This document shows positions 1-64,000 of a DNA stretch of 64,000 bases, one piece after another. Each line of letters starts with the position of its first letter. The stretch's first letter is position 1. The notes beneath the pieces are model-generated. The model saw only the letters and a program-made list of their open reading frames with translations, ran no database searches and was not told the DNA's origin. A program made the position numbers and the translations under genes. The stretch lies in the IMG/VR virus record IMGVR_UViG_3300025137_000016; one strand, given 5' to 3'. Source of the DNA: a virus.

Positions 1-14
1 AATTCCAATCTTTT

Positions 15-47
15 AAGGGGAAGCCAGCAATGGTTTCCCTTTTTTTT
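15..47 (+). terminator. Rho-independent terminator
   Basis: Stem AGGGGAAGCCA / TGGTTTCCCTT with a GCAA loop, followed by a T run. Confidence 0.85.
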
Positions 48-49
48 GT

Positions 50-135
50 TAAGTCCTTGTTTTTAAATGAAACTTTTATTGAAAAAAAGTGAAATAATGT
101 TTTACTTTTGGTTCATAATAGGGTAAGATATAGGT
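50..135 (+). promoter_or_regulatory. Early sigma70-type promoter cassette, copy 1
   Basis: -35 TTTACT (101-106), 17-bp spacer, -10 TAAGAT (124-129); A-tract upstream; IHF-like TAAGTCCTTGTTT at 50-62. Confidence 0.8.
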
Positions 136-167
136 ATATTAAATAAAAAAACGAGAGGTAAATAACT

Positions 168-467
168 ATGACAATTAATATAACAAATAACTATGAATAT
201 TCTGGTGTAAATGCTGACGCATGTGCAGAAGTTGAGAGAGTATGTACTTTTAAACAAGGCATCAAACATTATGGTGTTCCAGGAGCTGCATTTAAAGGTA
301 TGCAAAAGGTCGCTTCTTTAATGAGAATGAGAGAAGTAGAAAACAGAGAAACAGGTAAGACTGAGAAAAAACCTGCTTATTTCGCAGTATTTGATGCTGA
401 TGAAATGCAGTCTAGAGCAAGACTCTATATCTCAGCTAAAAAACAGGCAGCCAAGAAGGTTGCCTAA
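168..467 (+). CDS. Early protein, ArdC N-terminal (ssDNA-binding, DUF1738)-like
   Basis: Motif order N-x5-YSGVN...TFKQ...KG...FAVFD resembles the ArdC-N pattern; SD GAGG. Confidence 0.5.
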   Translation: MTINITNNYEYSGVNADACAEVERVCTFKQGIKHYGVPGAAFKGMQKVASLMRMREVENRETGKTEKKPAYFAVFDADEMQSRARLYISAKKQAAKKVA

Positions 468-550
468 GTCCTTGATTTTAAATGAAACAAAAATCAAAAA
501 AAAGTGAGAAATGTCTTTACTTTTGGAACAAAATAAGGTACAATATAGGT
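465..550 (+). promoter_or_regulatory. Early sigma70-type promoter cassette, copy 2
   Basis: -35 TTTACT (516-521), 17 bp, -10 TACAAT (539-544); IHF consensus TAAGTCCTTGATT at 465-477; about 105-bp imperfect repeat of copy 1. Confidence 0.85.
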
Positions 551-579
551 ATATTAACAATAAAAAAGAGGAAAAAAAT

Positions 580-768
580 ATGAGTAAAATGGGAAATTTA
601 GTAGTAGAGCTTCAAGAATCAGCTCAAGATTATATCAGCGATTATGCTGATAAAAAATATCTAACATTGTTAGATGCTAAAGATGCTTATCTTGAAAAGA
701 ATGGCGAGTGGGCAGAATCTATATTTCAAACTGAAGCAGAGACTGCATCAGAGATTGGAATTATATAA
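580..768 (+). CDS. Hypothetical acidic early protein (62 aa)
   Basis: ATG at 580 after SD GAGG; the 511 start in the ORF track lies inside the promoter. Confidence 0.75.
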   Translation: MSKMGNLVVELQESAQDYISDYADKKYLTLLDAKDAYLEKNGEWAESIFQTEAETASEIGII

Positions 769-881
769 TGTTAGAAACGATTCTATATTTTGTAATATTT
801 CCAGTTATGGGATTTACATTCTACTGTGCTTGTGTAGCACTTTATCTACACACAAAGGAAACTTTTGGAGATGACATATAA
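768..881 (+). CDS. Small membrane peptide (37 aa, MLETILYFVIFPVMGFTFYCACVALYLHTKETFGDDI)
   Basis: Translated by hand; TAATG stop/start overlaps at both ends; one hydrophobic segment. Confidence 0.65.
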   Translation: MLETILYFVIFPVMGFTFYCACVALYLHTKETFGDDI

Positions 882-958
882 TGTTTAAAGGAATTCTTTT
901 ATTGGTAGTGGTATGTTGTTTATCACTTTATTTAATGGGTGCAGTCGCAGGACTGTAA
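881..958 (+). CDS. Small membrane peptide (25 aa, MFKGILLLVVVCCLSLYLMGAVAGL)
   Basis: TAATG overlap, SD GGAG upstream, almost fully hydrophobic. Confidence 0.6.
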   Translation: MFKGILLLVVVCCLSLYLMGAVAGL

Positions 959-974
959 ATTTGAGAGGTATATT

Positions 975-1454
975 ATGCAAGTAATTATTAGTACACAATA
1001 CAACGAAAACTATAATGTTGAAAATCCTGGAGAAGGAAACGATCGTTGGAAATCTAAAGGTGGTTCAGACTATAAAGTCCAGAACATTGACATTAATGAT
1101 ACTGATGCGATGAAAAAAATTGTCGCTGATGTATGTAAGATGATTGAATATAAAACTGTTCAATCTGAAGAGTATGTTATCGACTGGGAAGTAAGGTCTG
1201 ATAGATGGCAATCTTCTTTTGAACAATCTCAGCTTGAGCACGAAGGATATCGTGGTTATCAAGAACCAATCATCTACCAAAAAGATGGTGAATGGTTTAA
1301 GCAAAAGGATTTTGAAGGATATAAAGGTTGTTCAAGATCTACTTACAAATACACCGATGGTAATTGGGAGTATGTTAAGCATCTTTCTTTTGACAAAGCA
1401 AGAGAGGACTATTCAGATGATTTATCAGCTGAATTGTGTTATTCAGATGATTGA
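975..1454 (+). CDS. Hypothetical phage protein (TQYxENY...WKxKGG motif)
   Basis: ATG at 975 after SD GAGAGG. Confidence 0.8.
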   Translation: MQVIISTQYNENYNVENPGEGNDRWKSKGGSDYKVQNIDINDTDAMKKIVADVCKMIEYKTVQSEEYVIDWEVRSDRWQSSFEQSQLEHEGYRGYQEPIIYQKDGEWFKQKDFEGYKGCSRSTYKYTDGNWEYVKHLSFDKAREDYSDDLSAELCYSDD

Positions 1455-1665
1455 TGTATTAGAAGAGATTAAATTCTTAAAAGAGATTTATAGCGATATG
1501 CAATACCAATCACGTGAAACTCTCAGCGAACAACTATTGTTCGTGAAGATTGAAAGACGAATTGCGGAGAAAGAATTAGAACTCAAGGCATTTGAATGTG
1601 CTATGATGAGCGAGTCTGAAGCAAAGTCGTTGAATATAGCTAAAAAAATAATTGAAAATAAGTGA
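1447..1665 (+). CDS. Hypothetical coiled-coil protein (72 aa)
   Basis: ATG at 1447 overlaps the end of the previous gene; 3' part of the 1219..1665 ORF. Confidence 0.65.
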   Translation: MIDVLEEIKFLKEIYSDMQYQSRETLSEQLLFVKIERRIAEKELELKAFECAMMSESEAKSLNIAKKIIENK

Positions 1666-1708
1666 GAAAGTTCTTTACTTTTAACATATAATCATATAGA
1701 ATAGGTTT
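1623..1708 (+). promoter_or_regulatory. Early sigma70-type promoter cassette, copy 3
   Basis: -35 TTTACT (1674-1679), 17 bp, -10 TAGAAT (1697-1702); shares AAGTGAGAAA with copy 2; degenerate IHF-like site at 1623-1635. Confidence 0.8.
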
Positions 1709-1711
1709 ATT

Positions 1712-2107
1712 ATGGCATTATTACCAATATATTATAATACTACTCGCATGGGTGGTAGATCTAAAGTGAAAAAAAAGCCAGGATGGCAGGCACGTGAGCA
1801 GGCACATAATGCTTGGCTTCGTGAAAATGGTGTACATCCCGACCAGCTAAAAAAACGTGCTAAGGAGTTTAAGCCATTACAGGTATCTCCTGAAGCTAAA
1901 GCACGTGAGAAACAGATGAAAGAATATAATGAAAAGTATAAGTCGTTGTCTACTGAGGGCAAGATGTCTGGTAATACTTTTAAGAAAGAGCCACAGAAAT
2001 ATACAGGTACATTAGTCACAGGTATCGCTCAGATGCATAAGTCTAATGCTGTACCAGTTATTAATAAACAACAAGCGATAGATGTCGCTAAAATGAGAAG
2101 AGGGTAG
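1712..2107 (+). CDS. Basic hypothetical protein (YTGT..GIA.MHKSNAVPV motif)
   Basis: ORF directly behind promoter copy 3; C-terminal motif is familiar from T4-like phages. Confidence 0.8.
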   Translation: MALLPIYYNTTRMGGRSKVKKKPGWQAREQAHNAWLRENGVHPDQLKKRAKEFKPLQVSPEAKAREKQMKEYNEKYKSLSTEGKMSGNTFKKEPQKYTGTLVTGIAQMHKSNAVPVINKQQAIDVAKMRRG

Positions 2108-2108
2108 T

Positions 2109-2324
2109 ATGGAAGAACCAATTGCAAGAGCAATAGTAGTAATTTTGTATTCAGGAATATTAGTTTATCTTGGGTATATAATGGGACGCAGAAAAAATAC
2201 TCAAGTCATTGCCGATACCATAGAATCTTTAATGCGCACAGGATTCGTTAAGTGGTATTGGAAAGACAATCAAAGAGAGATTGTTAAATGGTCTGAGCAA
2301 ACACCTAAGGAGAAAAATGTTTAG
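2109..2324 (+). CDS. Hypothetical membrane protein
   Basis: N-terminal hydrophobic segment; tight operon packing. Confidence 0.7.
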   Translation: MEEPIARAIVVILYSGILVYLGYIMGRRKNTQVIADTIESLMRTGFVKWYWKDNQREIVKWSEQTPKEKNV

Positions 2325-2532
2325 AGTTATTTGGAACATGCTTAAGAACGATCTTAAGCAACCAGAGGAAGAAGTAAAGACCACGCATCAAGACCCAGAT
2401 CCAGATGATCTATCTATTGATAATGCGTATAAGACAAGATGGGTTTGGTACCATACAATTCTAGCGATAGAGTTGTTTATGGTGAATGTGATTTTGATTG
2501 CCATTTTGGTAGTCTTAGCAATTAAATTATAA
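2317..2532 (+). CDS. Hypothetical membrane protein (C-terminal TM)
   Basis: ATG at 2317 after SD AAGGAG. Confidence 0.75.
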   Translation: MFRVIWNMLKNDLKQPEEEVKTTHQDPDPDDLSIDNAYKTRWVWYHTILAIELFMVNVILIAILVVLAIKL

Positions 2533-2549
2533 TGAAGGAGAATAATATA

Positions 2550-2873
2550 ATGAACCATGTAGAATTGAGTAATAAGATACAGCACTTTGCTATCCGTCGA
2601 GATATCCCAGGGCTGACCACATTGAAAGCTGATATGAAAACTGAAATCGAACGACTTGATCGTTGGTTCAATAAATATCTCCACGTGCAGGGTGACCACA
2701 TGAATCCCGATAATCCAGATACTAAAGCATGGTCGCTTTATAATCTTAAGATGGCTGAGTATGAAAAGGTATCTGATCGTATTACATCTATTGACCACTA
2801 CTTAACAAAATTTAATAATAAAGGATCTATATATGAGCGAATTGAAAACGCAGGCTTTTCCTACTCAGTTTGA
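2550..2873 (+). CDS. Hypothetical protein
   Basis: ATG at 2550 after SD AAGGAG (alternative start 2532). Confidence 0.7.
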   Translation: MNHVELSNKIQHFAIRRDIPGLTTLKADMKTEIERLDRWFNKYLHVQGDHMNPDNPDTKAWSLYNLKMAEYEKVSDRITSIDHYLTKFNNKGSIYERIENAGFSYSV

Positions 2874-3084
2874 GAATTCTAAATCATTTGCTCAATACAT
2901 TGAGAGAGTGGTAAAAGAAAAGCAAGGAATAACACACATGGACGCAATACTAGAATATTGCGATAAAGCTAACTTAGATCCGAAAGAGATGAAAGGTCTT
3001 ATCAGAGGGGCATTGAAGGACAAACTAGAAGCAAACTTCAGCGACCTGAACTATCTACCGAAAACTGCGAAGTTGGATGTTTAA
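2833..3084 (+). CDS. gp33: Late-promoter transcription coactivator
   Basis: F..IE..V...MDAIL.YC...LKDKLE....LNYL pattern; synteny 33-59-32. Confidence 0.9.
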   Translation: MSELKTQAFPTQFENSKSFAQYIERVVKEKQGITHMDAILEYCDKANLDPKEMKGLIRGALKDKLEANFSDLNYLPKTAKLDV

Positions 3085-3701
3085 TGGATGGGTATCGTGT
3101 CTATAAATTATACATGGCTCTTAAATTACACTTTCATAATAAGAAGTATAATGTCTTTGAGAATAAAGGTGCCATTCGTGGCAGTAGGGAGAAGTTCTAT
3201 GTTCGTAATGATGTCAAACTTTTTGAGAAACTAAGCGATGATTTCAAAAGCGATCGTGATATTGTTGATTACTTTGTCAGTAATTTCAGTTATGGGCATG
3301 ATGCAACCCTCTATTCCAGGATTACATCCGATACCTATGCAACCAAATGGAATAGAGTGCGAGAATCCATGCATAACACCTTTAAATCAGATCTCTCCAC
3401 AATCTTATTACACTTAGAAAAAGAGAAATTGACAGAGAAACAATTATATAATTTTAATGGGGTAATTCCCGAACTAATGAAGATGGTTCTTGGTGAGCAT
3501 GTACATGTACAAACTGTATGCATCTTGGATCATTATAAAGGATTCTTTGAGAATTGGGACTTGAAAGCAGGAGTTGCTTTTGAAGAAGATGTTCTCAGGA
3601 TAGCGAAGTCGAAAGGCTTTGTGAAGTTTGATAAATCTAAGTTTCAGCAGACTTACCTCTCGTTTGAAGCTGATTTATCTGAACTAAATAAGAGTACTTG
3701 A
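3084..3701 (+). CDS. gp59: Helicase loader
   Basis: YKLYMALKLHF...KY...R.D..LFEKL...YFVSNF; position before gp32. Confidence 0.9.
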   Translation: MDGYRVYKLYMALKLHFHNKKYNVFENKGAIRGSREKFYVRNDVKLFEKLSDDFKSDRDIVDYFVSNFSYGHDATLYSRITSDTYATKWNRVRESMHNTFKSDLSTILLHLEKEKLTEKQLYNFNGVIPELMKMVLGEHVHVQTVCILDHYKGFFENWDLKAGVAFEEDVLRIAKSKGFVKFDKSKFQQTYLSFEADLSELNKST

Positions 3702-3703
3702 AC

Positions 3704-3732
3704 TTGACTTTTAAGTTTTTTTCAAGTATTAT
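3704..3732 (+). promoter_or_regulatory. sigma70-type promoter for gene 32 (late motif CTAAATA also at 3684-3690)
   Basis: TTGACT-17 bp-TATTAT. Confidence 0.75.
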
Positions 3733-3776
3733 AAAACAATACAACGCATATAACGCATATAATAAGGAGTAAAATT

Positions 3777-4721
3777 ATGGTTGATTTAACATCACTGAAG
3801 AAGGATTCCATGTCCGACTTCACCAAAATATCTGGAGAGTTCGACAAGATCGCTAATCCCCAGAGTTCTAAGAAAAAGGATTATGGACCAGATGAAAGAT
3901 TCTGGAAACTTGATCCAGATAAAGCAGGCAACGCAACAGCAGTACTTCGTTTTCTACCTAGAGTAGAGGGTGATGAATTGCCGTGGGTTCGTGTGTTTAG
4001 TCATGGCTTCCAAGGTCCAACTGGAAAATGGTATATTGAAAACAGTTTAACTACACTGGGTGATAAAGACCCTGTGGGTGAATTGAATTCAAAGCTATGG
4101 AACAGTGGCTCTGAAGCTAATAAAGAAATTGCTCGTAAGCAAAAACGAAGACTATCTTATATGGTCAATGTTTTAATTGTGAGCGATCCGAAACATCCCG
4201 AGAATGAAGGACAGGTCAGACTGTATAAGTTTGGTAAAAAGATCTTTGATAAGATCATGGAAAAAGCCAGACCTACATTTGAGGATGAGAAACCTGTGAA
4301 TGTATTTGATTTATGGACAGGAGCTGACTTCAGACTTCGTATGAAGAAGGTTGCTGGCTATCCTAATTATGATGAAAGCCAATTCACAGAGGTGAAAGCA
4401 GTAAATGGTTCTGATGAAGAGTTAGTTAGCATTGTTGAAAAACAGCATAAGCTATCTGAGTTTATTGCACCAGACCAGTTCAAGTCTTTCGAAGCATTGT
4501 CGCAAAGACTAATGGATGTTCTCGAGGATGAAAACGCAGGATTGGGTACAGCATCTGATGCAGTACTTGAAACTGTAGCAGCAGCACCTGCACCTAAGAG
4601 TGCTGTCGCACCTGAGCCAGTCGCAAAGGCTGAGCCAACTCCACAGGCTGAAGTTTCTTCACCAGCTGGAGAGGAAGAAGATGTAATGTCATACTTCCAA
4701 AAAATAGCAGACTCTGAGTAA
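3777..4721 (+). CDS. gp32: Single-stranded DNA-binding protein
   Basis: DERFWK..DKAGN..AVLRFLP, HGFQGPTGKWYIENSLTT, YKFGKKIFDKI; acidic C-terminal tail. Confidence 0.98.
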   Translation: MVDLTSLKKDSMSDFTKISGEFDKIANPQSSKKKDYGPDERFWKLDPDKAGNATAVLRFLPRVEGDELPWVRVFSHGFQGPTGKWYIENSLTTLGDKDPVGELNSKLWNSGSEANKEIARKQKRRLSYMVNVLIVSDPKHPENEGQVRLYKFGKKIFDKIMEKARPTFEDEKPVNVFDLWTGADFRLRMKKVAGYPNYDESQFTEVKAVNGSDEELVSIVEKQHKLSEFIAPDQFKSFEALSQRLMDVLEDENAGLGTASDAVLETVAAAPAPKSAVAPEPVAKAEPTPQAEVSSPAGEEEDVMSYFQKIADSE

Positions 4722-4740
4722 TAGATTCAAAATCTGCGGA

Positions 4741-4769
4741 GAGGGGATCGTAAGATCCCCTTTCTTTTT
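4741..4769 (+). terminator. Rho-independent terminator
   Basis: AGGGGATC-GTAA-GATCCCCT followed by a T-rich tail. Confidence 0.9.
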
Positions 4770-4786
4770 ATAATGAAAGGAACTAC

Positions 4787-5065
4787 ATGAAACACTATTG
4801 GAATCTAATAATGAATGACAGGTTGAATGCGATTAGCCATTTGCCTTTTCAAGTCAAATTTATGTCTATGCAAATCCTAGCATGGATGTGGTCAGCAACA
4901 TTTGGTATCTATATCATAGAAAGCATTTATGCCTTTGGCATATCTGCCCTTGCACATGCTCTCTTTATTACTATGACTGTTCTGACTTACATATACTTCA
5001 AGCAAGTACAAAATGCTAAAGTGGATGGTATCTTAACTAGAGGTAAAGGTGGCGAACATGAATGA
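4787..5065 (+). CDS. Hypothetical 2-TM membrane protein
   Basis: SD AAGGA; MQILAWMWSA.FG hydrophobic segments. Confidence 0.8.
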   Translation: MKHYWNLIMNDRLNAISHLPFQVKFMSMQILAWMWSATFGIYIIESIYAFGISALAHALFITMTVLTYIYFKQVQNAKVDGILTRGKGGEHE

Positions 5066-5306
5066 TGGTAGATATGACTACACAGCACATCTACATAAGT
5101 TCGAAGTGAGTTATCTTGAGGGAACTAGTAAGGAAATGATCAAGCAGGAAGTTATGCATCATACCTATGGGGAAGCTGAACAATTTGTTAAGGAACGAGA
5201 TCCTAGGAACATTGCTATAAAGTCTTGTAAATATATTGAATACTGGGGACCATCAGGTAAAGTTGATGGAGAACGAAGTGGATTCGTTGACAATGTTATT
5301 GACTAA
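5058..5306 (+). CDS. Hypothetical protein
   Basis: ATG overlaps the upstream stop (ATGAATGA). Confidence 0.7.
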   Translation: MNDGRYDYTAHLHKFEVSYLEGTSKEMIKQEVMHHTYGEAEQFVKERDPRNIAIKSCKYIEYWGPSGKVDGERSGFVDNVID

Positions 5307-5309
5307 AGG

Positions 5310-6998
5310 TTAAGCTCCTTGATATCTAAGGAATGGATTATAGTTATTATCTTTGTTCTTAGCTGATTTAGGGAATGCCATAGAATTAGTGGCAGTATTG
5401 GCTTGGTTGTTTACATTAGTATTATTCACGACAGTCGTATTGCCACCAGCACCTCCGCCATCTGTTCCAGATTGAGCGATCTTCTTTTCTCTATTAATAG
5501 CTTCATCAATTTTACTTGAATCCATAAACTCAGAAGTGTCTCCCTTGAGAACAGTTTTATTACCATCCCCATCTGTCATTATCTTATCTTTTTTATTTAT
5601 CTTAACACCACCAGCAGTTTCTGTACCTTCAACTGGTGAACCCTCATCCCCACCTTCTACCGAAGTTGAAGGATCTGAATCTCTGAATGGGAAGAATCCA
5701 TCAAAGGAAACTTTCTTACCAATTATTGGAATAGTGAATGAGAATGCAGGGATACCAAAGTTATCCATGATTGCATCAAACATACCATAGATCTTTTCTT
5801 TTAATCCATCAAAGCCAAACAATCCTGCTACAGCATCTAAAATGTTTAAGAAGAATTTTGGTATGATTAGTATTAAGTCAAAGAAGAAGTCAGATATGTT
5901 TTTAAACATACCCTCGCCATCCTGATTAGTAAACATATTCATCATAGAATTAAATAATTCCATAATAGGTCGGATAGGTGCCATTATAATATCACCCATA
6001 AAGTCTAAGATGTTTTGTAAGAAACTACCGATGGCATCTATAAAGCCACTGAACATATCAGCGAATGAAAAACTATTAAGTGCATTCTTAGCATTATCAA
6101 AACCAAACAAACCAAGTAGCCAAGCAACAGCACCCTTTACCATATCAAGTGGTCCAAAGATTAATGAATTAAATAAACCTTTGACAGCTCCAGTTAATCC
6201 ACCAATAATACCACCCTCAGCAAAACCTTTCATCATGCCTTTTATTGTATCGAATAATGTTATGATAATTAAGATTGGTAAGAAAACTTTTGAAGCAACT
6301 CTTGCTACACCAGATATGGCTTTGAAGAATGTACCAATGTAGCTACCAACAGCTCTGAACATATTCATTACTTTGGTAAGCATACCACCAGTTCCTGCTA
6401 AAGATTTCATCCCAGTTTTTAGTACACCAAACATCTGAGAGAATGCAGTTCCGAATGGTTTAAGACCATTCATAAAGTTTCTTAATATTCTAGGAGTCTT
6501 GCCTAAAGCACCTTTTGCTCCACCTTTAAATAAGTTTGTAAGTGGTGTAAGCATTTTAGCAAACCCAGCTCTGATAGATGTACCAAACCCTCTGACAGTT
6601 TTGCTAAGACCTTTAAAGGTCATTCTTATTTGTGCTTGAAGTCTTGCAGGAGCGAATAACTTAGCGAACATTCCAATAGCTTTTAACTGGGCACCAATTA
6701 ATCCAATTAGTCCACCAATAACTAGAGCAAGGACTTTACCCAACTTGCCTAATTTACTGAACGCAGATCCTTCGTCACCACCACCACCCTCATCATCTTT
6801 AGATTTACCAGCGAGGACTTCTAAATATCCAGCCATCATAGTAAACACTTTCATCTCTTCAGCAGATTGTTCCTGTGTAGGCATAATCTGTTCTATTTCT
6901 TCACCAATTAGTTTAGCCAACTCCTCGTTCTTAGGAGTAGCTTTTCTTCTATCTGGTAAAGCGTCTTTGTCTGTTGGTGTTTGAGTTGGTAGTGCCAT
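5310..6998 (-). CDS. Putative tape measure / baseplate hub protein (gp29-like)
   Basis: Long G/A/F/K amphipathic helical repeats, NNTTVVNN C-terminus, adjacent to gp51 and gp26. Confidence 0.7.
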   Translation of the reverse strand: MALPTQTPTDKDALPDRRKATPKNEELAKLIGEEIEQIMPTQEQSAEEMKVFTMMAGYLEVLAGKSKDDEGGGGDEGSAFSKLGKLGKVLALVIGGLIGLIGAQLKAIGMFAKLFAPARLQAQIRMTFKGLSKTVRGFGTSIRAGFAKMLTPLTNLFKGGAKGALGKTPRILRNFMNGLKPFGTAFSQMFGVLKTGMKSLAGTGGMLTKVMNMFRAVGSYIGTFFKAISGVARVASKVFLPILIIITLFDTIKGMMKGFAEGGIIGGLTGAVKGLFNSLIFGPLDMVKGAVAWLLGLFGFDNAKNALNSFSFADMFSGFIDAIGSFLQNILDFMGDIIMAPIRPIMELFNSMMNMFTNQDGEGMFKNISDFFFDLILIIPKFFLNILDAVAGLFGFDGLKEKIYGMFDAIMDNFGIPAFSFTIPIIGKKVSFDGFFPFRDSDPSTSVEGGDEGSPVEGTETAGGVKINKKDKIMTDGDGNKTVLKGDTSEFMDSSKIDEAINREKKIAQSGTDGGGAGGNTTVVNNTNVNNQANTATNSMAFPKSAKNKDNNYNPFLRYQGA

Positions 6999-7193
6999 CT
7001 ATCTATTTCTCATTTTTAAATTTTGTTGTTCGTTCTTAGCCTTTTCTTCTTCAAGGTGTTTGACTAACATAGAAGTATATATCTCTCTTTCAAAAGGAAA
7101 CATATTTTCCAGCTCAGTCAACGAATACTTATGATGCTGTATTAAAGCAAAGTTCGTCTTGTAATGATTCATCAAAGAATCATGACTGAGCAT
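6999..7193 (-). CDS. gp51: Baseplate hub assembly catalyst
   Basis: YKTNFALIQHHKYSLTELENM.PFEREIY motif. Confidence 0.85.
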   Translation of the reverse strand: MLSHDSLMNHYKTNFALIQHHKYSLTELENMFPFEREIYTSMLVKHLEEEKAKNEQQNLKMRNR

Positions 7194-7921
7194 TAGCCAA
7201 AAAAACTTTGCAAACCCTCCAGAGTTTTCTTATGCTGTTTGTCACAGCTAGGACATTTGTACTCTATATCCTTAGTCATCTTGGGCATAGATTCAAAGAA
7301 TCCCTTTACCTTTGTAAACTGTTCTGAAGTTAAGTTATTAACAAAGTCATTTACTTCGTCAATAGTTTGGTCTTTAATATAATGTAATTCACTTCCTTCA
7401 TAAATGGTTTCCATTGAATCCATTATAATTTCAAAAACTTTACTAGGATCTGCTTCTTCAGTCAGTCCTTGATATTTCATTATAGTTTCTATTGTAGGAT
7501 ATTTCATTACAACTCCTACATCGCCCCATAAATTAATTTTCTTATTATGTCCTTCAGGGAATACCACTGGTATCTGTGTAATGTCTACTGACAATTTAAC
7601 TTGTGCTTTGGGATTGTCTTTACATTCCTCAACATCACATTTCCCTATTAGTTCAACAACCTCTCCAACTGATTTACCTCGCATTTGAGCGAAGCAATAT
7701 TCTAAGTCAAAGGTTGCTAAGTTGTCAACACTAATATCTTCTTCAATACAATTTTTAATTAAGTCTCTAAGAGTATTGACCATAACTGTCTCATCTTCAG
7801 ATTGCATTGCTAACATTAATGCCTTCTCGTCTTTCACAACGAATGGTCTAAATTTTACATCTTGACTAGTAGATGGAATCGTCAGTGGATATACTGGTGA
7901 TTGATTCTTTGGTAAAGCCAT
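7193..7921 (-). CDS. gp26: Baseplate hub subunit / assembly chaperone
   Basis: MALPK..P.Y.L.IPS..VKFRPFVVK.EK.L; RGKSVGE; MKYPT; CxxC...LEGLQSFF. Confidence 0.92.
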   Translation of the reverse strand: MALPKNQSPVYPLTIPSTSQDVKFRPFVVKDEKALMLAMQSEDETVMVNTLRDLIKNCIEEDISVDNLATFDLEYCFAQMRGKSVGEVVELIGKCDVEECKDNPKAQVKLSVDITQIPVVFPEGHNKKINLWGDVGVVMKYPTIETIMKYQGLTEEADPSKVFEIIMDSMETIYEGSELHYIKDQTIDEVNDFVNNLTSEQFTKVKGFFESMPKMTKDIEYKCPSCDKQHKKTLEGLQSFFG

Positions 7922-7923
7922 TA

Positions 7924-8376
7924 TTAATCTCCTTCATTATTATTTGGTACTTCTTTCATATCCTTCAAGAATTTATTCAATTCAGTTGTAGAACCAACAT
8001 AGATAGAATTATTCTGTACTCCTGGAGCCTTAGAATCATTCTTGCTATCTAGTTTCTCTTTTTGCTGATGTAATTCTAACAGTTGAGAATTAATATCAGC
8101 TTGTTGCTTCATAAGATTACCAACAACTTCAAACGCACGAGGGTGTTCTGATTGTTTAGCAATTTCTAAAGCATGATTAAGAGCGTCTTGACCTTTCTCC
8201 AGGATATGTAGGAGATTGTCTCGAGTAGTATCATAATCACTCTCAATCTTTTCTTCAGCTGTATTAAATACAACTGGTTCTAATTTCTTTACAGGTGTAA
8301 TTTCCATAGTTGGTGTGCCATCAAATCCTGCTGGCAAATCAAATACTTTTCCTAGACCTTTATCTATCTTACTCAT
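7924..8376 (-). CDS. gp16: Terminase small subunit
   Basis: DY..TR.NL..KGQ.AL...A..SEHPRAFEV...NNSIYVGSTTEL motifs. Confidence 0.9.
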   Translation of the reverse strand: MSKIDKGLGKVFDLPAGFDGTPTMEITPVKKLEPVVFNTAEEKIESDYDTTRDNLLHILEKGQDALNHALEIAKQSEHPRAFEVVGNLMKQQADINSQLLELHQQKEKLDSKNDSKAPGVQNNSIYVGSTTELNKFLKDMKEVPNNNEGD

Positions 8377-9098
8377 CGTCTTCCACCTTTTGAGTTGTTT
8401 CCACCATATGTCACAAAGCCACCTGAGAAAGTGACAGGATTGCCCTTACCATCTGTGACGACATTTGCTGGTATATCTTCTTCAATGCGATCTATAACTG
8501 TTGGTGCTGTAGGAACACCAGTAGGAACATCGCTAACTCCTGCTGGTAATTTTTCCTTAGAATATTGTGCACCTCTCCAATATCTAAATGTAAGTGTGAC
8601 TCCCAACTTCATTACTTCTTTTCCTTCAGCAGTAAGTGCAATTGGGTTAATCGTTTTTGGATAACATTCATATAATGTCACACCATAAATATTTTTATCT
8701 TGTTTATCTAATACAAAGATAGTAATATCTTTTGTATAATTTTTATAGTAATTAAACTTTCTTGTCACAGGATCTATTACTTGTCCCATCCAGTTATCAA
8801 AATATGTTTTAACTTTCATAGGACGATCAACATAGAACTCCATGTTGACTGCTTCAAATAATCTTTCATAAGGCATCTCTCTATATTCACCAAATGTTCT
8901 TGCTGGTGTTGTAGAGTTATTTAATCCTGGGAGTTGAGTAGACGCACAATACATTAATAGCATTCTAGACATATCGCTACCTTCCATGTTTGGAAGTACA
9001 ACAGCATATCTGTTGGTGATTGCTAATCCCTCTTTCTTTACTTGTGAAGTAAAGTCGTTGAGAGTTGTTTTTGGAGCTTCGTTAAAATTACTTGCCAT
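8373..9098 (-). CDS. Tail-tube-fold protein, baseplate tail tube initiator (gp54-like)
   Basis: NRY.V...C..TQLPG, FYVD....K.YFDNW, LYECYPK; gp19-family fold. Confidence 0.75.
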   Translation of the reverse strand: MASNFNEAPKTTLNDFTSQVKKEGLAITNRYAVVLPNMEGSDMSRMLLMYCASTQLPGLNNSTTPARTFGEYREMPYERLFEAVNMEFYVDRPMKVKTYFDNWMGQVIDPVTRKFNYYKNYTKDITIFVLDKQDKNIYGVTLYECYPKTINPIALTAEGKEVMKLGVTLTFRYWRGAQYSKEKLPAGVSDVPTGVPTAPTVIDRIEEDIPANVVTDGKGNPVTFSGGFVTYGGNNSKGGRR

Positions 9099-9103
9099 AC
9101 AAC

Positions 9104-9112
9104 TATTTAGTT
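9104..9112 (-). promoter_or_regulatory. Late promoter AACTAAATA, predicted leaderless for the 9098 ATG
   Basis: Motif ends 5 nt before the ATG. Confidence 0.7.
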
Positions 9113-9865
9113 CTATCTTTTATACTTTAATTCAGGATCGCCTGTTATTTCAGCCATCTTCTCAAAGGGCAGTCCTGGAGGTATGTCTAGAGCTCGTCTA
9201 TCAAAGTCAATTAATAGAATTAATCGGTGTTCGAAGGAGTAATTATGGGCAGAGTGTATATATTGATTATTAAAGCCAAACGAATCAGACCAATCTACCT
9301 CTGTACCATTCACCTCAAGGAATATGTCACCTGTGGGTATATAAAGGGGTATATGCACTCTAATATGATGACCTCGTCTGTTTTCGGGACCTGTATGCCT
9401 ATGTATAATAGAATCTTTCACTAGTATAGAATAATTGGCAATAGGAACTATGCCTTCATATTTGTTAAGGATCTTATTCGCAGTAGGATATAGTGGTCTT
9501 GCCTTTTCACCTTCTTTATCAACATAATTAGTTGCTGGTGGTTGATACTTTAAATAAACATTTTGCCATGCATCTAGTTTGGCAGGTTTCCTATCTTTAT
9601 TACCAGACACATGCCCCATGCTTTCTCTACTCATTACAGGTACAGCTTTGTTGTCTAATACCCATTGTAATTTTTCATCCATAGATAACTCATTATCAAG
9701 ATGACCAACAAGGTCGTGTATCAACATGCCTTTCTGCTCTTCTAACTCATTAAAGACTGCATCAAGTTTAGGATACTCACCTCGTTTAAATATTTTTTGT
9801 TCTTGTATTTCTCGTAGTCTTTTTTTATCTATTGTAGACCACCATGGTAATGTCATTTTATTCAT
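9113..9865 (-). CDS. Aspartyl/asparaginyl beta-hydroxylase family 2OG-Fe(II) oxygenase
   Basis: HTGPEN..RVHIPL..P, FNN..IHSAHN...RLILLIDF. Confidence 0.9.
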   Translation of the reverse strand: MNKMTLPWWSTIDKKRLREIQEQKIFKRGEYPKLDAVFNELEEQKGMLIHDLVGHLDNELSMDEKLQWVLDNKAVPVMSRESMGHVSGNKDRKPAKLDAWQNVYLKYQPPATNYVDKEGEKARPLYPTANKILNKYEGIVPIANYSILVKDSIIHRHTGPENRRGHHIRVHIPLYIPTGDIFLEVNGTEVDWSDSFGFNNQYIHSAHNYSFEHRLILLIDFDRRALDIPPGLPFEKMAEITGDPELKYKR

Positions 9866-10676
9866 TATCTATTGCTCCTGATTTCCAACTTGGGTTAAGG
9901 ACTTCGCCATCTCTAGCGTAGTCAATTAAATATTTATCTTTACACCCTACAAGTTCTTGTAGCTTAGTCACATGGTAAGAATTGGGTATGCCTAAGAATG
10001 GTCTATGCAAATCCAGTATCATAACCAATCTATGTTTACCTGTTCTATTGTGTGCTGAGTGTACAATCTGATTATTAAATGCAAAGGGTGCTTCATTAAA
10101 TTGTATCTCTTCATCATTTACTTCTAAAAATATATCACCCTCTGGTACATATAGGGGGAAGTGTAATCTTAGTGTCTTACCATTTGGATTCTCATGACCT
10201 GTATGTCTCAGTACAACTGAGTTTGGTGCAATCATTGAGTAAGTAATTACATTAATATATTCATCGTATTTTTCTATAATCTTTTTTAGTACAGGAAGTC
10301 TAGAACGATTAAGCAACATTCTATCTTCACTAACTTCTGATATATCTTCAACAATTGTGGGTTTCCAAATTAAATTCATGGCATGCCAGTTATCCATATT
10401 GCCTGCACCCAATTGCTTGATGCCTTTATTTATCTTTGGCTTAACTTTTCCAGTTTCAAATACAGGTAGTGTATCCTGCTTATACATTTGGTCTAGTTTT
10501 TGTTGAATGTTGCCCTGATAGGGTGCTATTACTTCTTCAAGTAAAGCTGGGCAAAGGGGAAGAATATCGTTAAAGACTTCATCTAATTTGGGGTAGTCAC
10601 CTTGACGAAAGATACCTTGTATTTTTGCTTTGTGTCTTTCTTCAGCTGACCAGTATGAATACTCTGGTAGATCCAT
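9858..10676 (-). CDS. Aspartyl/asparaginyl beta-hydroxylase family 2OG-Fe(II) oxygenase (paralog)
   Basis: HTGHEN..RLHFPL..P, FNN..VHSAHN...RLVMILD. Confidence 0.9.
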   Translation of the reverse strand: MDLPEYSYWSAEERHKAKIQGIFRQGDYPKLDEVFNDILPLCPALLEEVIAPYQGNIQQKLDQMYKQDTLPVFETGKVKPKINKGIKQLGAGNMDNWHAMNLIWKPTIVEDISEVSEDRMLLNRSRLPVLKKIIEKYDEYINVITYSMIAPNSVVLRHTGHENPNGKTLRLHFPLYVPEGDIFLEVNDEEIQFNEAPFAFNNQIVHSAHNRTGKHRLVMILDLHRPFLGIPNSYHVTKLQELVGCKDKYLIDYARDGEVLNPSWKSGAIDNE

Positions 10677-10688
10677 AATAAAATCCTA

Positions 10689-11276
10689 TTAACTTTGAGC
10701 TATCTCTAAACTCTCTCTCCAAACTCTATCTTTAGTTGCTCCTCTAAATCTTTCAACTGGTAGCATCATTGCTGTGTTCCAATTTTCTGGATTAACTTGT
10801 AGGAATTGAGATTTCACTTGAACTTTTAAATATTTCTTTACAGCAGGCTTGCCTAATGCTAACCTTGCCGATCCCCTTATCATAGCCCACTGAAATTTTA
10901 ATCTTGTAGTGTCATCCATTTTTTTATTAGAAGCTGTTGTCATTAATCTTTCTAACAACCTTACTCTTAACAAGTATGGTAGATAATGCATATTAAGTCC
11001 TAAGAAAAATCCTGATTGAATTTCGAATGGGAATACTAAAGGGAATTGATCATAGTATGGTAATTTGTCTGCAGTCTTAGCTTCGTACATGAACATATAT
11101 AATCTTCCAGGCAATAGTCTAGTAGAACGACCATCCTGTTGCATAATCTTTCTAGGCTGTGGTCGCATTTGACGCAATCTAACAACTTCTTTGTTAAACC
11201 AACCTCTTGACTTCTTAGCAATGTTTGGATCAGTTGCTGCCTTATCAAAAAATATTTGTTCTTTGGATTTAGCCAT
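10689..11276 (-). CDS. gp2: DNA end protector protein
   Basis: PGRLYMFMY.AK...LPYYDQFPLV...GLNMHYLP. Confidence 0.95.
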   Translation of the reverse strand: MAKSKEQIFFDKAATDPNIAKKSRGWFNKEVVRLRQMRPQPRKIMQQDGRSTRLLPGRLYMFMYEAKTADKLPYYDQFPLVFPFEIQSGFFLGLNMHYLPYLLRVRLLERLMTTASNKKMDDTTRLKFQWAMIRGSARLALGKPAVKKYLKVQVKSQFLQVNPENWNTAMMLPVERFRGATKDRVWRESLEIAQS

Positions 11277-11718
11277 CTAATTTTCCTAGACTAATTAACA
11301 TTTTTTTATTTTGTTCGTGGGCTTCGACTATGTCTTCTTTACTTTGACCAGTGTAAGGAACTGCATGAAATTCTTGTATCATTTGTTTATTGACAGACTT
11401 ACCATCTATCCATATATCTCCTAAGATACGACCAAACTTTCCAGTCTCGTAATCTTTGTATGTTTTGACTGATAATTTTTTGCCATTCTTCAATGCTTCT
11501 TTTAAATATTCTTTAGCAAGGAGTCCTCGCTTTTTCTCATCTAAATCTCTTGTTCTTGACTCTGGAGTATCGATACCGAATAATCGTACTCTTGATTTGT
11601 ACAGAATATCAAAACCGATGTCAATAATAACATCAATAGTATCGCCATCAACTACTTTGGTCACTGAGCTAATACGATATGAGAAATCTGTAGGATCGCC
11701 TAATGTTGGTTGTGGCAT
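11269..11718 (-). CDS. Thermonuclease (SNase-like)
   Basis: VVDGDTID, RVRLFGIDTPE, GKFGRILG. Confidence 0.92.
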   Translation of the reverse strand: MPQPTLGDPTDFSYRISSVTKVVDGDTIDVIIDIGFDILYKSRVRLFGIDTPESRTRDLDEKKRGLLAKEYLKEALKNGKKLSVKTYKDYETGKFGRILGDIWIDGKSVNKQMIQEFHAVPYTGQSKEDIVEAHEQNKKMLISLGKLDG

Positions 11719-11745
11719 AATGTCTCCTGATTAATTGTTTATCTA

Positions 11746-12213
11746 CTATTTAGTTTTCTTTTCAAGACCAGTCTTGTAAGTTAATCCTAATTCATCTTCA
11801 GTAAGTATAATGAATTTTTGCCCTCTATCTAACGCATAATTCTCTGCTGCTTTCCATTTTGCTGCATTTACAACATATGCTTTTGACTCTGTGAGGTATC
11901 GCTTTGTTCTTCTTCCTGAGAATTTAGGAGGGTTGCATTGAACTTTTGGTTTTATTTCAACTAAATAGGTATGTACAAGACCTTCTTTATTTTTGACTGA
12001 AATTGTAAAGTCAATAAAATATCGATGTATTCTGTTATCAATGGGTGAGCGATAAGGCACTACTGTTTCTTCACTCTTCCATTTTAATACATTGTCTGTG
12101 CGATCGCACCAAGTAGCGAAGCGAGTTTCCCAACTAGACCTCATAATGATGTTGTTGTGGTTTCCTTCGTACTTGTGGGGATTAATTGGGGTGTATTTTC
12201 TCTTGTGAAACAT
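11746..12213 (-). CDS. gp4: Head completion nuclease
   Basis: NP.KY.G...I..RSSWE..F..WCD, W.SEE..VPY, HRYF.DF, EIKP, NAAKW.AA. Confidence 0.95.
   Translation of the reverse strand: MFHKRKYTPINPHKYEGNHNNIIMRSSWETRFATWCDRTDNVLKWKSEETVVPYRSPIDNRIHRYFIDFTISVKNKEGLVHTYLVEIKPKVQCNPPKFSGRRTKRYLTESKAYVVNAAKWKAAENYALDRGQKFIILTEDELGLTYKTGLEKKTK
11747..11755 (-). promoter_or_regulatory. Late promoter AACTAAATA
   Basis: Motif about 30 nt upstream of the thermonuclease ATG, which has SD GGAG. Confidence 0.65.
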
Positions 12214-12244
12214 AACTAAATATATCCTATAGAAAACTATTTAG
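12214..12244. promoter_or_regulatory. Face-to-face pair of late promoters driving the two divergent morphogenesis operons
   Basis: CTAAATA on + at 12216-12222 and on - at 12244-12238, in the 40-bp gap between gp4 and gp48. Confidence 0.7.
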
Positions 12245-12253
12245 GAACTAAAA

Positions 12254-13489
12254 ATGCCAAGATTTGCAAATCCTTTTAAAGCTGGGACAGTCACAACACC
12301 ACACCAGTCTACTTCTCAAACTACTGTATCAGACACAGATCTAAATGCTGCAACAGGCAAGGATAATGCATCAAGTCAATATGCTGTATCTCATCTTTCT
12401 TACCCAGACGATCTACTAAATGTCCCAGACTATGGTGGCAATTATGTTATGTTCTTCATCAACGAAAGACAAGAATCAAAAATAGCTCAAGATACTACTA
12501 GAATATTGGAGGATGTAGATCCTGCAGTTGGTAGAGCTATCAATGGAGCAGGTTTCAGCAATGTAGCTGTACTTGGTTCTTCATTTTTAACTGGAGCTGG
12601 AGCTGGTGGACTTATTGGTGGTCTACTCGGTGGTGGTGGAGCAGGTGTCACTAAAGGTGCTGCTGCTCTTGGATTAATTGGTGGTGGAACTGCTGCGTCA
12701 TTGGGTACAGCAAAAGGATTAAACGCATCGGCATTGGGTAAAGAATTTACCAAACCAGCTAAGAGAATGAAGCACGCAATTGCTTTACATATGCCAAATA
12801 ACTTTGCTATTCGTTCTGGTGCTCAGTATGAAGAAGCAGAAACATTTATGGCTCAAGCATTTATGCAAGGTATCGATGTTATTACTGAAGGAGCAACTGA
12901 TTTAGCAGCAGGTATGGCTGACCAACAATCAGGGAAAGAAGCGATAGGCAGTTTAGTCAAATCACTAACCGATGGTGGTGCTGGTGTTGCTCAATCTGCA
13001 GCATTACAAAATATTCCAGGATCTGAAGCAATACAAGCCATGGCAGGTGTCGCTCCTAATCCTAAAAAAGAACAAATATTCAAGAACATGGATTTTCGTA
13101 CATTCCAGTATGACTATCAGTTCTTCCCTCGCTCGGCTAAGGAATCAGAGAACATAAGAAACATAGTAAACACTTTCAAATACCATATGCATCCTGAATT
13201 TAAAGATGATGATGGTTTCTTATATATCTATCCTGGAGAGTTTGAGATATACTACTACATTGGGGATAATCAAAATCCTTATGTACATAAACATACTTCA
13301 GCTGTCTTAAAAGAAGTGAATGTAAACTATACACCACAAGGACAGTTCGCAACATTCGATAATGGAGCTCCAACGCAAATTAATATGACACTATCCTTTC
13401 AAGAACTATCTATTCTTACTAAAGGTCATCTTGATGCATTTGGTGAGACTCCACCGAAAGAACCTAAAAGTGGAGCAGTAGAAGAATAA
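12254..13489 (+). CDS. gp48: Baseplate tail tube cap
   Basis: L.YP.D, IALHMP, NP.KEQIF....FRTFQYDYQFFPRS..E, FKYHMHP, VNYTP, L.FQE. Confidence 0.92.
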   Translation: MPRFANPFKAGTVTTPHQSTSQTTVSDTDLNAATGKDNASSQYAVSHLSYPDDLLNVPDYGGNYVMFFINERQESKIAQDTTRILEDVDPAVGRAINGAGFSNVAVLGSSFLTGAGAGGLIGGLLGGGGAGVTKGAAALGLIGGGTAASLGTAKGLNASALGKEFTKPAKRMKHAIALHMPNNFAIRSGAQYEEAETFMAQAFMQGIDVITEGATDLAAGMADQQSGKEAIGSLVKSLTDGGAGVAQSAALQNIPGSEAIQAMAGVAPNPKKEQIFKNMDFRTFQYDYQFFPRSAKESENIRNIVNTFKYHMHPEFKDDDGFLYIYPGEFEIYYYIGDNQNPYVHKHTSAVLKEVNVNYTPQGQFATFDNGAPTQINMTLSFQELSILTKGHLDAFGETPPKEPKSGAVEE

Positions 13490-13986
13490 TGGCTGATAGT
13501 TATTTTAAAAAATTTAAAGAGATATACTACATCACAAGAGTTGGTGATCGTGAAGAATTAAAAGTTCTAACCGACATCACAACTAATGTAAGATTAAGAA
13601 AGAAAATATTACAAAATGTGACTGCTTATGAATTTTATAATCTAAAGCAGTTTGAAACAATAGAAAACCTTGCTGAAAAACTTTATGGGAATCCACAAAT
13701 GCATTGGATCCTCATGCTTATTAATGATAGATACGATTATATCAATGACTTCCCCTTAGAACAAGACGCATTTGATAAAATGATCACTGCTAACTACTCA
13801 TCTCCTGATGCCATTAAGTGGTGGAAGAAAGATGGACTAGTGGTTGATTCTACACTTGCTGGGGCAGCAGCACAATCTCATCGTCAGTATGAGCAAGAAA
13901 GAAATGAAGCCAAGAGGAGAATAAAGATCATAACTCCTGCATTAGCCAATCAGGTGGTGCGTGAGTTTAAAAAGATGGAATTATAG
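13489..13986 (+). CDS. gp53: Baseplate wedge subunit
   Basis: YF..F..I.Y, E.LA.KLYG....HWILMLIN, YE...NE.KR.IKI. Confidence 0.92.
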   Translation: MADSYFKKFKEIYYITRVGDREELKVLTDITTNVRLRKKILQNVTAYEFYNLKQFETIENLAEKLYGNPQMHWILMLINDRYDYINDFPLEQDAFDKMITANYSSPDAIKWWKKDGLVVDSTLAGAAAQSHRQYEQERNEAKRRIKIITPALANQVVREFKKMEL

Positions 13987-13989
13987 ATT

Positions 13990-15246
13990 ATGTCAACTCA
14001 AGATGGAGTCACATTCGCTGGTGATGTCACCATTAACTCAATCGAGTTAGTCGCTGGTGGTTCAAAAATAGATATAAGAGAACAGGTAGCTAATATCGAG
14101 TTCTTTGAAGATATCTTTTCACCTTTCATAACAGGTAAAGTCGTGATGAGCGACTCGCAAGACCTACTCAATCGAATGCCATTGATTGGGCAGGAACTTC
14201 TACAGGTGGATATCGAAACACCTGAATTGCCTGGAGGAAAATTCAAAGGCACATTCTACATACATAAACTCACTGAAAGAATCTCTATGGGTGACACTAA
14301 GATGGGTTATGTACTACACTTCATCAATACCGATGCCGTGAAGGACAAGAATAACTCCCTTAACAGTGCGAAAAAGGGCTATTGTAGCAACATAGTACAG
14401 GATATTGTCGCAAAAGACCCCAAAGGACTCGTATCCACAAAGAATTTAAACATGACACCGAGTATGAATGGTACTCGATTCGTCTGTAATAGCTGGTCAC
14501 CGATGAGAGCGATTGATTTTGTCACGGAACGAGCAAAGAACACCCATGGCATAGCCGATTATGTCTTTTATGAGAATAGAGACGGATATAACTTCCTCGG
14601 ACTGTCAGAACTATACGAACAATCACCGATACAAGAATTTATTGACGATAATGAGTCCGTGGATGGTAGTGATACCGACAAGTCCTATAAAAAGGTCTCT
14701 AAATTGTTTATGCATGAAGGATTTAACTTCTTTGAGCGTCTTTCCAGTGGTATGTACATCAATAAGCTGAGCAATTATGACTTAATGACCAAGACCTATA
14801 CCTCTGAGAACTATTCAGGACATGAGATGTTCAAATCTTTACCCTCATTGAATAAATACCCACTAGCAACGAGTGATGTAATTGCCAATGCAGATGCAGC
14901 ATCGTTTAATATGCATACGCATGAGAATATGCATAAAGGCTTTGGTGATACTAGTGTAGAAGCCACATTACTCCAAAGAACAGCACAGATGGCGACCACG
15001 AAAGCCTTTACTGTGAATATTGAAGTCCCAGGACGATGGGATTACACTGTGGGGAAAGTTATTAATCTAACCACATTTAGAAAAGAGTCCACCGACAAGG
15101 ATACCGACATGTTAGATCCTATGTTTAGTGGCAATTATCTAATTTCGGCTATTGGACATACTGTCACGAGCAAGTCACATACTTGCCATATGGAAATCTT
15201 TAAGGACAGTCTAATATTCGACCTAACCCAATTGAGAGACCAATAA
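13990..15246 (+). CDS. Putative baseplate hub protein (gp27-like)
   Basis: EDIFSPFITG, PLIGQE, YVFYEN..GYNF, SGNYLISAI.H; lies between gp53 and gp5. Confidence 0.6.
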   Translation: MSTQDGVTFAGDVTINSIELVAGGSKIDIREQVANIEFFEDIFSPFITGKVVMSDSQDLLNRMPLIGQELLQVDIETPELPGGKFKGTFYIHKLTERISMGDTKMGYVLHFINTDAVKDKNNSLNSAKKGYCSNIVQDIVAKDPKGLVSTKNLNMTPSMNGTRFVCNSWSPMRAIDFVTERAKNTHGIADYVFYENRDGYNFLGLSELYEQSPIQEFIDDNESVDGSDTDKSYKKVSKLFMHEGFNFFERLSSGMYINKLSNYDLMTKTYTSENYSGHEMFKSLPSLNKYPLATSDVIANADAASFNMHTHENMHKGFGDTSVEATLLQRTAQMATTKAFTVNIEVPGRWDYTVGKVINLTTFRKESTDKDTDMLDPMFSGNYLISAIGHTVTSKSHTCHMEIFKDSLIFDLTQLRDQ

Positions 15247-15247
15247 G

Positions 15248-18022
15248 ATGAAAATATATACAGGTATTGTCGAGAATAGAAACGATCCACTTAAAGTTGG
15301 TCGTTGTAAAGTTAGAGTACATGGGGTACATGAGAATGATACTGCCATACTCCCAACCGAAGATCTACCATGGTCAGTACCAGTACTCCCTACCTCCTCC
15401 GCATCTATATCAGGTGTCGGCACCAATCCAGGTGTAGTCGTAGGCAGTATAGTCGCCATTCTCTTTACCGATCCTGATCTACAAATGCCATTAATGCTAG
15501 GTAGCATTCCTGGAGTACCACAAGATCCAGTAGAGAACCATGGCATGGCAATGAAACGCAATTCCAAGTCGCTAGATTTCCTTAACAGTATATCCGAAGG
15601 TGAAGATGGGGAACTCGTAGAAAGTAAGTCGCAAGATGGCTCGTCCTCGGAGGATATAACTCTAGAAGAAGCTCGACCAGTCACCGCACATAAGGTCACA
15701 GCAGAAGGCTTAAATAACATCAAAGAATCCTTTCCATTCGCAGAACAACCCTTTACTGACACAGATGGTAAGATGACGATTGGCTATGGACAACAAACAT
15801 GGGAAGGCAAACCAGTCACGCTAACCTATCCTGGATCAGTCACAGCTGCCAATGCTTCGAATGAACTCGAACGCCATATCAACGATCCCAAAGCAGGATT
15901 AAAGAGTTTACTCGGCAAAAACATAAGAAAACCAGTGACATCTAGCATGTATGACGCACTCGCATCATTCGGACATAACCTATCACCCAAGGAATTCTCA
16001 GCATCTTCAGTACTTTCCCAATTAAACAGTGGAAAATTCGGCTCTGCAGCATCATTACTCCAAAATTTCAGCAAAAAAGCAGGAGATCTGACAGGAGGTT
16101 TGGACGCCAGAAGGCTCACAGAAGCAGGGAGTTTTCTCAAGAAAGGGATACCAACTCCAGGAGGAATTGACATTAAGTCAGCGACGGCAAGTGCTATTGG
16201 GGATAAACTCCCTGACGGCTCGGTCTTTGATGGAGGAGCTGCAAACCTAAAGGAATACAGGGCTTTCGGGCTGGCGAGTAAAAAATACTCTTATCCTAAG
16301 TACACGAACGAATCTGATATCTCACGTCTTGTGAGGGGTGAAGAACTGGATAAGACATCCGTGTATGTAAAAGAAGCGTCTCGATTTTTAGGAGTACAAA
16401 AAGCGACTAGTGTGCTTTCATCTTCGCAAGAGGAAACCGATTCACAGAGATCCACATGGGAGACCAGTGATGTGCCTTATAATGCGGAGTATCCTTACAA
16501 CAAAGCTCTGACCTCAGAAGCAGGACACAGCCTAGAACTAGACGACACACCAGAAGCTGAGAGACTCTCTTTGTATAGCTCTCCAGGTTCTTTCATAGAG
16601 TATGACCATAATGGTACACTCGTTGATCATGTAGTGGGTGATAGATACATACAGAGTAGCAGAAACTCTTACAGTTATACTAGTGGGAATGATGTGGCTT
16701 ATATTGCAGGAGATACTAACCTCTATGTGAGGAATGGGAGTACTGTGAATATAGAAGGTGAGTGTAATGTGATTGTTAACAACAATGTTAATCTTACTAT
16801 TGCTGGGAATATGAAGACTGTAGTCAAAGGGAATTATGATTTAGATATTATTGGGGATGAATTTAAACGAGTTGCTGGCAATAGCGATATACAAATAGGT
16901 GGTGACGAGACGTTTGATGTAGTGGGTAGAGGAATAAGAGTACAGCGAGGGAATTATAGTGAGCACTTTGGTGCAAACTTCTCTAGTTGTGTTGATGGAA
17001 CTACTGGTTATTATCTAACAGGCACTGCTGACACCTACTATGGTGCGAACTTTACTGAGCAAGTGGTGGGCGAACGCACTAGTTGGTCTATTGGCAACAC
17101 ACATATTGATGGTGCACAGGTAAGATTTAACGATCCGAAGAAAAAAGCGAGTGAGCAACTACCCAAAACTCTTGCGAATAGTCCTGCTGCACCAGAGAGT
17201 CCTATTGAATTGCTCTCTCCAATAGCTCCAAGCATGCCAGAACTAGAGGTGAACAGTCGATCAGGGCGATATAGGAACAACTATGAGTCTATTGACGAGG
17301 GCGAAGGGACTGCATATAGGGATTTACTGGTCTCTAGAGGGATCTACAGGGAGGAAAACCTTGACTTGGGTACAGTAAGTACCACTGAGACCCCTACCCT
17401 CAATCCTACCAGAGCTATATATGAGCTATCTGGGACTGAAGTTATTGACAGTATGCAAGAGTTCCCAACAGAACTACAGCTCTCTGCTCGTTTCCAGCTC
17501 AGTGCCTTCACTAAGGGAGGTGCAAGAACACTGCGAGGTGGTGGAGTCTTTGGTATCAGCAAGACACAGATAGTGAAGAACCTGAAGGCACTGGCAGAAG
17601 CCATAGCTGAGCCAGTGTATGACCTCTACCCTAACATGCAGATCCTCGCTGGGTATCGCAACCAAGATGATATAGAGAACAGCAGTAAGACTAACCTCCA
17701 CTACACAGGACAAGCCATGGACATAAGACTTGATGGCTTCACAAGACAAGAGACATTCGATGCAGCAAAGAAACTTGTAGAGGAACTGCCTTATGGCTTT
17801 GACACTCTCACTCTTAACTACAATGGGAAGAAGAGTTGTTGGTTGCATATCTCTTATAGACTTACAGGCAATCGTGAAGTGTTCTCTACAGTAAGAGACC
17901 ATCTAGCCATGGGCAATGATCTACAGTACATACCAGAGACAGGTGCTGTTGCTGATAGCAGTGGGTCGTCGCGATTGGGAGTGGCACCCTCGTTGACTGA
18001 AGAGCTTGCGAAGAGACGATGA
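15248..18022 (+). CDS. gp5: Baseplate central spike: OB fold, GH24 lysozyme-like domain, beta-helix, C-terminal M15 peptidase
   Basis: G.VENRNDPLK.GRCKVR..G.H..LPW; TIGYG; YPYN....SEAGH..ELDDTP..ER; V.G repeats; H.TGQA.DI and WLHIS. Confidence 0.93.
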   Translation: MKIYTGIVENRNDPLKVGRCKVRVHGVHENDTAILPTEDLPWSVPVLPTSSASISGVGTNPGVVVGSIVAILFTDPDLQMPLMLGSIPGVPQDPVENHGMAMKRNSKSLDFLNSISEGEDGELVESKSQDGSSSEDITLEEARPVTAHKVTAEGLNNIKESFPFAEQPFTDTDGKMTIGYGQQTWEGKPVTLTYPGSVTAANASNELERHINDPKAGLKSLLGKNIRKPVTSSMYDALASFGHNLSPKEFSASSVLSQLNSGKFGSAASLLQNFSKKAGDLTGGLDARRLTEAGSFLKKGIPTPGGIDIKSATASAIGDKLPDGSVFDGGAANLKEYRAFGLASKKYSYPKYTNESDISRLVRGEELDKTSVYVKEASRFLGVQKATSVLSSSQEETDSQRSTWETSDVPYNAEYPYNKALTSEAGHSLELDDTPEAERLSLYSSPGSFIEYDHNGTLVDHVVGDRYIQSSRNSYSYTSGNDVAYIAGDTNLYVRNGSTVNIEGECNVIVNNNVNLTIAGNMKTVVKGNYDLDIIGDEFKRVAGNSDIQIGGDETFDVVGRGIRVQRGNYSEHFGANFSSCVDGTTGYYLTGTADTYYGANFTEQVVGERTSWSIGNTHIDGAQVRFNDPKKKASEQLPKTLANSPAAPESPIELLSPIAPSMPELEVNSRSGRYRNNYESIDEGEGTAYRDLLVSRGIYREENLDLGTVSTTETPTLNPTRAIYELSGTEVIDSMQEFPTELQLSARFQLSAFTKGGARTLRGGGVFGISKTQIVKNLKALAEAIAEPVYDLYPNMQILAGYRNQDDIENSSKTNLHYTGQAMDIRLDGFTRQETFDAAKKLVEELPYGFDTLTLNYNGKKSCWLHISYRLTGNREVFSTVRDHLAMGNDLQYIPETGAVADSSGSSRLGVAPSLTEELAKRR

Positions 18023-18224
18023 AGCTCATGATGCATTCCACCCCTATTAGGTATATGAGACAGAAGTGCATACCAGAATGTGTCGCTTTATTGGGCTCCA
18101 TATTTTTTTCCCTAAAAGGTTTTTCCACCAGAGACCTTACACATACCCTACACCTCATGCACATACCCACAGCACGAGAGGGTGAACAAATTTTATTATA
18201 CACATACAACCCGAATAAGTAGAA

Positions 18225-18797
18225 GTGGACTTCAACGAATATTGGGACAAAGAGAATAAGCTATTAGAACTTTCCTACAAAGAAAGTGTTAGGCAAAGAG
18301 AGGAACGCAGCATGTTAAAGATTAAAGAAGCGATACAATATAACACAGCACCTTGGAAACACATACTGATATGTGGATTGCCAGGAACAGGTAAGACCAC
18401 ACTAGCAAGTGCACTAGCCTATCATTTTAAAGTACCCCATTATAATGCCGACACGATACGAGAGTATTATAGCGACTGGGATTTTAGTTTTGAAGGGCGA
18501 GTGACGCAGGCGAATAGAATGCGCAATATGCCTTTTGGTATTCTGGACTTCGTTTGTCCTACAAATGATTTAAGAGAAATAGTGCAGGCGAGTTATATGA
18601 TATGGATGAATACAAAGGAGTCTTCTAAATACGAGGACACTAATAAACTGTGGGAGGATCCCACTACAAGTAATATAGAGGTATTACAATGGATAGATAT
18701 AAAGCAACTACACAGCTCCTTGGTCGGTTTCAACCCTGGCATGATGGGCATACAGAGTTATTTAAAAGAGCACTTGCCAAAACTGGTCAGGTCATAA
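18225..18797 (+). CDS. Adenylylsulfate-kinase-like P-loop kinase (start may be 18312)
   Basis: Walker A GLPGTGKTT, NAD.IR..DWDFS.EGR..QA.RM, DFVCP, YEDTN. Confidence 0.8.
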   Translation: MDFNEYWDKENKLLELSYKESVRQREERSMLKIKEAIQYNTAPWKHILICGLPGTGKTTLASALAYHFKVPHYNADTIREYYSDWDFSFEGRVTQANRMRNMPFGILDFVCPTNDLREIVQASYMIWMNTKESSKYEDTNKLWEDPTTSNIEVLQWIDIKQLHSSLVGFNPGMMGIQSYLKEHLPKLVRS

Positions 18798-19051
18798 TAC
18801 TGTTGCGTGAGATGGACTTAGAGGAAAAGAATCCTTTGAGTATTGAGGAACGCACTGCACGTATTCAGAAGAGTTTGTATTTGGCTGGGTATGAGTATGG
18901 TCGGGAATACGAGATACAGTCTGTGCCGAACATTACCCATATTACTTATGGTCGTGATGTAGGGTATAAGATTGAGGAAGAGATACTCGACGAAGCCACG
19001 CAGGCAATTAGTGCGACAGCGATTCGAGAACAATGGAAACAAGCAACATGA
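18689..19051 (+). CDS. Cytidylyltransferase-like HxGH nucleotidyltransferase
   Basis: GRFQPWHDGH, GRDVGY, ISATAIR; own SD GAGG. Confidence 0.88.
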   Translation: MDRYKATTQLLGRFQPWHDGHTELFKRALAKTGQVIILLREMDLEEKNPLSIEERTARIQKSLYLAGYEYGREYEIQSVPNITHITYGRDVGYKIEEEILDEATQAISATAIREQWKQAT

Positions 19052-19218
19052 AAACTTTAAATCATTTTAAAAGCTGGTGGCAAACCAACATCATTGAGAA
19101 GGACGTGAGTCTCGAGGACAAGCAGAAGCTGTTAGCTGAGATGGAAGCTGAAGATGATGCTACGATATATGATATCAGTGATGAGATGATTGCATGGGTG
19201 CGAGAGCAGATATCATGA
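19048..19218 (+). CDS. Hypothetical protein (56 aa)
   Basis: ATGA overlaps at both ends. Confidence 0.65.
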   Translation: MKTLNHFKSWWQTNIIEKDVSLEDKQKLLAEMEAEDDATIYDISDEMIAWVREQIS

Positions 19219-19427
19219 AGGGTCGCTTCGAGGTCATCACTGCTGAGAATCCTACTGAGATTAAGATCTATGGTGACTACGATCGCATACCCTCGAATAT
19301 TATCGAGGTCATAGTATTTAAACCCAACGAGGAAGATGACGAGGGCAATCATAACCATGAGTATCTTGCCACCTTTCCGAGAAAGTTAAAGGAGCTCCAG
19401 CTACGATGCCAGCAGTCACAAGAATAG
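19215..19427 (+). CDS. Hypothetical protein preceding PAAR
   Basis: ATGA overlap; IP....VI.F.P.....H.H pattern. Confidence 0.7.
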   Translation: MKGRFEVITAENPTEIKIYGDYDRIPSNIIEVIVFKPNEEDDEGNHNHEYLATFPRKLKELQLRCQQSQE

Positions 19428-21793
19428 GCGACGCAGATGTCACGCATTGCTCGAGCATGTCACGAGCACAGGGTAGCTCTGATGTCAAAGCGAATACGAT
19501 TGGTATATCTCGCGAAGGCGATTTGAATACTGGACATCTATTACCTGGGATTCCATGTCCTGGACATTCTGCAGCTATTGGTCAGGGTGACCTTACTGTC
19601 TTTGCGAATGGAAAAAGAATCGGTCGAGTCAGCGATCCGATAGCAGGTTGTACATCAGTTGCCGAAGGTTCACCAGATGTATTTTCCAGTGGTGGTGGTG
19701 ATGCAGCTAGTGCTGCCGATGCTGCTGCGGAAGAAGCAGGGGAAGCAGGTGGTGGTGGTCAGAATATTCCTGTGGGTGGTACGACCTTTGTTTACATATT
19801 AACTTCGAGTGTTGGCAATACTTGCAACGAGGGTGATGTAGCCACGATTACTTTACTCACACAGAATTTACCTCAAGGAACTAATGTACCTTATATTGTC
19901 ACAGGTATTACTGACGCTGATTTAAATGCAGCAACCTCTTCTCCTCTCACTGGCAACTTTGTAGTTGGCTCTCAAGATACGAAAGCATTTGAATTTGCTG
20001 CCGACCAAGTCACAGAGGGCACTGAGAACTTTGCGATTACAGTCACAACCCAAACACCCTTTACTGGAAATGATAGTGTGGCGATTGCAGTAGCTGATAC
20101 TTCTAACAATCCCACCTTCAGTTTATTCGGTACGACTACACTAACTCCACAGGAGAATACTGTGGGCAACTTTAAACTTACTGTGGGTTCAGGTATCGTT
20201 GGTGATGTCTATCCCTTTACGATAGACGCAGGTCAAGGTGACTTCAATGCTACCGACATAGAATACATCGCTGATCACAATGGAACCCAAACTACTATTA
20301 CGCAAATTCCTTTCAGCACTAACTTTGTTTTGCGAGACTTGGGTGATGGAACTGTTGGTGATACTTTTGATTTTAAAATCTCTGATGACTTTACTCGACT
20401 AGAAGGCAGTGAAGTTATGAATGTTGCACTTGATGGTGGACAAGCATCACTTAACTTTACGATAGCAGATAGCTCAGTAAAAACTGAGAGTGCTTTCGTT
20501 TATGCTAGACCGATAAAGGCAGCAGGAGTTTATGGCTTTGAAGATGTTTCATTAAGTAATAACCAAAGAGCTAACGATCCAGTATTGCCACAAGGTTATA
20601 CGACTGGCAATCTAGCCACATATCCTTATGCTTATGCTGGTGCCTATGGCGATACTCCTATGGGTGGAACAGTCACAGGAACAACTGGTGCTAACCAAGC
20701 ATGGGGTTTGAATGGAATGAATATAGTTTATGTCGAGGGCATGGGTTATGTCTGGGGCTTTATAGATTCAGATATTAATAACTTAGTTGGTGCAACTAAC
20801 TCCAGTGATTTAAACTACAACTCCGAACGTGAGATGATACAGAACCAACTCAATACTGATATTCCAAATCTAACTAATGCTATGGCAAGTAATAGTGCAC
20901 AGCCAGATACTTATAATTTTAATAGTGTGGCTACTGCAACATTCCAAGGTACAGCTGAGGGTATAACCCAAGTGGCTTTCCCACATGATTACTCTACGAC
21001 ACCTGCTACCGATCATTCTTACCAAGCAGCAACTGGTCCATATCATTTATATGGAGCATACACACAAACCCCAGCAGAAGCAGGGGATGATAACTTTTCG
21101 ACCTATGGAAATAAACAACATGTCAATGGTCAACCTTATACTACCAACTGTGGATCTACATGGCACCTCTGGTTCTTTAGATGTAAACGCAATGGTGTAG
21201 TTGATACTCGCCCAGCTCAAACAAAAGACTTCACATACTTTGGAGTCAACCCTAAAACATTTAATACTGCTGGTGCAGATAACACTACCTTCTTTGCTGA
21301 GGATGTAAACTGGGGAACGCTTTGGCAGAGTACAGATATAATGCCTGATGGTTCAGGAAATGGTGGAGTAGATTTACAAACAGATAGCCGAGTGACTTTT
21401 GAAACAGGGATATCTCAAACACTAGGTGGCTATGTACATATTAAGATAGACTGCGGAGCAAGTAGAAGTCAGCTAATCCCAGGAGGAGCAGGTGGTGCTA
21501 AGATAAAAGATGGGAATTACTATGAGCAATACAGTTATCAAGTACAAACAGGAGAAGACTGTGGCTTCTTTGGATGGCGATGTGCTTTTGGTGGATCAGG
21601 ATTACCAATCTACACTACCTATACAGCATATAGAACAAACGATGGTGGGGAAAGTTATGCAAGCAATATCAACTTTAATAATAAGATAGAACTAATCTTT
21701 AAGATGTATGCTCCAGGGACTTCGACCTTTGCAAGTAATACTCAGGGAAGTAATATTTGGGCGAATACACTTCCTGGGACAGACTCTGATTAA
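19406..21793 (+). CDS. PAAR spike-tip protein (gp5.4-like) with a C-terminal extension of about 700 aa
   Basis: MPAVTRIGD...HC, GS.DV, REGD...H, RV.D...C...GS.DVF; then an A/G/E linker, Calx-beta/Ig-like repeats and an unknown C-terminal domain. Confidence 0.88.
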   Translation: MPAVTRIGDADVTHCSSMSRAQGSSDVKANTIGISREGDLNTGHLLPGIPCPGHSAAIGQGDLTVFANGKRIGRVSDPIAGCTSVAEGSPDVFSSGGGDAASAADAAAEEAGEAGGGGQNIPVGGTTFVYILTSSVGNTCNEGDVATITLLTQNLPQGTNVPYIVTGITDADLNAATSSPLTGNFVVGSQDTKAFEFAADQVTEGTENFAITVTTQTPFTGNDSVAIAVADTSNNPTFSLFGTTTLTPQENTVGNFKLTVGSGIVGDVYPFTIDAGQGDFNATDIEYIADHNGTQTTITQIPFSTNFVLRDLGDGTVGDTFDFKISDDFTRLEGSEVMNVALDGGQASLNFTIADSSVKTESAFVYARPIKAAGVYGFEDVSLSNNQRANDPVLPQGYTTGNLATYPYAYAGAYGDTPMGGTVTGTTGANQAWGLNGMNIVYVEGMGYVWGFIDSDINNLVGATNSSDLNYNSEREMIQNQLNTDIPNLTNAMASNSAQPDTYNFNSVATATFQGTAEGITQVAFPHDYSTTPATDHSYQAATGPYHLYGAYTQTPAEAGDDNFSTYGNKQHVNGQPYTTNCGSTWHLWFFRCKRNGVVDTRPAQTKDFTYFGVNPKTFNTAGADNTTFFAEDVNWGTLWQSTDIMPDGSGNGGVDLQTDSRVTFETGISQTLGGYVHIKIDCGASRSQLIPGGAGGAKIKDGNYYEQYSYQVQTGEDCGFFGWRCAFGGSGLPIYTTYTAYRTNDGGESYASNINFNNKIELIFKMYAPGTSTFASNTQGSNIWANTLPGTDSD

Positions 21794-21797
21794 AAAG

Positions 21798-21806
21798 AAC
21801 TAAATA
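21798..21806 (+). promoter_or_regulatory. Late promoter AACTAAATA, predicted leaderless for gp25
   Basis: Motif ends 5 nt before the ATG at 21812; no SD. Confidence 0.72.
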
Positions 21807-21811
21807 GTTGT

Positions 21812-22204
21812 ATGCCAAGTAATACTAGAACATTCTCAGACTTAGATTTAAACTTCACACCTCACCCAGTGACAGGTGATGTTGGATTTAAGTATGATGA
21901 GAATGCTGTGAAGCAATCAGTAAAGAACTTGGTGCTTACTCAAAACTTCGAGAGACCATTTCATTCTGAAATAGGTAGTACGATTCGTTCATTACTTTTT
22001 GAACCAGCTACTCCTATGACAAAAGAGATTCTGCGTAAGACTATCTCAGATACAATTACGAACTTTGAACCAAGAGTAGAATTAATTGATGTTATGATTA
22101 ACTATCGACAAGACGATACATCTGTTGATGTTAGAATAACATTTAAAGTACGCAACACATTTACTCCAATAGATGTGAGTCTTACTTTGGAGAGAACTAG
22201 ATAA
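21812..22204 (+). CDS. gp25: Baseplate wedge subunit
   Basis: FSDLDLNF..HP.TGD, AVKQSVKNLVLT...ERPF..EIGS, FEPRV. Confidence 0.95.
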   Translation: MPSNTRTFSDLDLNFTPHPVTGDVGFKYDENAVKQSVKNLVLTQNFERPFHSEIGSTIRSLLFEPATPMTKEILRKTISDTITNFEPRVELIDVMINYRQDDTSVDVRITFKVRNTFTPIDVSLTLERTR

Positions 22205-22216
22205 GGAAATTTTATT

Positions 22217-22375
22217 ATGGCAATCAGGCATAAGAACTTTACAGCACATACAAGTTCAAAAAAAACTACTAGTCAAGGAAGTGGTGGAAGAAGTAGAAGA
22301 GTTAAGATTGGATTGTCAAACATGAATAAAAGTAAACGAGCTTCTCATAAAAAATATAGAGGGCAAGGAAGATAA
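22217..22375 (+). CDS. Small highly basic protein (52 aa, ends KKYRGQGR)
   Basis: Translated by hand; SD AAGGA; fills the gp25-gp6 gap; absent from the ORF track. Confidence 0.8.
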   Translation: MAIRHKNFTAHTSSKKTTSQGSGGRSRRVKIGLSNMNKSKRASHKKYRGQGR

Positions 22376-22384
22376 GGAAACAAA

Positions 22385-24232
22385 ATGGCAGATCAAAATA
22401 GAAGAATCAAAGTTGCGGAGTTAGACTTTGATGGAATAAAAGCAAATCTAAAAAACTACCTTAGAGGACAAGACCAGTTTTCTGATTTTGATTTTGAAGG
22501 ATCAGGTATTTCTGTTCTTCTAGATTTACTTGCATACAATACTCACTACAATGGTTTGTATCATAACATGGCAGTGAATGAAATGTTCTTAGACTCTGCT
22601 GCGAAAAGAGATTCAGTAGTAAGCATCGCAAAGATGTTAGGCTACACACCCAAGTCTGCTATTTGTCCAACAGCGATTCTTCAACTAGTAGCTTCAAATG
22701 TTTCTGGGAATCCTGACTCACTTACTTTACCCAATGGTTCTACTTTCTCATCTACTATTGATGGGACTGCTTATACTTTTCAAACTACAGCTGCACATAC
22801 TAGTGCTAAGTCTGCATCAAACACTTATACTTTTTCCAACATAGGTATTACTGAAGGAACTATGGTGACGAATACTTATACTGCTGCAAGTAATACTAGA
22901 TATCTAGTGGCGAATGCTAATGCAGATATTACCACTATGAAAGTTTCAGTACAAGAAGATCCAAACAATGCTGCATACATTGGTTATACATTAGTTGATA
23001 ACATTGTAAATGCTGGACCAACTTCTAGAGTATTCTTTACGAAAGAAGTAGAAGAAAATTTATATGAAATAGAATTCGGTGATAACGCAATTGGCTTCAA
23101 GCCACCAAATGGTGCTACTGTTAAAATAGAATATTGTGTTTCATCATTAACTGCTGCGAACAATGCTAAGTTATTTTCATACACTGGTGGAAGTTTAGGA
23201 AGTGCTACATTAAATATTACAACTACTTCTGCTGCAAGTGGTGGAGCGAATCAAGAAAGTATTGACTCAATTAAATTCAATGCACCTAAAAGTTTTGCAG
23301 CACAAAACAGAGCAGTGACTGCTGATGACTACAAAGTTTTATTACCACAGCTCTATGATAATGTAGATGCTATATCAGTTTGGGGTGGAGAAGAAAACGA
23401 TCCACCTGTTTATGGAAAAGCATATATTTCAATTAAGCCAAAAACTGGAACTACACTTACTGAATCTACAAAATTAAATATTACAAACAATATTATTAAA
23501 TCTAAAAACCTTGTATCAGTTATTCCTGAAATAATAGATCCTGATACACTAGGCATAGTTGTTGAGTCAACTGTTTATTATAATCAAAGTATAACCAGTA
23601 AAGCAAAAGATACTATTGCTTCACAAGCAAACGCAGTTATACAAAATTTTAATACAGCAAACTTAAATAAGTTTGATTCAGTTTTTAGATACTCAGCTTT
23701 GAGTAAAGAAATTGATGCAAGTGATTCTTCAATAGTTTCTAATACAACTCAAATTAATTTAAAGAAAGTTTTAATTCCTACTTTAAATGTAGCAACAACT
23801 TATACACTACCAACTAACAACCCAATCTATAATGATGCTAAAAGTTTACGAGCATACATTGCAATACAATCAACTGGGTTTACTCTAAGTGGTTCATCTC
23901 TAGTTTATTTCTTAGAGGATGATGCTCTTGGAAATATTTACACCTACTACTTAACAGGTGGAAATGAAAAAGTATATTCTGCTGCAGCTGTAGGAACTGT
24001 AAACTATGCAACTGGTTTAATCGCTTTAAACAATTTAAGTATAAGTGGTTCGTCATTAGCAAATGGAACAATTAATATTTCTATTGAACCAAACTCTTAT
24101 GATGTAGTATCAGTAAGAAACCAACTAGCAAGTATATCAAACGAAGATATTATTGTATCAGCAATTGCTGACAAAGTAGCATCAGGCGAATCTACTTCTT
24201 CCTCTGATTATGTACACACTAAAGTAAGGTAA
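22385..24232 (+). CDS. gp6: Baseplate wedge subunit
   Basis: LDFD.IK.NL...DFDFEGS, LAYNTHY, NEMFLDSA, QNRAVT.DDY, WGGE. Confidence 0.97.
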   Translation: MADQNRRIKVAELDFDGIKANLKNYLRGQDQFSDFDFEGSGISVLLDLLAYNTHYNGLYHNMAVNEMFLDSAAKRDSVVSIAKMLGYTPKSAICPTAILQLVASNVSGNPDSLTLPNGSTFSSTIDGTAYTFQTTAAHTSAKSASNTYTFSNIGITEGTMVTNTYTAASNTRYLVANANADITTMKVSVQEDPNNAAYIGYTLVDNIVNAGPTSRVFFTKEVEENLYEIEFGDNAIGFKPPNGATVKIEYCVSSLTAANNAKLFSYTGGSLGSATLNITTTSAASGGANQESIDSIKFNAPKSFAAQNRAVTADDYKVLLPQLYDNVDAISVWGGEENDPPVYGKAYISIKPKTGTTLTESTKLNITNNIIKSKNLVSVIPEIIDPDTLGIVVESTVYYNQSITSKAKDTIASQANAVIQNFNTANLNKFDSVFRYSALSKEIDASDSSIVSNTTQINLKKVLIPTLNVATTYTLPTNNPIYNDAKSLRAYIAIQSTGFTLSGSSLVYFLEDDALGNIYTYYLTGGNEKVYSAAAVGTVNYATGLIALNNLSISGSSLANGTINISIEPNSYDVVSVRNQLASISNEDIIVSAIADKVASGESTSSSDYVHTKVR

Positions 24233-24240
24233 AAAAATAA

Positions 24241-26916
24241 ATGCCAAGTTCTGTTAAAGCAAGAGTATCCACTGTCGTTGGAAATCAGATACCTGATTTT
24301 ATTAATGATGATAGTGTAAACTTTAAAGCATTCATGGAAGCATACTATGAATGGATGCAGACAGACTACTTACCTCAATCACACTTAGAAGATATTCGTG
24401 ACATTGATACAACAGTTGATATGTTTATTGATCATTTTAAAAGTGAGATCATGCATCCTATTCCTGAGGGTGTGCTAACTGATAAAAGATTATTAGCAAA
24501 AAGAATCCAAGACATTTATAGATCTAAAGGAACTGAGCAATCTTACAAATTTTTATTTCGTATTCTATTTAATGAAGACGCAGAATTATTTTTTCCCAAG
24601 ACAGCACTACTAAGACCATCGTCAGGAACTTGGTCAGCAAGTACAATTATTCGAGTCACTGATGCAGCAGGTGGTTCGCCACTAGAATTAATCGGTGCTA
24701 CTATATCTCAAACACAACCAGTGGGCGATGGTACCTTTACAACTGTGACAGCTTTCGTTGAGAATGCAGTGTCGACACAGATAGGTTCTAAGACTGTCAC
24801 TGACTTAACTATGGATGACGAATCTTTCAGTGGGGCATTCTTAGCTGAAGATGAATTCATAGTTCGTTCAATTAATTCTACTGCTCCAACAACAGGCAAT
24901 AATATTACAGCAACAGTTGTTTCAATTATTACTGGCTTTAATATAAGTGATGGTGGATCGTATTATGATATTGGAGATTTAATTACAATCGTATCACCAA
25001 CAGGAAGTGAAGCAAGAGGTGAGATAACTGAGATTGACTCTGGTGGTATTACTGGAGTGACTATTGAAACTGCAGGTGGTGGATATAAAATTAATGATGA
25101 AATAATTTTTAATAATATTGGAACTGGTGGACCTGGATCTAATCCTGCATTATCTGCTCGTGCTTCTGTATCTAACATTGATAGAGATTCAGTTTCCTTA
25201 GAATCTGGAAACGCAGGTGGCGGAGGAACGCTACTACAAGAAAATAATTTTGATATAGATTTACAAGAAGCATCTGATGAGGGAGCAATTAAATCAATTT
25301 CAGTTTTAACTCCTGGAGCTTTTTACGATAGACTTCCTAGTTTAACTTTACCCACAACTGGAAATAGAACAGGTGGTAAAGTTGTTGCCACTTCAACTAC
25401 GATTGGTAAGTTAAGAAAAATAGAATTATCTAGATTTGGTATTGACTATAAAGTTCCACCAATCGCTTCTGTTCCAGCTATTGCTGTTCTACAAAATGTC
25501 ACAGGTACATTTAATCAGGGAGACACAGTCACACTAACAGCTCAGTCATTTGCTACTGAAGATTTAAAAGGTGGTATCAAATTAGAAACTGGTGATAGTT
25601 TGTTAGTAGAAAATCAACAGGTATCTACAGGAACAGTAAATATATTTGATACAAATAAACAAGTATTAAAAGTAGACAACCCAAATGTATTTTTACCATA
25701 CGCATTAGAAGATGGTTCAGGAAGATTGATAACTGAAACTAGAGATGACTTCGTTCAAGAAAGTTCAGGTTTCTTTGCAGACAATAATACTGTGACTTCA
25801 TCATCAGGTGGCTCTGGTAAAATTGTAGATATTAATTATCCATCAATTACAACATCAGTTGGTTCAACAGGAACTGGCTTGGGTGGATATCTAACAGCTG
25901 ATGGATTTGTTTCAGAGTCTTCTAAGAAAATACAAGACTCTAGATTCTACCAAGACTTCTCATATGTTGTTCAGGTTGGTCAGTCTATTGATCAATACAG
26001 AGATGCTGTTAAAAAATTATTACACCCAATCGGACTAGCATTATTTGGGGAAGTACAAATTCAAAGTATCCTCAATGCAGCGATGGGAAATATTAATGAC
26101 CCAAATACTAGTAGATATATCGTAGAGATTTTAATTAAGTCTATTCTTAATGGTAAGATGAAAGCGATTGGTGCTTATAGACCTGATACTTCTCTTGAAC
26201 ATAGAGCAGACCTACCAAAACAAATATTTACAATTAAACATGAAGCACTACTTACTACTGTATTCAATTTAAGAATACAAACTTCAGACTTCGTAAGCGA
26301 GATTGAGTTCCCTAACTTATCTGTTGCTGAAGTAAACCTATTAGAACTCTCTCCTCTTGCTGTTGAACATCAAGAAACGCTAGTGATTGCTAATAGAGTT
26401 GCCTTAGATTTACAAAGACCTGCTAGAGCACCAGTGGTGCAACTACCTATTAGGAGTTCTGTACCATTTGATGGCTCAGTTAGAAGAGCAGGATTTAATT
26501 TAATAGACCTTGAAAGATATAAGTTCTCTTACAAGCCCACTTTACAAGGTACTAAATATTCTAATAGTGATGGCACACCAGCCTTTACTACTAATGGACT
26601 TGAAGATGATAGTCGTTTGACTTACCCATTTCCAAATGCTGGCTATTATGATCTGTATGGAAATACTCAAATTAAAGATTTCTCAAACATTACTGTTGCA
26701 AGTATTATAAATAGTCCATATACACAAGTTTCTTATGCGATCGAATCAGAGATTGGTATCTTTAAACAACCAGCTTCAGGTTTGAGATTCTCTACACAGG
26801 ATCCCGCATTTACTTTCGATGATATCGCATTCAAATTTGATGCGGACAGTGTAGAATTTGACACAACCATTTACAGTTTAGATTCATCTACTCTTAAATG
26901 GGATTTATTAACATAA
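24241..26916 (+). CDS. gp7: Baseplate wedge initiator
   Basis: QIPDFI, F.EAYYEW, Y.SKGT..S..FLFRILF, IQDS.FYQDFSY, HP.G...FG. Confidence 0.88.
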   Translation: MPSSVKARVSTVVGNQIPDFINDDSVNFKAFMEAYYEWMQTDYLPQSHLEDIRDIDTTVDMFIDHFKSEIMHPIPEGVLTDKRLLAKRIQDIYRSKGTEQSYKFLFRILFNEDAELFFPKTALLRPSSGTWSASTIIRVTDAAGGSPLELIGATISQTQPVGDGTFTTVTAFVENAVSTQIGSKTVTDLTMDDESFSGAFLAEDEFIVRSINSTAPTTGNNITATVVSIITGFNISDGGSYYDIGDLITIVSPTGSEARGEITEIDSGGITGVTIETAGGGYKINDEIIFNNIGTGGPGSNPALSARASVSNIDRDSVSLESGNAGGGGTLLQENNFDIDLQEASDEGAIKSISVLTPGAFYDRLPSLTLPTTGNRTGGKVVATSTTIGKLRKIELSRFGIDYKVPPIASVPAIAVLQNVTGTFNQGDTVTLTAQSFATEDLKGGIKLETGDSLLVENQQVSTGTVNIFDTNKQVLKVDNPNVFLPYALEDGSGRLITETRDDFVQESSGFFADNNTVTSSSGGSGKIVDINYPSITTSVGSTGTGLGGYLTADGFVSESSKKIQDSRFYQDFSYVVQVGQSIDQYRDAVKKLLHPIGLALFGEVQIQSILNAAMGNINDPNTSRYIVEILIKSILNGKMKAIGAYRPDTSLEHRADLPKQIFTIKHEALLTTVFNLRIQTSDFVSEIEFPNLSVAEVNLLELSPLAVEHQETLVIANRVALDLQRPARAPVVQLPIRSSVPFDGSVRRAGFNLIDLERYKFSYKPTLQGTKYSNSDGTPAFTTNGLEDDSRLTYPFPNAGYYDLYGNTQIKDFSNITVASIINSPYTQVSYAIESEIGIFKQPASGLRFSTQDPAFTFDDIAFKFDADSVEFDTTIYSLDSSTLKWDLLT

Positions 26917-26949
26917 TTTTAATTTTAACTAATCCAGGAGAACACAGCT

Positions 26950-28353
26950 ATGGCTGCAATTATAACAAGTAAATTTCGCATTCACAATGCGCAATCGTTT
27001 CAGGAAGGTTTCTCTGAAGCTGCTGCAACGAACATATACTTGGGGATAGGTCGACCACAGGCATGGACTGACGACAACTCCCCTGATACTCCGAAAGATA
27101 CAGTCTCTGGCGAGTTCTATCGTTGGGATGACATGATTGCTCTTAAAAGAGTTCAATCTTCAGATGTCACTCTAGCGATCCCTCGAAGAAACTGGACTTC
27201 GGGCAAATATTACGATATCTATAAAGATAACTACAATGGCACAACTGCTGGAGTAAACATCGATAGTGGAGCAGGTACTACACCAGCAACTATTACTGAT
27301 GCGAACTTCTTTGTTGTGACTGATGAGTATAATGTTTATAAGTGTATCGACAACAATGGTGGTGCACAATCAACTACTAAACCAACAGGAACTGGTACAA
27401 CTATTATTTCTACAGCTGATTCATACAGATGGAAATATATGTACACAGTATCACCTGCTGATGTTTTAAAGTTTGTGTCTACTGACTTTATCCCAGCGAA
27501 AAAAGTAATTACAAATCCAGGATCTACTGATCCTTACTACAATCAATATCTAGTTGAACAAGCTGCAGTTGATGGTAAGTTGGAACATGTAGTTATTTCT
27601 GCTGCTGGTACTTCATACTCAAGTGCTCCTACTGTCACAATTACTGGTGATGGTTCAAGTGCTGCTGGTACTGCTACAATCGATGTTGGTTCAGGAACTG
27701 TGACTGGTATTACACTATCTAATGGTGGATCTGGTTATACCTTTGCAAACATTGCCTTATCAGGTGGTGGTGGTTCTGGTGCTACAGCTTCTGCAATTGT
27801 CTCACCAAAAGGTGGACATGGTGCTAATGCTGAAGAAGAGTTAGGTGCTTTCTATGCCATGATGAATGTTCGTTTAGAATATGCTGATGGTACAGGTGAC
27901 TTCCCTGTAGATAATGACTACAGAAGAATCACTCTAGTAAGGGATCCATATAACTTTGGTGGAACTGTTGTTGCTTCTGCTACTACATTAAGTTCAACAA
28001 AATCTATGTCTTTCACATCACTAAGTGGTGGGACATTAGTTGTTGATAGAACTTTTGCTGGTGGTACTTCTAATGCGATTGGTAGAATCATTTCTATCGA
28101 TACAGGTTCATCTACAATTAGATATATCCAAACTGCTACTGATAATCCAACTGGAGTAAACTTTCAGTCTGCAGAAACTATCACAATGAATGATGCTGCT
28201 GGTTCAGCGACAGGTATTACTTTCACAAGTGCTACTTTGAACAACCCAGAAGTTCAACCTGATAGTGGAGATATGTTATATGTAGAAAATCGTAGACCGA
28301 TTAACAGAGCAAGCGACCAGATCGAAGATATTAAAATCATCGTTGAGATGTAA
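26950..28353 (+). CDS. gp8: Baseplate wedge subunit
   Basis: MAAIITSKFRI.NA, VYKCIDN, Y.WKYMY, YVENR.PI.RA.DQ.EDIKI. Confidence 0.95.
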   Translation: MAAIITSKFRIHNAQSFQEGFSEAAATNIYLGIGRPQAWTDDNSPDTPKDTVSGEFYRWDDMIALKRVQSSDVTLAIPRRNWTSGKYYDIYKDNYNGTTAGVNIDSGAGTTPATITDANFFVVTDEYNVYKCIDNNGGAQSTTKPTGTGTTIISTADSYRWKYMYTVSPADVLKFVSTDFIPAKKVITNPGSTDPYYNQYLVEQAAVDGKLEHVVISAAGTSYSSAPTVTITGDGSSAAGTATIDVGSGTVTGITLSNGGSGYTFANIALSGGGGSGATASAIVSPKGGHGANAEEELGAFYAMMNVRLEYADGTGDFPVDNDYRRITLVRDPYNFGGTVVASATTLSSTKSMSFTSLSGGTLVVDRTFAGGTSNAIGRIISIDTGSSTIRYIQTATDNPTGVNFQSAETITMNDAAGSATGITFTSATLNNPEVQPDSGDMLYVENRRPINRASDQIEDIKIIVEM

Positions 28354-28411
28354 TATCTGTTATCTTTGATAACTTAATTCGATCGACTAACTTTAAAAAG
28401 AGAAAAGATAG

Positions 28412-31400
28412 ATGACAATAAATTTCAATGTAAGTCCCTACTACGATGATTATGATGCTAGTAAAGATTTCTTGCGTGTACTATTTCGTCCTGGATATTC
28501 AGTACAAGCAAGAGAACTAACTCAGCTTCAAACAATCTTACAACAACAGACCACAAGATTTGGAAACCATATTTTCGATAATGGAAGTATGGTTATCCCT
28601 GGATCTGTAAATGTAAATAATGAAGTCAACTTTATGAAGTTGAATGACTTACAAGATGGGGATGCTGTCACAACCTATCTAACTCAATTTAAAGATAAGA
28701 TAATTACTGGACAAACTTCTGGAGCAAAAGCTCTAGTAGAAGATACATCAGAATGTGATTGTATGGTGGCTGGCGATAGTACGATACCATCGCTCCACTT
28801 TACTATGATAGATTCTGGTACATCTGGAACGACTAAGAAGTTTGTTGCTGGTGAAGAGATCGTTGCTACTGCAGTTGATAATACATCTGCTGCCAACTTC
28901 CGACTTACTGCAAACCAAGCAAGTGATATTAAAGTCACAATTAAATCGTTTGGTGATAATGGTAATGTTGGTACAACTTATACAGACAACGCATCAACTG
29001 ATGTACTTGGTAAATCATATAGAGTAGAAGTACGAGAAGGAATTTATTACATAGATGGATTCTTTGTACAAAATGCTGAGATCCATTTATACATATCAAG
29101 ATTTAATACTAAGCCATCTTACAGAGTAGGATTCCAAGTCACAGAAGATGTAGTGACACCAGAGGAAGATACAACTCTTAATGATAATGCACAGGGCACA
29201 AATAACTTTGCTGCTCCAGGTGCACATAGATATAAAATCTCACTAACACTAAAACGACTTGCACTAACTGGTACTGACTCAATTAAATTTGTTGAGCTTA
29301 TTAGAATTAAAGATGGTATCATTCAACAGAAAGTTGAAAAGGCAAGTTATGCTGAGTTAGAAAAAACTTTAGCACGAAGAACTTATGATGAGTCAGGTTC
29401 TTATGAAACAAATAAATTTAGATTATCAGTTAAAGAACATTTAGATGACGGAACTGGTGCTGGGGTTTATCAAGCAAGTCCTGGAACTACTGCTGCATCT
29501 TTTGATGTTCTACAAACTTATGGTGATGAAGATAAATTTGCTATTGTAGTAGATCCTGGAAAAGCATATGTTGAAGGATTCGAAGTTGAGTCAACTCAAA
29601 CTACTTACTACGAAGTTGCTAAGTCTAGACCAACTACTGTTAGTGGTGTAACAAATGAAAACAATTCAGTTGTAAGAGAACCAAGTCAACCTGTTGGAAC
29701 TTCAATAGGTAATTTCTTCATTGGAAGAAATGTCACAAATGCTCCAGCTGTCAACAGCTTTGAGAAAGTATTCTTATTCGATACTACTGGAGCTCCATGG
29801 TTGAGTTCAGGAGTATCAGCTTATTCTGCACCGACTGGTGCATTAACATCTTATTCAGGATTTGTTGGAACAGCAAATATTAGAAGTTTCCAATTACACA
29901 ATGGTTCATATTCTGCACCTACATTTAAAACAAGTCTATTCAATATTTCAATGAACGATGGTAAATCGTTTGCTCGTGATGTCACATGGGTTGCTAGTTC
30001 AAGCAATGGATTAATTACAGGTACTTCAGATTTTTATGCAGAAGTAGATCCTACTGCTGACAGTCAGCAAATTAATATAACAGGAACTATCTCTTTACCA
30101 GCTCAATCTGGTGGCACTGCTTCTACTATGACTGGTGTTGGTTCTTTCTTCCAAAACGAATTAAAAGTTGGAGATGCAATTGTACATAATGGATTATCAG
30201 TTGGATTCGTGACAGCTATCGCTAGTCAAGTATCTGCTACTGTACAAAGACCAAACAACTCTAACAATACAGCATTGACTGGAGTTTCTGCAACTCTAGG
30301 TCGTGCTCAACTTAAAGAGCCAAATTATAATTCACTATTATATCCATCAGGATTTAGTTTCACAAAATCATTAAAAGGTTTCGACTCTGGCAATGCTACT
30401 GATACATTAGAACAATCTATTCATACTGTAAGACGAGTAAATACAAACACTACCACAGGTGGTGGAGATTTCGTTATGACATTAAGTAATGTTAATGAAA
30501 CTTTCTTATCTGATACAGAATTATCTAACTACACATTAATTAGAAATGATACTGGAGCAGTAATTAATATATCTGCTTCTGATATTACTTTCGATGATGA
30601 TGCTAATAGAAAAGAAGTGACGATAGCTTCAGGTGTAAATGGTACATCTTGTACACTATTCACTTCAGTACTTCAAGTAAATGCTGCAGCAACTGAAAAA
30701 ACAAAAGTAAGATCTTCATCAGCTGAAGTATTTACTGGAAAAACAAATGTTGTAAAACCTGAAATAGAATTATCTTATGCTGATGGAATTGATATTACTT
30801 CAGTGACAATGGTTCCAGGAAACTTTACTGCTCACTCTGATGTGACTGCAGTAGATGTTACAGCAAACTACGAATTAGATTCAGGACAAAGATTAACTCA
30901 CTATCAAAAAGCAAGAATAAGATTAAAGGCTGGATCACCTGTTCCTACTGGAGCAATAAAAGTCACTTACAGATATTTTGCTTATACTGGTTCAGGAAAC
31001 TTCTTCTCAGTTGATTCTTACTCAGCAATCGACTATGCAGATATTCCAAGTTTCGAATACCAAGACGAATCAGGAAATACTACAACTATTGATTTACATG
31101 ATACTGTAGATTATCGTCCAGTTATTTCAGGCTCTAATACTTTTAATCCTGAGATACCAAAAATTGGAACAGACTTAACAACACCAGTATCTTTTTATGT
31201 TGGTCGTTGGGATAAAATTTCACTATCAAATAAAGGTGCTGTTCAAATAGTAGCAGGACAACCTGCTGAATTACCACAAGAGCCAGAAGATCCTAAACAA
31301 GGATTGGTACTTGCTACAATGAAAATTCCACCATACACTAAAAAAGTTGGGGATGTTGTAATATACCAAAGAGATAATAGAAGATATACTATGAGAGACA

Positions 31401-34400
31401 TTGGTGCTCTTGAAAGTAGAATTAAAAATTTAGAATACTATACTTCATTATCACTACTAGAAAAAGATACTAAGTCAACAGCAATTAAAGATGCTGCTAC
31501 TGGATTAGATAGATTTAAAAATGGATTTGTAGTTGATGACTTTACTGGTCATGGTGTGGGTAATGTTAAGTCAGAAGATTATAATGTTTCTATAGATAAG
31601 AAAAATAGAACACTACGACCTGCTCACTTTACAGATGTATTAACAGTTATAGAAAATATTTCAAACACTACTCAAAGAGCAACAAGAGGATATACTAAGA
31701 CTGGAGATTTGATTACTCTACCTTATACTGAAACAGCAATGGTAAGCAATCCAAATGCTACTAGATCTATTGATGTAAACCCATATAAGATTGGTGCTTA
31801 CAAAGTTGAAGTTCAATTATTCCCAGAGTCAAGTATCTGGAAAGATGTAGATAGACGACCAGACCTTACAATACAAGACGATGCTAATGCAGATGCAATT
31901 AGATTCTTAGCTGAACAAACTGGAGTCACTGGTACTGAATGGAATGAGTGGGCATCTAACTGGACAGGTTCTTCAAGTCAAGCTGGTGGAGCATTCGCTC
32001 GAACTACTAGAAGTGGAAATACACAAACCACTAATACTTTCCAATCTGTGACAACTACTGAAACAGGAAATAGAGTAAGAGGTGGAACAAGAACTTCTAT
32101 ATCAACATCAACTAACTCGCAAAACTATGGCGACAAAGTTGTTGACATGTCATACATACCTTACATAAAAGATGAGGTGGTAAACATTGATGCAAGAAAT
32201 GCTAAACCAAATTCTCAATACTTTGTATTCATTGATGGTGAACGAGTAGATAATACTTATGTAAAACCATCTGACATATTTAAAGTCACACAGGTTGCTA
32301 GTACAACTACACCTATTCTTGATCCAGAAAACTTATCAACTGGATTATTAGCAGACGATCCTGCTAGAGCTCACGATGGTAAAATTGTAAACGCATTTAA
32401 CTTCGGTGATGTAATTAAAAATACTGCTCACAGTGCAGCAAGAATTGATACGATTACTCATATTACTTCTTCGGATGGTGCAGCAAGTTTCAATTTAACT
32501 GTACAAGATGCTACTGGGTTAAATCCAGGACACCATGTTTTCTTATACAACTTAAATTCTACAAGAGGAACTAACGCAACTAACAATAGAGGAATTGAAA
32601 CAAATATTACTTCTACTATTACTACTCTTGGAAGCAACCACTCAAAACAATTAAATAGAAAATATTTTAAAATTACTGCAGTGTCTGGAACTACTATTAC
32701 TCTAGCAAGTGTAGATGGTTCAACTATTGGTCAGTTTGATTCTTATGCAAGAACTTCTGCTTATACTGGAACTGATGGTGGTAAATTGCAAAGACTAACT
32801 GCTTCGGGAGTTATATCTTATGCTGGTGTGAAGGATTCTACTACTGTACGAGATATCCATGTAACAAATATTAAAAATGGTTTCGCTGTTGGTGAGCAAG
32901 TCACAGGGACTGCTGACATTGGATTAGGTGCGAAGAATACTTTGACACTAACTTCTATCAACGGATCTACAGTAAGCACTACTGCTCCGACAATGAAGGC
33001 AACTGGAGGAACTATTACTTCTGATAAAGAAGGTGCATTAAATGCTGTTCTTTATATTCCTGCAGGTAGATATAGAACTGGAGAAAGAAGTATAAAATTA
33101 TCTGATAACATTTCTAATACTGATGCAGATTTCGATTCATTCGGTTCAACATTGTTTACTGCTAATGGTATGCAGTTAGAAAAAGAAAGAACTATTGTTT
33201 CTTCAAGGAATATAAGTTTCGTTGAAGATAGATTATTCCAATCACAACCTATTAGACGATCTTCTGTTTCTAACAGATTGATTGCTTCTACTACTATCAA
33301 CTTCCCACCACAAAGACGAGGTGGCGGAGGAGGTGGCGGAGGTGGTGCTGGTGGTCATGATCCACTCGCTCAAACTTTCGTTGTACAATCTGCTGGTGGA
33401 GCTTTCGTGACATCTGCTGACCTATACTTTAAACAAGCAGGTGAAAGACCAATCTATGTAGAAATTAGATCTACTGATAACGAAGTGCCTTCTACTAAAA
33501 TACTTCCATTCTCTCAGGTAATATTACAACCTGCAGATATTAATGTAAGTACCAATGGTGCTACTGCTACAAACTTTAAATTCAAAGCACCAATTTATCT
33601 ACAAGAAAATGAAAGTTATGCTCTAGTAGTTAAAGTTGATGAGCCAGGATGTGAAGCATATATTTCTGAATTAGGTGGAACTGATTTACTTACTGAAAAT
33701 ATTGTAGGGATTCAACCATTGACTGGTTCACTTTACTTATCTCAAAACTCTAGAGAGTTTGAAATAAATCCTCTACTAGATCTTAAATTTAATTTAAACC
33801 AAGCATCGTTTACAGAGAATGTAAATGGAGTGGTTCAATTAAAAGCAAACCCTGCTGAAACAAAACTACTTAATAAAGATCCTTTGAAATTTACTAGTGG
33901 TTCAGAACTAGTTAGAGTACACCAAAGAAATCATGGCTTCTCTGCAAATGATATAGTAATGATTACAGGAGTTGCTCCAGGATTATATGGAGCAAATTCA
34001 ACTACAGTAGGTGCTAGTGAAGATTTATTAAATGGTGCTCACACTGTACAATCAAATGGACTACAAAAAGATTCTTATGTAATTGATTTAGAAACTGTAG
34101 ATGCATCTAATAATGATATATTAGATGGAGCAACGTCTGACTTTATTACAGGCAACTATGGTGGCTCAACTATAATGGCTTCTAGACAACTTACTGCTGA
34201 TGCTTTATATATGAAGACTGAAGATTTAGATTTCGATGAAACCAAACTTGCTTACACTGTAAATTCTACAACTGCAGCAGGAACTGCAAGTGGAGACAAA
34301 CCTATTGTTCCAAACGCAACTTATGCTTTCGATGGAAGAAAAGTTGTTAAGTCTTTTGAGAACCAGACTACTGTCTCATCAAGTCCACTAATTAAAACTC

Positions 34401-35752
34401 CGACATTAACATTTAATGCTACGATGAGTACAAGCAATAAAAATATTTCACCAGTAATTGATTTACAAAAAGTTGGTGGGTATGCTGTATCTAATCTAGT
34501 TGATCAATCAAGTACTGCGATAAATGTTCCAGCGATTGACCAGAAAAAATTAGTTAATAGTGGAGATATTGGAGTAGCCTTATCTACAAGTTCAGGCACA
34601 GGAACTGTGACTACAACTTCTGGTAGTGCTACAGTGACTGGTACTTCTACCACATTCACATCACAAGTTTCAGTTGGAGATACTCTAACAACTTCTGCTG
34701 GTGCATTGGGTAGAGTTAAAACAATTGGAAGTAATACTAGTGTGACACTATGTGCTAATACAGCTCAAGTTTCTACTGGAGCAACTTTCCAAATTACTAG
34801 TGATCCAACAATTACTTTTAACCATGGGGCAAAAGGTATTGAGTCAAATGTAGATGCAATTGATAATCTACTTGACAATGTTATTGCTGGAAGTCAATTA
34901 TACTTAACAAATATTCACTCAGAATTAAATGGGGCTATTGATATTGAATCAGTTTCAACTACTTCTTCAACACTACCTTTCGGTGGCAATGAAGAATTAG
35001 ATAAAGTCACACTTAATAAAACTGCAAACTTCGCATTTAATGAAGCGAATGATATTAAACTTGATGTTGCTCAAAACTTTACAGAGCAGAAAGCATCATT
35101 TTCTATAACATCATTAACAAGTTCAATTAATGTGACAGCTTCAGGAAGTGTAGATGGAAAACTTGTAGCTGGTGACATACTAGTTATGGAAGATGCTGAT
35201 GGTGCAGGAACACTTGCTACTGTTGGTGGTGTACAAGTATTTAATAAAACAATTCTTGGTACAGTGGCTTCAGTAAGTGGTACAAATATTGCACTAGATG
35301 CTAATGCTACTGCTGCATTAACTGCTAAAAATATAATCATAAGAAAAGATATTTCTGCTGGTACTTGGAACTTCTCTACTATGGAAGAGTTTGTTTCTGA
35401 TACTGCTCCAGTTGGTGCTACTAATCTAGCGAACTATATAACTAGAACATTAGAATTAACTAATCCAGCTGACGCATTAAATATTACTTTTGATGCAAAT
35501 ATTCCTAAGTCAACTGATATTGATGTTTACTATAAAGCATTCTCTGGCGATACTAATCCTGATAAACTTAATTGGGTGGACAGTGCATTTACTGTAGCTT
35601 CAAAAGATTCAGGTGGAGTATTTAGAGAAAGAAACATTGTAGTAAATGATATTGCTGACTTTACGAAAGTGGTTGTTAAGATTGTAATGAAATCTACAGA
35701 TACCATTTATGTTCCTAAAGTTCAGTCATTCAGATTAATTGCACATAGTTAG
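28412..35752 (+). CDS. Very large baseplate-associated structural protein (DUF4815/VrlC-like, 2446 aa)
   Basis: NV.PYYDD, LFRPG..VQARELTQ.Q, APGAHR, RRYTMRDIG.LE.RI..LEYYT, FKNGF.VD.F, DPLAQTF. Confidence 0.88.
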   Translation: MTINFNVSPYYDDYDASKDFLRVLFRPGYSVQARELTQLQTILQQQTTRFGNHIFDNGSMVIPGSVNVNNEVNFMKLNDLQDGDAVTTYLTQFKDKIITGQTSGAKALVEDTSECDCMVAGDSTIPSLHFTMIDSGTSGTTKKFVAGEEIVATAVDNTSAANFRLTANQASDIKVTIKSFGDNGNVGTTYTDNASTDVLGKSYRVEVREGIYYIDGFFVQNAEIHLYISRFNTKPSYRVGFQVTEDVVTPEEDTTLNDNAQGTNNFAAPGAHRYKISLTLKRLALTGTDSIKFVELIRIKDGIIQQKVEKASYAELEKTLARRTYDESGSYETNKFRLSVKEHLDDGTGAGVYQASPGTTAASFDVLQTYGDEDKFAIVVDPGKAYVEGFEVESTQTTYYEVAKSRPTTVSGVTNENNSVVREPSQPVGTSIGNFFIGRNVTNAPAVNSFEKVFLFDTTGAPWLSSGVSAYSAPTGALTSYSGFVGTANIRSFQLHNGSYSAPTFKTSLFNISMNDGKSFARDVTWVASSSNGLITGTSDFYAEVDPTADSQQINITGTISLPAQSGGTASTMTGVGSFFQNELKVGDAIVHNGLSVGFVTAIASQVSATVQRPNNSNNTALTGVSATLGRAQLKEPNYNSLLYPSGFSFTKSLKGFDSGNATDTLEQSIHTVRRVNTNTTTGGGDFVMTLSNVNETFLSDTELSNYTLIRNDTGAVINISASDITFDDDANRKEVTIASGVNGTSCTLFTSVLQVNAAATEKTKVRSSSAEVFTGKTNVVKPEIELSYADGIDITSVTMVPGNFTAHSDVTAVDVTANYELDSGQRLTHYQKARIRLKAGSPVPTGAIKVTYRYFAYTGSGNFFSVDSYSAIDYADIPSFEYQDESGNTTTIDLHDTVDYRPVISGSNTFNPEIPKIGTDLTTPVSFYVGRWDKISLSNKGAVQIVAGQPAELPQEPEDPKQGLVLATMKIPPYTKKVGDVVIYQRDNRRYTMRDIGALESRIKNLEYYTSLSLLEKDTKSTAIKDAATGLDRFKNGFVVDDFTGHGVGNVKSEDYNVSIDKKNRTLRPAHFTDVLTVIENISNTTQRATRGYTKTGDLITLPYTETAMVSNPNATRSIDVNPYKIGAYKVEVQLFPESSIWKDVDRRPDLTIQDDANADAIRFLAEQTGVTGTEWNEWASNWTGSSSQAGGAFARTTRSGNTQTTNTFQSVTTTETGNRVRGGTRTSISTSTNSQNYGDKVVDMSYIPYIKDEVVNIDARNAKPNSQYFVFIDGERVDNTYVKPSDIFKVTQVASTTTPILDPENLSTGLLADDPARAHDGKIVNAFNFGDVIKNTAHSAARIDTITHITSSDGAASFNLTVQDATGLNPGHHVFLYNLNSTRGTNATNNRGIETNITSTITTLGSNHSKQLNRKYFKITAVSGTTITLASVDGSTIGQFDSYARTSAYTGTDGGKLQRLTASGVISYAGVKDSTTVRDIHVTNIKNGFAVGEQVTGTADIGLGAKNTLTLTSINGSTVSTTAPTMKATGGTITSDKEGALNAVLYIPAGRYRTGERSIKLSDNISNTDADFDSFGSTLFTANGMQLEKERTIVSSRNISFVEDRLFQSQPIRRSSVSNRLIASTTINFPPQRRGGGGGGGGGAGGHDPLAQTFVVQSAGGAFVTSADLYFKQAGERPIYVEIRSTDNEVPSTKILPFSQVILQPADINVSTNGATATNFKFKAPIYLQENESYALVVKVDEPGCEAYISELGGTDLLTENIVGIQPLTGSLYLSQNSREFEINPLLDLKFNLNQASFTENVNGVVQLKANPAETKLLNKDPLKFTSGSELVRVHQRNHGFSANDIVMITGVAPGLYGANSTTVGASEDLLNGAHTVQSNGLQKDSYVIDLETVDASNNDILDGATSDFITGNYGGSTIMASRQLTADALYMKTEDLDFDETKLAYTVNSTTAAGTASGDKPIVPNATYAFDGRKVVKSFENQTTVSSSPLIKTPTLTFNATMSTSNKNISPVIDLQKVGGYAVSNLVDQSSTAINVPAIDQKKLVNSGDIGVALSTSSGTGTVTTTSGSATVTGTSTTFTSQVSVGDTLTTSAGALGRVKTIGSNTSVTLCANTAQVSTGATFQITSDPTITFNHGAKGIESNVDAIDNLLDNVIAGSQLYLTNIHSELNGAIDIESVSTTSSTLPFGGNEELDKVTLNKTANFAFNEANDIKLDVAQNFTEQKASFSITSLTSSINVTASGSVDGKLVAGDILVMEDADGAGTLATVGGVQVFNKTILGTVASVSGTNIALDANATAALTAKNIIIRKDISAGTWNFSTMEEFVSDTAPVGATNLANYITRTLELTNPADALNITFDANIPKSTDIDVYYKAFSGDTNPDKLNWVDSAFTVASKDSGGVFRERNIVVNDIADFTKVVVKIVMKSTDTIYVPKVQSFRLIAHS

Positions 35753-35760
35753 AGGTAGAT

Positions 35761-35988
35761 ATGTTTGTAGGAACTAAAGTAGAAGGAGAGCCAGACTTAA
35801 TAAAAGATAATCATAGCAAAGCGATTATTAATACAAATCAAAATGCTTATGCTACTTATAAGTCTCATCAAAAAAGTAAAATAGAAGAGCTCGCAGAAAA
35901 AGAGTCCATGAAAAAAGATATAAATAGTTTAAAGGATGATATATCCGATATAAAAAATATGTTAAAAAAATTAACAGGAGATAACTAA
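35761..35988 (+). CDS. Hypothetical coiled-coil protein
   Basis: KVEG...L.KD..S.AIIN, DI..LK.DI..IK.ML; SD GAGG. Confidence 0.8.
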   Translation: MFVGTKVEGEPDLIKDNHSKAIINTNQNAYATYKSHQKSKIEELAEKESMKKDINSLKDDISDIKNMLKKLTGDN

Positions 35989-36197
35989 TGGCAAAAGAAG
36001 CTGCAGTTGTGGTGGTCAGTCAGTCTGAGACTTTTGACCAATGGAGAATTAAAACGAATTCAAATATAACAAAGGGAAATAACCAAGAAGACAAACTTGG
36101 TGACCTTGCTTTGTTAGAGAATGGTGAAGCTGATCTAACGACAGCTGTAAATAACGCAAGAGAATACTCAATAGCAATTAGTATTGCACTGGGCTAA
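35988..36197 (+). CDS. Small fibre adaptor (TFDQWR.KTN N-terminus, IAISIALG C-terminus)
   Basis: SD AGGAG; TAATG overlap; terminal motifs. Confidence 0.75.
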   Translation: MAKEAAVVVVSQSETFDQWRIKTNSNITKGNNQEDKLGDLALLENGEADLTTAVNNAREYSIAISIALG

Positions 36198-36219
36198 TCT
36201 TTAATAAAGGGAAAACTAA

Positions 36220-36543
36220 ATGTCAAATGATTTTAAAAACGGATTAGCAAAAGATGTTGGGACTGCTGCTACCACTATATATACTGCTCCCAGCTTAAAG
36301 AATAGTATCGTAATAGAGTGCGATATTGCTAATACAACTAATGGTACTGTCACAGCTGATGCATTTATTACATCAGGTGGTGTTGATTACTATATTGTTA
36401 AGAATGCTCCAGTCCCAAGTGGTGGTTCTTTACAAGTAGTATCAAATCAAAAAGTTATTTTAGAAGCAGGCGAAGCACTAAAGGTACAATCTAACACTAC
36501 CTCTTCAGTAGATGTTGTCGCATCTATTCTAGAAGATGTATAG
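36220..36543 (+). CDS. Small beta-rich virion protein
   Basis: M.N.FKN, T.IYT.P, IVK...VP.G.SL, K.ILE.G..L. Confidence 0.75.
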   Translation: MSNDFKNGLAKDVGTAATTIYTAPSLKNSIVIECDIANTTNGTVTADAFITSGGVDYYIVKNAPVPSGGSLQVVSNQKVILEAGEALKVQSNTTSSVDVVASILEDV

Positions 36544-36553
36544 GAAATAAAGT

Positions 36554-38800
36554 ATGTCATATATCGGCTCACAAACTATTAATGCATCCACTACACTCAG
36601 TCGTCCTAGAGATGAATTCGAATGTAATGGTTCTACCAAAGGTTTTAAACTTAGTCAACAAGTTCCAGGTGCATTTGAATCTAATGTTCAAGTTGTTCTT
36701 GGTAATGTTATACAAGAGCCAGTCAATTCTTATACTATTACTGATGTATACAGATTAACATATTCATCACTATCACTAACTGCTGGTGCAGCTAATCCTG
36801 CAAGGGGAGATTTATTAACACAGGGAGCAAATACATTTTTAGTTGTAGATGCTACCACTGGAATTTTAGATGTCATCCCAGCTTCAATTAATGGTGCTGC
36901 TCCAACAACTGGAAGTGGTTTAACATTAAATGTTCCAAGTATTGATTTTGGTATAGATACTCAAGTCAAGCATAATGAAACAAGTATCGACTACACTACT
37001 GGAACAATTACAGGTGTAACAATTACCACAAATGGTACAGCTGGTTATGCAACAACTGATACGATTGTTATCGGTGCTCCAAATATTTCAGGAAACACTC
37101 AAGCTGCAGCAACTGCTTCAATATCTTCTGCTGGTACAGTTCAAAGTTTCACAATAACAAATGCTGGTTCAGGTTATTCATCTGTTCCTGCTGTCACAAT
37201 TACTGATAGTGGTAGTGGTGCGAACGCAACTGGAACTGCTGTATTAAACTCTGATGGTGGAATCGCTTCTATCACTTTAAATTCTGCTGGTACAGGTTAT
37301 GACCAGACAACAACTACTGTAGCAATTGAAGCTGCACAAACAGGTGGTGTACAAGCTACTGCCACAATTACTTCAGTAGATGGCTCTGGTGCTGTGACTG
37401 GAGTTTCATTAACAAATGCTGGTTCAGGTTATACTGCTTCACCAACTATATCTGTCACAACAGGTGGTGCTGCTGGAACTGGAGGAACTGGTACAATAAC
37501 AATGGCTGGTAATACTGCAACTGTTGTTGGTACAGGAACTGCATTTAGTTCAGAAGTCACTCCAGGACAAGCAATATTTATAGGTACTAATGCAATCGGA
37601 TTTGTTCAATCAGTTGCAAGTAATACTTCACTGACATTAAAAACTGCTGTGACAAGTGTTATTAGTGCTACTGCATTTATAATAGCAAACAGAGCAGAAT
37701 TAGCAATAACTTTTGCAGGGGATGAAGCAACTCTTACTGTTGATAGTCTAGCAAAATTAGATAGTCAAGGATTATTATTTAATGGTGTTCCAAGACCTGC
37801 TGAAAATTTATACATAAACCATCTTGGTGGTTCTAGTTTCCAAAATATTCCTTCTGCTGGTTCAGTCACTGAATCATCATTAGCAACGAATTTAAAAACT
37901 TTCACTGTAGATAAATTTACTACAAGTGGTTCAAGTACAAGTACATTTACATTATCGAAATCTCCACCAAGTGGTACTTCGATTCTAGTAATTATTAATG
38001 GTTCAGTACAAACTGAGACAACGCATTATAGTGTAAATGCTACGACACTAACATTGGTCACTCCTTTATCTTCTGGTGTGACAGTCACTGTTCTTCACTT
38101 GGGTGTAAGTACTGTTTCTAGAAATGCTTTTGTAGATGGTACACTAACTGATTCAGCATTCGCTGGTTTAACATTAACAGGTTCTAAGATTGCTAACAAT
38201 ACTATCGATTCTACTAAGTTAGCATCAGGTGCTGTGACTAATCATTTAGGATATACTCCAGTTGCATCAAATGCAGGAACTGCTCAAAGCATTGACTCAG
38301 CATTATCAGTTGTAGGATTGGTAGATTTAACTGCTGCTACTTCTGGAAATATTAAATTTCCAGGAACTCAAAATGCTTCTTCTAATGCTCAAACTTTAGA
38401 TGATTATCAAGAAAGTACATTAGCAACTGTATTAGGTTTTGGTGGTGCTCAAGTTGGTATGAGTAGTGGAGGTGCTGCAGTGAATACTACATACTTCACT
38501 AAGATAGGAAATAATATTAATATCAATATTGAAATGACTATTACTGCAAAAGGTTCTTCAACTGGAAATGCTGGAATAGTAATACCAGTCGCAGCAAATG
38601 CATCAGGTGCAGCTATGATTCCATTCTGGTTTGAGAATATGACAGCAGGAATTACAAGTGTTATTGGTACGATTGCTGGTGGCTCATCTTCTTGCTTACT
38701 ATTTAAAAGAGATACTGATGGAGAATATACTGCAATGACACATGCGGACTTTACCAATACTTCTCATTTAATTGGGTCTGGTGTTTACAGAAGTGCTTAA
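36554..38800 (+). CDS. Tail fibre/appendage protein
   Basis: MSYIG N-terminus, F..NGS..F.LS domains, repeated NAGSGY..P.V.I modules; S/T/G/A-rich. Confidence 0.8.
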   Translation: MSYIGSQTINASTTLSRPRDEFECNGSTKGFKLSQQVPGAFESNVQVVLGNVIQEPVNSYTITDVYRLTYSSLSLTAGAANPARGDLLTQGANTFLVVDATTGILDVIPASINGAAPTTGSGLTLNVPSIDFGIDTQVKHNETSIDYTTGTITGVTITTNGTAGYATTDTIVIGAPNISGNTQAAATASISSAGTVQSFTITNAGSGYSSVPAVTITDSGSGANATGTAVLNSDGGIASITLNSAGTGYDQTTTTVAIEAAQTGGVQATATITSVDGSGAVTGVSLTNAGSGYTASPTISVTTGGAAGTGGTGTITMAGNTATVVGTGTAFSSEVTPGQAIFIGTNAIGFVQSVASNTSLTLKTAVTSVISATAFIIANRAELAITFAGDEATLTVDSLAKLDSQGLLFNGVPRPAENLYINHLGGSSFQNIPSAGSVTESSLATNLKTFTVDKFTTSGSSTSTFTLSKSPPSGTSILVIINGSVQTETTHYSVNATTLTLVTPLSSGVTVTVLHLGVSTVSRNAFVDGTLTDSAFAGLTLTGSKIANNTIDSTKLASGAVTNHLGYTPVASNAGTAQSIDSALSVVGLVDLTAATSGNIKFPGTQNASSNAQTLDDYQESTLATVLGFGGAQVGMSSGGAAVNTTYFTKIGNNININIEMTITAKGSSTGNAGIVIPVAANASGAAMIPFWFENMTAGITSVIGTIAGGSSSCLLFKRDTDGEYTAMTHADFTNTSHLIGSGVYRSA
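37155..37432 (+). repeat. 23-bp exact direct repeat within the fibre gene (37155-37177 and 37410-37432)
   Basis: TAACAAATGCTGGTTCAGGTTAT occurs twice and encodes TNAGSGY. Confidence 0.85.
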
Positions 38801-38802
38801 GA

Positions 38803-38811
38803 AACTAAATA
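38803..38811 (+). promoter_or_regulatory. Late promoter AACTAAATA
   Basis: Intergenic, upstream of SD GAGGA. Confidence 0.7.
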
Positions 38812-38829
38812 GGGTTAGAGGAAATTAAA

Positions 38830-39060
38830 ATGCCAATATCAAGAATAAAAGGAACTAGTATAGATTCAAATATTGAGCTACAAGGGGAGTCAATTAGATT
38901 CCCGATTGGCACAGAAGCGAATAGACCTTCGCCTGCCAAAAAAGGAGATTTGAGATACAATAGTGATGTTGATAAAACAGAGATATATAATGGAGATAGT
39001 TGGGACGTGTATAATTCACAAGCTGTATCAATTGCATTATCTGTCGCACTTGGTGGCTAA
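38830..39060 (+). CDS. Small fibre adaptor (P.GT..RP..G..RYN domain, IALSVALG C-terminus)
   Basis: SD GAGGA; motifs as given. Confidence 0.8.
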   Translation: MPISRIKGTSIDSNIELQGESIRFPIGTEANRPSPAKKGDLRYNSDVDKTEIYNGDSWDVYNSQAVSIALSVALGG

Positions 39061-39063
39061 TAC

Positions 39064-39768
39064 ATGCATATTAATCTTCATGATGATGATCAGTGGAATT
39101 GGAATATAATTGCTACCAGATCAAAACAAAATTTCATGGTCACAAAGGCTATTGGAAAAAAAGGTCAAACTGGAGTCGTTGGGATTCCAAATATTGAAAA
39201 GTGTACATTAACTTGTGTACATACTGGATTTATAGAGATACTAGATGAGAATTTAGAAGTTCTCGGTACGATGGGTCCAGGAGCAAAGTTTCATTATGGA
39301 ATACTTGAACAAGGTCTTTCATTTATGAAACCAGAATTAGGAAGAGTCGATTACTTAGGAAAACCGATTCCTCCACCAGAAGTTTGTAAAAGAGTTGCTA
39401 GTTATACTCATGTTTTATTACGAACAGCTAGTGAAGAAAGTATTTTTTATTGTTGTCACGATCCTAAAGATATGTTTATATGGGAAGGTGATAACTATGC
39501 GTTCGGGAACTTTTCGGGATTTGATACTAGATTTGATTTAGAATTAGATTCGGAATTCGTTATTGAACCAAAAATGGGGACATTCTTTTTCGGATATGAT
39601 GACAACATTATAATCAACGGAAAAAAAGTACCTAAATATAACAAGATAAACTCTTATATATATGATGAACCAATGAGTATTAGAGGTCCAGAAGGAAGTT
39701 CTTTCTCAATCTTTTCTCAAGAGGGTATGTATAAGGAAACAAGTGGTAATCGAAGATACCAAATTTAA
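39064..39768 (+). CDS. Hypothetical protein, not fibre-like (possibly cupin-like)
   Basis: 234-aa ORF with globular composition among S/T/G-rich genes. Confidence 0.7.
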   Translation: MHINLHDDDQWNWNIIATRSKQNFMVTKAIGKKGQTGVVGIPNIEKCTLTCVHTGFIEILDENLEVLGTMGPGAKFHYGILEQGLSFMKPELGRVDYLGKPIPPPEVCKRVASYTHVLLRTASEESIFYCCHDPKDMFIWEGDNYAFGNFSGFDTRFDLELDSEFVIEPKMGTFFFGYDDNIIINGKKVPKYNKINSYIYDEPMSIRGPEGSSFSIFSQEGMYKETSGNRRYQI

Positions 39769-39784
39769 TTTATAGGAAAACTAA

Positions 39785-42700
39785 ATGGCTAAAAAACTCA
39801 TCGCAACAGGTTATACGATTAATGCATCACAGAATCAGATTACTGTGCCAGGGATTATTCAACCTGTAAGACTGCTATTAATTACGGATATTAATCTTAA
39901 TAAAATTTTATATAACTTTGCTGATCCTTCTACAGGATTATCAAACTATTCATTCAACTACACATCAGATACAACTACTTTCACAACATCGTTAGATTTA
40001 TCTGCTGCAGGTGTATTGAACTCACATGGATTACAAGTATTTTATGAAACTGATGTTTCTAAAATTGGGTTTTCAGAAGCGATGCTTGACCCAGTTAACA
40101 AGTTAAGAGTTTCAAATCCAGAAAACTTAATTGATACTGACTTTGAATATGGTCTCCAGTCTTCGAAATGGGAAACCCTTCAAACAGTTTTAAATATTCC
40201 TACAATTTATTCTCAGTCAGGTGATGTTCCTATTGAACAACTATCTGCTGTTACAACAACTTTAAACTCTAAACAAGTTAAGGTGACAACTACTGCCAAT
40301 CATGGATTGACTCTAGGAGATCCAATTCTAGTACAGGGTACGACCCTAAATGCTGCGGATGGTTTCTTCTTAGTATCTGGTTTGACAAATAGTTTCGAAT
40401 TCTTTTATGAAATGGATACTCAAGCAGAATCTTCTGCAACGATTTCAGGTTCATATACTTCAGTTATTCCTGCGAAATTCTTTGAAGGCTCTAACTTAAA
40501 TATTGATTTAACAACTACTGCTATTGAAACAAATGGTGCTGATCCATCTATAATGACTGTGACAACTTCTCAAACTCATGGACTAAAAGCTGGTACCAGA
40601 GTTTATTTAAGACAAACAGTTGGTCCGAAGAACTTAAGAATTGCAGATCCTACTGCTAACTCTTCAACTGCACCTGATGGTGGACCATGGGTTGATACTC
40701 GTGCTACCATTACAACATCAACTACAGTAAATGCTACCACTGCTATCGGTGGAGGTGGTGCTCAAGAATACCCTGTTGTGACTTGGGACTGGGAAGGTAC
40801 TTATCAATTGTATCTACAGTCATCAATGATCAATACAGGATCTGATAGAATTACTTGGACTTCTCATGGTTTTGCAGATAATGCTGCATTGCTTTACCAA
40901 ACTCAAATTAGAGGTCAAACAAATGGTGGTATAGTAGATGGTACAGTTTACTATGTAAATGTTGTTGACGCAAATACAATCGAATTATATTCTGACTACC
41001 AGACTCTGGGTTCACGAATGAATTTAACTTCATTTGATTTTACTAGAGGTCATCCAAGATTAACACTAGTATATAAAATTGAAGGAAATAATGGTAATGC
41101 AAGATATACTGCTTTCTATAAAAGAAATCTAGTTGAAGATAGAGCATTTACCAACGCACAGGCAACTCAAAATACTACTAACAGTCAGTCTTTCAATATG
41201 AGTATTACCACATCAGGTTATACACCTATTAAAGCAACTCTGACTAGAATCTATTATAATGGTAATTTAAATGATTCTGATGAAACTGTTGCTGTTTCAA
41301 TTACAGCTAGAAACTATCTAGGACTTGGTACAGGAAACTATAATGTCACTGTCGGTGGTGTAGGTGCTACTTCAGGAAACATATATCCAAATGAAGATGT
41401 GACTCGTTGTATCTATCAACAAGGTTCTAACTTCTACTTAACAATAAATTACACTCCAACTTCTTCAGTTATTGAAACTGATAAAGCTGGTACAGTGACC
41501 ACAGATTATCAATTAAGTTTCTACGCAGAAACTGACGAACTACCAACTTCAATGAACACAGCTCACTCTGGTTCTGACTTTGCTGCTGGTAATAATAACT
41601 TCGGTCTTGGTGGTTCACAAGGATCTAAATTATTTGCCTTTACTGGTAGAAGCACTGGAGCATCTGGTGGAACTTCTGCAGATAACTATGCAAACAATAA
41701 TGACCAAGCAAGATTTGGTACAGGTATTTTAAGACAAACAGGTGCAGCAACAGGTTCTGCAGTTTCTGGTATTCTTACTGTAAATTCTTCCGACTCTAAT
41801 AATGAAGTGTACTCAAGTAATAGTACGCATGTTTATTATGGTTTCGCAAATGAATTAACTTCATATAGAAATACTATTTACGCACCAGCTCACAACTTTA
41901 TTGATGGCAACTCTGCTGTTATTAATGTGACATCTTATTCAACAACTAACAGATTTGAGTTCGCTGATTCTTCAGGAAATAATGTTCCGATTGCTAATTC
42001 TCAGTTTAATGCTGTGATTACAGTTATCTCAGCTGACTACTTTAGATTACAAGTTTCGGAATCACCGAATACTGATGATATAACAGCTTTCCCTGAATCA
42101 TTCGTAGTTGCTACTGCAACACCGAATACCACTTATAACTCAATTTATATTTCAAACCATAAATTGACTGGTGGTAATTTAGCAACATACTCCACAGCTG
42201 GTACACAGATTGGTGGACTAACAGGTGGTGCTAACTATACTCTACAATACTTAAACGACTCTAGATTACTCATTAAGGATCCTAATCTATCCTCTGGGAG
42301 TGGTTCTGCTACCACGTCAGCCTTTGGGTCAACTTCAAACAATGCGACTCAATCGTTTACTGTAGACATCGAAACACCATTAGGAATTACACCATCAACT
42401 GCTACTATTACACAAATAGGATTCAGAGGTGACTTCAGAAATAATAATGAGTATGTCGACTTGACATTCTCTGATGGAGATGTATATAGAGTTGGTGCTA
42501 CTGGTGGTCAAGATACAAACCAGTTTCTAATTGATGAATCGTTTGGTTCTAAAAATATTTCAAACTTATTATCTGGTTCGCCAAAAACTATTTCTGTCAC
42601 AGTAAGTCCATCCTCTCAGGTAAACTTTGCTGTTGGTGGTATGTCTAACTGGTGGGAATTAAGATTCGGAGTAAGTGCTGCATCTGGTGATGTAATACTA

Positions 42701-45280
42701 TCTTCTGCTGGTTCTGGTGAACAACTATTTGAATTATCTGCAAACGAAGGTGCATACGATGGTGTGTATGGTATTTCCTCAACTCCAACTGCTGCATCCT
42801 TTACACTAACTTCTGAGTTTCAGATTCCTAACAGAGTCATAACATTTGATGGAAATTCAAAAGTAAATAGTGGTACAGATAAAATTACACTAGGAACTTC
42901 ATCTCCATATGTTCCTCATAACTTATATCCAGGAGAGCAAGTCGCATATAGTAATGGTGGCAATACTGATGTTGGTGTATTTACTGATGTATCACAACTT
43001 TATGTTATTGCAAATAACTCAATTGATATTCAGTTAGCATCTTCTTATGCTTCTGCGATTGCAGGAACTGCACTTAACTTAACTGCTACAAGTGGTACTC
43101 ATACATTAACTACCAACTCTCTTGTAAAAATGTCAAGAGCTGATGGTAATGTGTCATTCGCTAATGGCGGAAACATGATTACAGGTACTACCACAACATT
43201 CTTAAAAGATTATAAGAGATTTGATAATATCTATGTTGTTGTGAATGACCTTATTCAAGCATTTATCGTTGATCAAGTTATGACTGATGAGAAAATGAAA
43301 ATTCAAGGAACATTCCCAGCTGCTGGTTCGGATGTTGAATACTTTAAAATTACTCAGCTATCACTACGACCTGATGGATTCGCACTACACAAATCATTTG
43401 ATGGTGGTGTAGATATTACTGCAGGAACTTCTCCTAACAGTAAGATCGTGAGACAGTCTCGTAAATACTTTAGATATCAGTCTGGTAAAGGTATTCAGAA
43501 CTCATTTGCGATTAACTTCTCACCTGCTAAAGTTTTAGCATCTCTAACTTATGCTTCAAGTGGTAATGTTGTCACAGCTATTACACAAGAACCACATAAC
43601 TTAGTTGTTGGTGATAGAATCACAATCGAGAGTGCTGAAGTGACATTGGGAGAAAACTTATATCTTGGTACATTCCAAGTAGCAAGTGTTCCTAATGCGA
43701 CAACTTATACTTACACTGCTGCTGGTACTATTACGCAAACTAAAGCTGCAGGATTCCCAGAATATTATAGAGAATCTTGGAACGACTCGTTTGTTAGAGC
43801 TGGTATGTTTGATGACCAAAATGGATTCTTCTATGAGTACGATGGTCAGAAACTATATTGTGTAAGACGTTCTTCTACTCTACAAATTTCTGGTAAGATT
43901 AACACTACTGCTAACTCTCAAGTTGTGACTGGTACTACTACCTCGTTCACTACTCAGTTGGCTGCAGGAGATAAAGTATCAATCAGGGGACAATCTTATC
44001 AGATTGTTGCTGTTGATTCCGATCAAAGAATGATTGTACAGCCTTCTTATAAAGGTGTATCTGCAAGTAATGTTAAGATTACAAAAACTATCGATGTTAA
44101 AGTAGCACAAGAAGACTGGAGTGTTGACCCATGTGATGGATTAGGTGATACTGGATTTAATCTAAATGTACACAAAATTCAAATGGGATATATTGACTAC
44201 TCTTGGTATGGTGCTGGTAAAATTAGATTCGGTTTCAAAGATAGAGATGGACACGTTCATTACAATCACGAATTTATTCACAATAACAGATTAAACGAAT
44301 CATACTTTAGATCAGGAAACTTACCTGGAAGATATGAAATTGAAAATGGTAATGCACCATCATCAGCTCCTACTCTATTCCACTTTGGTACTTCTATCAT
44401 TATGGATGGTTTATTTGACGATGATAAAGCGTATCTATTCTCAGCTAACTCTAAACCAATGGTGTTTAAAGCTGGTCAAACAGATACCTTTACTACTGAT
44501 GCAGTATCAACTTTCGATCTAATTACTCTAGACAATAAGCGAGTATATGTTTATGCTCTACCTTGTTCACAGGCAGAAGCATCAGCGATATCTGTGGGTC
44601 AGTTAATTAAAGATGCTGAGGGTAGATTGCCAGCTGACTTCTTAGCCTATGTTACACAGGTTATTGTATCTGGTTCAAATTCAAAAGTATTTACATCTTA
44701 TCCTGCTACTTCTAACGCACCTGAAACTTCTACTTATCCAAACATAACATCTGGTGTCACAATGACATATGGAGAGAATGCTTATGGTGCAGGGTCTGCG
44801 GATATGACTAGACCTCACCCACTAATTTCTATTAGATTAGCACCTTCAGTTGATTCAGGTTTAACAGGATCTATCGGTCAAAAAGAAATTGTAAACCGAA
44901 TGATCTTATCACTTAACAACGCAGGTGTAACAACAAACAAAGATGTTACAGCATTCTTTATCTTAAATGGACTACCATCCAAATTAGATTATCTAAATGT
45001 TGAAACCCCTGCTCTTTCACAATTAATTTCTCATGATACAGGTGATACGATTCAGCAAGGTACTGTGGTCTTCTCTCAAAAAGTTTCTTCAGGTTCATTG
45101 AACATTGACTTAACTGATTTGATTGATATGGGTAATAGTATTCTTGGTGGGGATTCAGTATTCCCTGCAGGACCTGACTTAATGACTCTGGCTGTGCAGC
45201 CTTCTGATACTTCAGATATTAGCTCTAGTTCAGCATTCATCGTATCAGGTAAGTTATCATGGAAAGAGTCACAAACATAA
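39785..45280 (+). CDS. Large virion structural/fibre protein (1831 aa)
   Basis: DPVNKLRVSNPENLIDTDFEYGLQ..KWE, RQSRKYFRYQSGKG, WYGAG.IRFG; T..HGL..GD repeats. Confidence 0.85.
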   Translation: MAKKLIATGYTINASQNQITVPGIIQPVRLLLITDINLNKILYNFADPSTGLSNYSFNYTSDTTTFTTSLDLSAAGVLNSHGLQVFYETDVSKIGFSEAMLDPVNKLRVSNPENLIDTDFEYGLQSSKWETLQTVLNIPTIYSQSGDVPIEQLSAVTTTLNSKQVKVTTTANHGLTLGDPILVQGTTLNAADGFFLVSGLTNSFEFFYEMDTQAESSATISGSYTSVIPAKFFEGSNLNIDLTTTAIETNGADPSIMTVTTSQTHGLKAGTRVYLRQTVGPKNLRIADPTANSSTAPDGGPWVDTRATITTSTTVNATTAIGGGGAQEYPVVTWDWEGTYQLYLQSSMINTGSDRITWTSHGFADNAALLYQTQIRGQTNGGIVDGTVYYVNVVDANTIELYSDYQTLGSRMNLTSFDFTRGHPRLTLVYKIEGNNGNARYTAFYKRNLVEDRAFTNAQATQNTTNSQSFNMSITTSGYTPIKATLTRIYYNGNLNDSDETVAVSITARNYLGLGTGNYNVTVGGVGATSGNIYPNEDVTRCIYQQGSNFYLTINYTPTSSVIETDKAGTVTTDYQLSFYAETDELPTSMNTAHSGSDFAAGNNNFGLGGSQGSKLFAFTGRSTGASGGTSADNYANNNDQARFGTGILRQTGAATGSAVSGILTVNSSDSNNEVYSSNSTHVYYGFANELTSYRNTIYAPAHNFIDGNSAVINVTSYSTTNRFEFADSSGNNVPIANSQFNAVITVISADYFRLQVSESPNTDDITAFPESFVVATATPNTTYNSIYISNHKLTGGNLATYSTAGTQIGGLTGGANYTLQYLNDSRLLIKDPNLSSGSGSATTSAFGSTSNNATQSFTVDIETPLGITPSTATITQIGFRGDFRNNNEYVDLTFSDGDVYRVGATGGQDTNQFLIDESFGSKNISNLLSGSPKTISVTVSPSSQVNFAVGGMSNWWELRFGVSAASGDVILSSAGSGEQLFELSANEGAYDGVYGISSTPTAASFTLTSEFQIPNRVITFDGNSKVNSGTDKITLGTSSPYVPHNLYPGEQVAYSNGGNTDVGVFTDVSQLYVIANNSIDIQLASSYASAIAGTALNLTATSGTHTLTTNSLVKMSRADGNVSFANGGNMITGTTTTFLKDYKRFDNIYVVVNDLIQAFIVDQVMTDEKMKIQGTFPAAGSDVEYFKITQLSLRPDGFALHKSFDGGVDITAGTSPNSKIVRQSRKYFRYQSGKGIQNSFAINFSPAKVLASLTYASSGNVVTAITQEPHNLVVGDRITIESAEVTLGENLYLGTFQVASVPNATTYTYTAAGTITQTKAAGFPEYYRESWNDSFVRAGMFDDQNGFFYEYDGQKLYCVRRSSTLQISGKINTTANSQVVTGTTTSFTTQLAAGDKVSIRGQSYQIVAVDSDQRMIVQPSYKGVSASNVKITKTIDVKVAQEDWSVDPCDGLGDTGFNLNVHKIQMGYIDYSWYGAGKIRFGFKDRDGHVHYNHEFIHNNRLNESYFRSGNLPGRYEIENGNAPSSAPTLFHFGTSIIMDGLFDDDKAYLFSANSKPMVFKAGQTDTFTTDAVSTFDLITLDNKRVYVYALPCSQAEASAISVGQLIKDAEGRLPADFLAYVTQVIVSGSNSKVFTSYPATSNAPETSTYPNITSGVTMTYGENAYGAGSADMTRPHPLISIRLAPSVDSGLTGSIGQKEIVNRMILSLNNAGVTTNKDVTAFFILNGLPSKLDYLNVETPALSQLISHDTGDTIQQGTVVFSQKVSSGSLNIDLTDLIDMGNSILGGDSVFPAGPDLMTLAVQPSDTSDISSSSAFIVSGKLSWKESQT

Positions 45281-45292
45281 GAGGACTCAAAT

Positions 45293-45904
45293 ATGGCATA
45301 TCTCGGTAGAGACATATCTTTCGGAAGTTTTGAAAAACAAACCTTTGCGACAAATGGAGCAGATACTAGTTTTAATCTAGACTTCAATTCACCTAGAGAA
45401 GAAGCACTTCTTGTAATTAAAGATGGTGTGGTACTAAAACCTGGAACTGGATATACTTTATCCGCAGGTGGTGTATCAATTAATATTACAGGTGCTGCAG
45501 TTGCTTCATCAGTAGATTTATATTGTATATTCTTAGGAAAAGAGCTTACAGTACAAAATGTTTCTGATAATAGTATTACTCACTCAAAATTATCAACCCC
45601 AATTAGGCAATCAGTAAAGACTGACACAAGTGTAATTCAAGCAGGAGCAACCTTAGTTTCTACTAGACATTATTTTGTAGACACTACTGCTGGTGCAATT
45701 ACAGTAATATTTCCAACTTCCCCAACACTAGGTGACACTGTATATTTATCTGATGCTTATGGAACTTGGAATACCAATAACTGTATTGTAAATCCTAGTG
45801 GTGCTACAATAAATGGTACGTCTGGCAACTCCACACTATCTTCACAATACGATTCAAAGGAATACATATATATCGGTGGTGCAGCTGGTTGGCGAACTGT
45901 TTAA
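45293..45904 (+). CDS. Tail fibre-associated protein
   Basis: MAYLGR N-terminus; YFVDTT.GA.T..P..P..GD and Y....GW C-terminal module. Confidence 0.8.
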   Translation: MAYLGRDISFGSFEKQTFATNGADTSFNLDFNSPREEALLVIKDGVVLKPGTGYTLSAGGVSINITGAAVASSVDLYCIFLGKELTVQNVSDNSITHSKLSTPIRQSVKTDTSVIQAGATLVSTRHYFVDTTAGAITVIFPTSPTLGDTVYLSDAYGTWNTNNCIVNPSGATINGTSGNSTLSSQYDSKEYIYIGGAAGWRTV

Positions 45905-45906
45905 TT

Positions 45907-45915
45907 AACTAAATA
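45907..45915 (+). promoter_or_regulatory. Late promoter AACTAAATA
   Basis: Intergenic, upstream of SD AAGGAG. Confidence 0.72.
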
Positions 45916-45932
45916 GTCGTAAGGAGAAACCA

Positions 45933-46268
45933 ATGGCTGCTATTACAGATATATTCGTTGACCAAGGAACAGATTTTACTCTACAACTTTCTGTTGTAGA
46001 TACTGCAGGATCAGCAAAAAATTTAACTGGGGCAACCATTACAGCTCAAGCTAGAAAAGACTATACCAGTTCTTCAGCGACAGCTTCTTTCACTACAGCA
46101 ATCACTAATGCTGTTGGTGGTATTTGTACAATAAGTTTAACAGCTGCAACTACTGCGGGAATTAAAGCTGGAAGATATATGTATGATGTAAATGTTGTTG
46201 ATAATACTTCAACAACTATAAGAGCAGTTGAAGGAATGATGACAATTAGACCAGAGGTAAGTAGATAA
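45933..46268 (+). CDS. Virion adaptor protein (BppU-N-like Ig fold)
   Basis: DQGTDF, LTG....Q.RK, L....T....GRY.YDV, R.VEG...P.V. Confidence 0.75.
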   Translation: MAAITDIFVDQGTDFTLQLSVVDTAGSAKNLTGATITAQARKDYTSSSATASFTTAITNAVGGICTISLTAATTAGIKAGRYMYDVNVVDNTSTTIRAVEGMMTIRPEVSR

Positions 46269-46269
46269 T

Positions 46270-46572
46270 ATGCCAGAAGTAAAGAGTACCATCGCAACAC
46301 AAGAAGGAGTTAATCCTTCAGTTCCGTCTACAGCTACTCAGACAACAACTGCAGTCGCATCTGCAAGCTCTACCCAATCTGCTACTGTTTCTACAGTAGG
46401 AATACAAGGGGAAAGTGGTACAGCTGTTAATTTAGAAGCAGCACAAAATGTAGATACTGCTACTGATGGTTTAGAAAATGGTTCAGTTCTAGTATATAAA
46501 ACATCCACAAGTAAGTGGCAAACAACAAAATTATTGGACGAAGGTCAGTCTTTCGATTCAGGACAATATTAA
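46270..46572 (+). CDS. Small fibre linker protein ending DSGQY
   Basis: G.QG..G, DVD-like, GSVLVY....KW module. Confidence 0.75.
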   Translation: MPEVKSTIATQEGVNPSVPSTATQTTTAVASASSTQSATVSTVGIQGESGTAVNLEAAQNVDTATDGLENGSVLVYKTSTSKWQTTKLLDEGQSFDSGQY

Positions 46573-46584
46573 TAGGAGAAAAGC

Positions 46585-48417
46585 ATGGCAGCAATTTTAA
46601 GAATTAAAAGATCGAGTACAGGAGGAAATCCATCCACACTGGGAACAGGTGAATTAGCATACTCGGCTCTTACTGATAACGGATCTAATGGTGGCGATAG
46701 GCTATACATTGGTTTCGGTACAGAAACTGGCGGAAACGCAGCAAGTCATTATGTAATTGGTGGTAAATATTTTACAGACACAATCGACGCAGCAGCAAGT
46801 GCTAACACAGCAAATGTTCTTGTAAAAAGAGATGGAAGTGGAAACTTTTCAGCAGGAACTATTACTGCGACTCTAACAGGTAATGCTGCCACAGCAACTA
46901 CAGCTGCAGCTTGGACTGATGCTAGAACATTAACTATCGCTGGTGATGTAGATGGTTCTGGTTCTATTGATGGTTCTGGCGATGTCACAATTACTACTGC
47001 TCTTGATGTAACAGGTGTAAGTGCTGCCACTTACGGATCTGCTTCTCAAGTGCCAAGTATTACTGTTGACGCAAAAGGTCGAGTCACTGCTGCAAGTACA
47101 AATTCAATTTCAACTTCATTCACACTAACTGATGGAACTACTTCTCAAACAATTGCAGGTGGCAATACATTAACTGTCACACCTGGAGAAGGAATAAATG
47201 CTGTCGTTAGTGCTACTGATACATTAACTATTTCTGGAGAAGATGCTACTGATTCTAATAAAGGTGTCGCATCTTTCGGTGCTGGCTTAACAGTTTCTTC
47301 TGGAGCAGTTTCATTAACAAATAATTCAGTCACGATTGGTTCTGACGCAGTTGCTCTTGGAGCAAGTAGAACTGATTTAAATGGCTTAACAAGTGTAGAT
47401 GTTGATAATCTTACAATAGATGGTAATGCTATTTCAAGTACAGACGCAAATGGAAACATAGAACTGTCACCAAATGGTACAGGAACTGTTGTTGTTGCTT
47501 CTGGTTATGAAGGAAGAGCAGGACTAACTTCTCAGTCATTAGTAAATAAAGCATATGTTGATTCTGCTACTGCTGGGTTATCAGTTAAGTCACCTGTTAA
47601 GGTTGCTACAACAGCAAACCTTGCAGCAACTTATAATAATAGTGCTGGTACATTAACAGCAAATTCAAACTTCGCATTATCAGTTGATGGTGTCACAGTT
47701 TCAGTGGGCGATAGAGTATTGGTTAAAGACCAATCTACTGCTCCTCAAAATGGATTCTATAAAGTCACAGCAACTGGTTCAGGTTCTGCTGCTTTCGTTT
47801 TAACTAGAACTCCTGACGCAGATGCTGCTTCAGAGTTAGTCGCTGGTGCTTTTGCTTTCGTTGAAGAAGGTACTGCAAATGCTGACAATGGTTATGTGAT
47901 GGCAACTGATGGAGCTGTCACGCTGGGCACGACTTCTATTACTTTTGAGCAATTCTCAGGAGCTGGTCAGATATCTGCTGGTGATGGATTAGCAAAAGTT
48001 GGAAACGCATTAAGTCTTAATGTAGATGATAGTTCTTTAGAAATTAACGCAGACTCTGCTAGAGTAAAAGCTCTTGGTGTTACGAATGCTATGTTAGCAG
48101 GAAGTATCGCAAATGGTAAACTCGCAAACTCTGCTGTCACAATCAATAGTAATGCACTATCTTTGGGTGCTGCACTAACATTAGATACAGATGATATTGG
48201 AGAAGGTTCAACTAATGAGTACCACACAACTGGTAGAGCAAGAGCTGTACTAAGTGTCACTTCTGGTACTGGGTTATCTTATAATAGTAGTACTGGTGTG
48301 TTCGCTGGAATAAATTCAACAGCATCTGTAAAAGGTGTGGCGTCTTTTGCATCAGCAAACTTTACAGTGACAAGTGGAGCAGTGGCAATAACTGGTGTTG
48401 ATGGCGGAACATACTAA
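46585..48417 (+). CDS. Tail fibre protein ending DGGTY
   Basis: IKRSS...P..L..GELAY N-terminus; NKAYVD, GDRVLVKDQ..QNG.Y module. Confidence 0.85.
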   Translation: MAAILRIKRSSTGGNPSTLGTGELAYSALTDNGSNGGDRLYIGFGTETGGNAASHYVIGGKYFTDTIDAAASANTANVLVKRDGSGNFSAGTITATLTGNAATATTAAAWTDARTLTIAGDVDGSGSIDGSGDVTITTALDVTGVSAATYGSASQVPSITVDAKGRVTAASTNSISTSFTLTDGTTSQTIAGGNTLTVTPGEGINAVVSATDTLTISGEDATDSNKGVASFGAGLTVSSGAVSLTNNSVTIGSDAVALGASRTDLNGLTSVDVDNLTIDGNAISSTDANGNIELSPNGTGTVVVASGYEGRAGLTSQSLVNKAYVDSATAGLSVKSPVKVATTANLAATYNNSAGTLTANSNFALSVDGVTVSVGDRVLVKDQSTAPQNGFYKVTATGSGSAAFVLTRTPDADAASELVAGAFAFVEEGTANADNGYVMATDGAVTLGTTSITFEQFSGAGQISAGDGLAKVGNALSLNVDDSSLEINADSARVKALGVTNAMLAGSIANGKLANSAVTINSNALSLGAALTLDTDDIGEGSTNEYHTTGRARAVLSVTSGTGLSYNSSTGVFAGINSTASVKGVASFASANFTVTSGAVAITGVDGGTY

Positions 48418-48462
48418 GATTAATTTCTTAGTAATTTATATTTTAAATTTTAGGAATGGTTC

Positions 48463-50478
48463 ATGTCAACTATAATCAAAGTAAAACGATCGGAGACCTC
48501 TAGCAGTGTACCAAGTACATCGGATTTAGCTGTTGGAGAAATAGCAGTAAATACTGCTGATAAAAAGATTTATGTTCGTGCTGCTGCAGGTGTAGTTGAA
48601 GTCGCTAATAATTCCGCATCTGGTGCTGGTGATATTACAGATGTATTAACAGCAAGTGGATCTGCTCTAACAGGTGGAACAACTTCTGGTTCAGCAAACT
48701 TAGCAGTATCAGTTGACGATTCGTCAATACAAATCTCAGGAAACAATTTACAAGTAAAAGCATCAGGTATCACTAATGGTATGCTGGCGAATAGTAGTGC
48801 TACACTTAATTCACAAACACTTACTCTAGGCAGTTCTCTAACATTAGATACAGATAATATTGGTGAGGGTTCAAACCTTTACTTTACAAATGAAAGAGCA
48901 GATGATAGAATCGCTACTCTAATCTCTAATGGAACAGGACTAACTTGGACATATGATGATACTGCTGGTTCATTAACTGGAGCTGTTTCTTTATCAGGTT
49001 TCAATACTGGTAATTTACCAGAGGGTGCTCAGCTTTATTATACTACTACAAGAGCAAATACTGATATAGATGCTAGAGTTAATAAAACTTTCGTAGATAA
49101 TTTAAGTGTAGTTGCTGCAAGTGCAGGTACTGCTACTTCACTAGCAAGTGGACAAAATTTTTCAATTACTGGCGATGTCCTAGCAAGTGCCATTTCTTTT
49201 GATGGTTCAGGTGCAGTGACTCTTAATGCTAACATTGCAGCCAATACTATTTCCCCAACAGAATTAAATGTCACAGATGCTGCAGGTGCATTACAATCTG
49301 ATGGAGCAGGTAATTTATCATTCGCTCCAGCTACTGCATCATTCGCAGCAATAGGTGAACATGTATTACCATCAGCTGACGATACTTACGATCTTGGATC
49401 AGCTGATAAAAAATGGAGAAACTTATATGTTGGTGGAAATACAATATTTTTAGATGACGCAAAAATTATGAAAGACTCAGCCACTAATCAATTAATGATG
49501 AATGCTGGTGTCACTAATTCTATTGCGTCTATAACTATTACGAATGCTGGGGCTGGTTATTTAGAACAACCAACTATAACTTTTCCCAATCCAGATAATT
49601 CTGGTGTAGATACTATCGTTATGACTGACGCAGGTGGTGGTTATACTTCTGCCCCAGTTGTCACCATTGACGCACCAAGTAAAACTCCTTCTGTACAAGC
49701 AACAGCAACAGCTAACATGACAGACGATGGTACAGGAAATAATACATTCGCAGTTGCTAGTATCACAATCACTGCTGGTGGATCAGGTTATCCGACTGCA
49801 CCAAATGTATCAATAGCTGCAACTCCAAACGCAGGAAGTGGTGCTGTTCAAGCAACTGGTACCACTACAATATCAACATCAACAAATGGTGGTAAGATTG
49901 CAGCTGCATTTTCTACTATTAATGTGGGTACTGGAGAAATTACAGCAATAACTTTATCATCTGCTGGGGCTGGATATACTAGTCTACCAACCATTACAGT
50001 TGAAAGTCCGAATAAAGATATAACATTTAATAGTACTGTATATAATGATTATGCTTCAGGAAATAATTATTATACATTTTCAGGTGGTATAAATGAACAG
50101 CTAGATATTATACAAGGTCAAACTTATACATTTGATTTATCTTCTTCTACGCATGCTACGCATCTATTTGCTTTAAGTGGTACTGCCGATGGTACACATG
50201 GTGGAGGAACAAAATATACATCAGGTGTGACATACACTGGTACGCAAGGAACGACTGGTGCGAAAATGGTATTAGTTGTTGACGCAAATACACCAACAAC
50301 TCTATATCCGTACTGTGAAACACACTCAGGTATGGGGGGAAGTGGATCCTTTACCAAGCTGGCAAGTGGAACAACTGGGGTATTGACTCCTGTTCTAGCT
50401 AGTTATGATGACCAATTAGACCAAAAATTCGCTATGCAACCCTTCTCGATAGCAATGAGTATCGCACTAGGAGCATAA
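48463..50478 (+). CDS. Tail fibre protein with a cupredoxin-like motif, ending IAMSIALGA
   Basis: VKRS...P...L..GEIA.N; YDLGS..KWR; G.GY..P repeats; YC..H.GM. Confidence 0.85.
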   Translation: MSTIIKVKRSETSSSVPSTSDLAVGEIAVNTADKKIYVRAAAGVVEVANNSASGAGDITDVLTASGSALTGGTTSGSANLAVSVDDSSIQISGNNLQVKASGITNGMLANSSATLNSQTLTLGSSLTLDTDNIGEGSNLYFTNERADDRIATLISNGTGLTWTYDDTAGSLTGAVSLSGFNTGNLPEGAQLYYTTTRANTDIDARVNKTFVDNLSVVAASAGTATSLASGQNFSITGDVLASAISFDGSGAVTLNANIAANTISPTELNVTDAAGALQSDGAGNLSFAPATASFAAIGEHVLPSADDTYDLGSADKKWRNLYVGGNTIFLDDAKIMKDSATNQLMMNAGVTNSIASITITNAGAGYLEQPTITFPNPDNSGVDTIVMTDAGGGYTSAPVVTIDAPSKTPSVQATATANMTDDGTGNNTFAVASITITAGGSGYPTAPNVSIAATPNAGSGAVQATGTTTISTSTNGGKIAAAFSTINVGTGEITAITLSSAGAGYTSLPTITVESPNKDITFNSTVYNDYASGNNYYTFSGGINEQLDIIQGQTYTFDLSSSTHATHLFALSGTADGTHGGGTKYTSGVTYTGTQGTTGAKMVLVVDANTPTTLYPYCETHSGMGGSGSFTKLASGTTGVLTPVLASYDDQLDQKFAMQPFSIAMSIALGA

Positions 50479-50483
50479 AAAGG

Positions 50484-50492
50484 AACTAAATA
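50484..50492 (+). promoter_or_regulatory. Late promoter AACTAAATA, predicted leaderless for gp13
   Basis: Motif ends 5 nt before the ATG at 50498. Confidence 0.72.
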
Positions 50493-50497
50493 GTAGT

Positions 50498-51469
50498 ATG
50501 GCAAATCCAAATACCAGAGAACAATTAAAAGATTATTCATTAAGATCACTTGGTTCGCCTGTGATCGAAATCAATGTAGCTGAAGAACAGCTGGAAGATC
50601 GTTTAGATGAAGCGATTGAATACTTTAATATTAATCACTGGAATGGTACCGAACGAGCTTACTTTCAACATGTAATTACAGGCTCTACAATAACACTAAC
50701 TGCTGCAGTCGCAGGAAACTTTGAGATTGGTGAAGTTGTTGAAGGAAGTGTTTCAGGATGTAGAATATCTGTTCATAGAAGTTCTAAAGATTCAAGTATA
50801 GTCTACCAACAAATTAATAATAAAACTGCAACTAGACAAGGATTTACTAATGGGGAAACTCTTACAGGTGAATCTTCTGGAACAACAGCTGTAATTCAAA
50901 GTGTTACAAAAGGTGATACAGAAAATGGATATGTTCCTGTTGGTGATGAAATATTTGGAGTAAACAAAGTATTCACAGTATTTTCTAACACTACTGATTC
51001 TAGAAATATATTCGACTTACAATATCAATTAAGATTAAATGATTTATACGACTTAACTTCTACAAGTATAGTTTATTATACTACTGTGATGGGTCACCTA
51101 TCATTGCTTGATATGATGTTAAATGGTAAAACTCTATATCGCTTTAATAGAATGCACAATAAATTATTCCTTGACTTAGATTGGCGAGGAGATGTACAGA
51201 TTGGCGATTTTGTAATGGCAGATGTTTATAAAGCATTAGATAGTACAGAATATCCAAAAGTATTTGGCGAGCCATGGTTGAAAAAATATACTACTGCTCT
51301 GTTCAAGAAACAGTGGGGACTTAATCTTAAAAAGTTTTCGGGACTAGTATTGCCTGGAGGAGTTTCAATGGATGGCGATGGTATATATAACGAAGCCATG
51401 AACGAACTACAAGCACTAGAAGACGAACTCGTAGGAAAAGGTGCACCATTAGAGTTCTTTACAGGGTAA
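50498..51469 (+). CDS. gp13: Neck protein
   Basis: R..LKDY.LR.LG.PVIEINV..EQ..DR, WLKKY.TA..K.QWG.NL.KF...LPGG. Confidence 0.96.
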   Translation: MANPNTREQLKDYSLRSLGSPVIEINVAEEQLEDRLDEAIEYFNINHWNGTERAYFQHVITGSTITLTAAVAGNFEIGEVVEGSVSGCRISVHRSSKDSSIVYQQINNKTATRQGFTNGETLTGESSGTTAVIQSVTKGDTENGYVPVGDEIFGVNKVFTVFSNTTDSRNIFDLQYQLRLNDLYDLTSTSIVYYTTVMGHLSLLDMMLNGKTLYRFNRMHNKLFLDLDWRGDVQIGDFVMADVYKALDSTEYPKVFGEPWLKKYTTALFKKQWGLNLKKFSGLVLPGGVSMDGDGIYNEAMNELQALEDELVGKGAPLEFFTG

Positions 51470-51473
51470 TTAA

Positions 51474-52403
51474 ATGGCTGGAAGAAATACTTACATATCT
51501 CAAGGGGTCACCTCTGAACAAAATTTAATAGAGTCTTTAATAATAGAGTCCCTAGCAATTTATGGTCAGAATGTTTTTTATATTCCTAGAACGCAAGTCG
51601 CCAAAGATGAAATTTTAGGCGAAGATCCATTATCAAAATTTGAACAAGCATTTCCTATTGAGATGTATTTTGAAAATGTAGATAACTTAGGAGGACAAGG
51701 TCCATTCATTCAAAAGTTTGGTTTGTTTAACGAGTTAAGTGCTACTCTAGTTTGTGCTAGAGCAAGGTGGACAGAATTAGTTGGTACGCATGGTAATACC
51801 TTTGTGCCTAATAGACCCAACGAAGGAGATTTAATTTACTTCCCTCTTACAAAAGGTTTATTTGAAATTAAATTTGTACAGCATCAAGATCCTTTTTATC
51901 AATTAGGAAAACTGTACACATATAAAATGGAAGTAGAATTATTTCAATATGCTTCTGAAAGACTTAATACTGGAGTTGCCGAGATTGATCAATTTGAAGA
52001 ACTTAAAACTTTCTCTTCTGATCCAACAGTCACTGAAGCTATGTTTGTTGATAGTATAACATTCTCAAATGTCGGAGCAGGATATACTTCAGCACCAACA
52101 TTAACATTTACAGGTGGTACACCTAGCACTGTTGCTACTGCTACTTGTACTATTAATGCAACGACAGGTAAAGTCAATGGTGTTAATATTACCAATGTAG
52201 GAAATGGATATAATGCTGTTCCTACTATAACTATTTCAGCTCCTCCTAGTGGGGGAACGCAAGCAGTTGCAGTTGCTACCATTAAACTTAATGTAGATAA
52301 ACAAGGTGGCTATGCTGACAACTTAGATCTTGAAACTGAAAGACAACCAAGTACGAATGAAAAAGTTGCTTGGTCTGAAAACAATCCATTTGGAGAATTC
52401 TAA
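51474..52403 (+). CDS. gp14: Neck protein
   Basis: EQ.L.E.L..E....YG....Y.PR, KFG, RPNEGDLIYFP, ELFQY..E, E.NPFG. Confidence 0.96.
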   Translation: MAGRNTYISQGVTSEQNLIESLIIESLAIYGQNVFYIPRTQVAKDEILGEDPLSKFEQAFPIEMYFENVDNLGGQGPFIQKFGLFNELSATLVCARARWTELVGTHGNTFVPNRPNEGDLIYFPLTKGLFEIKFVQHQDPFYQLGKLYTYKMEVELFQYASERLNTGVAEIDQFEELKTFSSDPTVTEAMFVDSITFSNVGAGYTSAPTLTFTGGTPSTVATATCTINATTGKVNGVNITNVGNGYNAVPTITISAPPSGGTQAVAVATIKLNVDKQGGYADNLDLETERQPSTNEKVAWSENNPFGEF

Positions 52404-52406
52404 GTT

Positions 52407-53156
52407 ATGCTAGGCAAGAATCCATTCTATCACCAGACAGTAAGAAACTGTATCATAGGTTTTGGAAAAATGTTTTCAGATGTAGAGTTTGAAAGATTAG
52501 ACAATAACGATAATGCTGTACAAAAAATACTAGTACCAATCGCTTATGGTCCAAAAGAAAAATGGGTGCAAAGATTAGAGCAAGATCCTACTTTAGAAAA
52601 TCAAGTATACACTACTCTTCCTCGTATGTCATTTGAAATGGCTGCACTATCATACGATCCTCTTAGAAAAACTAATAGGATGGGAACAGTTAAAGTAAAT
52701 AGAACATCACTTAGTGGTGGGTCTGGTAAAAGGGATAAACTATTTGCTCCTGTACCATTTAACTTAGATATGCAATTAAATTGTTTAACTAAAACTACTG
52801 AAGATGGTTTACAAATTATAGAGCAAATACTTCCATTTTTTACACCAGAATTTACAATGAGAATTAAAAACACCAATACTACTATGGATACAGAAACTGA
52901 TGTTCCAATAATACTAAATAGTACCAGCTTCATAGATGATTTTGACGGAACTTTTGAGATTCGTAGATTCGTCACTTGGACGCTAAACTTCACATTGAAG
53001 GTATTATTATTTGGTGGAGTAGATCAAACTGGTTCTGTAATAACCAGTACATTTATAGATTTAGGAAATCCTGACGAACAACACAAAGCAACAGGTGACC
53101 TAAATAATTTAACAATAACTGATCTTGGCTGGAACGAAACCCAGAAAACAGATTAA
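52407..53156 (+). CDS. gp15: Tail sheath stabilizer / tail terminator
   Basis: FYH..R....FG..F, VPIAYGPKEK, LPRMSFE, QI.EQILPFF.P. Confidence 0.96.
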   Translation: MLGKNPFYHQTVRNCIIGFGKMFSDVEFERLDNNDNAVQKILVPIAYGPKEKWVQRLEQDPTLENQVYTTLPRMSFEMAALSYDPLRKTNRMGTVKVNRTSLSGGSGKRDKLFAPVPFNLDMQLNCLTKTTEDGLQIIEQILPFFTPEFTMRIKNTNTTMDTETDVPIILNSTSFIDDFDGTFEIRRFVTWTLNFTLKVLLFGGVDQTGSVITSTFIDLGNPDEQHKATGDLNNLTITDLGWNETQKTD

Positions 53157-53172
53157 CAGGAGATTATAATTA

Positions 53173-54066
53173 ATGGCTAAACAAACTTTAAACATTGGCT
53201 CGGTTGCCAACGATGGTACAGGCGATACCTTAAGAGATGGTGGAGATAAAATCCAGGATAACTTTAATGAGTTATACACAGCTCTTGGTGGAAACACTGT
53301 AAAAGTAGCTGTTGGTTCTCCAACTAATGGTCAAATATTAAAATATAATTCAAGTACAAGTGTATTCGAACCATCTTCTGATGATAACACTAATACTACT
53401 TATACTGTATCCGCAGAAACTTCTGGTTCCGATGCTGCAATTAGATTAACTGGTTCCGATGCTTCTACTGATAATGTAAATATTGTATCTGGTACTGGTA
53501 TTAATGTTGACAGAACTGATGCTAATAATATTACAGTAAACAATACAGTCACAAATACAACCTATTCAACCTCTATCGAATCTGTCTCAGCTGGATCTAA
53601 AGAATTAAGACTAGCTGGTTCAAACTCAGTAAACGATGATATTACTATTACTCAGGGATCTGGAATTGAACTTACAACTTCTTCTACTTCTCAATTAGGT
53701 ATTAACGCAGTATCATTACAACAATTTGAATTTACTGCAGGTGATGGAACAAACTATACTGTATCAGGCTCAGGACTTGTTGATGCTGGTACTAGTGATC
53801 CTCAACTTTATGTTATGAGAGGTCATACCTATCGTTTCAGACATACTATTGCTGGAAACGCACACCCACTTGAAATTGTAGAATTTGGAACTAGTACTGC
53901 ACCTGCTGCAGATTATATTAGTTCAACGAATGCTACAAGAAATCTTGCTACGACAAATGATGTAATAACATTCACTGTTCCGATGAGTGCTTCTACTGGT
54001 AATACTTACCAATATAGATGTACAGCACATCCTGCAGCGATGTTGGGTACTATTACTGTCGTATAA
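53173..54066 (+). CDS. Fibre connector with gp9/gp10-type N-terminus and cupredoxin-like C-terminus
   Basis: KQ.LNIG..ANDGTGD.LR.GG.KI..NF.ELY; HPL...Y.CTAH..AM.G.I.V. Confidence 0.8.
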   Translation: MAKQTLNIGSVANDGTGDTLRDGGDKIQDNFNELYTALGGNTVKVAVGSPTNGQILKYNSSTSVFEPSSDDNTNTTYTVSAETSGSDAAIRLTGSDASTDNVNIVSGTGINVDRTDANNITVNNTVTNTTYSTSIESVSAGSKELRLAGSNSVNDDITITQGSGIELTTSSTSQLGINAVSLQQFEFTAGDGTNYTVSGSGLVDAGTSDPQLYVMRGHTYRFRHTIAGNAHPLEIVEFGTSTAPAADYISSTNATRNLATTNDVITFTVPMSASTGNTYQYRCTAHPAAMLGTITVV

Positions 54067-54090
54067 TATCTACTCCTAAAAGGAGGATAC

Positions 54091-55680
54091 ATGGCATCGA
54101 CTTATTATAATGCAAATCAAAATTTAAAAGCTGTTGGAGTTCCTGTAGAATTTACAGAGGAACAAATCCAAGAGTATATTAAATGTAAACGCAACCCAAT
54201 ATATTTCATAGAAAATTACTGTAAGATAGTTTCTTTAGATGATGGTGTAGTACCTTTTAAACTATACCAATGCCAAAGAAAAAAGGTACGACACATAATG
54301 AAGAATCGTCAAACGATTCTTATGGAAGGTAGACAGCAAGGTAAAACTGTCACAAGTGCTGCTTGTATTTTACACTTTACATTATTTAATGATAATAAGA
54401 CTGCTGCAATCATGGCAAACAAAGCTACTGCTGCAAGAGAAGTTTTATCTAGATATCAATTAATGTATGAGTATTTACCAAACTGGATGCAACAAGGTGT
54501 TGCTGTTTGGAATAAAGGTGATATAGAATTAGAAAATGGTTCAAAGATTTTTACTGCTGCAACTTCAAGTTCAGCGATTCGTGGTAAATCTGTTAACTGG
54601 CTATACATTGATGAAGCTGCAATTATTCCTAATACTGTAGCAGAAGAATTTTTTACATCAGTATATCCTACAATTTCTGCTGGTAAAGAAACAAAAGTAT
54701 TACTGTCCTCGACACCTCTTGGATATAATCACTTCTGGAGATACTGGGAAGCTGCAAAAGAAGGGCGAAATGATTTTAAGCACCTCTTTATTCATTACAG
54801 TGAGATCCCAGGAAGAACTAAAACTTGGGCAGAGAAACAAAGAGCTTTACTTGGTGAATTAAAATTTAATCAAGAAGTGCTGTGTGAATTTTTAGGATCA
54901 AGTGCAACATTAATAAGTGCTACTGCGATTGGGGATATGAAACCCAAACCATTTATATTACAAAGAGATGGTTTAGATATTCAGGAAAGTCCGATTCCTG
55001 GACATTCATATACTCTTATAGCAGATACTTCTAAAGGTGTGGGTGGTGATTATAGTGCATTCGTTGTAATTGATACCACTAAAACTCCTTATAAAATTGT
55101 TGCTAAATATAGAAACAATGTAATTAGTCCCTTACTATACCCAAACATAATTGATAAAGTTGGTAAGGAATATTACAACGCACAAGTTTTAATAGAAACT
55201 AATGCAAGTGAACAAGTACCATATATATTGCATAGTGAATTAGAATATGAAAATATGATTATGGTGTCTCGTACACAACAAGGTCAAAAAATTACTGGTG
55301 GCTTTGGAGCTGGCAAAAGCCAGTATGGAGTACAGACTGATAAGAAGATAAAAAGGATTGGGTGCCAAAACTTTAAAACTCTTATAGAAGAAGGCAAGCT
55401 ACAAGTATATGATGGAGACATAATTGGGGAAATTAGTACCTTTATTGAATCCAGAGGATCTTATGCTGCTGACGATGGTTATCATGACGACTTGGTTATG
55501 TGCCTAGTCTTATTTGGTTGGCTTACATCAGACCGATATTTTACTGAAATAAACGATGTAAATTTAAGGGAAGAGATGTACCAAAACCAGATGAAACAAA
55601 TAGAGGAGGAATTAACTCCCTTTGGTTTCATTAATGATGGGCAAAAATACGATGATGAAGACACACCAATAAACTTCTAA
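54091..55680 (+). CDS. gp17: Terminase large subunit
   Basis: Walker A GRQQGKT, Walker B LYIDEAA, SSTP.G.NHF, nuclease HDDLVM. Confidence 0.98.
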   Translation: MASTYYNANQNLKAVGVPVEFTEEQIQEYIKCKRNPIYFIENYCKIVSLDDGVVPFKLYQCQRKKVRHIMKNRQTILMEGRQQGKTVTSAACILHFTLFNDNKTAAIMANKATAAREVLSRYQLMYEYLPNWMQQGVAVWNKGDIELENGSKIFTAATSSSAIRGKSVNWLYIDEAAIIPNTVAEEFFTSVYPTISAGKETKVLLSSTPLGYNHFWRYWEAAKEGRNDFKHLFIHYSEIPGRTKTWAEKQRALLGELKFNQEVLCEFLGSSATLISATAIGDMKPKPFILQRDGLDIQESPIPGHSYTLIADTSKGVGGDYSAFVVIDTTKTPYKIVAKYRNNVISPLLYPNIIDKVGKEYYNAQVLIETNASEQVPYILHSELEYENMIMVSRTQQGQKITGGFGAGKSQYGVQTDKKIKRIGCQNFKTLIEEGKLQVYDGDIIGEISTFIESRGSYAADDGYHDDLVMCLVLFGWLTSDRYFTEINDVNLREEMYQNQMKQIEEELTPFGFINDGQKYDDEDTPINF

Positions 55681-55690
55681 ATTGTATATT

Positions 55691-55752
55691 AACTAAATAA
55701 ATACATTGGGAATAAAGCGAAAGCCAAGTTCCTAATTAGAATTAACGAATTC
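55691..55752 (+). promoter_or_regulatory. Late promoter plus structured leader of gene 18
   Basis: CTAAATA at 55693-55699; hairpins at 55705-55736 and 55739-55752. Confidence 0.65.
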
Positions 55753-55771
55753 ATGTAATAAGGAGAAACAA

Positions 55772-57457
55772 ATGGCTTTTCAACTCAGTCCTGGAGTAGT
55801 TGTCAAAGAACAAGATTTCACTTCAATAGTACCTAATGTGGCAACATCATCGGGAGCTTTTGCAGGTGACTTTCAGTGGGGTCCAATATTAGACCCTGTA
55901 CAAATTGTTTCTGAGAATAACTTAGTAGAAAGATTCGGGAAACCGAACGACGCAACTTTTGCAAGTTTTTTCACTGCAGCTAACTTCCTATCATATTCCA
56001 ATAATCTTCTTGTGGTTCGTGCCGATACAACTGCTGCTAAAAATGCAGTCGTGACTGGTACAGCTGTCAAGATTACCAACTTGGATAACTACACATCAAC
56101 TTATGTTGGTGGATCAAACTCAGTCGGATCTTTCGCTGCCAAATGGGCAGGATCTCTCGGAAACTCACTAAAAGTAGAAGTTGCTGATTCAGCAACATAC
56201 GCATCATGGGGAAATAAAGGTTTATTCGATAGAATACCTGGAACTTCTGCATCAGTTGCTGCTAATGGTAGTTCCGATGACGAAATCCACGTGTTAGTAA
56301 TAGACGAAGATGGTTTATTTACTGGTACAGCTGGTACAGTGCTAGAAAAATTCGCACATGTATCTGTGGCGTCTGACGCAAAAAAATTCGATGGATCTAA
56401 TAATTTCTATAAAGATGTTATTAATTCACAATCTAGATATATCTGGTGGATGGATCATCCTACAACAACTGGTACTACATTAGAATGGGGAACTCCTTCT
56501 ACTGGTGCTGGTGCCTTTAAAGATCTCAGTGCTGCATTAGCACATTCTTTAACAGGTGGTGTAGATACTGCTCCAACTGCAGGCAACTTACAAACTGCTA
56601 TGGCAACCTTTGCTAATGATGAGCTGTATGATGTTTCACTCATAATGATGGGTAAAGCTGATGCTGCTACTGCTACTGCTGCAATTAATAATGTTGCTGA
56701 AGTAAGAAAAGATTGTATGGTATTCTGTTCAGCTGAAGATGCTAGTGGAAACACAATCTTGGCTGCTGATGCAGACCCTGTTGCAGATATCACAACATAC
56801 AGAAACTCACTACCAAGTTCATCTTATGGTGTACTTGATTGTGGTGCAAAATACTGTTATGACAGATATAACGATAAATATAGATATGTACCATTAAATG
56901 GTGACATAGCTGGTCTTGCTGCAAGAACTGACTATGACCAAGATGCTTGGTTCTCACCAGCAGGTGCTTCTAGAGGTCAAATCAAGAATGTTGTTAAATT
57001 AGCATTCTCTCCAAATAAAACTCAAAGGGATGTATTATACCAAGCTGGTGTAAATCCTGTTGTGACTTTCCCAGGACAAGGTACACAACTGTTTGGTGAT
57101 AAGACTCTATTAAGTAGCGAATCTGCTTTCAATAGAATTAATGTTAGAAGATTATTTATCGTACTAGAAAAAGCAATTGCGATTGCTGCAAAAGCTCAAC
57201 TATTTGAATTCAACGATGAGTTCACTAGAAATGACTTTAAAAATGCAGTCAATCCTTTCTTAAGAGATGTACAAGGAAGACGTGGTATCACAGAATTTAG
57301 TGTTGTGTGTGACCCAACTAACAATACAGGTGATGTAATTGATAGAAACGAATTCCGTGCAGATATCTTCATTAAACCAAACAGAGCGATCAACTTCATT
57401 ACTCTAACATTTGTAGCAAGTAAATCAAGTGTAGACTTCAGTGAAATTGGTGGCTAA
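55772..57457 (+). CDS. gp18: Tail sheath protein
   Basis: SPGVVVKE.D, F.WGP, WFSPAG..RG, GDKT, F.RINVRRLF, IKP.R.INFI. Confidence 0.98.
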   Translation: MAFQLSPGVVVKEQDFTSIVPNVATSSGAFAGDFQWGPILDPVQIVSENNLVERFGKPNDATFASFFTAANFLSYSNNLLVVRADTTAAKNAVVTGTAVKITNLDNYTSTYVGGSNSVGSFAAKWAGSLGNSLKVEVADSATYASWGNKGLFDRIPGTSASVAANGSSDDEIHVLVIDEDGLFTGTAGTVLEKFAHVSVASDAKKFDGSNNFYKDVINSQSRYIWWMDHPTTTGTTLEWGTPSTGAGAFKDLSAALAHSLTGGVDTAPTAGNLQTAMATFANDELYDVSLIMMGKADAATATAAINNVAEVRKDCMVFCSAEDASGNTILAADADPVADITTYRNSLPSSSYGVLDCGAKYCYDRYNDKYRYVPLNGDIAGLAARTDYDQDAWFSPAGASRGQIKNVVKLAFSPNKTQRDVLYQAGVNPVVTFPGQGTQLFGDKTLLSSESAFNRINVRRLFIVLEKAIAIAAKAQLFEFNDEFTRNDFKNAVNPFLRDVQGRRGITEFSVVCDPTNNTGDVIDRNEFRADIFIKPNRAINFITLTFVASKSSVDFSEIGG

Positions 57458-57482
57458 ATATAACTAACAAGGAGAATAACTA

Positions 57483-58076
57483 ATGGCTAATATTGCTGAT
57501 TTTAAAGCTAACATGACTGGTGGCGGAGCTCGTCCCAATCAGTTTCGTGTTGATTTGGCTTTCCCTTCTTATGTCACTGGTGGAAGAGTTGCTGCTGTAC
57601 AAGGACAGTTTCTTTGCAAAGCTGCACAATTGCCAGCTAGTACATTAGAAAATTTGCCAATCCAATATAGAGGTCGTGCTGTAAACTTTGCTGCGGAGAG
57701 AACATTTGCTCCATGGACAGTGACAGTTTATAACGATACTGACTTCGGTATTAGAAACGCAATCGAAAGATGGCAGAATGGTATTCAAGAGTATGCTACG
57801 ACAGAAGGTCGTACTAATCCGAATGATTACCAAGCTGACTTGCTTGTAACACAACTAGACCGAAATGGTGCTGGAGTAAAACAATATAAATTTGTTGATG
57901 CTTTCCCACTATCTATTGGTATAGTTCAGTTGGACTACGATACAACAAATGCTATAGAAACATTTGATGTTGAATTCCAGTACAACTTCTTTACAAGTAA
58001 TACCAGCACAAGTGGTGGATTAGGAGTGAATATTTCAATCGATACTCCGATTGGCTCATTCCCTATCAATATTTAA
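57483..58076 (+). CDS. gp19: Tail tube protein
   Basis: GGARPN.F.V, F.CKAA.LP, R.F..WTVTV.ND, QLDR.G, IE.F.VEF.Y; late motif at 57454-57460. Confidence 0.97.
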   Translation: MANIADFKANMTGGGARPNQFRVDLAFPSYVTGGRVAAVQGQFLCKAAQLPASTLENLPIQYRGRAVNFAAERTFAPWTVTVYNDTDFGIRNAIERWQNGIQEYATTEGRTNPNDYQADLLVTQLDRNGAGVKQYKFVDAFPLSIGIVQLDYDTTNAIETFDVEFQYNFFTSNTSTSGGLGVNISIDTPIGSFPINI

Positions 58077-58099
58077 TTATTAATAAAGGTGAATAAATT

Positions 58100-59644
58100 A
58101 TGGCTGAATTTTTCGGTTTCGAAATTACACGAAGAAGAAATAGAGAACCACTAACACCTGTCGCCCCATCAAGAGATGATGGGTCTACAGTACTGACCGA
58201 TGTCAGTGCCTACTATGGTGTGACTCTAGATCTAGATAATTCAATTAAAAGTGAGAATGCTTTAATCAAAAGGTATCGTGAAGTTGCTCAATATCCCGAC
58301 TGTGATGGTGCGATAGAAGATATAACTAATGAAGCAGTCACAATTCAAGATGACGCTCCCAGCGTCCAATTAGTTCTTGACGACTTACCAGTATCAGAAA
58401 AGATTAAAGAGAGAATTCATGATGAGTTTTCCACAGTTTATGATATGTTGCAGTTCGATTTTAAGGGACACGATATATTTAAAACTTGGTATGTAGATGG
58501 AAGATTATACTACCATCTAATTGTTGATCCTAAGAATCCTAAAGATGGCATACAAGAATTAAGATATGTAGACCCTCAAAAGATTCGTAAGATTAAAAAT
58601 ATTAAAAAGAAAAAGACATCTAGTGGTGTTGAGGTTGTAGAAAGTTCAGAAGAATACTTTATATATAATGATAAAGGTATCTCTGACTCTAATACAAAAG
58701 GAATCAAGCTAAGTGCTGATTCTGTAGTTTTTTGTCCTTCGGGAAATGTAGATCAAAATACAGGAATGGTTTTGGGACACTTACAAAAAGCTGTTAAGCC
58801 TGTAAACCAGTTAAAGATGATTGAAGACGCAGTAGTTATCTACCGACTAAGTAGAGCTCCTGAGAGAAGAATTTTTTATGTTGATGTAGGAAACCTGCCT
58901 AAGATAAAAGCAGAACAATATGTTAACGACATCATGAATAAGTATCGAAACAAAGTTGTTTACGATGCTACCACAGGTGAAGTCAGAGATGATAGAAAAC
59001 ACCTTAGCATGATGGAAGACTTTTGGATGCCTAGAAGAGAGGGTGGTCGTGGTACTGAAATCACTACACTTCCTGGAGGGCAGAATCTTGGTGATATTGC
59101 TGATATACAATATTTCCAAAGAAAACTTTACCAGTCATTAAATGTGCCTATGTCAAGATTACAAGGCGAGTCTGGATTTACTTTGGGTCGTGCTTCTGAA
59201 ATTACTAGAGACGAGTTGAAGTTTAATAAGTTTATAAAAAGAGTTCAAAGAAAATTCAGCCAGTTTATGGTTGACATTCTTAGAGTTCAATTAATAAGTA
59301 AAGGCATCATGTCGGATGAAGATTTCCATGACATGAAAGTTAATATAAGAGTTGACTTCCTAGAAGACAATCACTTTACTGAATTAAAGAACAACGAATT
59401 GCTACAACAAAGAGTAGGAATGCTAGGACAGGTAGAACCATATCTTGGTAAATTCTATTCTCTACAGTGGGCAAGGAAAAACATCTTAATGCAATCTGAA
59501 GAAGAGATCAAAGAGATCGACAAACAGATGGATGATGAAAAGGCTGCAACTGAAGATGATGCTGAAGGTGGGGAAGTCCCTGACATGGATAGCATGCAAT
59601 CTACAGATGAGCCACAAGACAATGATAATGAAGGAGAAGAATAA
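58100..59644 (+). CDS. gp20: Portal protein
   Basis: WYVDGR, NQLKMIEDAVVIYR..RAPERRIFY.DVGNLPK, EDFW.PRREGGRGTEITTLPGG. Confidence 0.98.
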   Translation: MAEFFGFEITRRRNREPLTPVAPSRDDGSTVLTDVSAYYGVTLDLDNSIKSENALIKRYREVAQYPDCDGAIEDITNEAVTIQDDAPSVQLVLDDLPVSEKIKERIHDEFSTVYDMLQFDFKGHDIFKTWYVDGRLYYHLIVDPKNPKDGIQELRYVDPQKIRKIKNIKKKKTSSGVEVVESSEEYFIYNDKGISDSNTKGIKLSADSVVFCPSGNVDQNTGMVLGHLQKAVKPVNQLKMIEDAVVIYRLSRAPERRIFYVDVGNLPKIKAEQYVNDIMNKYRNKVVYDATTGEVRDDRKHLSMMEDFWMPRREGGRGTEITTLPGGQNLGDIADIQYFQRKLYQSLNVPMSRLQGESGFTLGRASEITRDELKFNKFIKRVQRKFSQFMVDILRVQLISKGIMSDEDFHDMKVNIRVDFLEDNHFTELKNNELLQQRVGMLGQVEPYLGKFYSLQWARKNILMQSEEEIKEIDKQMDDEKAATEDDAEGGEVPDMDSMQSTDEPQDNDNEGEE

Positions 59645-59883
59645 TGGGAACTAAAGATTTGATCGACGCAATAGAATCAGGTAATGCTGAGGGAATTGAA
59701 AACACTTTTGGAAGTGTTATGTCAACAAAGGTAGGGGAAAAATTGGACACATTGAAAAAAGACTATGCTGCCAATATATTTAAATCCTCTGAAGAACAAG
59801 ATGAGATAGCTGGTGAACCAGAAGTCGAACCAGCTGAACAACCAGAGGTTGAGGAACCAGCTGAAGATGCCAAAGAGATTTAA
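59644..59883 (+). CDS. Small acidic prohead core protein (gp67-like by position)
   Basis: Follows gp20; acidic tail; SD AAGGAG. Confidence 0.7.
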   Translation: MGTKDLIDAIESGNAEGIENTFGSVMSTKVGEKLDTLKKDYAANIFKSSEEQDEIAGEPEVEPAEQPEVEEPAEDAKEI

Positions 59884-60286
59884 AGATATAATCGCTCCCT
59901 ATATAAAGGGTGCTAATGATTTGGCTGAAGAAAGAGAGCAACAGCTCGTAGACCAAATAGACGTGGTACTACCAGAAGAAAGAGTAGCTGAGTATATTGC
60001 TAAACATAGTGATGTTGAAATTACTGACACACTAGTAGAAGAATATATGAATAAGGCTGCAACAACAGAATTTACGATAGATCCTATACTTACTGAGATT
60101 AAACTTAGAAGTGTTAGGAATCTAAGAAATAAGATAGACTACACCTTACAAGATGGCTCTAAGGTGGCAATCAGTGAGGAAAACCAAATTATACTAAATA
60201 GTTTATTGAAAGGCAAGAGCGAGATCGTCGCTCACATGTCCGAAAATAAAAATAACTTTTTAGAAGTTTTAAGAGGAGTGTACTAA
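59867..60286 (+). CDS. Hypothetical prohead-associated protein
   Basis: ATG at 59867; DGS.V motif; lies between gp20 and gp21. Confidence 0.65.
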   Translation: MPKRFKDIIAPYIKGANDLAEEREQQLVDQIDVVLPEERVAEYIAKHSDVEITDTLVEEYMNKAATTEFTIDPILTEIKLRSVRNLRNKIDYTLQDGSKVAISEENQIILNSLLKGKSEIVAHMSENKNNFLEVLRGVY

Positions 60287-60694
60287 ATGGCAATTGTAAA
60301 AACAGTATTGGCTAAAGATAACAGAAAAGCTATCGTCAGGGTCACTGCTACAGCTGCAGGCAATGCAACAATAGACATAGATGCAGATTTAAAACTTACT
60401 AATGAAACTATTACAAGTGGTAAATTAAAGGTTGCTATTCAGAAAATAGAGAGTAGCATTCAGCATGGTCAAGAATGTACTGTTGTACGAAATTCCGTAT
60501 TAAGTGCTGCATTATACCCTGCATCACAAAAGATAGAAACAAGTATTCAAGACGAAGGCAGTTCAGATGTTGTTGTTACATTTAGTGGCAAAGGCATGGT
60601 AATCCTTCATCTAAGCAAAATGGGTGGATTTAACGACCCTGTAGAAGATTCAATCTTCGGTGCCCATGATGATCCAGCTGCAGTAGGAAGTTAA
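60287..60694 (+). CDS. Hypothetical virion/head protein
   Basis: SD GAGGAG; beta-rich; immediately upstream of gp21. Confidence 0.75.
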   Translation: MAIVKTVLAKDNRKAIVRVTATAAGNATIDIDADLKLTNETITSGKLKVAIQKIESSIQHGQECTVVRNSVLSAALYPASQKIETSIQDEGSSDVVVTFSGKGMVILHLSKMGGFNDPVEDSIFGAHDDPAAVGS

Positions 60695-60695
60695 T

Positions 60696-61352
60696 ATGAA
60701 ATTAATTAAAGAACATACTGAAACTGTAAACTACCTTATCGAAAACGATAAAGAAACTGGTAAGAAGAATTACAATATCGAGGGAGTATTTCTCCAAGCT
60801 GAAATTAAAAACAGAAATGGAAGAAGCTACCCCAAAGATATCCTTAATAAAGAAGTCAAAAGATATATGGCTGAGAATATTAAGAAGAATCGTGCATATG
60901 GAGAGTTAGGTCATCCTGATTCCCCAACTATCAATTTAGATAGAGTATCGCACATGATTAAAGATTTGAAGCTCGAAGGCAATGATTTTGTTGGAAGAGC
61001 TAAGATAATGGATACACCTTATGGTAAGATTGTTAAATCGTTAATTGACGAAGGAGCAAGTCTGGGTGTGTCTTCTAGAGGGATGGGTTCATTGAAAACT
61101 ACCAAAGACGGAACTTCAGAAGTCCAAAAGGATTTCATGCTTGCCACTGCTGCTGATATAGTTGCAGATCCGTCGGCACCAGATGCATTTGTACGAGGTG
61201 TGATGGAAGGCAAGGAATGGATGTTCGTTGATGGAAAGTTTGTCGAGCAAGATATTGATGCTATTAAGCATGTAATAACTAGGGCAACAAGATCTCAACT
61301 CGAAGAAGCAAAACTTTTCGCATTTGCGAAGTTTTTAAACAAAATTAAATAA
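60696..61352 (+). CDS. gp21: Prohead protease
   Basis: IEG.FLQ...NRNGR.Y, GELGHP, LGVSSRG.GS, ADIVADPSAP.AFV. Confidence 0.98.
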   Translation: MKLIKEHTETVNYLIENDKETGKKNYNIEGVFLQAEIKNRNGRSYPKDILNKEVKRYMAENIKKNRAYGELGHPDSPTINLDRVSHMIKDLKLEGNDFVGRAKIMDTPYGKIVKSLIDEGASLGVSSRGMGSLKTTKDGTSEVQKDFMLATAADIVADPSAPDAFVRGVMEGKEWMFVDGKFVEQDIDAIKHVITRATRSQLEEAKLFAFAKFLNKIK

Positions 61353-61372
61353 CCCAATTCAAGGAGACTATT

Positions 61373-62548
61373 ATGTCAAATATAGAACAGAAAATAGCAG
61401 AACTCCTAAGAGAATCAAACAAAGCTGCAGAGCAAGTTAATTCTCTAGAGGAAAATGCTGAAGGTTGGAAAAAACCTGCTGACGAAGATGTGAAAGCTGA
61501 AGCACCTGCTGAAGTAGAAGCTGAAGTTGTTGCAGAAGAAATGCCAGCTGAAGAAGAAGCTACAATCGAAGAAGGTGAATTACCACCTGCTTTGAAAAAA
61601 GCTATCGAAAAGAAAAAGAAAAAAGACGGCGATGACGACGATGATGATGAAGACGATGACGATGATAAAGATGATAAAAAAGATGATGAGAAAAAAGACG
61701 AAGACGATAAAGACGAGTCTTATATGAAATCATCTAAAGATAAGAAAAAAATGATGAAAAAAGAAGAGTCTGAATCTGATGAAGAAGTTATTGCTGAAGA
61801 AGAGTTCACTGTTGATGTTTCAGAAGATGTTGAAGCATTATTAAATGGTGAAGAACTTTCTGAAGAATTTAAAGAAAAAGCTACTACTATCTTTGAAACA
61901 GTTGTTGTTTCTAGAGTAAAATCTGAAGTGGCTAAATTTAAAAAAGAATTAGAAGAGTCTAATGTGAAAACAATAGACGAAGCTAAAGAGAGCTTAGTTG
62001 AAAAAGTTGATGGATATCTCAGCTATGTAGTTGAGCAGTGGATAAGTGAAAATGAAATCGCTCTCGAATCTGGTATGAAGTCGGAAATCTTAGATGGCTT
62101 CATCAAAGGTATGAAAGATCTATTCACAGAGCATTATGTTGATGTTCCTGAGGAAAGATTTGACTTACTTGGTGACGCACAAGAAAAAGTCGAAGAATTA
62201 GAGAAGAAGCTCGATGAGCAACTAGAATCTAATGTTGACCTATCTAAAAAAGTCAAAGAAATGGAAAGAACGGAAGTTCTTGCCAAAGTTTCTGACACTA
62301 TGACTGACAATGATAAAGATAAGTTTATGGGATTAGCTGAAGACCTCAGCTTTGAAGATAAAGTTTCTTTTGAAAAGAAAGTTAATACTATCAGAGAATC
62401 TTATTTTGCTTCTAAACCAAGCAAAACAAATGTAGAAACTGTTATGACTGATGAGCCAGTTCAATTAGAAGAAGAAAATAAAAAGGTATCTAACGATCCT
62501 AAAATTTCTGCTTATGCTGACTTGCTTACCAGAAGTAATAAAAATTAA
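61373..62548 (+). CDS. gp22: Prohead core scaffold protein
   Basis: Highly acidic; LSEEFKEKA.TIFE, VD.YL.YVVE.W..EN, F.EHY.DVP, ESYF. Confidence 0.95.
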   Translation: MSNIEQKIAELLRESNKAAEQVNSLEENAEGWKKPADEDVKAEAPAEVEAEVVAEEMPAEEEATIEEGELPPALKKAIEKKKKKDGDDDDDDEDDDDDKDDKKDDEKKDEDDKDESYMKSSKDKKKMMKKEESESDEEVIAEEEFTVDVSEDVEALLNGEELSEEFKEKATTIFETVVVSRVKSEVAKFKKELEESNVKTIDEAKESLVEKVDGYLSYVVEQWISENEIALESGMKSEILDGFIKGMKDLFTEHYVDVPEERFDLLGDAQEKVEELEKKLDEQLESNVDLSKKVKEMERTEVLAKVSDTMTDNDKDKFMGLAEDLSFEDKVSFEKKVNTIRESYFASKPSKTNVETVMTDEPVQLEEENKKVSNDPKISAYADLLTRSNKN

Positions 62549-62573
62549 TCTATCAACTTAAAGGAGAATTAAA

Positions 62574-63839
62574 ATGGATAGAAAATCATTAATGGAAAAA
62601 TGGTCACCGATCCTTAATCACGACGGAGTCGCTCCAATTACTGACAATTACAGAAAAGAAGTCACAGCTGTCTTACTTGAGAACCAGGAAACTGCAATCA
62701 AAGAAGAAAAGTCTGCGATGTTTGAAGCTGTTCATGTCAATGATGCTGCTGCTCTTCCTGATACAGGTGGTGTTGCTAAATTTGATCCAGTACTAATTTC
62801 ATTAGTACGAAGATCTGCTCCGCAAATGATCGCTTACGATATTTGTGGTGTACAACCTATGACTCAGCCAACTGGTCTTATTTTTGCTATGAAAGCAAGA
62901 TATGCGACTCAAGGTGGTACTGAAGCATTATTTAACGAAGCTGATTCAGACTTTTCTGGTACAGGTACGCATGCAGGATCTAATCCTGTAGACGGAACTT
63001 ACACGACTGGTACTGGTAAAGCTACTGCTGATGCAGAAGTTCTTGGAGACGGAACAACATTCAACGAAATGGCGTTCTCAATCGAAAAAACTTCAGTGAC
63101 AGCTAAGTCACGTGCTCTAAAAGCAGAGTACACAATAGAGCTTGCTCAAGATCTTAAATCAGTTCATGGTTTAGATGCTGAGGGAGAACTATCTAACATC
63201 TTATCTACTGAGATCTTAAGTGAAATCAACAGAGAAGTTATTAGAACTGTGTACAAAACTGCTAAAGCTGGTGCACAAACAGGTACTGCTACTGCGGGAA
63301 CTTTCGATCTAGATGTTGATGCATCTGGTAGATGGTCTGTTGAAAAATTCAAAGGTTTACTCTTTCAAATCGAAAGAGAAGCTAATGCGGTTGCTCAGCA
63401 AACTCGTAGAGGAAAAGCTAACTTCATCATCTGTTCTTCAGATGTTGCAAGTGCTCTAGCAATGGCTGGTGTACTAGACTACGCACCTGCTCTATCAACT
63501 AACCTAAATGTAGACGAAGCTTCTACTACCTTTGCTGGTGTTCTTTCTGGACGTTACAAAGTGTATGTAGATCCTTACACTGCAAATGGTGCTAACTCAC
63601 AATACTTTATTGTTGGTTATAAAGGAACGTCTGCATTTGATGCTGGCTTGTTCTATTGCCCATATGTACCTCTACAACTAGTTAGAGCAGTAGATCCTGC
63701 AACTTTCCAGCCTAAAATTGGATTTAAAACCAGATATGGTTTCACTTCAAATCCTTTCATACAGTTGGATGGCTCAGGCGATCTAGTTGCTAACGAGAAC
63801 TACTATTACAGACGAGTTAAAGTCACAAACTTAATGTAA
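62574..63839 (+). CDS. gp23: Major capsid protein
   Basis: KW.PIL, LLENQ, DP.LISLVRR, GVQPM..PTGLIFAM, SR.LKAEY..ELAQDL, FYCPYVPL, GFKTRYG. Confidence 0.99.
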   Translation: MDRKSLMEKWSPILNHDGVAPITDNYRKEVTAVLLENQETAIKEEKSAMFEAVHVNDAAALPDTGGVAKFDPVLISLVRRSAPQMIAYDICGVQPMTQPTGLIFAMKARYATQGGTEALFNEADSDFSGTGTHAGSNPVDGTYTTGTGKATADAEVLGDGTTFNEMAFSIEKTSVTAKSRALKAEYTIELAQDLKSVHGLDAEGELSNILSTEILSEINREVIRTVYKTAKAGAQTGTATAGTFDLDVDASGRWSVEKFKGLLFQIEREANAVAQQTRRGKANFIICSSDVASALAMAGVLDYAPALSTNLNVDEASTTFAGVLSGRYKVYVDPYTANGANSQYFIVGYKGTSAFDAGLFYCPYVPLQLVRAVDPATFQPKIGFKTRYGFTSNPFIQLDGSGDLVANENYYYRRVKVTNLM

Positions 63840-63860
63840 TAATTGTTTAAGTACAATCTT

Positions 63861-63892
63861 AAAGGGGGAGTCTTCGGGCTCCCCTTTTTTTT
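63861..63892 (+). terminator. Rho-independent terminator after gp23
   Basis: GGGGAGTC-TTCG-GGCTCCCC followed by a T run (cUUCGg loop). Confidence 0.93.
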
Positions 63893-63935
63893 GCTTTTAA
63901 TATAATCATATAACCCCATTCCCAATTTCAATTCT

Positions 63936-63943
63936 ACTAAATA
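63936..63943 (+). promoter_or_regulatory. Late promoter ACTAAATA for the next gene, which lies beyond the window
   Basis: Motif follows the terminator; the window ends at an SD-like AGGA. Confidence 0.55.
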
Positions 63944-64000
63944 TTTTCGGTGGTAATAAAAAATCATTTTTTTATAACCTTTTTTACACCCTTAATAGGA

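Follow-up and report, generated by a model that had tools for sequence, protein, structure and literature searches.

A conserved C-terminal tag and a linked jelly-roll protein at putative joints in the fibre cluster of a T4-like marine myophage

The stretch of viral DNA analysed here (64,000 nucleotides, in the following referred to as the window) represents the host-recognition (fibre) cluster of a T4-like marine myophage, whose relatives are Methylophilales phage Melnitz and Pelagibacter phage Mosig. The cluster is bounded by the neck genes gp13, gp14 and gp15 (50498..53156), which, like all cluster genes described below, are encoded on the plus strand. The gp13 product matches phrog_211 (E 9e-35), the matches to T4_neck-protein (PF11649, E 1.5e-30) and T4-gp15_tss (PF16724, E 6e-65) both exceed the Pfam cut-offs, and the three genes lie in T4 gene order, which places the phage among the T4-like viruses. 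A small virion structural protein of 75 aa (35761..35988; phrog_473, PHROG E 7e-19) always lies between a giant DUF4815/VrlC-like protein (28412-35752), on its 5' side, and the first of the tagged proteins, a position that is the same in Melnitz, Mosig, HTVC008M and metagenomic relatives.

Three unrelated proteins of the cluster end in a common hydrophobic peptide, which we term the tag. The minimal bearer, p69 (69 aa, 35988..36197), consists of an N-terminal TFDQWR..N..GDL motif directly followed by the tag YSIAISIALG (36168-36194); its homologues measure 69-389 aa and are conserved at both ends, whereas the fibre-like part in between varies. The second bearer, p76 (76 aa, 38830..39060), is built from a MPISRIK start, a RP..P..GDLRYN..E.Y.G..W module and the tag SIALSVALGG (39028-39057). 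This N-terminal module is common to many longer cyanophage proteins, and tag-carrying p76 homologues of 76-80 aa occur in marine and freshwater relatives. The third bearer, fibre 2 (671 aa, 48463..50478), ends in FSIAMSIALGA (50446-50475) and is encoded directly upstream of gp13, where the gene has a tag end in every relative in which it could be read. The same trio is present in a complete freshwater genome with a gp13 that is about 58% identical. The C-termini in the window are REYSIAISIALG (35988-36197), AVSIALSVALGG (38830-39060) and PFSIAMSIALGA (48463-50478).

The motif S-I-A-x-S-[IV]-A-L-G occurs three times in the six frames of the window, each time at a C-terminus. The expression [ILVM]A[ILVMF][SAT][ILVM]A[ILVM]G, applied to all six frames, matched exactly these three ends, each 0-1 residue from the stop codon, with 0.006 hits expected by chance from composition and none in 200 shuffles; the common end tag that the preliminary description had reported for three unrelated proteins is thus borne out. 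In 1.28 Mb of related loci, 88 of 90 matches lie at most 4 residues from the stop. Since the tag-encoding codons differ among the three window copies, selection acts on the peptide and a DNA repeat is ruled out. The consensus can be written as (S/A)-h-A-h-(S/A/G)-(I/V)-A-L-G followed by 0-3 residues, with alternating small and large hydrophobic residues; endings vary (G, GG, GA, GGS or none), and distant versions, some only loosely alike, include PLIIALED and ALIWAIVMG. All three window tags belong to one subtype. Fibres sharing a subtype have nothing in common upstream of the last 10-14 residues, which indicates that the tag is an autonomous module. We conclude that unrelated proteins carry a C-terminal module of 10-14 residues that is portable and under selection, which supports this part of the preliminary interpretation.

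Directly downstream of p69 lies the gene of an all-beta jelly-roll virion protein of 107 aa (36220..36543; AF2 pLDDT 95), in the following called FKN. Searched against the PDB, it gave generic jelly-roll matches only (TM about 0.5, best Foldseek TM about 0.55, best Z 9.8), and when tested for membership in a TNF/C1q-like or other named family, its structural matches formed a continuum of unrelated jelly rolls. Its relatives in BFVD (TM about 0.9) are named virion structural protein, an annotation also found in S-TIM5 and S-SCSM1. FKN is followed by a fibre of 748 aa (36554..38800) with fibre-type repeats (PHROG), whose MSYIG start belongs to the N-terminal class typically found after FKN genes. 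The tag of p76 precedes a 234-aa protein (39064..39768), which always follows p76-type tag proteins and is predicted to be bicupin-like, with two small beta-barrels (AF2 pLDDT 80; HutD, pirin and PA5104 matches at TM about 0.4). The next genes encode a virion structural protein of 1831 aa (39785..45280; phrog_5838, E 4e-153) and a 203-aa protein starting with MAYLG (45293..45904), which resembles the N-terminal region of T4 gp9/gp10 and tailspike N-terminal adaptors. Its score against Pfam T4_gp9_10_N (PF07880; 22.3 bits, E 1.5e-4) is below the 25-bit cut-off, and its residues 85-200 match PHROG tail/tailspike N-terminal families down to E 4e-15. The MSYIG and MAYLG starts are present as previously described; the similarity in the F..NG...F.L domain said to follow them is real but weak, since residues 12-102 of the 203-aa protein align best to a second, internal copy in the 748-aa fibre (residues 449-558, BLASTP E 9e-4).

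Across very diverse phages, no gene is linked to the tag as tightly as FKN. A protein with a tag end is encoded directly upstream of the FKN homologue in 78 of 80 metagenomic FKN-anchored loci (bearers of 69-389 aa), and all Mosig-type loci (n = 80) have an IKPKRS...LA[YF].IVFGG protein in this position. A tag-like end was also found directly 5' of FKN in 14 of 14 named phages, comprising podoviruses and myoviruses of alpha-, beta- and gamma-proteobacteria and of cyanobacteria (HMO-2011, CRP-13, HTVC010P, HTVC035P, HTVC103P, RHph_I1_18, YerA41, S-TIM5, PHB04, PhiW-14, S-SRM01, S-PRM1, S-SM2 and S-SCSM1). On the 3' side of FKN, a fibre with a M-x-Y-[IL]-G start is usually encoded, and in at least 9 of the 14 named phages the downstream protein has a M-x-[YFH]-[IV]-G-type start. 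In the whole genome of HTVC035P, the single tag-like end among 260 ORFs is that of the tail fibre adjoining FKN; HTVC008M and S-ShM2 lack both tag and FKN.

The tag subtype tracks the FKN clade and not the N-terminal class of the bearer, as seen in a quick tree of FKN with many open forks. HMO-2011 and HTVC035P have different fibres and share the tag and the FKN clade (SH-aLRT 97), and conversely HMO-2011 and CRP-13 share the fibre N-terminus and differ in tags and FKN clades. Because the metagenomic loci are kin to one another, the large counts do not represent independent events; the linkage evidence from the 14 named phages and from the subtype swaps is more independent. The tag had been expected to predict the family of the downstream gene, and the partners indeed seen are the FKN-type jelly roll, the 39064-type protein and gp13. 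As the window contains three tags and one FKN (Melnitz: three tags, two FKN) and two tag classes precede other genes, namely the 39064 type and gp13, it does not follow that FKN serves all tags. FKN had been named beforehand as a possible socket, which its gene neighbourhood supports, and we regard it as a candidate connector or socket for the tag.

The motifs with their conservation and their location at the very end of the proteins, the linkage of the genes, the co-variation of subtypes and the folds are observed, and from these we infer every physical contact, the assembly order and the stoichiometry of the putative joints. The likeliest reading of the tag linkage is a joint in which the tag would serve for docking, as a portable peptide about 10 residues long, most likely with FKN as its cognate partner, and in which FKN in turn would carry the next fibre by its M-x-Y-[IL]-G N-terminus (here the 748-aa fibre). 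The order would then be a proximal adaptor or fibre with the tag, the jelly-roll connector and the distal fibre. p69 would be a minimal adaptor, made of an N-terminal anchor motif and the tag only, and p76 and fibre 2, which carry the same subtype, may share this connector or may dock to the conserved neighbours that lie downstream of each (the 39064 protein and gp13, respectively).

That the genes are adjacent and are transferred together would be expected just as well of a chaperone and its substrate. FKN might, like Tfa or gp38, serve in fibre assembly or as a tip protein, with the tag as its signal to fold or trimerise the upstream protein and no permanent joint to the next fibre, which we consider unlikely. 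The C-terminal end of the fibre and the small downstream gene do move together and co-vary, which is the classic signature of fibre-chaperone pairs. In addition, the equivalent fibres of HTVC008M end in Peptidase_S74 intramolecular chaperone domains (E 1e-13) in place of the tag, so that tag and FKN could replace S74 in trans; the sequence ahead of the S74 cleavage site does not resemble the tag. However, the annotation of the FKN relatives is that of virion structural proteins, p69 offers hardly anything to be folded, and 3' of FKN the M-x-Y-[IL]-G gene is likewise retained, pointing to a unit of three parts. The two explanations would become hard to tell apart if the tip protein stayed on the fibre, as T2 gp38 does. 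Peptidase_S74 itself was rejected as an explanation of the tag, because Pfam gave no S74 hit at the C-termini of p69, p76, fibre 2, the Mosig 126-aa protein and the Melnitz tag proteins.

It is very doubtful that the tag acts alone, as a self-associating or capping strand on trimers or as a fusion-peptide-like hydrophobic tip touching the host envelope, with the FKN linkage as inherited gene order. The alternation of small and large hydrophobic residues would suit a beta-strand zipper or a membrane-active peptide, two of the three window tags have no FKN next to them, and the tag is conserved in phages of different hosts. Yet the linkage to FKN is kept when the bearer is replaced as a whole and when the genes pass between phages of unrelated type, subtypes co-vary, and receptor-contacting tips are normally variable rather than conserved.

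A second junction signature lies between the 203-aa MAYLG protein and gp13. A LtfC-like beta-sandwich protein of 111 aa (45933..46268; phrog_1084, E 4e-23; phrog_3304, 'L-shaped tail fiber protein assembly', E 3.5e-19) scores 22.7 bits against Pfam LtfC (PF23926), under the cut-off of 27; LtfC is the fibre-attachment collar protein of T5-like phages. It is followed by a 100-aa protein ending in DSGQY (46270..46572), directly before the gene of fibre 1 (610 aa, 46585..48417), which starts with MAAILRIKRSSTGGNPST, shows the N-terminal pattern ILRIKRS..P..L..GELA and ends in DGGTY. Fibre 2, which starts with MSTIIKVKRSETSSSVPST, comes next, and the translations agree with the previously described succession of DSGQY end and IKRS start, then DGGTY end and another IKRS-type start. 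All 13 distinct small homologues of the 100-aa protein end in [DN][SAG]G.[FY], each followed by an IKRS-type fibre gene, and a segment of fibre 1 (residues 437-566) has its homologue in residues 37-162 of fibre 2 (E 1e-18).

Fibre 1 had no match to Pfam Mtd_N (PF18454), and fibre 2 reached 14.2 bits (E 0.042), below the gathering score of 26.3 bits. The positional homologues of the IKRS fibres in freshwater relatives and HTVC008M are clear Mtd_N proteins, and the IKRS N-termini match proteins of this kind at the same gene position (hhalign 88%, E 2.8e-6, 36 columns), the reference set itself matching Mtd_N of Pfam (4e-13) and PDB 1yu0 (1e-13). By profile-profile comparison, the starts of both fibres are thus divergent Mtd_N domains, and these putative sockets are not new, contrary to their presentation as part of an undescribed system. 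They resemble Mtd of Bordetella phage BPP-1 (PDB 1yu0) in the first 36 residues or so only; the window copies stay below the Pfam threshold, and the rest of each protein is different.

At this junction the LtfC-like collar protein would head the operon, and the 100-aa protein and fibre 1, both with D-[SG]-G-x-[YF] ends, are each followed by a divergent Mtd_N start, which suggests a serial end-to-start assembly. The preliminary description went further and proposed one chain from the LtfC-like protein through the 100-aa protein and fibre 1 to fibre 2, whose tag would plug into FKN or the 1831-aa protein, so that several anchors could share or swap distal receptor-binding modules. The order LtfC-like protein, small protein (..DSG.F/Y), fibre 1 (IKRS..DGG.Y) and next IKRS/Mtd_N protein is conserved, the corresponding operon of Mosig runs straight into a tag, FKN and a M-A-I-L-G-Y protein, and the window tags are of one subtype. 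Such a chain is nevertheless distinctly unlikely, as fibre 2 precedes gp13 and not FKN in the window, no link between the 1831-aa protein and the tag was found, and the D-G-G-x-Y/IKRS pairing is kept only within this phage group and was not seen outside it. The features underlying that description, i.e. the paired ends and starts, the tag and the MSYIG/MAYLG starts, are all conserved in relatives. We favour, with a probability of roughly 55%, a fibre cluster with two conserved junction signatures, comprising the putative joint of tag, FKN and next fibre and the suggested serial DGGxY/Mtd_N assembly.

It is established that fibres can assemble in series or with branches through terminal domains, as in T4 gp34-37. 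The gp34-gp35-gp36-gp37 joints of T4 and the tip/chaperone pairs gp37-gp38 and lambda Stf-Tfa resemble the window cluster in that neighbouring genes code for the successive segments of a fibre, a small joint or tip protein lies between these segments, and the fibre C-terminus co-evolves with the small downstream gene. However, no sequence or fold relation was detected, and the variable C-terminal domain of those systems contrasts with a peptide in the window that is conserved and about 10 residues long. In CBA120 and G7C, branched tailspike adaptors with T4 gp10-like domains hang fibres or spikes on one another via small conserved terminal modules, and the MAYLG protein has a gp9/gp10-like region; theirs are N-terminal anchor domains of at least 100 residues, unlike the window's decapeptide at the C-terminus and its separately encoded jelly-roll protein. 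The Ena endospore appendage subunits of Bacillus (PDB 7a02, 8pdz; Z about 9), jelly rolls that are joined by a short terminal connector peptide, rank among the best structural matches of FKN. With about 13% identity this is a generic jelly-roll score to non-phage proteins, and the Ena connector is on the same polypeptide and disulfide-linked, unlike the tag and the separate FKN.

A precedent is LtfA/LtfC of DT57C, for which fibre assembly via terminal domains is established and in which the fibre attaches by donating short terminal beta-strands (PMC10713586). A small beta-sandwich socket and strand donation would be points of likeness to DT57C/T5, and a LtfC-like gene is present in the window cluster; the DT57C strands are N-terminal with LtfC as socket, whereas the window tag is C-terminal and its linked partner, FKN, is a jelly roll that is unrelated in sequence to LtfC. 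Modular fibres joined via terminal elements being already known, the window would hold a new device and not a new concept; no solved homologue and no paper was found.

A broader reading, which we put forward tentatively, is a widespread, undescribed plug-and-connector system, in which a plug of about 10 residues and a jelly-roll connector of about 107 aa travel together between unrelated podo- and myoviruses and would join any upstream adaptor to a M-x-Y-[IL]-G fibre. Three anchors sharing the plug and one connector would then give the phage a combinatorial or branched fibre set. Joints between fibres and between fibre and virion set which receptor-binding modules a phage can carry and are handles for re-targeting phages. 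The tag bearer, FKN and the fibre would represent a defined three-part complex for structural biologists. If true, fibre architecture could be read from sequence by a simple and general rule, namely a short portable peptide paired with a small connector of its own. With a cassette that ranges from SAR11 podoviruses to Yersinia, Bordetella, Rhizobium and cyanobacterial myoviruses, this rule would cover very abundant, mostly uncultured marine phages and genes that are now labelled 'hypothetical' or 'virion structural protein'.

Every long open reading frame between positions 28412 and 53156 of the window is carried by the + strand, and the closest named phages are Methylophilales phage Melnitz and Pelagibacter phage Mosig. 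The neck genes gp14 and gp15 could be assigned unambiguously (PF11649, E 1.5e-30, and PF16724, E 6e-65, respectively), gp13 matches phrog_211 with an E value of 9e-35, and a 2446-aa protein encoded upstream, the homologues of which are annotated as VrlC in HTVC008M and Mosig, contains DUF4815. The gp13-like neck protein (50498-51469) comprises 323 aa, as against 246 aa in the freshwater relatives, and the roughly 80 additional residues lie at about positions 60-140 of the protein. The gp13 of T4 has an extra domain of its own, which binds fibritin. The docking site of fibritin in T4 is domain III of gp13 (PMC12929629).

The preliminary description had reported a hydrophobic peptide common to the C-termini of three proteins, pairs of corresponding protein ends and starts, and two proteins starting with MSYIG or MAYLG, and indeed all of these features are present in the sequence as described. 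The peptide (S-I-A-x-S-[IV]-A-L-G, hereafter the tag) terminates p69 (gene start at 35988), p76 (38830-39060) and fibre 2 (48463-50478). A regular expression for the tag matches three times in the six frames of the window, each time 0-1 residue from the stop, with 0.006 matches expected from the composition and none obtained in 200 shuffles. The codons of the tag are unlike among the three copies, from which we conclude that the peptide is under selection and does not represent a DNA repeat. In 1.28 Mb of related loci, 88 of 90 matches to a relaxed expression are C-terminal; a loose DNA pattern for the tag yielded mostly noise.

The alternating small and large hydrophobic residues of the tag, its strict confinement to the C-terminus and its acceptance of 0-3 additional residues fit a strand or plug that is buried in a partner. 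A degradation or PDZ-type signal, which needs an exact C-terminal residue, is unlikely given the 0-3 variable residues after the glycine, and a mature end generated by S74 autocleavage was rejected, since the pre-cleavage sequence of HTVC008M differs from the tag. S-I-A-L-G bears what we take to be a resemblance to YadA-head repeats; Pfam detected no YadA-head-type domain in fibre 2 at E 0.1 or better.

The tag is retained in the homologues of p69, a family which is detectable through its two short ends only: tblastn against named phages gave no match, and a word search of a large protein collection retrieved close marine relatives only. Among the relatives fetched with gp13, the gene directly upstream of gp13 ends with the tag wherever it is readable. 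This also holds for a group of freshwater relatives (gp13 identity about 58%), in which the fibre body differs and has a clear Mtd_N start. A complete freshwater genome of 144.8 kb harbors the same three tag bearers at the same positions as the window, Melnitz encodes three bearers of 167 aa, 211 aa and, before gp13, 71 aa, the bodies of which differ in part, and in Mosig a 126-aa protein combines an IKPKRS start with the tag (locus L049, 21535-21915). GenBank labels the latter protein as a putative peptidase S74; at an E value of up to 1, Pfam gives no S74 hit for it. The tag thus occurs with six or more N-terminal classes that are unrelated to one another, and the shortest bearer has 69 aa, whereas the longest exceed 1000 aa. 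The module of p76 (RP..P..G..RYN..E.Y.G..W; also locus L001, 5010-7080), which resembles a foldon-like hairpin, also forms the N-terminus of many longer cyanophage proteins whose C-terminal domains vary, e.g. glycine-rich ones in S-ShM2.

The preliminary description had further proposed that each C-terminal tag docks into the N-terminal domain of the next segment of a chain. We surveyed gene adjacency, anchored on homologues of the 107-aa protein encoded at 36220-36543, which we refer to as FKN after its MxxFKN start. A tag-ending gene lies directly 5' of FKN in 78 of 80 metagenomic loci, where its product starts with TF[DE][EQ]WR and comprises 69-389 aa with fibre-like insertions between the two conserved ends, and nearly all genes downstream of FKN in these loci start with M..Y[IL]G. 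Where a second FKN copy is present, a MAYIG...ALAIALG protein precedes it, and all Mosig-type FKN genes come after IKPKRS...LA[YF].IVFGG proteins. A tblastn search yielded FKN in 113 records of named phages, which are highly diverse. Of these, 14 were inspected, namely podoviruses (HMO-2011, CRP-13, HTVC010P, HTVC035P, HTVC103P), myoviruses (Rhizobium RHph_I1_18, Yersinia YerA41, Bordetella PHB04, Delftia PhiW-14) and cyanophage myoviruses (S-TIM5, S-SRM01, S-PRM1, S-SM2, S-SCSM1). The gene directly upstream of FKN has a tag-like end in all 14, and the next gene after FKN starts with M-x-[YFH]-[IV]-G in at least nine. In the whole genome of HTVC035P only one of 260 ORFs has a tag-like end, the T7-type tail fibre gp46, which adjoins FKN; this also places the tag distally on a primary fibre. 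RHph_I1_18 encodes a second protein with a tag-like end (MSYIG...VVSVAIFG; locus L223, 5589-6308) that is not followed by an FKN gene, and thus tags without adjacent FKN also occur outside the group of the window.

Regarding inherited gene order, fibres of one tag subtype have nothing in common beyond the last 10-14 residues, and in the FKN tree the tag subtype tracks the FKN clade, not the bearer. HMO-2011 and HTVC103P, both with MAGYxRQS fibres, have GFA[IV]AMAIAL in common with HTVC035P, the fibre of which is different, and all three fall into one FKN clade (SH-aLRT 97). CRP-13, by contrast, combines a fibre start of the HMO-2011 type with an ALALAIALG tag, and its FKN belongs to another clade. 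Neither tag nor FKN was found in HTVC008M and S-ShM2, and the positional equivalents of the tag bearers in HTVC008M (locus L139, 8146-10026 and 15700-18906) have Peptidase_S74 intramolecular chaperone domains (E about 1e-13) at their C-termini in place of the tag. This co-variation and co-absence is the pattern expected of two elements working together, and FKN may act either as a permanent joint or as an assembly factor, both being compatible with the pattern.

FKN is predicted to adopt an all-beta jelly roll (pLDDT 95). Structure comparison with the PDB gave no solved homologue: all matches, at a TM of about 0.5 and a Z of 9.8 at best, are of the generic jelly-roll kind, among them TNF/C1q, cement and knob domains of phages, and subunits of the Ena spore appendage; many close predicted relatives are present in BFVD, some named virion structural protein. 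An FKN profile (HMM of 60 sequences) detected no second copy in the window, 39064 and gp13 included. The product of 39064, the conserved neighbor of p76, has a predicted fold that is bicupin-like and shows no obvious kinship to FKN. A single co-folded complex of three p69 and three FKN chains (own alignments, without controls) scored 0.27 (mark, 0.32), which speaks neither for nor against binding. A word-limited search for longer FKN-domain proteins revealed no FKN-fibre fusion, which is weak evidence; its single fusion match, P0023 (307 aa, 1.6-kb ENA contig), joins a DegT-type aminotransferase to an FKN domain and is most likely an assembly chimera. FKN represents the best candidate partner of the tag, a contact that we infer.

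At the second junction, fibre 1 (46585-48417) and the small protein (46270) after the LtfC-like gene (45933) share [DN][SAG]G.[FY] ends, and throughout the phage group each such end is followed, directly or past a small charged protein, by an IKRS-type start; this pairing is absent from the named phages inspected outside the group. The IKRS starts, with a Pfam E value of 0.042 and an hhalign probability of 88% (E 2.8e-6), are Mtd_N domains of divergent sequence, and positional homologues are clear Mtd_N proteins. In DT57C, fibre termini insert into the LtfC collar by beta-strand donation (PMC10713586). Given the Mtd_N kinship and the LtfC-like 45933, the second junction belongs to known kinds. 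Fibre 1 and fibre 2 share a homologous segment (residues 437-566 and 37-162, respectively; 42% identity, E 1e-18), the former repeating in its distal part the proximal part of the latter. Fibre 2 has PHROG matches over residues 524-626.

We found no paper on the tag or FKN in the literature on the motif and on pelagiphage structures. Every contact in the proposed joints is one that we infer, and the tag together with FKN would represent a new device.
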